From contig MEDY01000166.1 of the NCBI GenBank assembly GCA_001724265.1, positions 1-58,362 on the forward strand: a DNA stretch of 58,362 bases, given 5' to 3'. Within the stretch, counting starts at the first letter, position 1, and the number at the start of each line of letters is the position of its first letter. The translations under genes were made by a program, and so were the position numbers. The notes beneath the pieces are model-generated. The model searched no databases, was not told where the DNA came from, and was given only the letters and a program-made list of their open reading frames with translations. This DNA comes from Rhizaria sp. SCN 62-66 (taxonomy: Eukaryota). Of the stretch, positions 1 to 58,362 are shown piece after piece.

Positions 1-361
1 CGGCCCGCGCTGCCGCGAGCGCGCCCGGCAGCTCCGCCGCGGCGGCCGCCAGCGCGGCCCGCAGACGCGCCGCCTCAGCCTCGGCCTCGGCCGCCGCGCC
101 CGCGCGCTGCTGCAGCGCCTGCGCCGCCGTCTGCGCGCTCTGCAGCTCGCCGCCGCGCCGCTCCAGCGCGCGCCGCAGCGTCTCGGCCGTCTGCCGGTCC
201 GCGGCGGCCGCGTCGGTCAGCGCGGCGAGCGCGGCGCGGCCCGCCTTGACTTCGCCCTGCGCCGCGGCCAAGTCCCCGCGCAGCGCGTTGCGCGCCTGGG
301 CCAGGTCCCACGCCTTCTGCCGCAGCGCCGTGATCTCGGCGGCGGCCTGGCTTGCGCCCGC

Positions 362-392
<31 letters not shown>

Positions 393-2228
393 TCCCCGCG
401 CCGCGCGCCCGCGTCGCCCTGTGCGACCGCGGCAGCGAGCTCGGCGGTCAGCGCCTGCTCGCGCGCGGCCGCCGCGGCGCGCGCGGAGGTCGCCAGCGTC
501 GTGGAGCGGGCCAGCGCAGCCTCTGCGTCGGCGCGCGCCGTTGCGGCGGCCTCGGCGGCGGTCTCGCGCTCGTCCGCGCGCTCCCGCACCGCGAGCAGCT
601 GCGCGCGCGTCTCGCTGTGCGCCGCGGCCTCGGCCTCCAGGGAGGACAGCGCGCCGCGGGCGGTGCGCGCGGCGGCCGCGGCCTGCGCGGACGCGCGCGA
701 CAGCGCGACGCGCAGCGCGGCAGTCGCGGCGGCGACGCTGGCAGCGCTAGCAGAGGCGGCGACAGCAGCGGTGCTATGATTCGCGCTGCTTGCCTCGCTG
801 GCGCTGTTGTTGTTGTTACTGTTACTGTTATCGCTCTGAGAGACAATACGAGATTGAGCGCGCGACATTGCGCGCGACTGCGACGAGTACGAGCGCGCCA
901 ACGCGAGGGACGTTGAGGCCGTGCTGTCGGAGCGCGCGTGGGCCCCGGCACCGCTGCTCGCGCCCGCGCTGTCCGTGTTGCGAGCTGCAGTCGCAGCGGC
1001 TGCGGCGTCGGCGGCCGCGTCGTCGCCGGCCAAGAAGGCTGCCAGCGCGCCGTTATCGCCAACAGCGGTCGACGCGTCAGCACCACCAGCAGTAGTAGCA
1101 TTGGCACCGTCTCTACTCCCGGCCTCACCGTCTCCGACACCGGCGCCCGCGCTGGTGCTAGCGGCGTTGATGTCGAGGTCGTGAAACTCGCCGTCGTCCC
1201 CGAAGCCCATGATAGCGAGCTCCTTGAGCGTGTCGGCGACCTGCTGCGCCTGGCGCGCGCGCACGGCCGCGGCCGCCGCCTCCGCGGCCTCGGTCTCTGC
1301 GCGCGCCAGACGCTGCATCTCGGCGCGCAGGCTCTGTGCGCGCGTGCGCTCGGCCTCGAGCGCCTGCGCCGCGGCCGCGCGCTCCGTCGCCAGCGCGCTC
1401 ACGATCGCGGTCATCATGTTTGTGTAGGACGACTGCAGCGCCGACTGCGAGTGCGCCTGGGGGCGGAGTTGCACTGCGGGCGGCAGCTGGGGCGCGCGCT
1501 GGGACTCAGCAGGCGCAGAGACAGAGTCATGAGCAAACGCAGCAGCCGAGGCGGACGCAGACGCAGACGCAGACGGGGATAGAGGAGCTGTGACATCGAC
1601 GGCAGCAGCAGCATCGACACTCTGAGTCCTGTCGACGCTGACAACAGCAGCTGTCGTACTCTCGTCTGTGAAGCCCACAGCAGAACCAGCTGCAGCAGGG
1701 CTGTTGCTGTCATCGGGCATCGGCGTCTCGATAAGCGTCACCAGAGCGCTGGGGCTCGCGGGCGGGCTCGCGTCGTCACTCGTACCTGCGCCGCCCCCCG
1801 CGGCCGTCGCAGCGCCCGCGGCCGTGGACCGGGGCAGCGGCAGCGACGTGTGCGTGGCCAGCAGCCCCGGCGTCGGCTGCGGCGTCGGGGTTGCGCCACC
1901 AGCAGCAGCACCGCCAGCAGCAGCGCCGATGCTCGACGCCTGCAGCGACAGGGGCATGGTAAGACTGGCGCGGCCCCGCGCGCCGCCAGCAGCGCCGGAG
2001 AGCGCGACAGGGGCGGCGATCTGAGAGGCCTGCGACTCCTTCGAGTGCAGCTCGGCGGCGCGCACCACCAGCGCCGGGCCGGAGCCGCGGCTCGTGGCTG
2101 CAGCGGCGTTGTGGCTGTGGAAGCTGTTGAACTTGCCCTTGGCTGCCAGTCCAGGCCCCGCAGCAGTAGCGCCCCCCAGCCCGCCGCCGCCTGCAGCTGC
2201 GCCAGCACTCGCCTTGCCATCGCCGCCA

Positions 2229-2259
<31 letters not shown>

Positions 2260-5200
2260 TACCCGCGCGCTGCCTTGAGGCCTCGGCCTCGGCCTCCGCC
2301 TCTGCGACGACCTCCGGCAGCCGCAGCCGCACGAGATCAAGCACCTGCTCCAGCGCGCCCAGCCGCCGCTGCAGCCCGCGCGCAGCCTCAGCCTCGGCCT
2401 CGGCGTGCCCGCGCATCAGCGCCTCGCGCGCGCGCGCCGCAGCCGTCTCCGCCTCGGCCGCGCCCGCGCGCTGCTCCGCCTCGCCGGCACGCTCCTCACC
2501 GGCGCGCGCGCGCGCAGCTTGCCGCTCCGCCTCGCGGCCCGCGCGCGCGCGCGCGTCCTCGGCCGCGCCGGCGCGTAGCGTCTGCTTCTTGGCCTCGACA
2601 CGGGCGGCTCGTGCCTCTGTCTCGGCTTCCGCGCACCGAGCGCGCGCCGCGTCGGCCGCCTCGCCCGCCGCGGCCACGGCCTGCTGTGCCGCCGTGGCCT
2701 CAGCCTTGGCCGCCGCGGCCGCGGTGCGCGCTTCGTCGCCCGCGCGCGCGCCGTCAGCGGCCCGCGCCTCGGCCTCGCGCGCGCGCTCCTTCGCGGCCTC
2801 GGCCTCGCCGCGCGCCGCGGCCAGCGCGGCCCCGAGCTTATGGTCACTCTCGCGCGCCTTGGCCTCGGCCGCCGCCGCGCGCTCCGCCGCCGTCGCCTGC
2901 GCGTGCCGCGCCAGCGCCAGACCTTCGTCCGCGGCGGCCGCGGCGGCCGTGGCTGCGCCCGCGGTTGCCTCGGCCGCGGCGCAGCGCTGCTCGAGCACGT
3001 CCCCGCGCGCCTCGGCGGCCGCCGCGCGGTCCGTGGCCGCGGCGGCCGTGGCGGCGACCGCGCGCAGGCGCCCCGCGGCGCCACGCAGCGCTGCGGCCGC
3101 GGCGTCGACGCGGTCCTGCGCGGCGGTGGCCAGCACCGCGAGCGCGCGCTGCGAGGCGCGCTCGACGGCGAGCAGCGACAGGTCGCCGTGGCCGTGGCCG
3201 CGCGTGGCTTGCTCCAGCAGCAGGCAGAAGAGCTTCCACAGCCCGTCGGCGGCGGCCGCCGCGCGCGGGCCCCGCAGCGCGGCGGTGGCGGCCAGCAGCA
3301 GCTGCGACGCGCCCTGCGTGTGCACCCAGAGCCCGCGGTGCAGGCGCGCGACCTGGCTGGCCGAGAGTCCCGCCTGCAGCAGCGTCGGCGTGTCGGCACT
3401 CAGCGACTCCAGCACCGTCATGTTGTGTGGCGCGCGACTAGAGCCGGAGACTGTGTTTGAATCGACAGAGCTTGGGGTAAGACTGTCGTCAATGTCAACG
3501 CTGATGCCCATCGTGGCGAGGGACGCGTGCGCGTGCGCCGCGACAGCCTCCGCGGCGGACAGCTTGACGTCCGCGAAGCCCTGCGTCGCGGTGACCGTGG
3601 CGGCCCAGAAGGAGCCCGCGACGGCGCGCGCCAGCCACGACTCGAGCGCGGCCGCCGTGTCCGCGCGCAGCAGCGTCAGCGCCTGCGCCAGAGGGGCGCC
3701 GGGCAGCGCTGGGGGGGAAGACTGGTCGCTCTTGGAGCTGAAGTCGCCGTCGCCATGGTCGTCGGCGAGGGCGAGCGCGGCTGCGACCTCCGAGTCTGCG
3801 CCGGCGTTGGGGAGCAGCAGAGGCGGCAGAGGGTTGGGAACAGGGAAGTCAGCACTCGCATTCATAACTGTTTTTGCGGTGCTCTTGTGGGGCGCGGAAT
3901 CGCTGTTCTTGAGCCGTGAGCGCCCCGCCGCGACAGCGACAGCGGCGACCGCGGCGACTGTTTGCGCGGCCGTGGTCACGGCGGCGCGGTTGCGGCGCGA
4001 AAAGAGCGTCACGGGGTCCGTCATCACAGTTCCAGCGGAGGCGCTATGACCGGGATCGAGGGCGCTTTGACTGGCGTTCGCGGCGAGCGACGCGGTGCTC
4101 GCGTGATTTGTAGAGATCGTCGGCATTGACAGCAGCGCGCTTGTCGAAGGCAGAGACAGCATAACACGAGAGCGCGATTGAGACGGTGGCGGTGGCGCCT
4201 GTGACAGAGATTGTTGTTGTAGCAGCAACGCTTGCTTCTGTTTACGCCCATACAGTTTGTGTTCTTGCTCTTGCCCATGCTCTCGCTGCTCCGGCTCTTG
4301 GCTGCCGCTCTTGTCAGAGGCATCCGTGTCCCTCGCAGCACCCGACTCAGCCTCGGGCTCAGCCTCACCCTTGGTGGCCGAGATTGTGCTGCTCACGGTC
4401 GTTCTGCTGTCACTGATAATGCTGCCCATCGAGCCCGCGCCCCGGGCCTTGCCCAGAGTCACCGCGCCCAGGTCCCCGCCCGCGGCCACCAGCGCGGCCC
4501 GCGACAGGGCCTGGAGGGCTGCCACAACGGCCGGCGACGCGGGCTCCGGAGCAGCAGCCGCAGTCGGAGCAGAATCAACAGCAGCAGCGGCAGCAGCGGC
4601 GGCAGCGGCTGGCTCATGTTCTGCAAGCGCAACGGCGTCAGCGTCGTCGGTCGTAGCTGTATCACTGGCGCCCTGCAGTTGCTGCTGCTGCTGTAGCTGC
4701 TGCTGCTGCATCTGCTGCGCCCTGAGGTCTTGCGCGGGGCTGCCGTGCCCCCCTGGGCTGTCGTGCGGCCCCGGCCCCGCGGCGACCGCCAGCAGCGCAG
4801 CGGCGGCGGCGTCCTTGTGCCGCCGCTGCAGCTGCAGCGCCAGCCGGCCCAGCTCGCGCGACGACAGCGACGGCTGCAGTAGCTGCAGCTGCGGCTGGGC
4901 GTGGAGCTTTGGCTGCGAGTGTTGGCGCAGCAGCGACTGCGAGCTGCTGCTGTTGCTCTTGCTCGTGTTGCTCGCCAGCGCGGGCAGCAGCGGCGACGCG
5001 CTGCTGTTGCGCCCCCACTGCTGCTGTTGCTGCTGCGCGCCGCGCGCGCTGCTGCTCGCGTTCCGTGTGGTCGCGCTGTTGTTGCCCACGGTGTTGTGGT
5101 TGCCCGAGTGGAGCAACGAGAGGGCGGAAGCGGAGGCTGCGAGCAGGGGCCTGAGGCTGGCGGCAACAGACGCCGCCTGTGGATCAAACGCGGGCCCGTA

Positions 5201-5416
5201 GTGCGCCGGGGCGGGCTGCAGCCGTGCCGAAGACGCAGACGCCGACAGGGCAGCGCCGGAAGACGCTGTGGCAGCGGTGTGTGATGTGGAAGCGGCAGCG
5301 GGCGTCGGCGTGGCCAGCGTCGTACGGGGGGTAAGTGGTGCGGTCTGCGGCAAGGGAGCCAGTGCAGCTGGCACAGGGCCGCCGCGGGGCGTGACCGCAG
5401 CCGCAGGGTCGGACAT
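1..5416 (-). CDS. Large Ala-rich coiled-coil protein of unknown function (3'-truncated by window edge, >1800 aa)
   Basis: Minus frame with GCC/GCG/GAG/CGC-biased codons is open from ATG 5416 (MSDPAAAVTPRGG...) to position 1. It is missing from the ORF track because no stop lies in the window. An in-frame upstream ATG at 5512 is an alternative start. Long AEA/ERA heptad-like runs are present, plus a globular island at ~3130-3420 (LQAGLSASQVARLHRGLWVHTQG...DGLWKLFCLLLEQ). The + strand Ser/Ala ORFs here are its antisense shadows. Confidence 0.8.
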
Positions 5417-6472
5417 CGAGGACCACTGAGCGCGGGAAAAGCGGGTTGTTATGAGAAACGGAAGAAGGCTAAGAGGGTTAGGGGTGTCCGGGGAGAGGCT
5501 AGGGTGAGCCATGGCTGAAAAACTGAAAATGAAAAATACAAATGCGACACTAAAAACGTCGGTTGCGTTATTAATAAGAGCGGGCAACGATCAAAATTGC
5601 GGGAAATCTGTGCTAAAATCGTCAGTGTCGATACTACTTGCTCACGGTCCTGGCGCGACTGGGGGGACTGGTGGCTGCTGGCGCCGGGGCAGATCGCACT
5701 CTCAGTTTAGAATGCGGTCTAGAGGGTTAAACATGTGTCGGAATACGGGAGATAATTTGGTGAGGTATGCCCTGCTTAGTGTACAAGTTGGGTTTAAACG
5801 TCATTTTTGAGTTTATCGCCCGCGGCCTCAGGGACACTGCTTCTGAACGCGCCGCCCCGACGATCTCTATGGAGGCGCGCCGCTAAAGTGCGTCACCAGT
5901 GCCATCATACCCCGTGCGTTCATGGCAGTGTTAAACAAACACTCGCGTAGATCTGGAGTCTTGCTTGCTCTTGTTGTCAGCTTAATTTTCCTATAGCGCC
6001 TTCTCTCGAGCCTCTGCGGCTGCTAAATTATCATGGCCCCCCTCGTAGAGCGCACCCAGTCCACTCTTAGCCCAACTCTCTGCGGGACGCTGCAGCGCGC
6101 CTATGTCCCCGCGCCGCGACATCGCACTATGCAATCTTTGCTGACGCTTGTCTGCTGCTGTCTCGCGCCTTACTCCCATCTTCTATTCATGTGTTATTAC
6201 CTTAACGCCGCACGAAAACAAACCTCGTCGCTCAATCTCTCTGTTTGTTCACAATCTCACCTGATCTCTTACTCCCGCGCCTCGCTCTTTGCTGCTCGCG
6301 TCTCCTGACCTCCCAAACGAAACAGACACCCCACCACTTCTCTTCATCTCCACCCCTGCACTCCTGCTCTGCCCCCAGTAGTGCTCGCCCACTCCCCCGC
6401 ACTCCCTCCCAGCCCTCCGCCGCTGCCTCCGCTGCCGCTGCCGCTGCTGCTGCTGCCTGTTGCTCGCGCGCA

Positions 6473-7228
6473 ATGAGCAACTTCAACCTGGAGCGCCTCC
6501 AGCGCCACTTCCAGCACCTCTCTACGCACGGCAACACGGCCGCGAGCGCGGGGACTGCGGGCGTCGACGCCGCCGCGCACACGCACAGCAACCTCCGCCA
6601 CAACAGCGACGGCCACGACCACGACGGCCACGAAGACGGGGAGGGGGAAGAGGACTTCATCGACGACGACGAAGAGGCCTACTACGCCGCCGCGCACGCG
6701 CAGGCCCAGGCCGCGCTCAACAACACCAAGGCGGCGCCCAATGGTACTCCGGCGGGGGGCGACGGCACTGCCGCGCGGCCGTCGCAGCTGACGCGGGACC
6801 AGCAGATGATGATGCAGTTCCTGCGCGGCGGTGGCGCGCTGCCCGAGCACCTGGCCGCCATGGTCCCGCCCCTGGGCGCGTCCTACGGCCACCAGCACAC
6901 CGGTCACGCCCACGGCCACCCGGCCGCTGCCCATAGCATGCACCGGGCGGCCGGCGACCACGACGTGGACGACGAGGACGACTACCTGGACGACGACGAC
7001 GAGGACGAGGACGACTACGAGGACGACGACGGCGACGACAGCGATGTGCACGGGCACGAGCACGTTGCCAGTAATGACAACGGTTACTATTACGGTGAGG
7101 ACCCGTACGGTGAGGCGGGCGCGGGGTCCGACTACGAGCGGCTCATGCTGCAGCAGCAGCAGCTGCTACTGCAGCAGCAGCAGGCGCAATACCAGCTGCG
7201 CCTTGCGCAGGCGCACGCACAGGCGCAG

Positions 7229-7260
<32 letters not shown>

Positions 7261-8689
7261 CGAGGAGGAGGATCCCGACTTGCTGGACCAGCGCGACGCC
7301 GCGGCTGAGAAGGAGCTGGGCAACGAGGCGCTGCGCCGCGAGGACTTCGCCGCCGCCGTCGAGCACTACTCGCGCGCCATCGAGCTCTGGCCGCACGATT
7401 GGGTCTTTTACGCGAACCGCGCGGCGGCGCACATCAAGCTGGGCGCGTGGCAGGCGGGTGCGGCTGACTGCGACGCCGCGCTGCGGCTGGAGCCCAACTC
7501 GCCCAAGCCGCTGTACCGGCTGGCGCTGTGCCACCTGTCGCAAGCACAGTTTTCGCAGGCCAAGGCGGCGCTGGCGCGGCTCGAGGGCGGTGCCGCGTTG
7601 GACGCGAGCGTCCGCAAGCTCGCCAGCGAGATCGCCGAGGTCGAGGACGTGCTGCGCTCCGTCGACACGCTGTTGCACGAGGACAAGCCCGCCGAGGCCG
7701 AAGAGGCGCTGGCTACGGTTGCCGCGCGCGTCGAGAACACGCTGCCGCTGCGGCTGCTGCGCGCGCGCGTGCTGCTTGGTCACGGGCGCACGGAGCAGGC
7801 GCAGAAGATCCTGCTGGCGCTGGCCAAGCAGCCCGAGAACGCGCAGAACGTGGACATCGTGCTGTGGCGCGGCGTGGCATTCTACGCCGACGGCGAGGAC
7901 GAGTTGGCCACGCGCCACTTCACCGAAGTGCTACGCGTGGATCCCGACAACCGCAAGGCGATCACGATGTTCAAGCTCATGCGCAAGCTCGAGAGCTGCA
8001 AGAAGGAGGCCAACGACCTCTTCAAGGCGGGCCGCCACCGCGACGCCGTGTCGGCCTTCTCGGCCGCGCTGCGGCTCGACGCCAAGAACGAGCAGTATAA
8101 CGCAGTCATCCTGGGCAACCGCGCGGCGGCGTACATGGCGCTGCGCGAGTGGGACGCGGCCGCGCAGGACTGCACGCAGAGCCTGTCGCTGCGCGGCGGC
8201 AACGCCAAGCTGCACGCGCGCCGCGCGCGCTGCTGGGTGTCGCTGAACCTGCTCGACGACGCCGTGCGCGACTTCGAGCGCTCGCTCAAGATCTCTCAGG
8301 ACGACGCCGTCGAGGAGGAGCTCAAGGTGGTGCGCGTGTCGATCAAGCGCTCCAAGCAGAGCTCCTTCTACTCTCTGCTGGGAGTGTCGGTCACGGCCAG
8401 CGTGGACGAGATCAAGCGCTCCTACCGCCGCCTCGCCATGCAGTGGCACCCGGACCGCCAGACGGGCGGGCCCGCAGAGCTCAAGGCGGCCGAGGACAAG
8501 TTCAAGAAGCTCACCGAGGCCTACGAAGTGCTGTCTGACGCGGAGAAGAAGCGCAAGTATGACCTCGGGTACGAGCTGGACGAGATTAACAGCGACACGG
8601 GCGGCCACGGCGGCGGCCGCTACGGCCGCGGCGGCGGCCACGACCAGCAGGACCTCTTCAACATGTTTTTCAACTCGCGCCGCCGGTAA
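6473..8689 (+). CDS. DNAJC7: TPR-repeat + C-terminal J-domain co-chaperone (DNAJC7/Tpr2-like), 738 aa, with His/Asp/Gln-rich N-terminal extension
   Basis: TPR motifs [24 protein letters not shown]...FYANRAAA and [24 protein letters not shown]...[11 protein letters not shown] domain FYSLLGV...[16 protein letters not shown]...[21 protein letters not shown] contains the HPD motif. ATG 6473, TAA stop, no introns needed. Confidence 0.9.
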
Positions 8690-9330
8690 AGTAACAGCGA
8701 CGTGAAGCAAATGTGGCGCGACGCAAGAGAGAGACGCGAAGCAAATCGGAACATAACGATGTCAATGCAATGCAGTGCGAAGCAAAGCAAAGCAATGGAA
8801 TCGCCGCACGTGCACGTGGAAGTGATTGTGATTGCTCACGTGATGTGTACGACTCACAAGAACGTCACACGCAGTGTCTCAAAGTAGCTGTGCGCGAAGG
8901 TCGTGTGCGGTGATGTGTTAAGCCGTGAAGGAAAAGTAAAAAGCAAAGGCTCCGGCGTTTTATGAACAACTAAAACCCGCGCCTTTGCTTTTAATCGGAA
9001 GAATGCTGTGGCTTGACGCCGTGCATTCATATTTTTAGTAAAATATTTTGATGATATGACTTCGTTTGATATCAAAATTGTTCGTAATAATATTATATGA
9101 TCCTCGGATCTCTACTGAGATCGACAACAAATAAACACTTTAAAAGACTTTAAGCTAAGTATTTGAAGTATACATTGTATTGTTTCCACATGAATGGCAT
9201 AAAAAGATTACGAAAAAGTAAAAAACAAAAAGCAAGAAAGAAAGAGATACGTATTTACAGAGAAGAGAGATCCAAAAGCAACATCATCAACAACAAAAAT
9301 TACATCACCGGGACGGGTTTTGTTGTGCGC

Positions 9331-11658
9331 TTAGAAGTTGATGGTGACCTTCTTGATGACGCCGTCGTCGCCGACGGTGAGCAGCGTCTCGTCGTCGAGC
9401 CACTCGCAGAACTCGAGGCCGCCGTTGTGTAGCTCACCCAGGCGCTTGTTGCGCGCGCCCTTGAACGTCTCCAGGTCCGTCCAAACGATGGCGGACTTGT
9501 CGTGGCATGCCGTGACGAGCTTGGTGCCGTCGGGAGAGAACTTGACGGCCGTGATGACGTGCGTGTGGTAGCTCCAGCCGAAGTTGACAACGTTGTCGCG
9601 CGCTGCGTTCCACACCAGCACCTGGTTGTGCTGCGTGCTCACCGTGAGGTTCTTGGGCCCGTAGGCCACGGGGCCCGCGGCGAGCTGGTGCTCGTCGGGC
9701 GTTGCGCCGGCCGCCGTGAGCTCGTCGCCGCTGAGCTTGAAGAAGTACGACACCTTGGCGGAGCCGCCGCCGACGATGATCTCTGTGTCGTCCTCGTTAA
9801 AGGCCACGGACACGGCGTCCTTGACGGTGGCAGTAGCGACGGTGCGGCCGTTGCGCACGACGCCGATGTCGCCCTTGCGCGTCACGTAGACGACCAGGTC
9901 GGCGTCCTTGCGGCCCGCGGCCAGCGCGGACACGGCCGAGGGGGTCGCCACAATGACGCCGCCGTACTCGTGCTTCGTGGTCGAGGCGACGCGGACCGAG
10001 TTGTCGAGCCCGGCCGAGTAGAGGTACTTGCCGTCGCAGGACACGGCGAGCGCCGAGACCATGAGGCCCGTCGAAGTGCCGGTGAACCACTTGGCCGTGC
10101 CGCGAGCCACGTCCCACACGGCGATGTTGCCGGAGTGGTCGGCGGTGTAAGCCTCGCCGCGGGAGCGGTCCAGCGCCAGCGCGGAGATCTTGTCGGAGTG
10201 GCCGTACACAACGTCCACGGGGGCATCCTGGACGGCGGTCGTAGATGGACAGAGGAGATATAGCATAGTATTCAAGATGTGAGTGATAAGTAGATGAATT
10301 GAATGAATACAATTGAATACAACACAGTGAACAAAATAAGATAAACCTTGCAGGCCACGTACCTGGTCCTCGGCGAGGACGGTGAGGACGCCGGAGACGG
10401 AGAGCGCGATGATCTTCCCGGCGGGGGTCCACGCCAGCGATGCGAGCTGGTCCGCGAACTCGTCGCGGCCCACGGACGAGGCGATCTTCCAGGTCTTGGT
10501 AACGGCGCCCGACTCGAGGTCCCACACCTTGACAGTCTTGTCGGCAGACGCGGTGGCGAACTTCTTGCCGCAGGCGGACCAGGCAAGGCCGTAGATGGCG
10601 CCCGTGTGCGCGTCGACGCCGGCGTCGAGCGTGCGAGTGAGCTCGCCCGACTGGCCGTCGTAGACCAGCACCTTGGAGTCGGAGCCCACGGTGACGAATA
10701 CGGCGCCGTCGGGGGAGAAGCGCACCACGTTGGGGAAGCGCTTGTGCGGGGCAGAGCGGTGCAGGTACTTGAAGGGAGGGCCGGAGTAGAAGAGCACCTC
10801 GTTGCCCTCGTCGGTCGTCACCACGCGGTTGCCCTTGGGGTTGACGTCCAGGGACAGAACCTGAGATATCGTCAGGAGAAAAAAACATAGGATATCAGAT
10901 AAGATATGTGAGATAAGTGGGATGAATTACTAGCACTATTCAATAAAATACTAACATAAACCTATATGTCACAAAATATTTCTTTCACTGAGTGCGATAA
11001 GTGCGTACCTGGGAGGTGAGGCGGTCGATCTTGCCAAGCGCGTTGGGGGTGTCGTAGCGGAAGGCCTTGACGTACTCCTGGTTGCCGTTGCCGCCGGCGA
11101 CGATCTTGGACGAGTCGGCAGTCCAGCGCGCGTCGTTGATGCACTGGCCGATGCGGAGCTCGGACTTGACGATCTGGTTGGGGTAGCCCCAGACCTTGGT
11201 GTTGCCACCCTCGTCGCCGGAGACGACCCAGGAGCCGTTGGGCGAGACGCTGACGACATTGACCTTGACCAGGTGACCCGGGTACGCCTCGTGCTGCGAG
11301 AGGTCCTCCAGGTCGCGGATGATGGCGAAGCGGCCGTGGCCGTAGCAGAGCTTCTCCTTGCCCTTGATCGTGGCCACGTTGAGGTGCAGGCCGTAGGCAC
11401 GGCGCGCGGGCGGCAGGGGGGCGGAGGCCCACTCTGCACAGGTGGAAAGAAAGATGAGAAACAGAAAAGAAATGCAAAGGCGAGACAAAGGTGTGGTGTA
11501 AGTTGTTATTGAGTGGAATGCCTTGAATGAGGCAAGAGAAGACGGCAAAGTGGAGTATGCAAGTGATTGACGAAGGCAGCGAAGAGCCAAGATTGCTCGT
11601 GCTCTGATCAAATGTTTCATAAGAGGGCAAAGGACGTACTGACATCGAACGTAGACAT
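9331..11658 (-). CDS. WDR1: WD40 actin-interacting protein 1 (AIP1/WDR1), 612 aa, 4 exons
   Basis: Exons 11658-11640, 11433-11009, 10860-10363 and 10227-9331 join in frame via GT-AG introns (1839 nt). N-terminus is MSTFDVKWASAPLPPARR. AIP1-type signatures include FYSGPPFKY, VRFSPDG, AHTGAIYGLAWS, ATASADKTVKVWD and WSYHTHVITAVKFSPDG. TAA stop. Confidence 0.9.
10228..10362 (-). other. Spliceosomal intron (135 nt, in-frame, stop-free) in WDR1
   Basis: GTACGT donor and CAG acceptor. The AT-rich insert is translated as non-WD40 sequence (VRGLQGLSYFVHCVVF...) in the ORF track. Confidence 0.85.
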
Positions 11659-12536
11659 GGCTCGAGAAAACTACAGTAAGAGTACAATAAAAATCAGAAG
11701 AGACAAGTAGCAGAAGTGAGCATGGTGCGGCGTGACAGCGGCCCGAGGAGAGTGTCCAGCACGAGGCATACACGCGCCCCCTTGTCTGACAAAACGGGTC
11801 TGGAGGACGCGAAATCCGCGCGGATCAGCGCATGCAATAAAAAACAAAGAACAAGGCTACAGGAATAATAACATATAACGCGTAACCCAACTCGCTGTTG
11901 ACGGTTTCTATGACATATATCCAAACAAGTATCCACCTCGCGCCTCCGAATCTTGTGGTCGCTCGCCTCGCGCCCCTGCCGAGACAGACCTACCGATCCG
12001 ACCGCTTTTTTCGGTCGCCCCGCACACCAGCCAGCCAGCCCGCGTTGGCACAAGAGTTTGGGTAAAGTCACTAGACATCCCGCATCCGTTGTGAGAAACA
12101 ACACTGCGTCTCTGCGTTTTTATTTGCAGTTTCATTGCTATATCCATTTTGAGTAACGCTCACAAGCGCATATACCCCTTCATAATTACTCGGGAAGATG
12201 CGTCTGCCAACAGCTCTTTTTGCTTGCATCTTCCTACTGCAATTCCTTCTCAGCTCGCTCACTATAACGCACTCTCGCTCGCGGTATCTTCGATGTGTTC
12301 TTTGTTCAACACGTGCTCTTTGTTATACCTCTCTTCTACTCCTTAGCGAGCTTTTCCCACAACATAAAACGCGCCTGCGTTCCCTGTCTGTTGGAACTTT
12401 TGCACTTGCTCACAGAATCAACTACAGCAACCACCTAACGCTTGTATTCTGTCTTCATCGCTAAGACCTACATTCATCACAAACAAAGAGTCAACCGCCC
12501 TTTGTGCGCGTTGCTCTTTCCCTTTGCTGCCACGCA

Positions 12537-15500
12537 ATGGCCGAGCGCCCGCCCGCCAACCACAACGTCAACGCAGCTGCAATGACGACGGCAACGGCCG
12601 CTGCGACTGCGGCTGCGGTTCCGGCGTCGACGATTGTGGCGGGCGTGATGACCGTGGGGCAGATGCAGCGCCTGGCGCCGCACCAGCGTCTCGAGCTCGA
12701 GCAGGGCCTGGGGCTGTTGCGCGACGCACTCGGCGCCCTCGTCACCGCGCCCTTCCTGCAGCAGCAGTTCCCCGCGCTCGCCGCAGCTGTCTCGCAGTCC
12801 GCGGCCGCCAACGCCGCCGCGGCCGCGGCCGTTGCGCCGTCATCGTCCTCGTCGTCGTCAGCAGCAGCGCCGTCTCTGTCACAGCCGATGACGTGGTCTG
12901 CGTCGCCGCCGGCGCTGGCCCTGTTAGAACACCTGCTCGCGGCGATCCCCTTCCGCGTTCTCGCCCAGTCGCTCGACGACCTCGAAGGCGGCCGCGCGCG
13001 CGGCCGCGAGCGCCTGCGTCTTCAGCTGCAGGTGAAGCTTATTGTGCGCGGCATCCAGGCGTCCGCGCCGGCGGCGGCGCTGTGGCCGGCGGCCGACGCG
13101 CGGCGGCTCGCGGTATCTGCGCTGATGCAGTGCTTTGGGCCGCTGCTGGACCTGTTCCCGCTGCTGCGGCTCGTTTTCCCCGACGTGGACCGCGACCGCG
13201 TGATGGGTGTTAGCCACCGGTTTGCGGGCGAGATTTTCGCGAGGGTCTACGGGCTCGCTTCGGAGGGCACCGCCGCCATTAAGGACTACAAAACCAACCA
13301 GATCGGCTCCGAGCACAGTCGCGACCAGTCGCTGGTGGCCGAGGCCGTGCTGCGTGACTACTGCTGCAGCAGGGACGCCGACGCGGCGCGCCGCCCCGGC
13401 GACTGGGTGACTGTGGGCGACGTCAACGGCTTCCTGGACGCGATGGCCCGCGCCGGCCGGGAGCGCGGTACGGCGCTGCTGGCACCGCTGGCGCCCAAAC
13501 TTACGGCCCCGCAGGTCAAGTGGCTCATGCGCATCGTCAAGAAGGACATGAAGCTGGGGCTGCGCCACAGCCGCGCGCTCCAGGCCCTCTACCACAACGG
13601 CGAGGCCGTCGCCAAGTACGTCGACTTTACAATCACAACGCAATCCCAGTCACACGCGTGTTTGTTGCGACATGTTGTAACGTTGCACACTGTATTAATT
13701 CATTTGTTTTGCTTCAATGAAATCAATGTCTTTCGAATTTTTATGTTTGCGGATACTCACACAAATCGTTCCGATTTATTACTTTTTTTCTAACTTCAGC
13801 GTATCAACCCTCCGCAAGGCGTGCGAGCTCCTCGCCAAGCAGTCCGACCCTAGCGGCAACGGCTTCCTCAACAATAACTACGGCAACGCCGGCGCCGGTG
13901 GTGGCGCGGGCGCGGGCGCGGGCCGGCACATCGGCGGCACGATCGTGTTCGAGATATTCCGCTGCGTGCTGGCCGAGAACTACTCCTTCTCGAGCCCGCG
14001 CCGCCTGCCCGCGCAGCCGGGCCCTTTCGTGGCGCAGGACAAGTTCGACGGCGAGCGCATGCTGCTGCACAAGCGCGGCGCGCGCACAGCCTTCTACTCG
14101 CGCAACGGCAAGGACTTCACGGCCGCCTACGCCGCGCGCTTCGTCGCGGACTGCGGCGCGGGGCTGGCGCACTTGCGCAGCGCCGTACTTGACGGCGAGC
14201 TGCTTACGTGGAACGCCACGCGGCGCCGCTTCGAGCCGCCCTGGATGAACCGCGCCGCGCTGGGTCAGTTCAGCGCCGGCGCGCGCGCGCGGGCCGCGGC
14301 CGAGTTCGCGCTCCTGCCCTCCCGCGCGGCCGCGACAGGTGTGGGCGGCGCGGCCACGACGGCGGGCGGGAAGCTGCTGGCCGGGGGCGCGCCGGCTGTG
14401 TTCAGGCGCGGGGGCGCAACTGCGGTCGCCGCAGCCGCGCTCGACGGCACCGGTGGCGGTGGCAGCGGCGGCAAAGGCGATGGCAAGAAGCAGAGGAAGC
14501 CGGCCGGCGACAACGGCAATGAGAGCGACGATGTCGAGGGCGCAGACAACGAGAACAACAACGCCGACGACTACGACTACGGCGACTACGGCGGCGATAA
14601 CATGGTCAACAACGCCGTCGACGTCGCCGCTGAGACCCTTGGCTTCGGCTCCGCAGGCTCTCATAGTAGCGAGGCGGGCGAGAAGGACGCGGCCAAGGGC
14701 AAGCGCGAGCGCGACCACGACGTGTGGTGCCGCTTGTGGAAGGCCGCGGTGGACTCGTACCCGCAGACCGCGCCAGTCCCGGTTGCCGGCGGCGCGCTCG
14801 CCTTGAGCAACAACAGCAATAACAACGGCGGTGTTGCGAATCGCGGCGCCGGGATGCCGATGCTCGATATCCAATACTCTCGCAGCGCTAGCAACAACAA
14901 CAATAACGACGTGAGGACCGGTGGCGCTGCTGCTGCCAATGCAGTGGCTATGTCTGACGGCGCCGGCGACGACTACGAAGACCCGTTTCTGGCCATGATG
15001 CGCGAGGCCAACGACGCGGCCGAGGACGAGTACAAGACGGCGGCCGCGGCGGCGGCGGCGACGGCGGCCGCGGCACAGGTGGCCGCAGCCAAAGCGGCGA
15101 AAGCAGAGGCTGCGGCCAACGCCCGCAAGGGCGGCGAGACCAGTAGCAGCGGCAAGGCCGTTGTTCTGACCACGGGCAGCGGCAACATCTACGACGACGA
15201 TGATGATGATGATGACGACGCTGCTGCGACGCCGATCGCGGGTAACGACGACGACGAAGAGGACTACGTGCCGGCGGGTCCTAACGACGAGCTGCATCTG
15301 TGCTTCGTCGCCTTCGACATCCTGTATCTGGAGGGCCGCTCGCTGGCGCACCTGTCCTACGGCGAGCGCCGCGAGAAGCTGGTCCACGCGCTGTCACTCG
15401 ACGGCGGGCCCGGTGAGCCGCGGCGTGCGACAACGGTCCCGCGGCGGCTGGAGATTGCGCGTGACACGGTCTTCTTCCCGCTGGGCGACGCCGAGGCCAA

Positions 15501-18500
15501 AGCCGAGGCCGCGGAGGCCAAGGCGGTCGAGGCGGCCTCCAACAGCGGCGCCTCGGCCAACAAGCTCACCGTGGCTGCCGCCGCGGCTGGCACTAATCGG
15601 GCCAACATCAACAACGGTGGCAGTAATAAGAGCAAGCGCAAGGTAGTGCGGCGCGACGACTACGGCGGCTTTGTTGAGGAGTACGAAGACGGCTCCCGCG
15701 GCCACGGCGGCGACGACGATGATGACATTGTGGGCATTGAGGGTGACGTCTTCGCAGTCGGCCTCGGCCCTGGCGAGTCGCCCGCGCAGACCTACAACAA
15801 CATGAACAACTACAACTTCAGTGACGGCAACGGCGACGGCAACGGCTACGGCGCGAGAGCGGTGAAGAACCCGGTGGCGGAGGCGTACCGCCGCGTGCGG
15901 TCCTGGCTGCGGCCCGAGAGCCCCATGTGGCCGCACCTGCAGTGCGCCGTGCCCGTGCGCGGCACCGCGGCCGCGCTCGAAGCAAGGTACCCGGATCTGG
16001 CGAAAAAACGCAATGCGTTTCGATGACATTTCTCGATGATCAAAACTTCTAGTCTTTTTTTTGCGTTTGTTGTCATCATTCAAAACTTTATTTTTGTGTC
16101 TATTTTTGTTGAAATCACTCTCACTGTACTCACTCTATCGCGTTGTACATATCCTGATTTCTACTCAACTCCTAGGATGCTGTACGCGGTGCACCGCGGC
16201 CTGGAGGGCATCGTGCTCAAGTCCGTCGCGGAGCCCTACGCCTTCGCCACGCGCAGCCAGTCGCTGTGGAGCAAGCTCAAGCCCGACAACGTCGCCGGCC
16301 ACGCGCCCGAGGTCGACTGCGTCGTGCTGGGCGCCTCCAACGCGCACGGCGAGCTGCGCTCGGACGGCGTTGCCTCCTTCTACCTCGGCATCCTCGCCAA
16401 CAGCAGCGCCAACAACAACGGCAAGAACGCTGCGGCATCATCTTCGTCGGCGCGGCCGCTGCAGTTCTACGGCTTCTGCCGCATCGGCACGCGCTACAGC
16501 ATGCAGCAGCTTGCCGAGATCCGCGCTCTCTTGGCGCCGCTGCTGCGCCCGCGCGACCGCGCCGTGTCGGTGGCGGCCGACGCGCCGGGCTACCTGCTGC
16601 ATCCGGAGCTGCTGGGCAAGCCGCCCGACTACTGGGTGCGTGACATCGCGCGCGCGCCCGTCTTCGCGGTGCGCTGCGGGTCGTTGATGCGCGCGCCCGC
16701 GGTCCGCAAGGGCTCCTCGACTGGCGCAGTCACGGTGCGCTTTCCGCGCTTCCTGCGCGTGCGCGACGACAAGACGGCCGCCGACGTCGACAGCGAGGCC
16801 TCGGTTGCCGCGCTCGTGGCCGCGCAGGCCGAGCGCGCGCGCCTCGGCCTCGGCGATGGCGGCGGCGCTCACGGCGACGGCGACGGCGACGCTGACGGGA
16901 GCGGGCGGCGGCGGCGGCACTTGCGCAGCGCGGCGGTGTGCGCGGACGACTTCCGCCGCCGTCGCCTCCGCGTCAAGGCCGTCGACGGCGCAGACACCGC
17001 GGGCGCGCGCGCGCTCGCCGCAGCCGCTGCTTCGGCCGCCGCCACCGGTGCTGCCGGGAGCGGTGGCGGCGGCGGCGGCGGCGGCGCGAGGACGGCCGTG
17101 CTGGTGCGCGCGACGGCGACGCAGGTGCGCGCGGCGGGCATGGCGACGGTGCAGGACGACGACGGCTTCGACGACGGCTTCGGCGCCGGCCTTGGGCCCG
17201 AAGACGACGGCAACGGCGGGGCACATCAGCAGCAGTTGCAGCAGCAGGACGACGGCGACGACTACGACGGCGAGGCCGACGGTGAAAACGTCCATAAGAA
17301 GGTCGACAGCGACGACGAAGACGACTGCGACGACGGCAGCGGTGTGAACGACGGCGACGAGGCTGGCGCGGAGGACGGCGGTGGCAAAGCCAGAAGTGGA
17401 CCCGGTGGCGATGCCGTTGCCGCGCCAGTGATCGTGTCGGGGGCAACGCTCAAGCGAGCCGCTGCCGCCAACGCCGCCGCCGCCGCCGCTGCTGCTGCTG
17501 CTCCGAATGCTGCGAGTGCGAGCGCCTCTGCGCGTGTTGCTCCAGTCGCTCCTGTGGTCCATGCCCCTGCTCCGAATGTCGCTGCGCCTGCGCCTGTGAC
17601 CGCCAACGCTGCGACTGCTCCTAAGCCCACTGCCAACGCTGCTGCCGCTGCTATTATGACGTCGAATGCGACTTCGCCTACCACGGCGGCCGCCGCGCTG
17701 GCCGCGAAGACCGTCGCCGCGTCCCTGGCCGCCGCCGCAGCACCGGCCAAGCCCGCCCGCGCCCGCCCCTCCGCCGCCGCCAAAGCCGCCGCCGCCGCTG
17801 TTGCTGCGGGTGTGACGGTGAACGTGCCGGTGCTGCCCGCCGCCGCGCTGGCCTCGCTCAAGGGCGCGCTGTCCGAGGCCGGCCGCAAGCGCGTGCTCGC
17901 AGCCGCCGCCGCCGCCGCCGCCGCCGATCCCGCCGCGGCGGCTGCGCAGACTGTCGGCGACGGCGACAGCGACGGCGACGGCGTCGACGACGAGCAAGAG
18001 GAAGATTATGAGGACGGAGCGAAGCCGCGCATCAAGCGCGAGCGCCCCGCCAACGCCAACACTACAGACGTTAGCAGCGCTAGCACCGGTGCCATCAGCA
18101 ACAGCGGCACTGTGAGCGTTAGCGCCAACGCGACCGGGCAGCAGCGGCTGAGCGCGCTCGACGCGGCGGTGGCGGCCAAGAAGCTCCGCGCCGCCGAGGC
18201 CGCCGCCAAGCGCAAGGCCACGCTGGAGCGCAAAAAGGCCGCCGTGGCCGCCGCCACTGCCGCCGCCGTCGCTGCGGCTGCTGCGGCGGCGGCCGATCCC
18301 ACTTCCGTCGCTGCTGCAGAGGCCGCGGCAGCAGCAGCCGTCGCGGCAGCCGCGGTGGCTGCAGTAACGTCGTCGACGGCCGCTGCCAAGCGCAAGCCTG
18401 CCGCCGCCACGACTGCTGCCACCGCAGCCAAGAAGGCCGCCGCCGTCGTCGTGGAGCTGTTGGAGGACGGCGACAGCGACGTCGAAGTCGACGCCGAGGC

Positions 18501-21500
18501 CGCGGCGGCCGCGGCGGGCGCCGTGTTCTGCGGCGGCGACGACGACGTGCTCGACGCCGTGGGCCGCTGGGCCCGGCTGCACGAGCACACCATGGCGCGG
18601 TTCCTCGCCGCAAACAACAACAACAGCAACAACGGCAACAGAAACAGCAACGCTAACTCGAATAACAATAACAGCAGCAGCAGCAGCAGTAGTAGTGACA
18701 GCAGTGGCAGTTTTGGCGCCTTCTCGATGCTGCGCGGTGGCAGCCCCACGCGCGCCGACGGAAGCCACTTCTTCAGCGCCCCCGTGTCCGTGCCCGCCGA
18801 GGCGCGCGCGCTTTACGACGGCCTGGACATCGGCCCTCTGCCGCCGCACGCACCGGGCTCGCACGCGCTGGGCTCGCAGGCGTTCGGCTCGCTGGCACTG
18901 GGCTCGCTGCCGCCGCGCTCGCCGCCGCACTCGCCGCCGCACTCGCCGCCGCACTCGCCGTTGCGCGGCAGCCGCCGCGAGCGCGCCACTGGCGCTGCTG
19001 CGGCCGCGGCCGTACCTGCGGACAGTGGCGGCGCTCGGAGTCTGCGGGGCGGGGCTGCGCGCGCGCTCGCGGCCGCCGACGCCGCCGACCGCGCCGCTGC
19101 CTCTGACGTCGTCGCCGCCGCCATCGCATCTGCCGCCTCTGCCGCTGCTGCAGCCGTGATCAACAGCAGTTCGAGCGCGAGCGTGAGCGCGGTGACGGGC
19201 GGCATTCTGGGCTGGATGCTCCCGGGCCGTCCGCAGCGCATGGCGCAGGCGCACCTGCGGCAGCTGCTGCGTCGGTCGGGCCTCCCGCGCCCGGACACGC
19301 ACGCGCTCACGGCCGGCGGCCCCACGGGTCACCCCACGTGTTCCACCGCGGGTTCCCTGTCGCGGTCGCGTTGGCAACACCAGAGCCTGTGGAGCGCGCG
19401 ACTGAGTGAGCCGCAGTGGTTGTTACTGCTGCGCGCCGGGCTGCCGCGGCTGCCGCAGATGCTCGCCGAGGCCGCCGCCGACGCTGCCGCCGCGGGCATC
19501 AAGCAGAGCGGCAATTCGGCGTCTGCTGCCAGCGCCAACACCAGTGCCAGTGCCAGTGCGCCTAGCGCGGTCGAGCGGCAGACCGCGCTGCGCGACCGCC
19601 TGGCGGCGCTGCGCCTGCCCGCGCTGCCCGGCATCGCGCTCGGCGCCGGCGCCAACAGCGGCGCCGGCGCGCTGCTCAGCGGCTTGACTTTCCGCGTGCT
19701 GGGCGATGCGCGCGTGCGTTTGCCGCTGGGTCGTGCCGAGCTCACGGTCACTTGGCTCAGCAGCGGCAGCGGCGGCTACGGTGGTGGTAATACTGTCACC
19801 GTCTTCGGCAGCATCGACGAGCAGTATCTCCCCGCGCCCAGCAGCAGCACCGGCAGCAGCAGCAGCAGCAGCAGCGACAGCGGCAGCAGTAGTCAGAAGG
19901 ACGGAGTGCTCGTGACCGTGAGCGGCCGCAGCGACTACGCCGTCAAGCCGGAGCACGGCGCCCTCGGCGGCGGTGGCGCCACTGCGCTAGCCGGCGGCGG
20001 CGGCGCGGCGGCGGGCGGCTGCGGCGCGCTGGCGGCCACAGCGGCCGCGGTGGCGCTGGCCTCCGTGGGCGACACCAACAGGCCCTTCACCTTCACGCTC
20101 AGGCTGCTGCGCGTGCCGCCGCCGCAAACGAACGCCGGCACTGCCAGGGGCGGCGGCTCCGCCGGCAGCAGCGGCAGCTCGACCGCGGCCAACAGTAACA
20201 CGTCGAGTCAGCTCGTCGGTAGCAACCTGTGGATGTCCTCGCAGCTGCCGCAAGCGCTCCCCGCCGCCGCCGCCGGCCCGCGCTCTCCGCCCCGCACCCC
20301 GCCCCGCAACGGCAGCGGCAACGGCTCCGGCTCCGGCTCTAACGCGAGCGCCAGTGCGGGCGCCGTTGCGAGCGGTGGCGCGTCGCCGGGCGCGCTGCCG
20401 GGCCCCGTGCCGGGCCCGGTGTCGGGCGCGGGCGAGTGGGCGCTGCTGCGCGCCCCCGTGCTGGCCGCGCTCATCACCGCGCTGGGCGGGCGCGTCACTA
20501 CCGCGGGCTCCACGGGCGTCACAGGTGTCACAGGCTCCGCGGGCAGCGCGCTGGTGGTGGCGGCGCGAGGGCACCCGTCGCTGCCGTTCAACCTGCGCAG
20601 CGGCAGCCACGACATCGTGACCGCGCAGTGGGTGCTTGAGGCGGCGCTCGCGGGCTGCGTGTGGCGCCCCGCCGCGCTCGCCACCGCGCTCGCGCAGGCG
20701 CAGGCTGCCGAGGTCGCTGCCGCGGTCGCCGCCGCCAAGGCGGAGCGGCTGCGTGCCGGCGCGGCGCTCGCGGCCAACGCCAAGAGCGCTGCTGCTGCTG
20801 CCTCTACTGCTGACGCTTCCGCTGCTGCTGATGCGAGTGCGGGCGCGAACGGCGCTGTCGACTCGGTGCGCGTCAAGAACGAGCCGGGCGTGAAGCTCGA
20901 GGTCGCGGGACTGCTGCAGCAACAGCAGCAGCAGATGCAATATGACACCGCGCTCAACGCGCTCAGCGCCGGCCTCCTTGGCAGCACCAACAACGGCGCC
21001 GCTATCAGCGATACCAAATATACCGACACCTCGAGCGCTCGCACCACCGCTGCCACAGCCGCCGGCTCTGCGTCGTCCACCGTCTCTGTCAAGACCGCCC
21101 CCGCGGCTGCCGCTAGCGCGACCGCCGGGGACGACTGCGCGTGGGCCGTGCGCGTGCACCGCGCCCTCAGCGACCGCCTCGTCGACGGGCTCTGGCTGCC
21201 GCGCCGCCTTTGTCTCGCGCGCCGCGCAGCGCGCTCCGCCGCGCGCTCATCGCAGGCGCAGTCTAACGCGGCCGCGGCCAAGACGACGGGCAAACGCGCT
21301 GCCGGCGCTGCTGCGGCAAACACCGCGGCGCCGACACCCGTCGCGGCGATGCCGGTGAGCGTGAGCGCGGGCGCGCTGGCCGTGGCCGCCGCGACCGCGG
21401 CCGCCGCGGCGCGGCGCGGGCCCTCCGCCGCTGCGGCCGCGGCGCGCGCCGCCGCTGTGGCGGCCGAAGACGCTGCGCTCGACGTCGGCGAGCTCGCGGC

Positions 21501-24500
21501 CGCCGTGACTGCCGCCGGCGCGCGCGGGGGCCGCGGCGGCGGCGAGAGCGGCGGCAGCGAGGGCGACAGCTGCAGTAGCGATGACGACGGCGACGGCGAC
21601 GGCGGCTTTGACGCGGACGGCTTCGGCGACGACGACTACTTCTACAGCAGCGACGACGGCCTCGACTCGCGCTCCGACTCCGACTCTGATGCCGAGTACG
21701 CGGCGACGAGCGCCATAGTCGGCGCCGGCTCCAGAGTGCTGCGACACGCGGACGTCTTTGGCGACTCGCTCTTGCGGCCCGCCAGTCTGTCCATTGCGGG
21801 CCGCATTCCGTTCCAACAGCAGCAGCAGCAGAGCCAGCAGGGGCCGGGCCAGCGCGGGCAGCGGCAGCAGGGCTCGGGCCGCTGCGCCGCGCACGCCGTG
21901 TTGTCCGCGGCCGCCGCGCGCGCGCTCGCCGCGCTCGATACCTGCGCTGACCAAGATGCTGAGAGCAAGAGCGCCTCGAACGCTGACGCCGACGAATCTG
22001 ACGACGCGGAAAATGATGCTGGGAACGGTGAAGACTGGTGGGGGCGGCGACTACGACGCGCGCGCACTGCCGCGGCGGCGCCGGCGCCCGTCTCGGCGGC
22101 GCCCGCGGCGGAGAGCGCGCGCGTGGCCCGGGCCGCCGCCGCGCTGGACCGCGCTGAGACGCGCGCGCAGCGCCAAGAACGCCGCTGGGCTCTGCGCGCG
22201 CTGCTCTGCGACCGCGTCCGCACGCTCCTTGCGCGCGCCGCCGCCAGCAGCAGCTACACCAACAGCAACAACAACGGTGCCGGCTGCGGCAGCGGCAGCT
22301 ACTATGGCAGCAGTCTGCAGAGCAACAGCCTCGGCAGCGGCGGCGGCGGCGGCCACGGGCAGCTCGGCTCCGCACCCCTCTCGCCCCCGCGACTCCACCC
22401 CGGCGCTGGCGCTGCCGCCGCTGCTGTCAGCGCTGGCGCTGCTGTCAATGCGCCGGTGAGTGCGACGGTCATGGCGAGCCTGGCGGTGTGGAGCCGCGAG
22501 GAGGGCGTGGTCGAGGCCGCGCTCGTGCGCTGTTGCGAGGTCGCCGCCGCCGGCGCGCGCGGTGCCACATCTAGCGCCGCCGCCACCGCTGTCGCTGCCA
22601 ACATCACCACAAAGTCTACGCGCTCAGTGGGCGCAGTGAACGCGGCGCTGGCGGCGGCGCAGCGGCGGGCCGCGCGCGCGCTGCCGGGCGGGGGCGCGCC
22701 GCAGTGCCGGCTGCACGGCGCGGTGGCGCAGTCTGCGCTCGCGCAACAGCTGCAGCAACTGCAGCAACAGCAGCAGAGGCAGTCGCAGCACCCGCGCTAC
22801 GACGCGTCGCTGTCGCAGGACAACGACGGGCTCAGACACGGCTGGGACGGCGCCGACGGCTCGCTCTCGCAGTGGCCGCTGCAGCAGCAGCACTCGTATT
22901 CGCAGTCGCAGTCGTCGCCGCGGGCCGCCTCGCCGCTGCGCTCGCCGCTGCTCTCGCAGCAGCAGCAGCAGCGCCTGCACGCGCACACGCAGGCGCAGGC
23001 GCAGGCGCAGGCACAGGGCATCGCGGCCCCGGAGGCGCTCGCGCTGCTGCTCCGCTGGCTGCTGCTCGAGACGGCCGAGCGCGGCCGCACGGAGCCCGGC
23101 TGCAGCTGCCACAGCGCGCTCGCTTACGCCCACACCGCGGCCGGCGCCAGTGCCCACAGCAGCGGCAGCGGCGGCGGCAGCGGCGGGGGCAGCGTAGGCA
23201 GCCCGACCGCGGGCAGCCCCAGTGTGAGTGCGGGCGCGGTGGCCGCGGAGGATACCGCGGGGCGCGCGCGTGTACGCGCCATTCTGCGCACGCTGACCGC
23301 GAGCTCCGCGCAGAGCACCGTGCTCGACGCGCTGGCTGCGGCGGCCGCGGCGGCGGCGGCCGAGGCGGAGGGGCGCTACCGCGGCCGCGACCCCTACAGC
23401 GGCAGCAGCAGCAACAGCACTGTCAACACGGTTGCGAAGGCTCCGAGCAACGTTGCCAGCGCGAGCAGCGGCGGCGTGACCGCGACGTGCGACGGCGACG
23501 ACGACGGCGCTGGTGAGAGCAAGTGCAGCGGCGTCGCATGCGCGAGCGTGTGTGCGAGCGTGACAGTGAGCTGCGCGGACCGGCTCTGGTCGCCAGCGCT
23601 CGCGGCCGCGGAGGCCGTCGCCGCCGCCACCGCCGCCATGACCGACGACGCCCCTGCCCACGGTCACTCCGCTGTCCGCGGTCGCGGCGCCAAGGGGCGT
23701 GGCCCCGCGGTGCGCTCGCGGCGGGAGGCCCTGGCCGTGAAGCTGGACGCGGCGCGGCTCGGCAGCCCGCAGGCCCAGCTGCAGTCGCAGTCCTCCTCCT
23801 CCTCCGCGACCGCGGCAGCGACGGCGGCGACGGCAATGGCGGTGGCCGCGGCGGCGGCGGCGACCGCGGCTGCCGTTGCCACCGCTGCCGCGGCTCTGAG
23901 CGGCGGTGCGCTGTCCCGCCCCAGCCCCAGCTCCGGCTCCAGCTCCAGCTCTGGTAGCGCGAGCGCGACGGTGGCCGCGGCGGTGGCGTCGACGGCCGCG
24001 GCCGCGGCGGCGCTGCCGCAGTGGATTGTGCCCGTGGCCGCGAGCCTGCCCGGCGCCGAGGCCGCAGCGCTGGCTGCCGTTGCCGCCGCGGTGCGCCCGG
24101 CGGCCGCCCACACTGACGACAACAGTGTCGCCGCGAGCGTGAGTGCGAGCGCGAGCACTGTTGGCGCACAGTCGGTCGCCGCGGTGCCCAGCTGGCGTGC
24201 GCTGGCTGGCTCCCCGGGCTCGGCCGCGGGCGCCGCCACAAGCCCTGCGTCGGCCCATACTGCAACAGCTGCTGCGGCCGCTGCTACTGGTGACGCGAGC
24301 GCGACGCAGTGCCTGGCCTGCGCTCTGGGGCTCAACCTCAAGCAGCCCGCGGGCGCTAATGCCGCAAGCAAGAGCTCCCACTTGTTCATTGAGTCCCCTA
24401 CATCTGCGTCGGATGCAAGCGCGCGCACGACGTGCACGTGCGGCGCGCTGTGGCAGCGACACGTCACCCCCATCGTCGCCAGCGCCAGCGCCAGAGCCGG

Positions 24501-27213
24501 CGCGAGCACTGTCGCTGCAGGCGAGGTTGAGCGCGTGTCTGCGCACCACGTGCGCGCGCGCGCCAGCCTGGTGGCCGCCGCCGTGGCCGCCGCGCCGCCC
24601 GGCAGCGCAGTCGCCAACGCGGCCCTCGCGGTCTCGGCCAACAACACTACGTCTGCGTCGAAGGCGGCCTCTGCTGCTTCTGCTGCGGCTGCAGCTGTGG
24701 CAGAGCTGCCGCCGACGCTGACGACCGTTCTGCCGGCCGCGGCCACCGTGGCGGCGTCTGCGCAATCGCTGGCGCTGGCGCAGTCGCCGCTGGCGCAGTA
24801 CGCGCTGCCCGCGCTCGCGCGCGCACTGCGTAAAGCTCTTGCTCTCACTCCCTCACAGGCGCGGGCGCGGGCGCAGGCGCAGGCGCTGAGTGGCGGACTG
24901 CCCGACACTGGTGCCGCCCGGCTCGCGCGCGCGCTGCTGCTGTTGCTGTGCGCGCGGCCGTTGTCGGGGCCCGCGCTGTCGCGGCTGGCGCGTGCGCTGG
25001 GCATGCCGCGCGGGCTGGACCACTTGGCGGCGCTCACCGCGGCTGCTGCGCTGCGCAACGCCGCCCTCCGCGACGCCGCCCTGCGCGAGGCTGCCCCCGC
25101 GACCGCTTTCGCGAGCAGCGCCGCGGCCACGGCGGCCGGCGCCGCTGCGGCCGCCGCGGCATCTAGCACTGCGCTGCGCGGACCCGGCGCGCTGCTCTGG
25201 CAGTACGAGCGCGCGCGCGCCCCGCTCGCCCTGCTCTCCCCGTCCACTCAGCAACAACAGCAGCAGCAGCAGCAGCAGCTGAAGCCGCGGCCGGTGCGCG
25301 TGTTCCTCGTCGACAACACCGTCGAGTGGGGCGACCCAGCGCGCGCCGCCGACCTGGCCGTCGCTGCTGCCGCCAACGGGCACTCCAACTCGACCTCAAG
25401 TTCGAGCTCCATTGCGAGTGCGCCTCGGTTCTCGCGCCGATCGCCCGCGCAGGCCGCGCCCCCGGGGCTGTGTCTGGCCTCGGCCGCGGCCGTGTTCGGC
25501 GCCCGCTTCGTGTCGGCCGCGCGCGCGCTGCCCGCGGACGCCGCCGTGCCGCCCGCTGTGGCCGCCGCGCTGTCGCTCGCCGCGGGCGCCGCGCGCGCCA
25601 CGCCCGCGCGCGCCGCCGCCCTCAACGCCGAGCCCCCGCAGTCGCTCTCCGTCTTCACAGCCGGGAGCGAGAGCGCGGAGAGTGGCCGCTCGGAGGCCGC
25701 GGCTGTGGCGGGCGCGTGGTGCGGCGCGGCGACGAGCGGGCACCTCGTCGCGCTGGACAGGCTCGACTGGCTCTGCCTCGCGGGTCCGCCGGAGCTGCTC
25801 CTGCTCCTGCCGCGCGCGACCGCGACCTCAACCGCGACTGGGAACGGGACCAGTAGCGCTGACTGGGGCGCGTGCGAGTCGGGCGACGACGCGCTGGCGC
25901 GGCCGGCGTGTCCCTGCAGCCTCAGCAGCCAGCGCAAGCGCCGGGCTGCCGGCCGCCGCAGAATGGCGCTGGCTCGGCCGCAGCCGCAGGCGCAGTCGTG
26001 GCTGCTGACGCTGGCGGCCCGCGCCGAGCTGGTGCTGCTGCGGCTGCAGCTGCGGCTGCTGGGCACGCTGCCCGTGTCGCCCTACGCTCTACGCGCCTCC
26101 AGCAACAGCCACGGCCACGGGCTCAGCCGCAACAGGCTCGGGCGCGGTCGCGGCGCGGAGGACGAAGGGGCGAGCGAGAACGAGCGGGTGCTGCGGCGCG
26201 CGCTGGCCGCCGTGGTGGGCAGCGCCTGCAGCGGCAGCGCGGATGCGATCGCCGCGACGGGCCACCGCGCGCGGCGCTCGCGCGACGCCGGGAACGCCGT
26301 CGTCGCCATGGCCGATAACAGCGATGACGACGAGGATGACAACTCTGAGCACAAGTCCAGCAAGTGCGCCGGCTCTAGCGACAACGACGCCGATGAGGAC
26401 CGCTATGGTGAAGATACTGGCGATGACGACGCTGACGACGGTGACGGCGTCGGCCGCCGCTTCTGCCTCGTGCACGAAGTCCTGGCCCGCGCAGAGGCCG
26501 CTGCGCTCGCCCTCAGCACTAGCGCCGCCGCCGGCGCTGGCGTTCTCTCGAGTGCGAGTGCGGGTGCGAGCTCTGCCGCTGGTGGGGCTGCTGCTGGTGC
26601 TGGGAGCCAAGCGTTGCTCTCCGCGCCAGCGACTGCGCCTGCAGTGTCGTCAGTTTCGTTGTCGTCCTCGTCCTCGTCCTTGTCGTCCTCGTCGTCCTCG
26701 TCGTCCTCGTCTGCGCGACTGCCGACGCTGTACGCCGCGGCGGCGGCGTTGCGCGCGGGCGGCGCGGGGCTAGCGCTGTTCCTGCACCCGCGCACCACGC
26801 ACATCGCCACCGAGGCCGCGGACCGGACTGTGCGCGTCAATCCCAGCAGCAGCTCAAGCGGCAGCGGCAGCAGCGGCAGCGGCAACAGCGGCAGCGGCGG
26901 CAGCAGCTCCAGCGGCAACGGCAGTAGCGGCAGCAGCGGCAGCGGCGGCAGCAGGATGGTGACGACCTGGCACTGCGCGGCGCCGGGCCGCGAGAGCAAG
27001 CGGCTCGCGGCGGCCGCGGCGCAGGACGCTTTCCGGCTGCTGCGCGCGCTGCTGGCGGCGGCGGCGGCGCACGGCGTGCCCGGCGCGGCCGCGGAGCTGC
27101 GACTTACTCGCGTGCCTCCGGTGGTCGCGGCCGACGCCTGGGCCGGCGCCAGCGTCGCGGCCAGGCGCGCGCTCGACGGCCCCGACGCCGCGCGCTTTCT
27201 GCTTAACCCCTGA
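12537..27213 (+). CDS. LIG4: DNA ligase IV (NHEJ ligase), greatly expanded (~4767 aa), 3 exons
   Basis: Exons 12537-13615, 13800-15986 and 16176-27213 (14304 nt, in frame). DNA-binding domain: LLRLVFPDVDRDR, QVKWLMRIVKKDMKLG. Ligase motifs: I QDKFDGER, III VLDGELL, IIIa CFVAFDILY, IV EGIVLK, V WSKLKPD, VI VRFPRFLRVRDDK. BRCT1 fragments (LSGLTFRVLG...LITALGGRV...HDIVTAQWVLEA), inter-BRCT DVFGDS and BRCT2-like fragments near the C-terminus. TGA stop. Confidence 0.88.
13616..13799 (+). other. Spliceosomal intron 1 of LIG4 (184 nt)
   Basis: AA|GTACGT...TTCAG|C restores YHNGEAVANVSTLRKACELL, similar to LIG4 HPDA...NVTTDLEKVC. Confidence 0.85.
15987..16175 (+). other. Spliceosomal intron 2 of LIG4 (189 nt)
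   Basis: AG|GTACCC...CCTAG|G restores LEARMLYAVHRGLEGIVLK (motif IV). Confidence 0.85.
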
Positions 27214-28125
27214 GCGGGGCGCGCTGTTACCGAAAACAAGTGTCCGAAGCGCGGGGGACCGCCGTTAGAGGCTGAATATAGGTGTGAAAGGTGAGCGAGG
27301 AAGAAAGGCCGACCTCGTTTTGTGTGCTTCGCGGTGAAACTGGTGGGAAAGATCAAGCCCGTTACATATTAATTCGTGTATTTAGATTTTCCTTTGTAAT
27401 ACATACACTATATACTTGAAATGGCATCTTTTGCGCAAAACACTATGTGTAGGCAGCGTAAAATGTCACCGCCACAGCCGACTTCGGGTTGTTTTTGGCA
27501 CTGATGATGGGGATTTCATGTCTAAGTTGCTTGTTTCATCATATAAAACGATTCTTCTAAATAATTTGTGTACGTTAGTTATTTAATTTGCTAATTATTC
27601 TCATGCAACTGCTCGTACTGAACTTGTAGGACTCAATTTATGTCCACTGGTCTCCTTCTGCCCACAGTCCTAATAGAGGCTAGTCACGTCAGACGACGAG
27701 GCCACCCACTTAGATTTGAAAACGAATTGTTGACGTTGAATGCACGTTTGAAACCTATTGCTTGCATTGCCTTTTGATATTGAGTTATGGGCTATATTTC
27801 TACATTGATGGAAGTCTCATACAGTCGCAGATAATAGCGAAAATGACTATGAAAATGGGCGACACACTCCTCGTGCCCGTCCATGGAGATCAAGGCATAA
27901 TACCTCTATCAAAACGATCCATATCCTTTATATCGGTTTTTTTTTATGGATGCTTGTGATGCAATTGACCCAGAAATGGGATTTTTGGGATTGGATCACG
28001 CGATTTCATGCCACTGCAAGCCAATCTTTTCAACCCATCACTTCCACGAGGCGCTTGTCCTTCTATACTTTCGGCTTCCTCGGCTCACCTTATCTCGCCC
28101 CATGCTTGCTCTTTGAAGAGGGATA

Positions 28126-29893
28126 ATGCGTCTCACTAACGCTATCCTTGTGTGTCTGTGTGCCGTTCTCGCGGCCCACTTCGTGTACGTGCCTCTAGGT
28201 TGCCCCCCTCTCCGGTCCTCGTTTTTTCTTTGAACAACCGTCTTCTCGTTGCTCTCATATCTCTTTGTGTACATGCCAAACTTCGAGTTTTCCGACGAAC
28301 GCCTAAATTTTAGATTCTAAAAATGTCTAATTTATGTCGCGCAATCATTTTGCTATCATCTGACGACTAAGTAACGCACAATAACCCCACATATTCTCCC
28401 ACCGCCTCCCCTCTTCGCTTTTGCCTCAAAATCCCCCCTCCTTCTCTCACTGCCTTTGTGTGCTCGCCACCATCTCATCACTTCGTCACAATCACCCCCT
28501 GTGACCATGTCATGTTGTGTTGTAACCCGCCTGCACACTCAGGTCGGCGATCTCGCTGTCCGCGCATCGCGCGAGCAACGAGACTGCTCTGGCGCAGTTC
28601 CTGCAACCGTCGTCTGAAGACGCCACGCACCTGCTGTCGATGCTCGAGACGCGCCGCGAGACCCTCTCGCAGGACGACTACCTCGCCGTGCCGTTCGACA
28701 TGAGCAGCGAGCAGGACAAGGCCGTGTTCGAGGCACTGACCCACAACAAGGAGGGCTTCCAGGCCTGGCGCGAGAACATGGCGCGCACGCACATGCACAT
28801 GGAGCTCGCCGACTACAACGCGCTCTTCGAGCAACACCGCACGTCGCTCCTCGACCTCGCCGCCAGCGTCGAAATCCCCGTGCACGTCAACTCCGTCTCG
28901 TTCGACGCGCTGCTGCGCAAAGTCGACGCCGAGGTCTCCGTCCGCGAGCGCCGCTCTCCCAAGGGCGCCGCTGCGTTCGTCGAGGCGCGCGTGACCGTGG
29001 CCGCGCTGCACCAGAACGCGCACCTGTTCCGCGCGCGCAGCACGCTGCACTCGCTGGTGATCCAGGACGCCGTGATGTTCGGCGTGCAGGACCAGATCGG
29101 GCAGGCGTTCGACTGGATCGTGTCCAAGATCCAGGCCAACAAGTGCACCTACTGCAAGGCTGTCTACTCGTTCATCATCAAGAAGGCGTGCCAGGCCGCG
29201 GGCTCGGCCATCTGCAAGATGCTCATCGCCGCGGCCACGGGCCCCATTGGCGTGATCCTCGGCAAGTACCTCTGCGACGCGCCGCTCTTTATGTCCAAGA
29301 TCCTGGGCGGCGTGTGCGACGCGGCCGTCACTGCGCTGCTCACCAAGGCGCGCATCACGGCCGAGTGCGTGTGCTCCGTCACCGTGCCCACCTTCTCGAT
29401 CCCGGCGACGGACTTCAAGGTGCTGGGCGCGAGCGTGTTCAAGATGGACAAGCGCACGATCGCGATCGGGCTCATCTGCCCCGTCGTCGCCGGCCAGTGC
29501 ATCGGCTCCTCTACCAGCGACAAGAAGGCCTACGACGCCCAGAAGGCCGTTGACGACGCCAAGAAGGCCGCGGCCGCGAAGGAGGAGCGCGCCAAGATTG
29601 CCAAGATGACTAAGGCGGAGAAGATCGCGTACCACACCAAGGTCCTCAAGGGCGAGATCAAGTCGAACCTGACGGAACAGGAGATCCACGCCGTGCTGGG
29701 CTCCGTCACCGGCCTCACCTCGGCCGCGCTCGCGGGCCTCAAGAAGCTCGCCACGGGCGACGTCAAGGGCGCCGCGGTCGCCGTCGCCAAGGGCGTGGCC
29801 ACCACCGCCGCCAAGGCCGTCGGCGAAGTCGCTGTTGGCACCGCCGTCAAGGCGGTCACAAAGACGACCACCAACGCCGTTGCCATGCGGTAA
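28126..29893 (+). CDS. Secreted Cys-rich protein with saposin-like domain, 469 aa, 2 exons
   Basis: Exon 1 (28126-28184) encodes signal peptide MRLTNAILVCLCAVLAAHFV(SA). GTACGT...CAG intron 28185-28542 joins in frame to 28543-29893. Helical Cys pattern CTYCKAVYSFIIKKAC...IC...LC...VC...ECVC. Codon use is strongly biased. TAA stop. Confidence 0.75.
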
Positions 29894-31353
29894 GTGCGCT
29901 CGTTCCCAGGGTGAAGGAGGCCGGCTCTGCTGAAGGATGTGTGCTTTTTGTCCCGCTGATGAATGCTCCACTGTCAGTGGATGTCGACGTTGGTGTGTGC
30001 GATCGTTTCGTGTCAATCAGCTGAAATGTTGTGTTTCTGTTTAATGTCCCCTTCAGTGTTAATAGTGTCAATGATTCAGTATTCGTCTGTCTGTGTGTTA
30101 CTGCTACTTGTTTTGCGTGTGAGAAATTTGAAGAAATTTGCGACCTTTGAACGAACTCCAATGATAACTGAGTGGGTTCGCAAGACATGTTTATCTTGTC
30201 ACGACGCCTCTCCTACTTTCTAACTGATGCTTCCGGGAGTACCGGGAGACAAAAACGAACGATATTCGTCTCTTTTATAATATCAAATACAGTCCCATCA
30301 ATAATGTGGCAAATACTTACCTATACAGTTGCCAGTGGTTACGCGACACCGCTGCCGCTCCAACTGTGGTCTGTTGATGATGATGATGTTGAGAGGCAAA
30401 ACCACTGATAAGTCTGTTGCGTACAGCACAATCAATTGATCGTCAGCGGTAGTGTTACGTGAATATGTACTGTATATTAATGTCTTGGATAATTTATCTT
30501 ACTGAGATATATCCGCCGTCAGATTGGTTATTCACAACGCAATCGTTAAATATATCCAAGCTCAGCATGGATGGAGATGAGCTAGTCGCCGCCGAACACC
30601 TTGCTGAAGCAGTGCTAACGACGAGGATAATCAGAGGACGATTACTATAGCGATCGCAGCCGCAACGATGGCAACGGCAATGTCGAGGATTAGGACGAGG
30701 AATATCGCGACAATGACGATGACAGCGACAATAGTTATGTGACACACTCATTGAATGACACAATAAAATGTATTCATATATTTGGGAAACGGTAAACGTT
30801 CAAAAGACTCTCAAACTCAATAGTGTGGTACGATGCGTAGGTAGTCATGGTGTACCCTTGGAGATGTGGCACAGCCATGGCAATCACAAGGCACAATTCA
30901 CATGGGACTGCGAAATCAAAGCTGATATTGAAAAATCAAGGTGAATCCGTAAAGGAGTGTAATGTTCAATACCAAGTGCAACTTCCGCACTTGATTGGTG
31001 ATAATCGTGACAGCACGAAAGTTTTTTTAGACAAACGATCGGGCTATTGAGCTGTGGCACTAAAAACTAACATATTGAAACGACGTGTAAACATTAGGAA
31101 GAAAGAACTGAAAACTGTGGGAATTGTTGCTGTTGCTGTTTAAGAAACTAAGGATGTCTTGACATGTCTGCATCGACGGAAAAGTATACGAACACGGAAA
31201 TTAGGATGGCAAATAATGGTGTAAATAGCATTTTGATAATTGTTATGATAGTTGTTATGAATCATGTGAATGTTAATAATCAGCGAGTGAAATGTGTTCT
31301 TATCGGTGAAAGAAAACTCCCAAGTTGAAAACGACTGACAGATGTCGATGATG

Positions 31354-31407
31354 AACAAATACACTGCGTGCACAAAAGGTAACAAATACACTACATGCCC
31401 AAAAGGT
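31354..31407. repeat. 27-bp imperfect tandem duplication in AT-rich spacer
   Basis: aacaaatacactgcgtgcacaaaaggt followed directly by aacaaatacactacatgcccaaaaggt. Confidence 0.8.
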
Positions 31408-32185
31408 AACATCTATCGTGTGACGTTTGAATTGGTCACCACAGATAAAATGGGTTAAATTTAACACTAAAATATGAAAATAATTGTTTTGTGTCATAGG
31501 CTGAGTGACACTAACAAAACAAAGTAAAAACTGATTGACATGTAAGCTTAACATATTAATAGAAAAACATATATCATTGATCATCAAGAACATGATGAGT
31601 CTGAAATAAAACAATAACAGCTCTTTCTCACTCTCCATATTATTCCGATGCCTATATGATCAACTGCCGTGATCTCATGTCAGCGACGGCATCGCTATCG
31701 TTATTGATGTTACATTGCTGACGGGAGTTTGAGTGATATTGCTGTTTCGCATATTGAGCCAAGACGGACATATCTGGACAGCTACAGAGTCACATTCATC
31801 TTTAGTCGCACTGCTATAGTAACGGGAAAAAGAGGTCGTGAAAAGCAGCAGGGTCAAAATAAGAAGAAAAACACCCTCAAAAAGCATTAGCAACGTAAAA
31901 AAAAAAAATCAATAAACAACTGCATCGTCCACCAAAGACGGTGGCAATTTCATCTTAACGGACATTTCTTGAACGGTCGAGCTAAGAATTTGAACTCAAA
32001 TGCACCAAATAGTGCTGAGGATCGAATGTTCAGCTACTTCGCTCACACTCGCAGGCGCTTGCACAAGCACATTCACCTGCGCATGTACGCAGTAACGATT
32101 AGTAAGGCGATGTAGCTCTATACAGTCTAGATTAGCGGACTGTGACTCTTGAGTCGTTGAACCAAAGAGTCAGGCATTTAGACAC

Positions 32186-35100
32186 TTAGACGGCGGCCAT
32201 CTGAACCTCGCCGCGAGGCGTATCGTTGTGAGTGTGGCCGTTGTCGTGCATGTCGACGGGCTCGCCCGCGGCACCTTCAACGCCGACCTTGCCGCTCTTG
32301 CCGAAGCAGCACATCTTGTTGCAGTACGCGACAATGAACACGATGATCACGATGAGACCCACGCCACCAATCACCGTCGCGAGAATGATCGTCTCGGTGT
32401 AGTCCTTGCTGCCGCTGGCGTCGACGGACTCCGGCAGCCCGTCGCCCGCCTCGGCGGCGTCGTCGGCGATGCTGAGCCCGGCGCTCGCGTCGAGCGTCTT
32501 GTCTGCGCCGGAGTCGGCCATCGCCGTCGTGGTGCCTGCGAACGCGTCGCGCAGGTTGCGAAGCCCCGCGTACACGGTGGCGACACTGCCGCCGAAGCCA
32601 GAGACGGCCTGGGTGCGGAAACCGCGCTTGGCAGCAGCAGCAGAAGCAACGGACAGAGTCTTGAAATGAGCCTTGCTCTGCTGCATGTTGATCTTGTTTT
32701 GACGCTTGCTGTTGCGCGCGGTCGCACGCGCAGCCTTGCGCTCTGCCAGAACCTGAGTGCGCGCGGCTTGAACCTCAGCGAGAGTGAGCATTTCGCCCCT
32801 CTGGGCCGCGTCGGCCTTGACCTTGGACACGGCCGCAGACATCGCCTCGGCAGCCGACATCATCATCAGCGAGCGCGCCTTGCTGGTCAAGCCACCAGCG
32901 CCGCCGGCAGCAGGCGAGAAGCGGGTTGGCTGCGCAGGGCCGGTCAGAGACAGCGGGAAGATGTTGGTGGTGCCCAGCTGGAGGTCCTCAACAGCGGTGT
33001 TGTCCGCGGGGCGCGGGGTCATCCAGCCGATCGAGCATGAGTCCGCGTGGCTGATGTCGAGCTCGAGCTTGAACTTTTTGGCGGCGACGGACTTGACGCG
33101 CGCGGCAACCACAGTAAAGCTCATCTTCATCAGGTCGGTCAGCACGGCGCCCTCGCCCGCGACCCACTTGCCCAGCCCTGTGGTAACCGCAGCCGAGCTG
33201 AGGTCAGAGCTGGATGTAAGCCACTTCTCGGTCAGGCTGGTGCGGAGCGCTGAGAAGCCGATCGTGACATAGCGGCAGCGGCAGTCGGTCTCAGGCGAGA
33301 AACCGGGCTTGCACTTGCACTTGTCGCAGCTAGAGCTGACGGTGCCGCTGTTGTGGCAGACCTTGCTGCACTTCTCGCACGTCGCGCCAACCCAGCCGTT
33401 GGTGCACATGCAGGTGTCGCCGCAGACAACAGGATCCGTGCCGTTGCTGCGCGCGCCGTAGAAGCCGCTGTTTGCGCAGGCAGGCTTGCTGCCGTCAGCG
33501 TTGCAGTCGGCAACGGGCTTGTCGCAGCGCGCGCCAGTAAAAAGCATTGTGCCATTGATGTCAGACTTGCATTTACATGTCGCACGCTGCGTGAAAAAGT
33601 CCACAAAGCAGGCCGCGGCACCGCCAATGTTGCACTTGATCGTCTCGCAGGGACTAAACTCGCATGCAGTGCCAGAGTAATCACCGGGGCACTCGCAGAG
33701 CCCGGTGGCCTGGTTGCACGTAAAACCGTGGCAGTCGTCAGGACAGTGGCGCTCGAACGTGATGGTGTCGTTCGAGATCGAAACCATCTGGGGCTTCTTG
33801 GCGAGACTGAGCTGGTGCTTGTACGTCTTGCCCATCACGGCGGCCGGGATCGGCTTTTGCGGCGTGTAGTAATACCCGGCGGACGCCTCGTTATAGTTGG
33901 GCTCGTAGCGGTCGAGCACGATATCTGCGGTGTTGTTCTGGCTCAAGAGCGTTACGATCACAGTGTGCATGTTGTTGGGGCGCTGCGAGGAGGCGTACGC
34001 AGAGTCGAAGTAATAATCATCCTCCTCAGAGTCGTCCTCACTGGTGTAGTCATCGTAGTAGTTGACGTAATAGCGGAGAAATTGGTCGGAAACCCACATG
34101 TTTGTAGTCGAGTCGACGGTCACGTTGACCGACATGGTGCAGTTAACGCCGGCCCAGAGGCCCGCGCACTCGCAGCGCGTGCCGTACTTCGCCAGCCGGC
34201 CGATGCCGTCGGGACGCATGATGGGGACAGTAGTCGCGCCGTTGAGACACTTGGTCGCGGGGGAGGTGTACGTGCACTTGGTGAAGCTGGCGTTAGCAGG
34301 AACCGTGACATTGTGACGCAGGCAGACTGAATGGTCAAAGTAGAACTAAAAGTGGCGCGTGAAAAAAAAAAGGGAAGAAAATTGGTCGTCAGAATATAAT
34401 TGAAACAAATATAATGGCTCAAGATATACATAGAATTGATACAAATAAAAACACATAATTTTAACGTACATCACCGGCACTACTGATCTTGTTTGCAACA
34501 CAGTCGTAGTTCGAGAAACTCGACGACTCGAGCTCATATTGCTTCTTAGTGGGGCAATTGTTATTGGAGCTGAGGATAAACCTGAAAGACAAAAACGACG
34601 CTTCATCACTGCACTGTGGCAGCGAACACGTGTAACCGGATCCGCACAGCGCGTCAGGCACTTGTCGCCACAGTGTGCTACTGTAGCACTTGGCGGTCGT
34701 GGTCGCGTAGTCACCATTGGGTGTGCACGTGACAGCAGTATTGTTGGACATGCACTTGTCCGAGGTCGTAGAAACCAGGTAGCAGTCTCCGTTGTCGCGC
34801 TCGCACTGACGCACGCTTGCCGGCTTGTCCCCGTCCGCAGCGCACTTGCTGTCGGGAACGGGAAAGCTGCCGTTCTCGATGCACGCGACCTGGCGTGTCG
34901 TCGAGCTGTTGCGCTCGTGGCAACGGAACGTCTGGCACTGGGCGTAGCCGTACGTGCCGTTGTTTTTCGCGCAGCTGCGCCAGCTGCTCGAGGGGTCTGT
35001 TGGGTCGCGGCAGCGCCAGATGGGCGCGTTGCAGTAGGTGCCCACGGAGCACGCCTCCATGAGCACGGGCGCCGGCGCGGTCAGCAGGCACGGCGACACG

Positions 35101-35714
35101 TCGCGCACATAGTGGTTGGTGTTGTGTGTGAAGTATGCGGTCGTCGCAGTCACATTCTCCACATCAACAGCCTTAAGCGCGCAGCGCGCGGCGCGGTGCT
35201 TTTCGGCAGAGCCGCAGCTGGCGGCGCAGGCGATGTTCTCGAATGCGACAACAGTGTCGTCGCAGGAGGCCCAAGTAACCGAGCCGATATTGCTGTCGGA
35301 AGAGCCCAGGCGCGCGCACTGCCACTCAAAGCCGCCGGCGCATTTGTCGGCCGAGACGCAAAAGCGAGAAGTTTGTGGGCCGACTTCGGGACAGCCCGAA
35401 GTGAGGTCAGCGGTTGTGATTGAGGTCAACGATGCATTAACACAAAACAGCTTGCGCGAGGCAGTGCCGACTCCGCAGGGAGCTCCGGGGCAGGGAGACC
35501 AAGTTGAGTCGCTGTCGCAGGAAACGAGATTGAAAGATGTGTCTTCGTCATCATTTTCAAACGCGATATCAAGCGCCTCGGCATCTTCGTAAGTGAGACA
35601 GCGGCGTACAATCGTTACGTCGGAGTTTGCGAAGGCGAGGTAGACGAGTGTCGTGAACAATAGCGCGAGCGATCCTAAGAGTCGGCGCAACGCCGGCGTG
35701 GGAAGCGTCGGCAT
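32186..35714 (-). CDS. Type I membrane protein with thrombospondin type-1-like and EGF-like repeats, 1134 aa, 2 exons
   Basis: Exons 35714-34470 and 34345-32186 (intron 34346-34469, GTACGT...TTTAG). Signal peptide LLGSLALLFTTLVYLAFA. TSP1-like WSPCPGAPCGVGTASRKLFC, CAASCGSAEKHRAARC and TTRQVAC. EGF-like CECAGLWAGVNC, CECPGDYSGTAC and CMCTNGWVGATC. TM IILATVIGGVGLIVIIVFIVAYC with a short cytoplasmic tail. TAA stop. Confidence 0.85.
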
Positions 35715-36309
35715 TCTGAAAGGTACAAAAGGAAATATGCAAAAGAACAATCAACAGTTTGGTGAGAAACACACGGAAGAATATGCTGAAAAGAGGTCAG
35801 AAAAATTGGGCTCAACCAAGCCAAACGTCGGATCTCGGCATAATTCTCTCAGGCTTAGGTGGTATAAACGTCGACTAATTGAGAATCAGATAAAACGTCT
35901 GTGATTTACACGTAATTTGAATGGTCTGTAGCTCTGACATGTGATATCACTAAAGGATATAAAGTACTTGGCGATAAATAGTATGTTTCGGCGTGCGTTT
36001 GATCACCTCGACTCCAGAGAGATTTTCCAGCGAAGATTTCTCTATAAAATCTCCAAAGATGAGTTGTCTTCATTTGATACCTTAAACAAAACATCTTATT
36101 TCATCAAATTCAATTATAGGTACTCTGTTATCTCAGGTATCTATATCAAAATTTGGCCTGAAAAATGTGACCATGGATTCGCCTTTGTTATGATAACCGA
36201 CATTGTGCTTAACCACGGTAAGTGACCATGAACTGGATCGGACCACGGTCAAGTCATTTTTTGCCCCAAGATCACAATTTGGAGGACGGTGGCCTGGAAA
36301 CGAACAGTC

Positions 36310-36333
36310 TTAATATTAATATATTAATATTAA
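36310..36333. repeat. Perfect 24-bp AT palindrome
   Basis: ttaatattaatatattaatattaa equals its own reverse complement. Confidence 0.85.
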
Positions 36334-37160
36334 TTGATTCGACATGTACATGTACTTCATACTAGCTAGTTGTTACTAAACTAAATGTTTACATTTGCTA
36401 TTGCTCCATTTGCTATTGCAAGTAATAAAGTTGGAATCGCATGCGACGCCCAAAACATCGAATTTATCGAAGTGTAGAGCATAGATATTCAATAAGGATG
36501 AAATAATGTCATGTATAATAATTTAAAAAATTTATTATAGTAATATATTTGCAGTTTATTTTTTACTAAACATAAAAATATTAAATGCAAATGTACTTAC
36601 TATATTATCTACAAATAGTACTAAAAGTGTTTTTATTAAATTTATATGATTTCATACAAATTTTTACTTATTTATTACTCTTTTTTTTGCCCAATTGTCC
36701 AATCTTTGCAAGGACTCTTTTAACAAAGAAACTAGAAAAAAGCAATTACAGTACATACACTTTACTAAAAAAGAAGATTAAATCATTTTATACTGTTATA
36801 TATTTTTTATTTTAACCAAAAACTTGTTGCCATATATTTCAGTATTTTCTTTTAAATCTTAAATAAAAATCAATCAAATAATATATATACATTTATTAAA
36901 ACTATTTCATTTATATTGTAATATTAAATTGTAATTGTCATCTTTTAGATTTTTGATGATTGCTACCGACAAAGTGGGGCGATTACTCGAGAGCTGCGAG
37001 TTATCCAGCATGCATACAGTGTAGCATACAGTGTGTATCATAAATACTATTTGAAAACTCGCCATTTTGTTCAAATCGCACAAAATTACGCTTGGATTTG
37101 TGTTGGTTTGGTTAGGGATTGGTTCAAGGATGATTCTCGAAGCAGAACGGCAGGAATTGG

Positions 37161-37197
37161 TTTTAATCAAAAACATTGTATTGATTTTTGATTAAAA
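37161..37197. repeat. 13-bp perfect inverted repeat (hairpin, 11-nt loop) overlapping a short direct repeat
   Basis: ttttaatcaaaaa (37161-37173) pairs with tttttgattaaaa (37185-37197). aaaaacattgtattgat occurs twice nearby. Confidence 0.75.
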
Positions 37198-37272
37198 AAC
37201 ATTGTATTGATAAGTAATTATGGATTTATATAACGGTCTACATGCATAATATTAGTTGAGTTGATGATATTA

Positions 37273-39099
37273 TTAGTTCGCATCCTCTTTCGCAGTTTCA
37301 GCCTGCTTATTCTGCTCGCCGGAGAAATCAAAAGTCATCATGACAGGTTCCTCCTGTTCCTTAGCCTTCTTCTCCTGCTCCTCGAGCGCTTTCTCCGCGC
37401 TCTCCGCCTGCAAATCCACCTTCGTGGGACTCTCCTCAGCTTCAGCAGGAGCAGGCGCCTCCTCAGCTTCAGCAGGAGCAGGCGCTTCCGCCTTTGCCTC
37501 CTGAGTGGCAGCAGCGTCCTTGTCCTTCTTAGCAACGGCCGGAACGAGCTTGACCTCGGTCTTGTCGGCAGCCGCCTTCTCCTCGGCGATGCGCGAGACG
37601 ATGGGCAGGATGAGCGAGGTGGCCACGGCCGTGTCGCGCACGCTCGCGGGCTTGACGCGGTGCAGCTTCATCCCGATCTCGAAGTGGAAGACATTCTTGA
37701 CGACGCCATCGACGACCTCGAAGAGCTGGTACGTGCCGGACCACTGCGAGTACCCCGCCGGATTGTCCGGCGTGAGGCGCTTGAGGTCGTAGTACTCGTG
37801 CTGCGCGTTGCTCTCGGACATGGTGAGGTACGAGTAGAAGCGGATCTTGTCGGGTCCTGCGTAGGGCCCCACCACAGCCGCCTTGGTCGGCAGCAGCGCA
37901 GGCATCATCATCAGTGCGCCGCGGCGGCGGATCTTGAGCTTGCCGGGCGCGAACTTGCGCGGTGGGCGCTTGACGTCGAGCGAGAGTTCCTGGCGCGACT
38001 TTTCGTCCGGGATGTAGGACTTGGCGGCGGAGCAGTCCATGATGAGCACGCGGATGTCCCACTCGTCGAAGGCAAGCTCGGCCGGGTCCACGGCGTCCTG
38101 CACCATGAGCGGGTGCGGCAGCAGCGATTCCTCCTCGCTCTCAGGCGTCAGTCCGGCGCCGTCAGCAGAGGGCGAAAAGACCTTCTCGACGCGCGTGTCG
38201 TAGTGCGTCGCCAGGCGGTGCATGAGGCGCATGTCGGGCAGCGAGTGCATCACCAGCGCCGTGTCGTAGAAGTCGTTCATGGTCGGCGTGAGCATCGCGC
38301 CCAGCTCGCGGATGTCGCGCCAGCGGCCCAGCAGCGCCGAGTTGGGGAAAAGCACGATGAGCTCCACGAGCGACATCTCCTCGCGTCGCTCGCGCACGTA
38401 CAGCGCGTCGTAGGCCGCCGCCATCTCGGGTAGCAGCTGCAACTGGTAGGCGACCGTCATGCGCTCCATCAGCAACTCGCGCGCACGCGGCACGTCGAGC
38501 GCACCGACCTGGGCCGCCGAGAGGTCCAGCATGCCCCACACGGCCGTCTGCGCCTTGGTCAGCACGGGCGAGCGCGCGCCCTCGGAGACGATGGGCGCGA
38601 ACTTGCGCACCGTGAATGTGTCGAACCACTTGGCGAGCTTGAGGCGCAGGCGGCCGTCGAGCGTCTCGAGCACCTCGGTGGTGAGCGAGGTGATCTGCTG
38701 CTCCAGACTCGTCTCCAGCGCGGTCAGCTCAGACTTGCGCAGGTTCGTCAGAGACATCTCGATCATCGCCTCAGCGTCCTCCACGGGCATCGACATCACG
38801 TCATAGCCGGCTCCTGCGGCGGCAGCCTCAGCGGCGGTGTTTGTCGTCGAGGCGCCCGCAGCGGCGCTGCTGGTCGCGGCGGCGGACGAGGACTCGGGCT
38901 TTTTCTTGAGCTCGATGGGGGCCTTGAGGGCGCGCGCGGCAACGAACTCGGAGAGACTCTTCTCAGTTTCAGCGTCGAAGCTGGCGACCTCATTCTGAAC
39001 CTCAGCAATGTACTTGCGGCGCAGGTAGGTCACAAGGCCCGCGAGGGCCACACCGCTGGCGATCACTGCGGTACGGACACTGACTCCAGAGGACTCCAT
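37273..39099 (-). CDS. Hypothetical protein with N-terminal membrane anchor and acidic Ala/Glu tail, 608 aa
   Basis: Intronless ORF with strong GC3 bias. N-terminus MESSGVSVRTAVIASGVALAGLVTYLRRKY is a TM segment flanked by basic residues. Ends TAA TAA. No family recognised. Confidence 0.8.
   Translation of the reverse strand: MESSGVSVRTAVIASGVALAGLVTYLRRKYIAEVQNEVASFDAETEKSLSEFVAARALKAPIELKKKPESSSAAATSSAAAGASTTNTAAEAAAAGAGYDVMSMPVEDAEAMIEMSLTNLRKSELTALETSLEQQITSLTTEVLETLDGRLRLKLAKWFDTFTVRKFAPIVSEGARSPVLTKAQTAVWGMLDLSAAQVGALDVPRARELLMERMTVAYQLQLLPEMAAAYDALYVRERREEMSLVELIVLFPNSALLGRWRDIRELGAMLTPTMNDFYDTALVMHSLPDMRLMHRLATHYDTRVEKVFSPSADGAGLTPESEEESLLPHPLMVQDAVDPAELAFDEWDIRVLIMDCSAAKSYIPDEKSRQELSLDVKRPPRKFAPGKLKIRRRGALMMMPALLPTKAAVVGPYAGPDKIRFYSYLTMSESNAQHEYYDLKRLTPDNPAGYSQWSGTYQLFEVVDGVVKNVFHFEIGMKLHRVKPASVRDTAVATSLILPIVSRIAEEKAAADKTEVKLVPAVAKKDKDAAATQEAKAEAPAPAEAEEAPAPAEAEESPTKVDLQAESAEKALEEQEKKAKEQEEPVMMTFDFSGEQNKQAETAKEDAN
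37432..37485. repeat. Exact 27-bp coding tandem repeat (APAPAEAEE x2)
   Basis: ctcctcagcttcagcaggagcaggcgc twice in tandem. Confidence 0.9.
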
Positions 39100-39729
39100 G
39101 TCTGCGCACAAGGGTAGGGTGAAAGAAAATCAAGAAGATAAAGACAGGATAGCATGTAAAAAATCAAAGATATAAGTGCGCATGCTACCGGACTGCGTAT
39201 ATGACGCAGTGTTCGCATTATGCTGGCGCCGAAGAGCCGCGTCCCTATTGTCCGCCCAGACCACTTCACGAGAGCATCGCGCAACAGGATCAACACTGAT
39301 CGAAGCAGGAAAAGGCGTTGAAATAATTTGAAGTATAAAATATCACAGGATTATACGAGCATAGCGGCAGATGGACGAATTCCCTGTTTCAAGGCGCTTT
39401 CTTGAAAACGCCGGACGGTTCTTTGCCGACAGACCCACCAGCCGTTCCCTGCGCAACAAAGCAGTCACTGGAGAAAACTAGTTTCGTCACATTTTATCAA
39501 TGCAAATAAAGTCACACAAGAGATCTATCGCATCACATTGTTTAACTAGTAATGATATATGTATTTTCTAACTTGATAATTTACTAAGTCTCAGACTGCG
39601 CAGTGTGAATGCTCACATTTCTGCGCGGGTTGCTATGTATCGTTGCGCTCTCAAATGATATGAGCGCATCATTTGGTCTCTGTAAGCCGCAGAAGGCACA
39701 CCACGCGGCCTACAGCAAGCGTGCGGCAT

Positions 39730-42492
39730 TCATTGGCGCGCGCTCGCGCTGCCGTTGCGACTACTACTGTTCCTGTCGCGGTCATCACGGTCACGGCTAC
39801 GGTCGCGGCGCGGGGAGCGGGACCGTGGGCGCTGGCGCTCGCGCCGTGGCGGCGACTGCGAGCGCGAGCGCGAGAGCGAGCGCTCGCGGCGGCGCGGCGG
39901 GGCGCTGCGCTCACGGTCACGGTCACTGAGCCCACGGTCACTGCGGTCACGGCTGCGGTCACGGCTACGGTCAGCGTGGCCACGGTCGCTGCGGTCCCTG
40001 ACTTTGCGCTCACGGCTACGTTCACGGTCATGGCGGTCGCGGTCGTTGCGGTCGCGTTTACTGTCACGGCCATGGTCGCGGCTACGACTGCGGCTACGGC
40101 TACGACTACTCCGGCGACGGGCCCTGTCCCTGTCTCTGCTCCTGTCCCTGCTCCCGCTCCTGTTGCTGCTCGTGTTGCTGCTCCTGTCCTTGTCGCCGTT
40201 CCTGCTCGACTGCGGCTTGCTGCCGCTGCCACTGCTGACACGGCCCCAGGACGACGTGTGGTCGCGGTGCTCACGGCCACTCGCGCGCTCACGGTCACTC
40301 AAACGGTCACGGTCACTAAAGCGGTCACTCGCCGCGCCGCCACCGCTTGATTTGCGCTCGAAGCCGCTCGCCTTGCTCCACACCGCGCCGCCGTCGCGCT
40401 CACGGTCACTAGAGCGCTCACGGTCGCGGCCACGGTCGCTGGGGCGGCCGCGGCCGCTGCTGCTGCTGGTGCGGGCCTGGGGCCCCCACTGCGTCTGCAG
40501 CGGCCCCTGCGTCTGCTGCTGCCGCTGCTGCTGCAGCAGCTGCTCGACGATGCGCTCGCGACCCGGATGCAGCCGGAACCAGTGCAACGGTGCCGCCATG
40601 CTCCCAGCGCTCTCTGCGGCGGCGCGGTCCGCGGCGAGCGCGCGCGCGAAGGCGCCGAGGTCGGCCGCGGAGGGGTCGCGTAGCAGCGCCACCGAGTGGC
40701 ACGGGTCCGACGGCCTGAAGAAGCGGCTCCGCGCGCGCACGCACGACGAGTCCTCGGACGACTCCGAGTGCGAGTGGATGGGCGAGTGCGCCGCCGCCGA
40801 GTCCGCGGCCGAGTTGTCGTCGTCGTCCTCGTCGTCGTCGTTGCGCCGGCCGTCCACATAGGCGCACGTGAAAAGGCGTGCAAACGACGCGTGCTCCTGC
40901 TCACGGTCACGCGCGCGGTCACGCTCACGGTCACGACCACTGCCACGGCCACTGCGCTCCCGGTCACTGCGACTGCTGCGCTCACGGTCACGCGCACTGT
41001 GAGTGTCCCGGCCGCCGTCGTTGCGCTCGCTGCCGTTGCACTCAAGCGGGAAGGCGAAGACGAAGAAGGTGACGTGCGAGTACCGCAGCCGCGCCACGAA
41101 TGGCACCTCGGCCCAGTCCACCGCGCGCTCGCCACTGCCGCCGTCGCTGTTGTCGCCGCCACTGTCGCCCTGCACGGCGGCGGCCATGAGCGGCAGCACG
41201 ACCGAGTGCTCGTCGACGTTGTTGGGGCACTTAATCACGACGACGCGGCACCGGCGCCGGCTGGGGCCGCGGCAGCGGGTGGCGGGGCGGCGGACAGCGT
41301 CGGCAGCGGCCGCGTCGGTATCTGCGTCTTTGTCATTGTCAGCATCCCGCATCTGCGCCTGCACCTGCGAGTCCTGCGCCTGCGACTGCGCGTCGAGTGA
41401 GTCCGCCGAGTCCACTGAGTCCCCGGCCCCCTGTTCGCCCTCGCTCTCCCGGCGGACGGCCAGTGCGAGCTCGCCCGCGCCCAGCGCGCCCAGGCGCAGC
41501 GCAACCGCGCGCTGGAAGCGGTACTCGGGGCCGCCCCAGGGGGGGTCTGCGAACACGGCGTCGGAGCCGCGCGCGAGGCGCCGCAGCAGCGCGCCGCCGA
41601 AGCCGCCCTCGAACGCGACCACGGGCGCGTTGCCGGAGACAGAGCCGGAGCCGGAGCCGGAGCCAGCGGCAGAGCTCGAGGAAGAGAGGGCGGCGCGCGC
41701 GTCGGTGGTCTGCAGCGCCGCGTCGGTGGCGTCCGAGTCGGCGGCAGGGTCCGCGACGACGACGGGGACGCCGAAGAGCGCGAGGTTGTGGCACAGCATG
41801 CGGAAGCGCCGCGGGTCGATCTCGACGCCGTTGACGCGTGACACGTAGCGCAGGCCCGCGCGCGCAAACGAGAGCGTGTTGCCGCCCACGCACGACGTGG
41901 CGTCCGTGATCACAAAGCCCGCGGACGCAGAGGACGAGGGCGCGGACTCAGAGGAGCTGGAGCTGGAGCTGGAGAGGGGCGAAGCGCGCGGCGCGACCAG
42001 GTGCTGCGGCGCGCACAGGGCAGAGGATGACTAGCTTTTGTCGTCGTCAGCGTTGTTGTCCCTGGTGCGGCAGAGGAGCTTGACGACGAGGTTCGTGATG
42101 TCGTCTGCGTTAGCTTGGTCAGAGACCGAGTACTTGGCCTCCTCGTCCATGAGCAGCGCCTCGCGCTGCGCCGCGCTGGCCTTGCCCCAGAGGTGCTAAG
42201 ACTTGGTCCCCACAGCCAGCTCGTCTTTCAGCAGGCGCGCCGAGATGGGGTGGCACTCCCAGAGAAGGCCGTGCAGGTGCGCGGCGGCGCGCTCGGCGTC
42301 GGCGGGCGAGCGCAGCGAGACGCGGCACAGTTGCCGGCTCAGCCCCGTCTCGCGGTCGCGCAGGATCTCCACCCTGTGGATCACCACGCCACCGGGCACC
42401 GTCTGCACCACCGCTTCAACGTCAGACTCCGTCGCCGTCGGCGGGATGTTGCGCAGGGTCAGCTTGTACTCGACGTACTGGCCGCCGCTCAT
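39730..42492 (-). CDS. RRM + RNA cap guanine-N2 methyltransferase (Tgs-like) + RS/RD-rich domain, 920 aa, containing two in-frame TAG codons
   Basis: One continuous frame from ATG 42492 to TGA 39730 if TAG at 42198-42196 and 42033-42031 are sense. RRM: KLTLRNIPPTATESDV...ILRDRETGLSRQLCRVSL...AERAAAHLHG. Tgs motifs: MDEEAKYSVSD (between the two TAGs), ITDATSCVGGNTLSFA, VNGVEIDP, VFADPPWGGPEY and IKCPNN. C-terminal RS/RD dipeptide repeats. Confidence 0.85.
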
Positions 42493-43423
42493 GACACTCC
42501 CTGTCACTGTTGGGATAGTGTTGAGATGAAGATGATTGGAGAGGATAGAAAACATTGCGTGAAATTTAATTAAATGAGAACAGTTTAAAACTAATATTAT
42601 AACTAAATCAAACGCATAAAGTTCGAACCACTGAACAGGTGTTGCAGTGGGCTCGTCTAATTTTCCGCAGATTTCCTCGCCTTCTTTGTGGCTGGACAGC
42701 CACAAACGCTGAAACGCGAAGGTCAGTGTAAATCCATTGATATCAAGGGTATTTTGGGCTTAGTCTTGACTTATCTCGACTATTTCCCTATGTAATGCGT
42801 GTTTATAGTAGTGAAATCTTTTTTTAAAGTCTTTTGGTGAGGTTCATGAGTATACATTTGATTTGCTTGCCTCACGCATTGCACATGTGACGCTGCTGAG
42901 ACACCAAGAGCCGTTCTGCAAGTACATGTACACAGCAGAGATACAACATCATAAGACACAGCAGAGCGCAAATAACGTGAATAAGCAATGTCATTGTGTA
43001 TTATTCACTCGAGCAGCTAATAATACATTGTATCAGCACAAGCAGCCACGGTGACTGCGTGCGACACGGAGAGAAAAAGTGAGAGACCAACGAGTGATGA
43101 ACAGACAGACATAGAATTAATACCAAAAGACAAAGGAACTACAGACGTTGCTTTTCGGTTGGCTAGCCCATTAGCTGGCTAGGACAATGAATGTACGAAC
43201 AATAGACAGACACGGAGACACGTACGTACACATGCAATGGTGAGAGTTTAGGTAAATAGCGCAATGCAAAATATCGAACAAAGAGTTGACAAAAGCACAT
43301 GAGAAAAGAAAAATAGACGGATACACACTAAATTAATATAACCAATAATGGCCAAATAACAACGAACTTAACATATAATTACGACTCAGCCTGATGCGCT
43401 TCCCTATTGTCAAGCTTGCCAGT

Positions 43424-46082
43424 TTACCAGGGCCCAGTGAGCTCGTTGGTGACCATGATGGCAATAAAAGCGAGGTAGAAGCCAACCATTGCAAGTCCGT
43501 AGGTACGCGGCGGCTTGTAGCTCCAGGCCCAGAAGGCTACCATGTGCGCGAGAACGCCGGCCGAGACGGCACCCCACGTGATGACGACCTGCTGCGTCAC
43601 CGCGAAGGTCACGGGCGTGGGGAACTGCTGGAGACACGTGAGAAGCATGGGCGCGCCCAGCCCCACGAGCGTGGTGAGCAGTGGCGACGCGAAGACGGAT
43701 GCGAAGGCCAGCTGCGCGTGCCCCGCGCGCGCCAGCGCCGTGTTGGCGACGAAGTCGGGGATGGAGTTGCCGACGGCGAGCACGGTGAGGCCCAGGATCG
43801 CGGTCGACACGTCGAGCACGACGCCGACGGCCTGCAGCGCGGCGACGACCTCGTTCGAGATGAGCACCATCCAGGCGACGCAGCCGCCGAAGGTGAGCAG
43901 CGCGCAGAAGGTCTTAAAGGCCACGGCCACGCGCGGCAGCCAGTCGTCGTCCTCCAGCTCCGCCTCGGCCTCGGCCACGGCCGCCGAGACGGAGGCCGAC
44001 GCCGCGGCCGCGCCCATCGAGGACGCGGCCGCGGTCGCCGCCGTCAGCTCCGAGTCGTGCCGGCGCCCGCGCCCCAGCCCGTTACCGTTACCGTTGTGTC
44101 CGTGGCCGTGGGAGCCCTGGAGCGAGCCAGCCGCACCGGGCAGCGCGCCCGCAGCGCCGGCGCCGGCGAGGCCGTGTCCGTGGCCGCTGCTGCTAACCGC
44201 GGAGCGCGCGACGAGCTCGGTGAGCGCGCGGTCATACGCGCGGGCGACGGCGGGCAGCAGCCAGCAGTAGTAGACGAGCGCCATGAGCACCGCGACGACG
44301 GCGCCGCCCAGAGCGGCCACGGCGGCGCGCGGCAGCCCGCCCAGCGCGGGCGTGGCCAGGTCGTCGCCGTCGAAGGCCAGCATTGCGAGCAGCGAGAGCG
44401 GGACCGGCGCGCAGAGCCCCAGCAGGCGCTTGGCGGGACCCCAGAGGTCGGGCCGCACGTGCATCGACGGCAGCGTGAGCCACCGCAGCAGCGAGAAGGG
44501 CAGCTCGAAGGCGAACTGGAGCTTGAAAAAGGCGCGCGCGGCGGGCGCGGCCTCAGCCCAGGAAGGGTGTGGGTACGAGAGGCCCGCGAGGAAGGTGGCG
44601 TGGTCAATGCCGTCGTCCTCCTCCTCGACGTAGTCCTCCTCCTCGTCCGCGGCCGCGGCCGCGCCCAGGCTGCCCACCGCAGGGCCGCCGTCGCTGGCGC
44701 CGCTGGCGCCGAGGGGCCCGTCGTCGGTGCCGTCGGAGAGCAGCAGCGCGGCGCGGAGTGACTCGCCGCGCCGCAGCTCGCGGCGGTGCGTCGCAACCGA
44801 CACGCCGCGCGCGCGGGCGGCGTCGCGCTCGGCGCGGGACTTGCGGCAGCGCTTGATCTGGATAACGACCACGACGGCGGCGACGTAGGCCACGTAGAGC
44901 ACAAGCAGCGAGCCCGCCTCATAGGCGTTGACGCGCCCGTTGTGGAAGGTCCAGAAGACGGTGCCGAGCGAGACGGCGTAGGCGAGGATGTCGCGCCAGA
45001 AGCCGCTCTTGTTGAGCTTGCCCGTGGACACGGCAATGGTGGTGCCCGCAACAAGCCCCATGATGCAGACGCCCGCGCCAATGATGGCACCCAGTAGCAG
45101 CGGCACGTCGTCTGCGGCCAGCGCGGCCAGCGCGGAGAAGATGTCCGGCGCGCCGTTGCCGAAAGCCAGGAAGGTCATGCCTGCGACCGAGGGTGAGAGG
45201 TTGAGCAGGCGCGACATGACCGTGAGCGCGGGCACGAAGAAGTGGTCCGCCGTGGTGGCCAGCAGCGAGAGCGTGACGAGCAGCACGAGCAGCATGATGC
45301 CCACGAAGCCGGCCGTCGCGGCGGGGCTGCGTCCGTTGGCCAGCACGCAGTAGCGCAGCTTGAGGAAGTTCACCAGGTTCTCCGTCTCGCAGTGCTGCCG
45401 CACAAACAGACACGGGTCCTCCTTGTGGTCGATAAACTCGCACGGAACCTCGTCGTCGTCATTGTCGTCGTCAGCAGCGCCGGCGGCGTCAGCGGCGTCG
45501 CTGGCGCTGGCGGTGCGGAAGCCGACGGAGGCCTGCTTGACGTGGCCGCCGATGTTCTTCTTGTTCTTCTGGCCCTGCTTCAGGCCGTGGGGCGCCGCGG
45601 CGCTGCCGCTGGCCAGCGCGAGGGGGCTGAACTCGAGTCCGCGCGGCGTGAGCGGCTCCTGCGCCGCCTCGAAGCGGCCGACGACGAGCCCGGCGACGGC
45701 GCTCAACAGCGTCGGCCGCGGGGCGCGCTGCACGGAGCGCGGCGAGAGCGAGAAGCCCGCGCCAACGCGGCCAAACATGCCCGTGTAGGCCAGCAGCGCG
45801 ACCAAGCACAGCACGGCCGCCGCGCTCGTCGCTGAAAAGTGCGAGAGATATGCGAGTGGCGAGCGACGGGAGGAGTGGGTGGTCGACAGAAAATATGAAT
45901 TTAACAAGGACGAGCTTACGATAACGATATTTAAGTTGTAAAAACTCATCAAAACATTGACAGAAACACAAAATCTCAACATAAATCTCTTTCAAAGAAC
46001 ATTGTAGAGCTGGGAGACGATGCCGAATCGTACCTCGGAAGATGGAAGGAGACTTTCTCTTGGCGCCTAGAATTGGCGACAT
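43424..46082 (-). CDS. Cation/Ca2+ exchanger (CCX / NCLX-NCKX6 type), 818 aa, 2 exons
   Basis: Exons 46082-46034 and 45831-43424 (intron 45832-46033). Alpha-1 repeat AGMTFLAFGNGAPDIFS, alpha-2 repeat LGLTVLAVGNSIPDFVAN, TADHFFVPAL, the N-terminal Cys motif C.FVRQHC...NFLKLRYC, and multiple TM helices. TAA stop. Confidence 0.9.
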
Positions 46083-46495
46083 GTCTGCCTGAAGAAAGAG
46101 TGCGCAAGAGGTGTGAAAAAAATGAGAGAAATAAAAACACTACAGAAATTCAAAACACAAACTTCTTGACAACTTGGCGTTCGTTTTGTGGAATAATTTA
46201 CAATATCGATGTGTCCGTATCATTGCTATCTTGAGAAGACCAGAGACGTCGTCACGCCAGAAACTGCAGAAACGGATCAAAGGACAATATTGAAGATATA
46301 TCCATCGGACAAAAGCGTGGCAACATTTCCGGATAGTGTTGTATAGATAACAAAGTACTGTATCTTAAAACAGGTGCTAAAGTAACATTGGTAAAGATTT
46401 TGGCCACAAGCCCGCGTCAGAAGCGCGCTCCACCACAAACGATGTTCGATTGCGGACGCAGTGACATGCTACAGGTTTTGGCTGCGGCTGGTCGC

Positions 46496-49400
46496 TCAGC
46501 CGTAGATGCGGTGGATGTTCTCGAGCGTGAGCTTGCGGCGGCACTTGGGGCACTCCTTGCGCAGCGCCACCGCGCGCCGAATACACGAGTTGCAAAACAA
46601 GTGGCCGCAGCTAGATTGCGCGAGTTGCATGAGTTCAACAGGAGGCACAGGAGGGAAAGGATGTGTGAGCCAGAGAAACTAGAGATATGGGATAAAATAA
46701 TGCAAATATAGACAAGAAAAGCATACAAATAACAAATAAGCAAATCTATCGCACGCATTTTCAACATCACAAAAGAAACAAATGACGATGAATATATCCC
46801 TAGTTGGCAGCGTACCTGGTGGTGCTGATGTCCTCGACGCAGCTCAGACACACGGCGCACTCGAGGCGGCGGCGCATCTGGTCCAGCACCGTCCCGTTGT
46901 CAGCGGGCTCCTCGCCCTCGTCGCCGTCGCCGTTGCTGTTGCTGTTGCTGCTGCTGCTGCCAAGGCCGCTTCCGGCGGCGGCGGCAGCGGCGACGGCGGC
47001 GGCGGCGGCGGCTGCGGCGTTGGCGACATCCGCGCGCACGCCGTTGACAACGATGGGCTGCGCATGCGGCAAAACAACCTCGGACGCCTCCAGCACGTCG
47101 TCATCGTCATCGTCGTCAGCGATGGTGGAGGAAGCGAAGCCGACGGACGGCATGCCGCGCCTGCTCCTCGCAGCAGCAGCAGCGGCAGCGGGGTTCGCCG
47201 GCCGCCGCGCCCCCGGGCCCGCGCCGACCGCGGCGCCAGAGCTGACGCCGAGGCCGGCGCCAAGGCCGGCGCTGGCCGCGTTGCGCCGGCGCGAGGCAGC
47301 CCCCTGCGGCTGCGGCCCCAGCTCCTGGCCCTGCTCCTGGCCCTGGCCGCGGAGGTCCCTGGCGACGAGCGCGCCGCCCTCAGTGAGCGCTAGGGGACCC
47401 GCGTAGTCGAGCGGCAGGCCCAGCGCGTGCATGCGCAGCCGCCGCTCCCCCACGCTCTCGCCAGCGAGGCCGCTGGCGTCGAGGGCGCCGGCCACGAGGC
47501 GCGGGGCCTGCCGGGGCGGCAGCAACTGTGATTGGAGCTGTGGGTGGGACTGGGAAGAGAGCTGCTGCGCTGCAAGCGCGCGCTGCACCGACTGGTACAC
47601 GCTCAGGGGCGACGCGAGGCCGGGGCCGCTGCCGCCGCCGCCGCTGCTGCTGCTGCTGCTGTTGCTGTTGTTATTGTTATTGTCGCCCCCAGCAGCAGCA
47701 GCAGCAGCAGCTGTCGTCTGAGCATTCGCGTCAACGCTACTGCTGTTGCTGTTGCTGCTGCTGCTGCGGCCGTGCTCAGCAAGCGACGCGATCAGCATCG
47801 CGCGCGTCGCTGCAGCCGCCGCCGCCGCCTCAGCCTCGGCCGCCGCGGCCGCATCTGTCCCAGCGCCCGCGCCCGCGCCCGCGCCCGCGTTGGCGCCCCC
47901 GGAAGCGCGAGCTGTGCTGGCGGGCAGGTCTGGCATAAGGCGCCACTCAGGCTCGCCGGGCCGCCGGCCAAAGTAGCCCGCCGGGAGCGGCCGCGGGGAC
48001 GGCCCCTGCTGCGGGGCAGCTAAGCCGTCCGCACCGACCGCGTCCGCAGCACCTGCCGCGTCTGCCTCGCCGTCGCCGTCGCCGCCGTCGTCGCCGCCGT
48101 CGTCGCCGTCATCGTCGTCCGAGTCGTCGACCTCGATGGGGCAGTCCGCGCTGGTAACGGGGAAGCGCGCCCGCGAGAGCGTCCTGCGCGCGGTGAGGCG
48201 GCCCGCGTAGTCAGTCAGCGCGGCTTCGAGCCCGCGCACGCGCTGCAGGTACGCGGCGCCGATGGCCTTGAGCGAGTCCAGCGGCAGCTCCGCGCGCAGC
48301 CGCGGCGGCAGGAACAGCGGCAACAGCGACGCCGGCGGCGGCTGCGACGCCTGCGGCAGCGGCGGCGGCGGCGGCGAGGCCAGCAGCGGCAGCGCCGCGC
48401 CGGGCGTCGCCGTCAGCTGCGGCTGCGCCTCGTAATAGGCCAGCAGCGACTCCACCGACTGCGCCGACTGCAGCGACTGCGGAGGCAGCGACGCCTGCAG
48501 CTGCGAGGGGGCGGGGGCGGGGTACATGTGGGGCAGCGTCGAGTAGATGGGCACCAGCAGGTCGCGGCCATGCGGGGGCTGAAAGCCGTGGCCGTGGATG
48601 TGGCCGTGGAGGTGACCGTGAGCGGAAGCAGCAGCCGAGTGAGCGTAATGGTGATGATGATGCTGTAGCTGCTGCTGCTGCAGCTGTTGGCGCTGCTGCT
48701 GCAGCTGCCGCTGGCGGGGCGCCGCGACGACCGTCTCCGTGATCACCAAGTCGTCGTCGTCGTCGTCGTCGCCGGTGAAAGTCGCACGCGCGTGGACGGG
48801 CGGAGCGTCGGCCGGGACCGGGCCGGCGGCAGGGCGGGCGTCGTCGTCGGTGCTAGATGAGGAAACGTTGTCCCCCGTTGGCTTATCCGAGCCCTGACGC
48901 TGCTGCTGCTGCTGCTGCTGCCTGTCGTAGTGCTGCTGCCGCAGCTGCAGCGCGCGCGCCACAGCATCGCCGAAGGGGACCCCGGTCCCGGCCCCAGCGC
49001 CAGCAGCGGCGTCTGATTCCGAGTCCGCCTCCGCCTCCGCGGCGGCGGCGGCGGCGGCCGCGGTGCGCTGCCCTCGCTGTCGCTGCTGCTCGAGCATGAG
49101 CTGCCGCCGCTGCCGCTGCAGCTCCTGCTGCTGCTGCTGCTCCAGCTAGCGCTCGCGCTCGCGGACCTCGGCGGGGGCGTCTTCCAGCTGCGGCGGCCCC
49201 TCGTCGTCGAGATTGTCGTCAAGGTCACCGCCGGCATTGTCGGTGTCGTAGCCGTCGTCACTGCTCCCATTCGCAGCAGGGGCGGCGGCGGCGCTGGCGG
49301 CACCAGGCTCGGCCGCAACACCCGCACCCGCACCCGCACTCACACCCGCAGCGGCAGCGGCAGTGGCAGCGGCAGCGGCAGCGGCAGCGGCGGCTGTGAG

Positions 49401-49733
49401 AGCCTGAGCGTTTGAATCGCTCCGGGCTGCGTCGCTTGCGGCGCCATGAGGCATTGTCGCCGCACCTGCGACACTCGCATCGGCAGACGCGTCGGCAGAC
49501 GCATTGGCAGCTGCGGAGGCGGCCGCAGAGGCATCTGAGGCTGGGGGCACTGAATCGGCGGCCAAGACCGAGTCCGTCATCAGCACACCTGCCACCGCAC
49601 TCGCGGTCTCAGCAGCGGCGTCAGCAGTGTCAGCGGACGACGGCGGCAGCGGCGGCGGCAGCGGCGGCGAGTTGCAGTTGTGTGCTGCAACAGCCGGGCC
49701 CGGCGCGGGGGCGTCGGCAGAGAGCTCCGACAT
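46496..49733 (-). CDS. C-terminal C3HC4 RING E3 ligase, RNF4/STUbL-like, 1010 aa, 2 exons, one in-frame TAG
   Basis: Exons 49733-46816 (TAG at 49148-49146) and 46610-46496. Intron 46611-46815 (GTACGC...TAG) splits the RING: CAVCLSCVEDISTTS|CGHLFCNSCIRRAVALRKECPKCRRKLTLENIHRIYG, TGA stop. SIM-like hydrophobic/acidic patches DDDDLVITETVV and CPIEVDDSDDD. Confidence 0.82.
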
Positions 49734-50496
49734 GGGTCTGCGCGGGGCGACAAAGGCGGGAAGGGAAACGCGTGCTCCAGTATGCGGTGTCCAAGTGGGG
49801 CCGCGAGGCAGAAAGAGGATAGTGCTGTGGCGAGGTTGGGGCGAGGGGCGGGATGTTTGGTGTTAGGTGGTGGAGGTGAGTTAAAGAAACCAAGAGTATG
49901 ACAGGGATGATCAAGTAATGGCAGTATATAATTTTGATATTATTAGGAGTAACACATATACTTTATGATCATGGACACATCCATTCTAGTGACGATCATT
50001 AGTCCGCGCATCCTGGAGGCAATGTGCTGAAAAGCACAGCGCGCTTTCGGTGTTGTCCAGCTTATCGAATGAAGTCATGGGCACGCACACTGTCCTCAGG
50101 CAAACAGGCTTTAAGCAGAGAGAGCTCAAACGTGCGCGGATAAAAGGAATTCACAACGCGTTGCATGCTGAGGGTCATCATGCTTGACTGTATGTCACTT
50201 TTACGAGACCTGACGTTGCGGTCAGTCTGGGACGGCCCGCGCCACAATTCGCGATCACTCGGCGCATTTGGTTTTTAACATAGTTATCGCAATGAGGACA
50301 TCGTCACCGAAGATATCACTTGTATTTTTTGAGTCACACGTATAATTTATATATTCTCACAAAATAATAACTTGCCAATTGCAGCCCTCGTCTCAGATCT
50401 GACCGCGCGCAGCACCTCTAAACTCTGTGCGCTTCTCAGTGCTCCAAACTGACCAACCCAGCTGCGTGCCTGCTCACAACGTCCGCGCGCTCTGCA

Positions 50497-52324
50497 ATGA
50501 GTGCCCCGCGTTTTGTCGGCGTTGCTACTGGCAGCGCCGGCGCCGCAACCGCCCCGTCCTTCGGTCCCCAGCCCGCCGCGAGCCACAACGCTTGCGCCGT
50601 TGTCAATGCCACCGCTGCCACAGCTGCTGCGACAGTTGCTGCGACAGCGGCGACTGCGAGCGCGACCGGCGCGTTCGCGGCGGTCGAGGTCGACTACCCG
50701 CTGTTCTGCGCGTGGGCGCTGGCGGCCGGCGCCGCGGCCGCGGCCCCGCAGCTGCCGCCCAACTGCCCCGACTACGACTTCGCACCCCTCCTCTCTGCGT
50801 CCGTTTCAGCGGCGCCGCCTGCGCTGCGCGCTCTGCCGCTGCGCGTGTTGGCGGCGCTGCTGGAGCTGCTGTGCTCGCAGTGGGCCGTTGAGGACGCGGC
50901 GCAGCTGGCCAGGCTCTGCGCGCGCAACGCCACGGCGGCCACGCCCCTCGATCGCCGCGCCGGCGCCGTCGCCGCCCTGGCCGGGCTCGTCGCGCGCGCC
51001 CCAGACGCGGCACCCGCGCCCGCGCCTGCGAGTGCGCATGCGTGTGCGAGCGTAAGACAGTACGTGCTGTCGCGCGTGCCGTGTGCTCTGGGCGTGCCGT
51101 CGCTGGCCGCCGCCGTGCAGCCCCGCCTCGCGCGGGCCGCGCACAACCCGTACGGCGCCAACCGCCGTCTCCGTGACGATGATAACGACGACGCTGCTGC
51201 TGGAGACGAGGAGGCTACGGAGCCCTCTGCGATGCAGGACATCATCATCACCGTCCCTCCGACGGCAGCTACAGCAGCCGCAGCAGCTGCGGCAGCGGCG
51301 TCATCAGCGGCATCGCCAGGCGCCCCGGTGTTGAGCGCTCTGGACGGCGCGGGCGCGGACGACGAGGCGCGCGCGCGCGTGCTGCTGCTGTTTGCGGTGC
51401 AGTGCTCGCCCGACTCGGTCTTCGCGGCCGCCCAGCACCACGCGGCCATCAACGCCGTCCGCTACAACACCTACAGCCTTGTGCGCGCGCCCCCGCTTCC
51501 CGGCGGCGGCGGCAGCGGCGCGGCGGTGGCTGCAGTCGGCGGCGGCCACGGGGTGGACCTGTACCTTGAGCCCAACGATGACGCCGGCAATGATGACGAC
51601 GACGACGACGATGATGATGATGGTGGGAATGCACGGTATGGCGGCGGCGACAGCGACGAGGACGAGCGCAGGCTGCGCGCGCGCGTCGCCAAGGCGAAGG
51701 CTAAGAAGGTTAAGAAGGCTCAAGCGAAGAAGGCTGATTCGGCGAAGAAGGCTGTGGCGGAGCGGGGGGGCGTCGCGCGCGTGCGGCGCGGCCCCTTCGG
51801 CACCATCGACGGCGGCGGCTTCGCGCTGGACCAGGACGACGAGGCGGTGGCGCGCGAGAGCCGACTCGTCAACCGGGCCGGCGAGGTCGAGGAGCGCGAT
51901 GAGGAGTACTGCAGCAACGATGACGACAGCGGGCTCAGCGAAGATGACAACGACGATGATAATGATGTTAGCGCCGCTCACGCTGTTGTCCCCGCCCCCG
52001 CTGCGACTGCGCTTATGCCTGCAGCGACTGCGCTGTCCCGCGACGCCCCGCGGCGGCACGGCGCGCGGTGCCCGCTGCGGCGCGGCGGCGATCCCGCGCT
52101 GCGGCTGCAGCTGCAGACGGAGCCCGGCGCGCTGGCTGCGCTCGCGCTCCTCGGCCACTGCCGCTGCGCGCGCCGCGCCGCTCTCCTGCGCGCCGCCGTC
52201 GCCATAGCCGGCAGCGGCGCTAGCAGCACCCATAACAGCAGCAGCAGTAGCGGCGACACCAACGCTGCCATCGCTGCTGCCACGCTCGCCACAATCGCCG
52301 ACAACAACAACGAAAAGAAGAAGT

Positions 52325-52355
<31 letters not shown>

Positions 52356-55300
52356 AGCTGTTGTTGTGAAGCAGCGGCCCCTGCGCGCGATTGGTGCCCG
52401 GCTGCGTGCCGGCCGACGCCTTGCCGCGGCCTGGCTCGCCCTGCTCGCCGCCGCCGTCCCGCGCTGGGCCGCGCTCGACGCTGCCGCTGCGGCTGCCGCT
52501 GCCTCTGTCTCTGCACAGAGCAGCGCGCAGTCGAGTGCGCAGAGCAGTGCGTGGGCGCGGGCGACGGCGCTGACGGCCGCGCACACTCTGCTGGCGCTGG
52601 CGCCGCGGCCGCTTCACGGCGACTGGCTGCCCTTCGCCGCGGATCCGCTCAACGCCGCGCACGCGCCCTGGGCGCTCTGCGCCGCCGCCGAGGTCGACGC
52701 GGCCTCCGTTGCGCTCGCGCCCGCGCAGAGCCCGAGCTCGACCGCGACCGCGCCCGATGATGCGACCGAGGACGTGACGGCGGGGGCGGTGCCGGAGCTG
52801 CTGGCGCGCGTGTGGGGCGGCCTCGCACGCGCGCTGCGACTGCCCTGCTCTCGGCCGCACACAGCAACGATGACAGCGCTCACGTCGGCCGCCACGGCGA
52901 CGACTGCGCGGCCAGTGCGCGTCCCTGCGCGCGTCTCCGCGCGCGTCGCAGTGGCCGCCTTCCTGTTCCCCCACCTGGCCGTCGCGGTGCGGCCCTTCCT
53001 GCGCGCGCGCCGGCTGCAGACGCACGCGCACGCCGCCGCATTCGACCTCGAGGACAACGCCGCGCCCGCGCGCAAGCTACTGCAGCAACAGTCGCAGGCT
53101 GAGCGCGCCACCGCGGCCGCGGAGCGCGCACTGCTTACGGTCACCTCGACGGGCCCCGAGGCGGCCAGCAGCCTCCAGTTCAATGCGCAGGCCTACCGGG
53201 CCATCGCGCGGCGCGCCAACGAGGCCGCCGCCGCTGCTGCTGCGCGTGCTGCTGCCTCCACTGCTGGAGCTGCTGGCAATGCTGATGCTGCTGGTGCTGG
53301 CGCTCGAGAGAGGGCGGCGCGTGGCGCTAAGGGCGTTGCGCAGCCATCTAAGGGGGATGCGCGGGCCACTAAGGGGGTCGACGGAGACCTCGATCTCGAC
53401 TTGCTGTTGCAGCAGGAACAACAACAACAGCAGCAGCAAGAGCATGAGCCAGAGCTCGAGCTGGACACGAGCAACGCCACCAGCGGCAGCAGCGGCCGCC
53501 GCACTGCTCTGACCGCCGCCCCCGTCACTGCCGCCGCCGCTGCTGCTGCTGCTGCTTATGCCCCGGTACCGTCGCTCCTGCCGCTGGTGCCGCGCGGCGG
53601 CCTCCTCCTCAGCGTCCTTCCCGGCGCTGGGGCCAGCGCCGGCGACGGCGTGCAGCTGGCGCTGCGCGGGCTTGCGCCGCTGCTGGCGCAGGCCGTGGCG
53701 CCGCACGCGGCCGCGGACGCCGTGGCACAATCGCTCGCGCACAACGCGCAGCACGCCGCAGGCCCGCGCGCGGCCGATGCGGACCGGCTGCGGCGCGCGC
53801 TCAGGGCCGACGCAGAGGCCGGCGCCGCCGCCGCGCAGCGCACGGCGCGCCGGCTCGCCAGGGCCGCGCGGGCCGCGGCCGAGACCGCTGCTACTGCGGA
53901 GGCTGTGGCTACTGCTGCTGATAAGACGGAGGCACATGGTGTCGACGCTGCCGATTCCAACACGAACAGTGAAAATGCCATTGCAGTTGCATCTGCTGCT
54001 GGTACGACCTCTGGTTTCAGCGCCGCCTCCGAGGCCGAGGCCGCGTACGCGCTCTACAAAGCCTACCTGCCGGCGTACACGGCGCCCTTCACGTCCTTCG
54101 CGCTGGCCGCGCTGGCTGTGCCCGGGCTCTTGACGGCCTCGGGCGCTGCCGCTGTCGAGTCCGCGCCCGACACGGAGCCTACGGTCGCCTCGGCCTCGGG
54201 CGCGGCCGCCGCGGCCGCCGCCGTCGCCGCCGCGGTGGCCGCGACCCTCGGCGGCAGCAGCGTTGTAGACGGTGATGACGACAGCGGCACTCAAGGCAAG
54301 GCGTTTTGGGGTTGTTTCGAGAGCGCCCGCTCGCTCCTGCCCGCTAACGCCAACAACGACTGCAAGGCTCTCTCGGGGCAACAGCAGCAGCAAGACCAAG
54401 CGCAGTCCCGGAATCTCTTGTTCGCGCTGCCGCGCATGGACGCGTCCTGGCTGACCGCGCCGCTGCGCGCGCTGTCGGCCGCGCTCCGCGGGAGTAGCTA
54501 CTCGCCGCACGCGCCGCTGCCCACCGCGCACAACGCGCCTGCGCTCGCACTCGCCTTCACCGGCGGCGGTGGCAGTGCGGACTCCGCGTCTGCGACCTCG
54601 ACGGCGCTCGCGTCTGCGGCCTCTGCCGCGGCGGCAGCGGCGGGCCTGGGCGCGGCGGGCGCGTCATCGCTTGCGCTCGCGCACGAGTCCGTGCAGCCCT
54701 TCTGGCAGGCCTTCCACACGCCCGCGCTCGTCGCCACCGAGGCGCTCACCGCCGCGGCCGCCGCCAGGCACGCCGAGTCTGAGCAAGCCGCTGAGAGCGC
54801 AGAGACTGCAGAGAGCGGTGAGGACACTGCAGTGCGTTTTGTGCGGCGCTCGCAGTGGGCGTGGTGGCGGCTGGTGCCGACGGTGACGCTCGCGGCGCCG
54901 CTGGTGCTGCCGCTGCTGTCGGACCCGCGCGCGCTGCCGCACAAGCTGCGTGGCGTGGCTGCGCTGCCCGCGCTGTTGGCGCTGTACCCCTCGGCCCGCT
55001 TCGCGCGCGCCGGGCTCGACGCCGTGCTGCTCGACGCGCTGGACCGGGCACTGGGCGCGCGCGACGCCACGCCCTTCTACGGCGCGCTGGTGCGCGCGCT
55101 CGTGGCCGGCGTCGAGGCGCTCGCGCCCGCCAGCGACGCGGCCGAGGCCGCCGCCGCGCTCGCGCCCGTTGCCGCCGCCGTCGGCTTCCTCCGGCTTGCA
55201 CATCAGCAGCAACAGCAGCAGCAGCAGACAGGGACCGAGACTGCGGGCCAGCCTGGTCCTGCGGACAGCCTCAGCCTCAGCCTCAGCCACGGCAGCGGTG

Positions 55301-57564
55301 CCAGTGGCGGTGACTCGGCGTGGAGCGCAGCTTGGCGCGACCACGGGCCCGAGCCCGAGCCCGGCGCGCTAGCGCTGCTGCACGGCGCCGGCGGCCACGG
55401 CGGCCGCGCGGCCGCCGAGGACGCGCAGGCCGCGTCGGCCTCGGCAGCCGCGACCGCGCTGAGCGCTGTCGCGAGCGGCGGCGGCGGCGAGCTGGTGCCG
55501 GGCCTCGGCGCGCTGACGCCTGCGCTCTGCGCGCGCGCAGCGGCCCTCGCCCGCGCCCACTTCCGCTCTCCCCCCGTCTAGCAGCAGGCCGGCGCCGCTG
55601 CCACTGAGAGCGGCGCGGTGGCCGCTGCTGCGACAACGGAGCGCGCTGTGGTAGCGCTTGTGTCGGACCCCGCCGCGCTGGCCGACGCGCTCTGCACCGC
55701 GGCCTTCGACCCCGCGGCCGCGCTCGCCAGCATCGCCAAAGATCAGGACAGCGGCAACAGCAACAATAACGCGGTGTCCGTGGCTGCGGCGGCGACCCGC
55801 GCGCGCGCGCTGCGGCGGCGGCTGACGGAGTCGCTGCTGCGCGAGCTGCAGCACAGCGCGCTGGGGGCCGACGGCGCGCCCGACGACAACCTCAACGCGC
55901 TGGGGCTGGGCATCGGGCTCGCGGGCCAGGGCCGCGGGCTCTCGGACCCCGCTGCCGTGGCCTCGGTGCTGCTCGCGCACCTGGCCGCGCTGCGCGGCGC
56001 CGCGGCCGCCGGGCCCGGGGGGTTGCGCGCGTCGCTCGACTCGGGCCACTTCGCGTGCTCGTTATCCCTGCTCCACCCCACCAGCAAGCGCAGCAACGAT
56101 GGCGATAACGGCAACGCCACGTCTGCTGCGGCGGTCGTGGTGCGCGTGCCGCCGCTGCCGACGCGGCTGGAGCACCTGCGCGCGCTGGCGCAGTGCTCGC
56201 CGCTGCTGGTCTCCGCGCTGGAGCCCTCGGAGCGGGCCGCGTACGCGACGCAGCTGCTGCCGCCGCTTCTGCGGCTGGCGACGCACCAGGACTACCTGGT
56301 CCGCGCGCCCGCGCTGCACGGCGCCGCGCTGCTGTGCGCGCTGCTGGGCCCGGCGCTGGCCCCCGCCACAGGCCGCGCCGCGCTCGAGGCGCTGCTGGCG
56401 GCGCTGCTGCGCACCTGTGACGGCGACTGGGTCTCGGGCGTGGCTGCGGCGCGCTACGGCGTGCGCGGCTGGGTCGGCGCCGACGTCGTCGTGCAGCTCG
56501 ACCTCGTCAACAGCGCCATCGCGCGCGCGCAGCGGGGCGAGCGGCACGGCGGCAGCGGCCGCAGCGCTGTCAGGGGCGGCCGTGGCTCTGGCGAGGACGA
56601 CGCTGACGCCGTCGCGGTCCGGGCCGAGGCCCCCGCAGTGGCCGCCCGGTTCGGAGTGCCGCTTTCGGCCCTCGCGGGCGTCAGGCTCACTGGACTCGGC
56701 GCCGACTCCGACTCCGACTCTGAAGCCGAGACTAACACTGACACGGACGCCGAGTCTGTGCGCGCGATCGACGCCGTTCTGGCGCGCGCCGCCGCCGAGA
56801 ACGACTACTTCGTCCCGAACATGAGTGTTAAGACCAGCATTCACGACTCTGTCGCTGTGCCGCCGTCGAATGCGCCGCTGGCGGTGCGCGCTGCGGCGGC
56901 GCGACGCGCGCTGCGGCGGCAGGCCTGGGCGGTGCGCGCGCGCGAGCGGGCCACCGCCGTTGCCAAGGGGCTGGCCGAGGCCTCGCGGGACGACGCGCTG
57001 CTCCGCGCTGATATCCTCTCGCAGCGCGCAGTCGCGCAGCAGCAGGCTCAGCAGCAGCCGTTGCAGGCGCCGTCCGCGGACTCGATCGCGGAACAGCTGC
57101 GGCGGCTCGAGGTCGCGCAGCAGCTGGGCTCCGGCGCGGGCGGCGCGGCGGGCGCGGACGCCGACGAGAAGCGCGTGCTGGCGCTCCTGCAGGACAGTAA
57201 GGAGACGCGCGAGCGCGACGCCGCGGCCGTGCTGGGCGACCTAGAGCTCTCGCCGCAGCGCCGGCGCCTGCTGCTGGCCGTGGTTGCGGCCGAGGTCGAG
57301 GCCACGCGGCTGCTGCTTGCGCGCGCGGTCACGGTGCTGCTGACGCTGTGCGGGCTGGAGCCGGAGCTGCTGCGCGGCATCGCCGACGCGCAGACGCTCG
57401 ACGCGCTGCAGACGCTGCCGGGCGATGTCGGCAACCGCGGTGGGATTCCAGCCAAATCAAAGGGCGCGTTCGTGCTGGGCGAGGTGTCGCGCTTCGTGGA
57501 CACCGTGCTGAGGGCTGTGGACGAGTTTTTTGCCGAAGGGGACGATGATGAGGACAATCTCTAA
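50497..57564 (+). CDS. Large Ala-rich helical (HEAT/ARM-like) protein of unknown function, 2355 aa, one in-frame TAG
   Basis: ORFs 50497-55581 and 55618-57564 are in the same frame with unchanged coding-type composition across TAG 55579-55581 (GTC TAG CAG CAG GCC). HEAT-like segment LLPPLLRLATHQDYLVRAPALHGAALLCALL. TAA stop followed by AT-rich 3' sequence. Confidence 0.75.
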
Positions 57565-58196
57565 GACGGATGCTATGATCGCAGGGTTAATTTATTCTAT
57601 TATGATGCCTTCAGCTGAACTTGTCAGCAGGTGTCAAAAAAATAATAAACAATGTGATAAGACCAGAGCCTAATGTGTACATTGTTTGTAGACTGTCTCG
57701 TCTAACGTTATGAAATGCGTTTTCACTGACACTCTTTCTGTGACGATAACAGATCAGTCCTTGAAAGCAGAGTAAACTCAATCAGTCTTCTACTCAGTAT
57801 CGATCGAGCACCAAGCGATAGGTGCAGCCTCACAACGATAACGCGTGTTTTGAAGGATCACCGGTTCCATCCCACTAAATCCGTCAGAAATACATAATGC
57901 CAGTCTCATATGATATGATTGTAAAAGGCAAAACTACCTCGTTTCACAAATTCTAGGGGCCGCAACTGAGGAACTATTATGAGATCTAGATGAAAAGGTT
58001 GTTGCCGAATATATGACATGCGTTCAATGACACTAACATCAACAGAAGTACCTAAATTTGGAATGTACACGTACTACATGTTATACATCAAGCGTGATTC
58101 TGTGTTGTTGAAAGAAACATGGTATGTATGGAGCTATTACTTGCTAAATTGCGTGCTTACGAGGACGTGTTCGTGAACGGTTTTGGAGTGTTGCAC

Positions 58197-58362
58197 TTAC
58201 TCGTTGCGGGCAGCAACCTTGGCCTTCTTGGCCTTCAGGCGCTCGCGGCGGGCGGCGGCCTCGGCAAGGAGGGCGGCCTCGCGGACCTTCTCGGACTTGA
58301 TGAGGTGGATGTGCTCCATCAGGACCTTCTTGGACTTGAAGACGTTACCCTTGCACTTGGCG
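58197..58362 (-). CDS. RPL19: 60S ribosomal protein L19 (eL19), C-terminal part (5'-truncated by window edge)
   Basis: AKCKGNVFKSKKVLMEHIHLIKSEKVREAALLAEAAARRERLKAKKAKVAARNE followed by TAA matches the eL19 motif KGNVFKNKRxLMEHIH. Confidence 0.9.
   Translation of the reverse strand, partial: AKCKGNVFKSKKVLMEHIHLIKSEKVREAALLAEAAARRERLKAKKAKVAARNE

Follow-up and report, generated by a model that had tools for sequence, protein, structure and literature searches.

Four in-frame UAG codons in three genes of an uncultured activated-sludge eukaryote: possible translation of a stop codon

Nuclear genetic codes in which UAG and UAA differ in meaning are known from only a handful of lineages, according to two studies among others (Panek et al. 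2017, PMC5304391; McGowan et al. 2024, PMC11687900). As described in the first of these, only UAG is reassigned in Iotanema spirale (UAG=Gln) and in the rhizarian exLh (UAG=Leu), and UAA and UGA are kept as stops. The genes of exLh end with UAA (56) or UGA (15), 384 in-frame UAGs occur in 71 of them, and in certain classes of genes Leu is encoded largely by UAG (PMC5304391). In phyllopharyngean ciliates, found by mining metagenome-derived genomes, UAG is widespread as a sense codon for Leu or Gln, UAA is the preferred stop, and suppressor tRNAs have been identified (PMC11687900). Ambiguous stop/sense codes are described in Condylostoma, Parduczia, karyorelicts and Blastocrithidia, where one codon is both a common sense codon and a terminator. 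Stop codons can also be bypassed in single genes by programmed readthrough, for example in leaky UAG-C contexts.

Here we analyzed a window of 58,362 nucleotides, the whole stretch of DNA under study, in which GC reaches about 75% in the exons, against AT-rich introns and spacers. Within the best explanation of the data, the DNA is nuclear and comes from an uncultured eukaryote of bioreactor and wastewater communities. Like Iotanema and exLh, this locus has in-frame UAG only and gene ends with only UAA and UGA (here 8 and 3), and like exLh it belongs to an uncultured protist known from sequence data alone. Unlike exLh, it has 4 UAGs in ~14,350 codons, 3% of the compositional expectation, with no consistent aligned residue. 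A sainouroid rhizarian similar to exLh was considered as the source and found to be without support, and UAG use is far commoner in exLh. With the phyllopharyngean ciliates it shares UAA as the dominant terminator and a metagenomic origin, and it would share the uncoupling of UAG from UAA. It differs from them in that its exons are GC-rich, its genes long and conventional, with introns that have GTAC donors, and its UAG very rare; by the look of the window, the organism would not be a ciliate. As in the ambiguous codes, a stop appears to be translated inside genes and termination works at the ends; the local context differs here between the in-frame TAGs and the real terminators, whereas TAG is here never a terminator (0/11) and is very rare in frame. 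A resemblance to programmed readthrough is the C that follows three of the four TAGs, and it is conceivable that TAG1, exactly between two domains, yields short and long isoforms; however, the sites number four, of which one is polymorphic, and are spread over three unrelated genes, and no motif common to the four is visible in the 12 nt downstream. Among the papers listed by literature searches, none dealt with a UAG reassignment in a wastewater or activated-sludge eukaryote.

Coding continuity across the four TAG codons

The four in-frame TAGs in three genes reported in the earlier note were all recovered (Table 1). They join open stretches of 187+54+766, 238+781 and 1719+660 codons, each series in one frame; gene A, for instance, is a single frame that contains TAG1 and TAG2 and terminates with TGA at 39732-39730. 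The same-frame GC-rich coding sequence claimed for both sides of each TAG was borne out by two measures. GC3 in the TAG frame was 0.85-0.95 on both sides of all TAGs, and a codon-usage score whose training set was confined to TAG-free genes (7,861 codons) placed the TAG frame at the top of the six frames, upstream and downstream (flanks of 50 and 150 codons), at 4/4 sites.

Table 1. Features of the TAG-bearing region, in window positions
Feature	Position	Strand	Description
Gene A	39730..42492	-	RRM, cap guanine-N2 methyltransferase-like domain and long RS/RD-rich tail (translation, Pfam)
TAG1	42196..42198	-	Gene A, between the RRM and methyltransferase parts
TAG2	42031..42033	-	Gene A, lineage-specific low-complexity insert; polymorphic
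Exchanger gene	43424..45778	-	Na/Ca-exchanger family, between genes A and B (Pfam Na_Ca_ex, E 6e-38)
Gene B	46496..49733	-	Low-complexity protein with C-terminal RING finger (RING read from the sequence itself)
Gene B parts	exon 1 49733-46816; intron 46815-46611; exon 2 46610-46496	-	Intron GTACGC...CTAG; gene end TGA
TAG3	49146..49148	-	Gene B, 195 codons past the ATG; ERER[TAG]LEQQQQQ, ahead of a Gln/Arg-rich stretch
Gene C	50497..57564	+	2,355-codon Ala-rich protein without known family, end TAA, carries TAG4 (translation)
TAG4	55579..55581	+	Gene C; PPV[TAG]QQAG, CAG CAG directly after

Among the 14,352 modelled codons of the window, TAG occurred four times in frame, and TAA and TGA did not occur. 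Genes A, B and C contained no frameshift, TAA or TGA in ~4,250 codons, and no in-frame TAG was found in the other ~10,100. The exchanger gene, which served as an internal control, had no in-frame stop in 784 codons and ended with TAA. In-frame UAG within coding, conserved sequence, as in a UAG-only code, was thus observed at a very low frequency (4/14,352). Stops within coding sequence exceed chance; an excess over chance was not shown for TAG specifically. Two further candidates were discarded during this analysis: TGA 16024-16026, the one other in-frame stop between long open reading frames, and TAG 34348-34346 both sit in ordinary AT-rich introns. The open reading frame 12465-13793, taken for a saposin-like gene, belongs to the ligase gene as its exon 1 (DNA_ligase_A_N), and its TAA is intronic.

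Gene A matched RRM_1 (E 1.3e-4) and Methyltransf_15 (E 1.9e-8) in Pfam, and its relative P0007 carries both an RRM and a methyltransferase in one uninterrupted protein of 542 aa; a protein search with the N-terminal part gave two distant fragments. TAG1 lies within a conserved block, K-x-[TAG]-x-L-[F/W], which spans the codon in 3/3 protein homologs and in 13/13 metagenome loci whose match reaches the block. In the TAG1 column, the three proteins have D, and the 13 loci have D (6), K (3), N (3) or L (1). TAG2 lies upstream of the SAM-binding motif (VITDATSCVGGNTLSFA), in an insert without homolog. Since the SAM-binding and PPWGGPEY motifs are located downstream of both TAGs, with no ATG between TAG2 and these motifs, gene A function needs readthrough. 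A metagenome scan, the second one (alignment A1), returned 80 loci, among which only L003 came from the same organism; it is 100% identical to window positions 39953-42526 and adds nothing independent. The other loci of that scan included no close relative and had no in-frame stop within their matches.

Exon 1 of gene B alone gave no Pfam match at E<=0.01, and neither TAG3 nor TAG4 had an alignable homolog in the protein searches. Residues 1400-2355 of gene C found no match in a protein search, and an all-against-all HMMER comparison recovered just its own fragment and its only relative, P0011. This protein matches gene C at 1909-2018 (E 3e-18) and also, weakly and colinearly, at 1301-1438 (E 0.049), so that its matches flank TAG4. 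Gene C has a single conserved segment, which is downstream of TAG4, so the function of this gene also needs readthrough. In the public protein collection, the sole entries are fragments, one of 727 aa for gene A that begins after TAG2 and one of 638 aa for gene C that follows TAG4. Genes of this kind are split by gene callers, and the genome annotation of the organism would as a result be systematically wrong.

Other searches bore on the identity of the organism. No relative was found by scanning metagenomes with the exchanger protein or by scanning viral contigs. A scan of prokaryote genomes with a WDR1 exon produced two bacterial WD40 loci, which were rejected as relatives; one (L002) has uniform GC and a WD40 translation, and the other (L001) is from a bacterial MAG with 25% identity, judged from the listing. 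Protein-cluster look-ups gave no lineage clue beyond generic WD40 and DNAJC7 clusters.

Three of the four TAG codons recurred in other samples. Contigs of another sample (X2/X3) carry TAG1, TAG2 and TAG4 with no differences from the window, including one (55301-57600) that spans TAG4. The samples X1 and X2/X3 and the locus L003 probably all derive from a single reactor population, so they do not count as independent. A 2025 run from a different study, ten years later (X4), kept TAG1, and its contig 41780-42346 has T for A at 42033, which turns the TAG2 codon into AAG (Lys). This was the sole difference in the eight listed X4 pieces, 5,432 nt in total, and, with AAG in that population, TAG2 may be a recent mutation. 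None of the contigs listed for the other runs reached TAG3.

Gene ends, stop-codon frequency and introns

The earlier note had read all 11 visible gene ends as TAA or TGA, and this held: 8 were TAA, 3 TGA and none TAG. Simple arithmetic gives this comparison little power, since such a result is ~9-30% likely under the standard code if 10-20% of terminators are TAG. The base following the in-frame TAGs was C, T, C and C, and a purine followed 10 of the 11 real terminators. Frequent use of one codon as both sense codon and terminator, typical of an ambiguous code, was not observed in this small sample (0/11 TAG ends, 0 TAA or TGA in 14,352 codons).

The in-frame counts expected from codon-position composition were 128 for TAG, 14 for TAA and 13 for TGA. 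The observed/expected ratio for TAG was therefore 0.03 (4 vs 128, ~30-fold rarer than expected), when ordinary codons ranged from 0.26 to 1.6. TAG is actively avoided in frame, and a ratio so far under that of any ordinary codon is what one would predict were UAG still to carry a cost. The rarity of TAG had been attributed to its being a minor A/T-rich synonymous codon, an explanation that is not supported, given that TAG ends in the favored G and falls so far below compositional expectation that GC bias is not the reason. At the same ratio, TAA and TGA would each be expected ~0.4 times in frame, so that their absence is uninformative. That absence consequently lends no support to the proposed uncoupling of UAG from UAA and UGA. 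Under a model of random nonsense changes in these codons, 73% produce TAG and a 4/4 result has p ~0.28; the TAG-only pattern is thus not significant and would be seen as readily with nonsense alleles as with an altered code.

The six introns checked were 134-205 nt long, with a GC content of 0.32-0.45 and GTAC donors, and two of them end in CTAG. Consistent with what had been noted previously, no intron of the genome's ordinary type (GTAC donor, AG acceptor, AT-rich, ~130-200 nt) was found to hide any of the TAGs. Splicing from the only GTAC sites upstream of TAG1 and TAG2 would cost the protein its RRM or the invariant YS motif, besides changing the reading frame. A span of 600 nt held no GTAC donor for TAG3, and the single GTAC of TAG4, at -595, is inside GC-rich coding sequence. 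In the polyA RNA library X5, contigs were detected to either side of the TAGs in gene A and in gene C, and the spacer 42685-43281 had none; among the contigs listed, none crossed a TAG at any of the four sites. These gaps, at the TAGs and on the spacer, speak neither for nor against splicing at the TAGs.

Competing explanations

Under the standard code, the TAGs would be true premature stops. The genes could be pseudogenes of very recent origin, or they could carry nonsense alleles that are fixed or, if the organism is a clonal diploid or polyploid, heterozygous, the TAG haplotype being the one assembled. We consider this unlikely, although it is a live competitor and several observations agree with it: TAG is the easiest stop to reach by single-base changes from this codon usage, TAG3 and TAG4 adjoin CAG runs and are one C>T step away from CAG, TAG2 has the look of a recent mutation in its comparison with X4, TAG is 30-fold under its compositional prediction, and all but one of the TAGs sit in sequence that is poorly conserved and of low complexity. 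However, it implies that 3 of 11 genes were knocked out within 18 kb, two of them losing their only recognizable domain, and that this decay left codon bias intact on both sides and no frameshift, TAA or TGA; judging from general indel-to-substitution ratios, decay that produced four nonsense changes should have produced several indels. The retention of TAG1 in populations ten years apart and the lack of TAG at gene ends also argue against it. A poorer prospect is that termination is context-dependent or leaky for all three stops, TAG being the one seen because, on composition, TAA and TGA are each about ten times less likely. The uninformative absence of the latter two and the pyrimidines after in-frame TAGs, as opposed to purines after terminators, would fit; in contrast, TAA and TGA both terminate genes and TAG does not, ambiguous codes, as described, use the same codons as sense and stop, and nothing positive points to TAA or TGA in frame.

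It is very unlikely that UAG never reaches the ribosome, the TAGs being removed by GC-rich or very short introns or by RNA editing. The RNA contigs listed leave all four sites uncovered, and the sequence at TAG4 (...ctctccccccgtcTAG|CAG) resembles an acceptor, and two checked introns end in CTAG; but there is no usable GTAC donor, the surroundings of every TAG score as coding in the TAG frame, the residues on either side of TAG1 align with homologs, and all introns seen are AT-rich and of 134-205 nt. We know of no nuclear U-to-C or U-to-A mRNA editing system that repairs stops. Least probable of all is an assembly or sequencing error or a chimeric contig: the window is a metagenome contig and TAG3 is unconfirmed in another run, yet separately assembled contigs reproduce TAG1, TAG2 and TAG4 with no differences, another study reproduces TAG1, and substitutions that always create an in-frame TAG should not arise from any known error mode.

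A possible early stage of UAG reassignment

The continuity of coding sequence, the absence of the usual intron and the recurrence of TAG1, TAG2 and TAG4 indicate that UAG is probably read through or translated. That UAG is translated rather than read as a stop in this organism is the best reading of the data, and we hold it with moderate confidence, four codons being not yet proof. The suggestion of the earlier note that UAG is a sense codon thus stands as regards the position of the TAGs, inside continuous coding sequence and outside the genome's intron type, and not as regards its assignment to Gln or its account of rarity. The Gln assignment is without comparative support: TAG1 aligns to D, N, K or L, TAG2 to Lys in a sister strain, and Gln was never observed. 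The CAG runs beside TAG3 and TAG4 would fit an origin from CAG, and a nonsense mutation would fit them equally; Gln is only one candidate for the inserted residue.

According to the mechanism we propose, UAG would fail to end translation, or would end it inefficiently, and UAA and UGA would end genes. With an amino acid added by the ribosome at each of the four TAGs, the RRM-methyltransferase, RING and 2,355-residue proteins would all be made at full length. The decoder may be a tRNA that reads UAG, with a cognate CUA anticodon or as a near-cognate, possibly alongside weak recognition of UAG by eRF1; no tRNA genes were found in the window with ARAGORN or Rfam, and the eRF1 gene lies outside it. 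With UAG at ~3% of its compositional prediction, its state can be read as an early or inefficient stop-to-sense stage, or as an organism-wide leaky UAG, rather than as an established synonymous codon. Our more specific proposal, which is tentative and could easily prove wrong, is that a reassignment specific to UAG has recently begun in a GC-rich activated-sludge eukaryote with introns, probably not a ciliate, in which UAG has been purged from gene ends, occurs in frame at ~3% of expectation and mostly before a pyrimidine, and is turning over between populations (TAG vs AAG at one site in ten years).

Each uncoupled code tests how eRF1 and tRNAs permit UAG and UAA to split in meaning. If confirmed, the present case would bring in a further lineage, one whose exons are strongly GC-rich, and its very low usage of UAG would bear on how reassignment starts, by codon capture or through an ambiguous intermediate. 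If the early-stage reading is true, this organism would offer a natural example of the ambiguous-intermediate stage postulated by theories of code change, one that can be reached through public wastewater data.

Origin and composition of the DNA

The window is a metagenome contig, and nearly all of its sequence recurs in DNA runs from bioreactors and wastewater; parts of it are also contained in the activated-sludge runs of a later study, a polyA RNA library among them. Its exons have a GC content of approximately 70-77%, with GC3 near 0.9, and its introns and spacers of 32-45%. The six introns checked are 134-205 nt long, with GTAC as the donor and (C/T)AG as the acceptor. Pfam searches identified a DNAJC7-like TPR plus DnaJ gene, a Na/Ca-exchanger gene and the DNA-ligase N-terminal exon of a giant ligase gene, and WDR1 and RPL19 were recognisable in the translated sequence. 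From these genes, the GTAC-donor introns and the exon/intron GC contrast, we conclude that the window is nuclear DNA of a eukaryote. The donor, GTAC(G/C), is nearly invariant in the window, and the contrast of exons (~75% GC) with introns and spacers is extreme; both features could aid the binning and taxonomic placement of the organism.

The ligase-like gene far exceeds an ordinary DNA ligase IV in length. Its first exon is followed by at least one AT-rich intron and then by a 3,728-codon open frame with many low-complexity Ala/Gly/Asn runs. In the submitted stretches of four other genes, all of which score well, no Pfam family was found at E ≤ 0.001; for the gene at 32186-35713, which is Cys-rich in its upstream part, the scan covered the downstream part (32189-34345). 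Within that coverage, the labels saposin-like and TSP1/EGF proposed in an earlier note, made from the sequence alone, were not confirmed.

Positions of the genes, in-frame TAGs and checked introns
Feature	Position	Strand	Remark
Gene A	39730-42492	-	RRM-methyltransferase
TAG1	42196-42198	-	gene A
TAG2	42031-42033	-	gene A
Gene B	46496-49733	-
TAG3	49146-49148	-	gene B
Gene C	50497-57564	+	Ala-rich, 2,355 codons
TAG4	55579-55581	+	gene C
Ligase-like gene	12465-27213	+
Ligase-like gene, exon 1	ORF 12465-13793	+	DNA_ligase_A_N, Pfam E 1.7e-18
Gene	28526-29893	+	no Pfam family
Gene	32186-35713	-	no Pfam family in 32189-34345
Gene	37273-39129	-	no Pfam family
Gene	2-5590	-	no Pfam family
Intron	about 11638-11434
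Intron	about 11006-10861
Intron	about 10362-10229
Intron	about 15987-16176		ligase-like gene
Intron	about 46815-46611
Intron	about 34469-34318

Coding evidence at the four in-frame TAGs

The positions previously reported for the four TAGs were all exact, and at each of them two open stretches of one frame meet. Since long antisense ORFs are frequent in this GC-rich DNA, ORF length alone is weak evidence, and coding was therefore tested directly. Using a codon score trained on 7,861 codons, taken only from genes without any TAG, we observed that the TAG frame ranked top of six both upstream and downstream of all four sites, with flanks of 50 as well as 150 codons. GC3 is maintained at 0.85-0.95 across every site, which, together with the codon score, agrees with the earlier claim of same-frame GC-rich coding on both flanks. 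The 14,352 modelled codons of the window include four TAGs, with neither TAA nor TGA. Two further stops beside long ORFs, TGA 16024 and TAG 34346, were rejected as in-frame cases, as they sit in ordinary AT-rich introns.

Codon-position composition predicts 128 TAG, 14 TAA and 13 TGA, so that TAG is present at 3% of expectation; the observed/expected ratios of the ordinary codons checked were 0.26-1.6. This rarity had been attributed to TAG being a minor A/T-rich codon. That explanation fails: G, the third base of TAG, is the one preferred at codon ends, and the neighbouring codons TAC, TGG and TTG occur commonly. At the ratio of TAG, the expected in-frame count is roughly 0.4 for TAA and likewise for TGA, and thus finding none does not single out UAG. 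As to the proposed uncoupling of UAG from UAA and UGA, the 11 gene ends are TAA (8) or TGA (3) and none is TAG; on this basis, an effect specific to UAG is suggestive only. The base after the in-frame TAGs is C, T, C and C, and a purine follows 10 of the 11 true terminators; the four pyrimidines fit weak termination contexts.

The TAG-bearing genes and the residue at UAG

Gene A is the most informative of the TAG-bearing genes. Its RRM (Pfam E 1.3e-4) precedes a domain resembling cap guanine-N2 methyltransferases (E 1.9e-8), after which comes a tail rich in RS/RD; a distant relative in another assembly, P0007, has both domains in a single uninterrupted protein of 542 residues. TAG1 lies within a conserved block at the start of the methyltransferase part, and both of its flanks align in 3/3 protein homologs and in all 13 of the metagenome loci with a match extending to TAG1. 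TAG2 is in a low-complexity insert absent from the homologs, upstream of the SAM-binding motif, with no ATG between the two. Given these locations, a working enzyme would need both TAGs to be translated.

Within the Methyltransf_15 family, the gene-A-type methyltransferases form a separate branch that has a conserved N-terminal block of its own. Their N-terminal partners vary by lineage: an RRM in gene A (42492-42196) and P0007, and, in the relatives P0008 and P0009, a WW or protein kinase domain. In addition, one contig each of run X4 (DNA) and run X5 (polyA RNA) has a 3-base deletion at 40411 relative to the window, an in-frame length polymorphism that lies downstream of TAG1 and TAG2, in the RS/RD-rich tail.

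For gene C, a single relative, P0011, was found among 1.84 billion representatives; its match is strong on the downstream side of TAG4 (E 3e-18) and weak, although colinear, on the upstream side (E 0.049). The ATG of gene B is 195 codons ahead of TAG3, and the start of this gene adjoins a 760-nt AT-richer spacer common to gene C.

At TAG1 the three protein homologs have D, and the 13 loci have D (6), K (3), N (3) or L (1); at TAG2 the sister population represented by X4 has Lys. The earlier assignment to Gln, for which the runs of CAG downstream of TAG3 and TAG4 are the sole pointer, is unsupported: these runs indicate a likely origin of the two TAGs from CAG by C>T change, and not what UAG means.

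Alternative readings and the preferred one

Removal of the TAGs at the RNA level seems very unlikely. The earlier note had claimed that no GTAC donor could skip the TAGs. In the analysis, no GTAC donor could remove any of the four without a frame shift and loss of the RRM or of the Tyr-Ser pair that is invariant in the methyltransferase block, and there is no GTAC within 600 nt of TAG3. RNA contigs flank the TAGs of genes A and C on both sides, leaving the TAGs themselves uncovered, so splicing and editing are excluded by sequence logic alone. That the TAGs are errors is hardly credible. Contigs of run X2, from another sample, contain TAG1, TAG2 and TAG4 with zero differences; X2 and X3, although filed under different studies and years, give contigs identical in length, depth and ends over the whole stretch; they are a single data set with two entries and were counted once. 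In X4, a run of another study dating from a decade afterwards, one contig retains TAG1 but reads AAG at the position of TAG2; the eight X4 pieces listed, which total 5,432 nt, show no other difference. The JGI contig L003 is identical to the window and probably comes from the same population.

The main rival, of rather low probability, is that the TAGs are genuine nonsense alleles in an organism with the standard code. The rarity of TAG and the TAG/AAG polymorphism favor it, as does mutational accessibility: given the codons that these genes use, 73% of the single-base stop-creating changes yield TAG, so that under plain nonsense mutation four TAGs out of four have p ~0.28. However, 3 of 11 genes would be affected, frameshifts and other stops are absent, and TAG1 has persisted over a decade. 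A general context-dependent code appears less probable still. The best reading, which we favor by a modest degree, has this organism translating UAG as a costly, rarely used codon. Of the earlier proposal of UAG as a sense codon, the location of the TAGs in real coding sequence stands and their translation is probable; Gln is unsupported, and the explanation of rarity fails.

This state of UAG could represent a reassignment that is at an early stage or inefficient, or else a UAG that is leaky throughout the organism. UAG usage in the known UAG-only codes (Iotanema, the rhizarian exLh and phyllopharyngean ciliates) is much higher than in the window. If real, this would be an additional UAG-only code, in an unusual low-usage state.

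Follow-up and report, generated by a model that had tools for sequence, protein, structure and literature searches.

A TGS1-like gene with two in-frame TAG codons

The window, by which we mean the whole 58,362-nucleotide stretch of DNA that was analyzed, carries on its minus strand an open reading frame that runs from 42492 to 39733 and is terminated by a TGA at 39732-39730. The encoded protein consists of an RRM, a TGS1-like methyltransferase and an RS/RD-rich tail, and AT-rich spacers lie on either side of the gene (39275-39703 and 42486-43507). Under the standard code, however, the reading frame is interrupted by TAGs at codons 99 and 154. These are the only in-frame stops in 920 codons; neither TAA nor TGA occurs and the frame is nowhere broken, as the initial annotation had counted, and the GC3 of the whole gene is 0.86. 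The features of the gene, with the evidence for each, are:

39730..42492, minus strand: whole gene, 920 codons from the ATG at 42492, then a TGA stop (reading-frame translation, GC3)
42226..42459, minus strand: RRM domain, residues 12-89 (Pfam, PDB, homologue RRMs)
42196..42198, minus strand: in-frame TAG, codon 99, next base C (sequence; homologue column; DNA contigs of X3 and X4)
42043..42207, minus strand: conserved N-terminal methyltransferase extension, residues 96-150, including LMDEEAKYSVSDQANADDIT (alignments, family profile, AlphaFold2)
42031..42033, minus strand: in-frame TAG, codon 154, next base T, TAG/AAG polymorphic (sequence; contigs of X3, X4 and X6)
41917..42042, minus strand: variable Ser/Ala/Pro-rich linker from the N-motif to motif I, residues 151-192 (homologue alignment, model)
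41056..41916, minus strand: methyltransferase core, residues 193-479 (Pfam PF09445, human TGS1 in the PDB, BLASTP to P0033)
39733..41037, minus strand: Arg/Ser/Asp/Glu-rich low-complexity tail, residues about 486-920 (translation; similar RD/RS/RE-rich tail in P0033 and P0021)

The RRM is recognized by Pfam above the gathering score (RRM_1, PF00076; 22.4 bits vs 20.7, E=1.2e-4, residues 12-75), matches the TRMT2A RRM 7ntn in a PDB search (E=0.004), and can be aligned with the RRMs of the homologues P0021, P0033, P0037 and P0066. The methyltransferase core also scores above the Pfam gathering threshold (PF09445; 34.6 bits vs 22, E=1.7e-8, residues 195-330). It contains motif I (ITDATSCVGGN), DPPWGGPEY, VVIKCPNNVD and PFVARLRYSHVTFF, and is broken up by long low-complexity insertions. 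AlphaFold2 models the N-terminal extension with a mean pLDDT of 83-92 per 10-residue block (model residues 11-60), and gives low pLDDT for the linker, which in the RRM-bearing homologues is an insertion of variable length.

Human TGS1 (3GDH/3EGI, PF09445) has motif I (xxDAxxxVGGN) and the PPWGGP motif in common with the gene: VVDAFCGVGGN and SPPWGGPDY of the human enzyme align with ITDATSCVGGN and DPPWGGPEY, in columns that are invariant in the family. Ahead of motif I, the 'LDxEgxFSVTPE'-type N-terminal extension of the human protein is matched by LMDEEAKYSVSDQANADDIT, which lies between the two TAGs. The initial annotation had described two TAGs bracketing a conserved TGS-family motif; both sites are present, the peptide strings it quoted are correct, and a 16-member family profile aligns the inter-TAG stretch to human TGS1 (3egi/3gdh) with E=4.8e-28. 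Compared directly, the gene and human TGS1 have low identity (E=1.6e-5), and human TGS1 is the top Foldseek match, but a weak one (E=7e-3, TM 0.38/0.46). In contrast to the human enzyme, the gene carries an RRM ahead of the methyltransferase, long low-complexity insertions, an RS/RD tail and two TAGs, and it belongs to a distinct subfamily with the N-motif K-R-D-F-L-F...R..L.LD.EA.YSVTDQ.TAD. As judged from sequence, its product is a putative enzyme for N2 methylation of the m7G cap, in a subfamily distinct from canonical TGS1.

Uninterrupted homologues with the same layout of RRM, N-motif, linker, methyltransferase and RS tail were found in P0021, P0033, P0007, P0066 and P0152 (Edaphochlamys debaryana KAG2486549.1). 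In P0033, P0021, P0007 and P0152 the domain order and motifs are those of the gene, yet these RRM-TGS-like proteins are only 25-35% identical to it. P0033, which has VLKCPNNAD, PFVARIRLSHMTYYF and an RD/RS-rich tail in common with the gene, aligns over residues 65-479, across both TAGs, with E=1e-26 (BLASTP). Because homologues of the same architecture are uninterrupted, a complete enzyme requires decoding of both TAGs, which upholds the argument originally made for this locus; the comparison with Methyltransf_15 (PF09445) homologues that had been proposed as a check yielded both family membership and uninterrupted relatives. Oomycete proteins annotated as 'trimethylguanosine synthase' (P0004, P0005 and P0008) are 30-36% identical to the gene and uninterrupted, and have no RRM. 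Relatives above about 40% identity were found neither in the protein homologue search (9 matches) nor among 748 matches in a library of 1.84 billion proteins. A search of metagenome contigs gave 294 relatives, of which the best 80 were all distant, many of them on large contigs that may belong to giant viruses, and inspection of the GC-rich loci L058, L034 and L060 revealed no close relative. Among the matches from the two protein searches and the metagenome contigs, none was close enough for dN/dS, the comparison that had also been proposed as a check. As to the organism, a DnaJ-TPR search led to a JGI protein (P0014) with 69% identity and a Na/Ca-exchanger search to a fish protein only, the ESM Atlas gave no more than 'Eukaryota', a scan of genome contigs produced two bacterial J-domain matches, and cluster look-ups supplied a single name, Edaphochlamys, for P0152. 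The gene defines a widespread, little-studied family of RRM-TGS-like-RS-tail proteins.

Conservation, splicing and recurrence at the TAG sites

The two TAGs differ in their surroundings. Codon 99 sits within the conserved motif K-[RK]-D-[FY]-L-F, where it occupies one column without a gap. In this column, 25 of 35 distinct homologues (33 of 44 rows) carry Asp, and P0007, P0033 and P0021, relatives that bear an RRM, carry Glu, Ala or Thr. Codon 154 falls in the variable linker. Motif I and DPPWGGPEY are both downstream of the two TAGs, and all 21 invariant columns of a 16-sequence alignment that lie downstream of codon 99 are kept, 17 of them downstream of codon 154, which speaks against an old pseudogene. 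The inter-TAG stretch (HLWGKASAAQREALLMDEEAKYSVSDQANADDITNLVVKLL...) also keeps its codon bias, with a GC3 of 0.85-0.90 in the 40 codons on either side of each TAG. Could the locus instead hold two separate genes? This is ruled out, as the stretch from codon 99 to the motif lacks an ATG, and the first one past codon 154 (M234) is inside the catalytic domain.

Three introns are recognizable in the window (13616-13799, 15987-16175 and 46611-46815). They are AT-rich islands (about 40% GC) of 184-205 nt that begin with GTAC and end with YAG. A scan of the window found no AT-rich islands near 42031, 42198, 49148 or 55579 (the last two being sites of further in-frame TAGs described below); thus, these TAGs are not intronic. 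Two candidate introns at the gene were considered and rejected. The first, a single 183-nt intron over both TAGs (GTGGGG...CTAG), would take out the conserved motif and is neither AT-rich nor of the GTAC type. The only GTAC...YAG candidate runs from GTACTC at codon 120 to the second TAG at codon 154; at 103 nt it shifts the frame, and by sequence it would lead into an early TGA and remove the conserved YSVSDQ motif.

The same TAGs occur in contigs of other runs, and are therefore found beyond this assembly. In another study (X3), a DNA contig is identical to the window over 41448-42526, both TAGs included. In a second strain (X4), the codon 99 TAG is retained, and the contig covering 41780-42346 differs from the window at a single position, an A>T change (+ strand) at 42033 that makes codon 154 AAG (Lys). 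A 151-nt contig of X6, which is probably DNA, carries the codon 154 TAG unchanged. The codon 99 TAG is common to strains and to samples of different studies, with runs dated from 2015 to 2025.

Parts of the gene were also recovered from a polyA-RNA library (X5), as contigs without differences from the window at 39817-40129 and 40270-40530 (tail) and at 41181-41459 (methyltransferase core). All three are downstream of the TAGs, and X5 depth is zero in the flanking spacers. Among the X5 contigs listed, none extends over 42031-42033 or 42196-42198, and depth is 0 at 42033. The joints listed in X5 RNA over the TAG region include no credible one: their sides are 21-28 letters long and fall at repeats, so that they are not evidence of splicing.

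Stop-codon usage across the window

Stop-codon statistics were compiled for the window from 12 gene models, with 15,142 confident in-frame codons and 11 terminators. The confident codons include four TAGs, in 3 of the 12 gene models, and no TAA or TGA, whereas the terminators comprise eight TAA, three TGA and no TAG. In so small a sample, the absence of TAG from the terminators is weakly significant (p about 0.08 on the assumption that TAG and TGA are equally frequent). In addition to codons 99 and 154, the coding TAGs are:

49146..49148, minus strand: in-frame TAG in the neighbouring RING-finger gene, ...EVRERER[TAG]LEQQQQQ..., next base C (GC3 0.85 / 0.95 on its two sides)
55579..55581, plus strand: in-frame TAG as codon 1695 in an Ala-rich gene of 2355 codons, ...RSPPV[TAG]QQAG..., next base C (GC3 0.90 / 0.80)

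GC3 is thus 0.80-0.95 on both sides of all four coding TAGs. The proteins with TAGs at 49146-49148 and 55579-55581 have no Pfam matches, and these sites are without homologues. Three of the four sites are within low-complexity or variable sequence, only codon 99 being in a conserved column. Two of the six frame-TAGs in the window, at 34348 and 46802, were dropped, as they lie in AT-rich intron or intergenic DNA and are not evidence.

In-frame TAG is rare. Positional base frequencies predict about 143, and four were observed, a depletion of about 36-fold; at about 0.26 per 1000 codons, TAG falls below even the least frequent ordinary codon, ATA (5 occurrences). That only TAG appears among the in-frame stops is uninformative, since with the codon usage of the window 71% of single-base nonsense paths yield TAG, and random nonsense mutation would give TAG in four of four cases with p=0.26. 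The initial annotation had argued from the lack of TAA and TGA that the gene is not a pseudogene; this part of its reasoning carries little weight for the same reason. A tRNA scan found no tRNA genes in the window.

Proposed decoding of UAG and its alternatives

That the in-frame TAGs are needed for the enzyme suggests that TAG has lost its role as a stop in this organism, and we think it fairly probable that TAG is translated here. We propose that the two TAGs are read as amino acids because UAG fails, or nearly fails, as a stop. The gene would then be intact and expressed in a GC-rich, intron-poor eukaryote of bioreactor and wastewater communities, in which UAG is no longer a stop, or is a poor one, and termination would rely on UAA, as the dominant signal, and UGA. 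UAG would be a very rare sense codon, regained through point mutation and mostly at tolerant sites. Ribosomes would presumably read it through a tRNA with anticodon CUA, or through a near-cognate tRNA combined with weakened recognition by eRF1. The leading candidates for the residue inserted are Glu, Gln and Lys.

Other explanations would leave UAG as a stop. An unlikely one is that UAG still terminates but weakly, so that near-cognate tRNAs or a low-level suppressor allow partial readthrough, which would be tolerated only where the context for termination is poor; instead of a clean reassignment, the code would have an ambiguity that depends on context. The base after the coding TAGs, in the order codon 99, codon 154, 49146-49148 and 55579-55581, is C, T, C and C, and this pyrimidine in four of four cases compares with 36.5% pyrimidine at first codon positions (p=0.018, in a post hoc test with n=4). 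The real stops, by contrast, are followed by A or G in 10 of 11 cases, and a purine after the stop is the preferred eukaryotic context in the portion of PMC9272376 that deals with it. Both patterns, together with the 36-fold depletion, speak for a weak stop, and the case originally made against leaky readthrough is accordingly weaker than claimed. Nevertheless, with two serial TAGs in one gene the losses would multiply, none of the 11 terminated genes ends in TAG, and no known readthrough motif common to the four sites was found.

Nonsense alleles under an unaltered code seem to us improbable. On this account the gene is a recent pseudogene, or the TAGs are segregating nonsense alleles, in which GAG or a GAC-like codon and AAG have become TAG and only a 98-aa RRM is made. 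The TAG/AAG polymorphism at codon 154 is also compatible with a segregating nonsense allele, and nonsense mutations in this window would mostly produce TAG. TGS1 is dispensable in some organisms, and the X5 RNA contigs listed stop short of the TAGs. Yet premature TAGs would be needed in 3 of 12 gene models within 58 kb without a single frameshift, TAA or TGA in the 15,142 codons, and the downstream invariant residues and codon bias are intact. Moreover, the codon 99 TAG has persisted across strains and studies for a decade of runs, and stretches of the gene beyond the TAGs are present in polyA RNA. Least probable of all, and hardly to be expected, is that non-canonical splicing or RNA editing eliminates or alters the TAGs ahead of translation, or that the TAGs are consensus or assembly errors. 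The lack of a listed RNA contig across the TAGs would fit such a process. Independent assemblies agree at both sites, however, and codon 99 fits its conserved column exactly; the real introns are AT-rich islands, with none at the TAGs, and the sole GTAC...YAG candidate would shift the frame and delete the motif.

If UAG is indeed translated, how far has the change in the code gone? To our knowledge, nuclear UAG-only reassignments are confined to a handful of lineages. In the passages of PMC5304391 that describe them, the rhizarian exLh (UAG=Leu) and Iotanema spirale (UAG=Gln) have reassigned UAG only and kept UAA as the dominant stop, and phyllopharyngean ciliates are described in part of PMC11687900 as having a UAG-only stop-to-sense nuclear code. 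These lineages, as portrayed there, resemble the window in combining in-frame coding UAG with UAA as the main terminator. Two differences stand out. In the described UAG-sense lineages UAG is common, with 384 in 71 genes of exLh, or several per gene, in the relevant passages of PMC5304391, in contrast to about 0.26 per 1000 codons here; and unlike the known UAG-only codes, the window comes from a very GC-rich genome (GC3 about 0.85). In the full-text literature, supplements aside, we came across no account of UAG serving as a sense codon in a GC-rich eukaryote from wastewater.

A more specific and tentative reading, which we consider possible but doubtful, is that an early or ambiguous UAG-only stop-to-sense change is under way in an undescribed, uncultured wastewater-reactor eukaryote of very high GC content. 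UAG would have gone from the ends of genes and would be reappearing inside them (about 0.3 per 1000 codons), only before pyrimidines, where competition from the release factor is weakest; a pyrimidine after all four TAGs is the pattern expected from competition with a release factor that is still active. If true, the 'ambiguous intermediate' or 'codon capture' step would here be caught in nature as it happens, in a genome with a composition opposite to that of most known stop-reassigning lineages. Since the codon is rare and apparently context-dependent, it could reveal the first steps of stop-codon reassignment. Translation of UAG in a GC-rich, non-ciliate-looking eukaryote would, if true, also represent an additional independent origin of UAG reassignment. 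Finally, gene callers have cut the gene at the TAGs into pieces of 98/119, 39 and 727 aa, on 5, 5 and 5 contigs, respectively. With genes already being split in this way, the annotation of metagenomic eukaryotes like this one calls for the right code.

The methyltransferase reading frame

The coding blocks of the 58-kb window are very GC-rich (GC3 about 0.8-0.9) and separated by AT-rich spacers. Its genes are eukaryotic (a DnaJ-TPR protein, a WD40 protein, an ATP-dependent DNA ligase, a Na/Ca exchanger and a RING finger), spliceosomal-type introns are present, and near-identical DNA was found in bioreactor, wastewater and activated-sludge runs from several studies dated 2015 to 2025. On the minus strand, the methyltransferase gene runs for 920 codons from an ATG at 42492 to a TGA at 39732-39730. 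The initial annotation had described two in-frame TAGs in this frame, and we find exactly these two in-frame stops and no other:

42198-42196 (-): TAG, codon 99
42033-42031 (-): TAG, codon 154
residues 12-75 of the product: RRM (Pfam, 22.4 bits; cut-off 20.7)
residues 195-330 of the product: Methyltransf_15 (Pfam, 34.6 bits; cut-off 22)

The best solved relative of the product is human TGS1 (3EGI/3GDH), and its ~430 C-terminal residues form a tail rich in Arg, Ser, Asp and Glu. Homologue, metagenome and protein-library searches returned distant relatives throughout, at most about 40% identical. In an exhaustive search of a large protein library, the window's own gene was recovered as three TAG-cut pieces of 98, 39 and 727 aa, and the RRM, N-motif, linker and methyltransferase were found together in single unbroken proteins (P0021, P0033, P0037, P0066, P0077, P0106, P0131, P0007, and P0152 from the green alga Edaphochlamys). 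P0033 matched window residues 65-479 as one segment (E=1e-26), spanning VVIKCPNNVD/VLKCPNNAD and PFVARLRYSHVTFF/PFVARIRLSHMTYYF (window/P0033), and ends in an RD/RS-rich tail like that of the window product. There is no ATG in the methyltransferase frame between codon 99 and the N-motif, and the first ATG downstream of codon 154, M234, is already within the catalytic domain. A full enzyme therefore needs both TAGs decoded, as had been proposed, and the unbroken homologues span the same layout.

The subfamily shares an N-terminal motif, K-[RK]-D-[FY]-L-F...R..L.LD.EA.YSVTDQ.TAD.I, upstream of motif I. A 16-member family profile matched human TGS1 (E=4.8e-28) and paired the window's LMDEEAKYSVSDQANADDIT with a 21-residue stretch of the human protein; the earlier placement of the TGS motif between the two TAGs is therefore correct. 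Codon 99 itself fills a single ungapped column in the first part of the N-motif (window TKS[TAG]HLW); of the 35 distinct homologues, 25 have Asp there (33 of 44 rows), and the others have Leu (2), Asn (2) or Glu, Ser, Met, Lys, Thr and Gly (1 each). Codon 154 falls where the predicted N-terminal helix ends and a Ser/Ala/Pro-rich linker, variable in length, begins.

Transcription, introns and assembly

Three contigs of the polyA metatranscriptome X5 match the gene without a difference (at 39817-40129, 40270-40530 and 41181-41459), and X5 depth is zero in the flanking spacers, so the gene looks transcribed. Neither TAG is covered by the X5 contigs listed, and depth is 0 at 42033. The RNA joints listed in this region are short-sided repeat artefacts. 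Three introns could be reconstructed in the window:

13616-13799 (+): intron 1, 184 nt, joins DNA ligase exons in frame
15987-16175 (+): intron 2, 189 nt, joins exons of the same ligase gene in frame
46611-46815 (-): intron 3, 205 nt, removal restores a canonical C3HC4 RING finger

Each is ~40% GC, with GTAC at its 5' end and YAG at its 3' end. A composition scan of the window revealed no AT-rich island near either methyltransferase TAG, and the 40 codons flanking each TAG on either side have a GC3 of 0.85-0.90. The sole nearby GTAC...YAG pair, taken as an intron, is 103 nt long, shifts the frame and loses the conserved YSVSDQ motif. A DNA contig from another study (X3) is identical to the window across 41448-42526, codon 154 is unchanged in a 151-nt contig of X6 (probably DNA), and the TAG-delimited gene-caller pieces are on record from five contigs for each. 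A contig of the DNA data set X4 (41780-42346) carries one difference, 42033 A>T, by which codon 154 reads AAG (Lys) instead of TAG; codon 99 is still TAG there. The methyltransferase TAGs are not intronic; RNA-level removal or editing, or misassembly, is the least likely reading, one to which we give very little credence.

A second X4 contig end, low in depth, departs from the window at 8 positions over a 42-base stretch (41810-41851) in the conserved methyltransferase core; its source may be a paralogue or a more divergent relative from that community. The DNA ligase gene (12537-27213, +), with its two AT-rich introns, runs in frame past intron 2 into an exon of 3,677 codons, for a predicted product of about 4,770 aa; this giant exon has a weak DNA_ligase_A_C match at its start and ~3,500 further residues without a Pfam match. 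In the RING-finger gene (46498-49733, -), intron 3 splits the C3HC4 finger and holds a noncoding apparent in-frame TAG (46802), and the true stop is TGA 46498-46496. An AT-rich island (10225-10373, GC 0.42) within the open frame of the WD40 gene (9331-10926, -) may represent either a low-GC linker or an intron that keeps the frame. Long AT-rich stretches without long ORFs occur at 29933-32206 (GC 0.41) and 35694-37380 (GC 0.33); other spacers are much shorter.

Stop codons across the window and the status of UAG

Our gene models comprise 12 genes from 14 exon blocks, or 15,142 codons, with four in-frame TAGs and no TAA or TGA. The two outside the methyltransferase lie in solid coding context:

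49148 (-): third coding TAG, RING gene, RERER[TAG]LEQQQ
55579: fourth coding TAG, 2355-codon Ala-rich gene, SPPV[TAG]QQAG

Frame-TAGs at 34348 and 46802 were excluded as coding because they fall within AT-rich intergenic or intron sequence. The 11 genes with a defined end terminate in TAA (8) or TGA (3) and never in TAG; TAA is thus the main terminator although GC3 of the genes is ~0.85. The absence of TAA and TGA, which the initial annotation had held against a pseudogene, is real, but as an argument it is weak, because 71% of single-base routes to a stop yield TAG given the window's codon usage, and random nonsense mutation would make all four in-frame stops TAG with p=0.26. TAG is also strongly depleted (4 observed vs ~143 expected from positional base frequencies; ATA 5, TTA 9). 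The bases following the four coding TAGs are C, T, C and C, all pyrimidines (p=0.018, post hoc, n=4), and a purine follows 10 of 11 true stops; purines are the favoured 3' context of eukaryotic stop codons (PMC9272376). Rarity, route share and pyrimidine context all temper the support that window-wide stop statistics provide.

The most economical reading, and in our judgement a probable one, is that the organism translates UAG, because the standard code would truncate 3 of 12 neighbouring gene models that carry no other lesion. These three models belong to a compact genome and retain their codon bias, the methyltransferase keeps every conserved residue, and the TAG-bearing genes are stable from strain to strain, between studies and over ten years of sampling. 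Such integrity and persistence argue against the standard code with recently arisen nonsense alleles, which we consider improbable. Somewhat less remote, though still less likely than not, is an ambiguous, context-dependent state of UAG, for which the rarity of TAG and the pyrimidine after every coding TAG leave real scope. In exLh and Iotanema, rhizarians with UAG-only reassignment, UAA is still the dominant stop (PMC5304391), similar to the window pattern, but UAG is far rarer in the window. The locus, once called the strongest single-locus evidence for reassignment, is good evidence of that kind but indecisive.

Candidate residue and occurrence of the subfamily

At codon 99 an acidic residue is indicated: the column is mostly Asp, the RRM-bearing P0007 has Glu, and GAG is one base from TAG. 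The ERERER[TAG]LE context at 49148 would suit Glu, and the AAG variant at codon 154, together with the Gln-rich surroundings at 49148 and 55579, would fit Lys or Gln; with four sites the choice cannot be made. Full-text searches of article bodies turned up no account of a GC-rich eukaryote from wastewater that reads UAG as sense. If true, this would be another UAG-only stop-to-sense change, a kind already known, with extreme GC content and very low, possibly context-restricted UAG use as its unusual traits.

The KRDFLF...YSVTDQ TGS-like subfamily is common on large metagenome contigs of 61-295 kb (L002, L009, L065, L074 and others), and these metagenome loci may be giant-virus genomes. In several short or smaller loci (e.g. 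L003, L006, L015, L016, L039 and L047), the protein appears to begin right at the motif.
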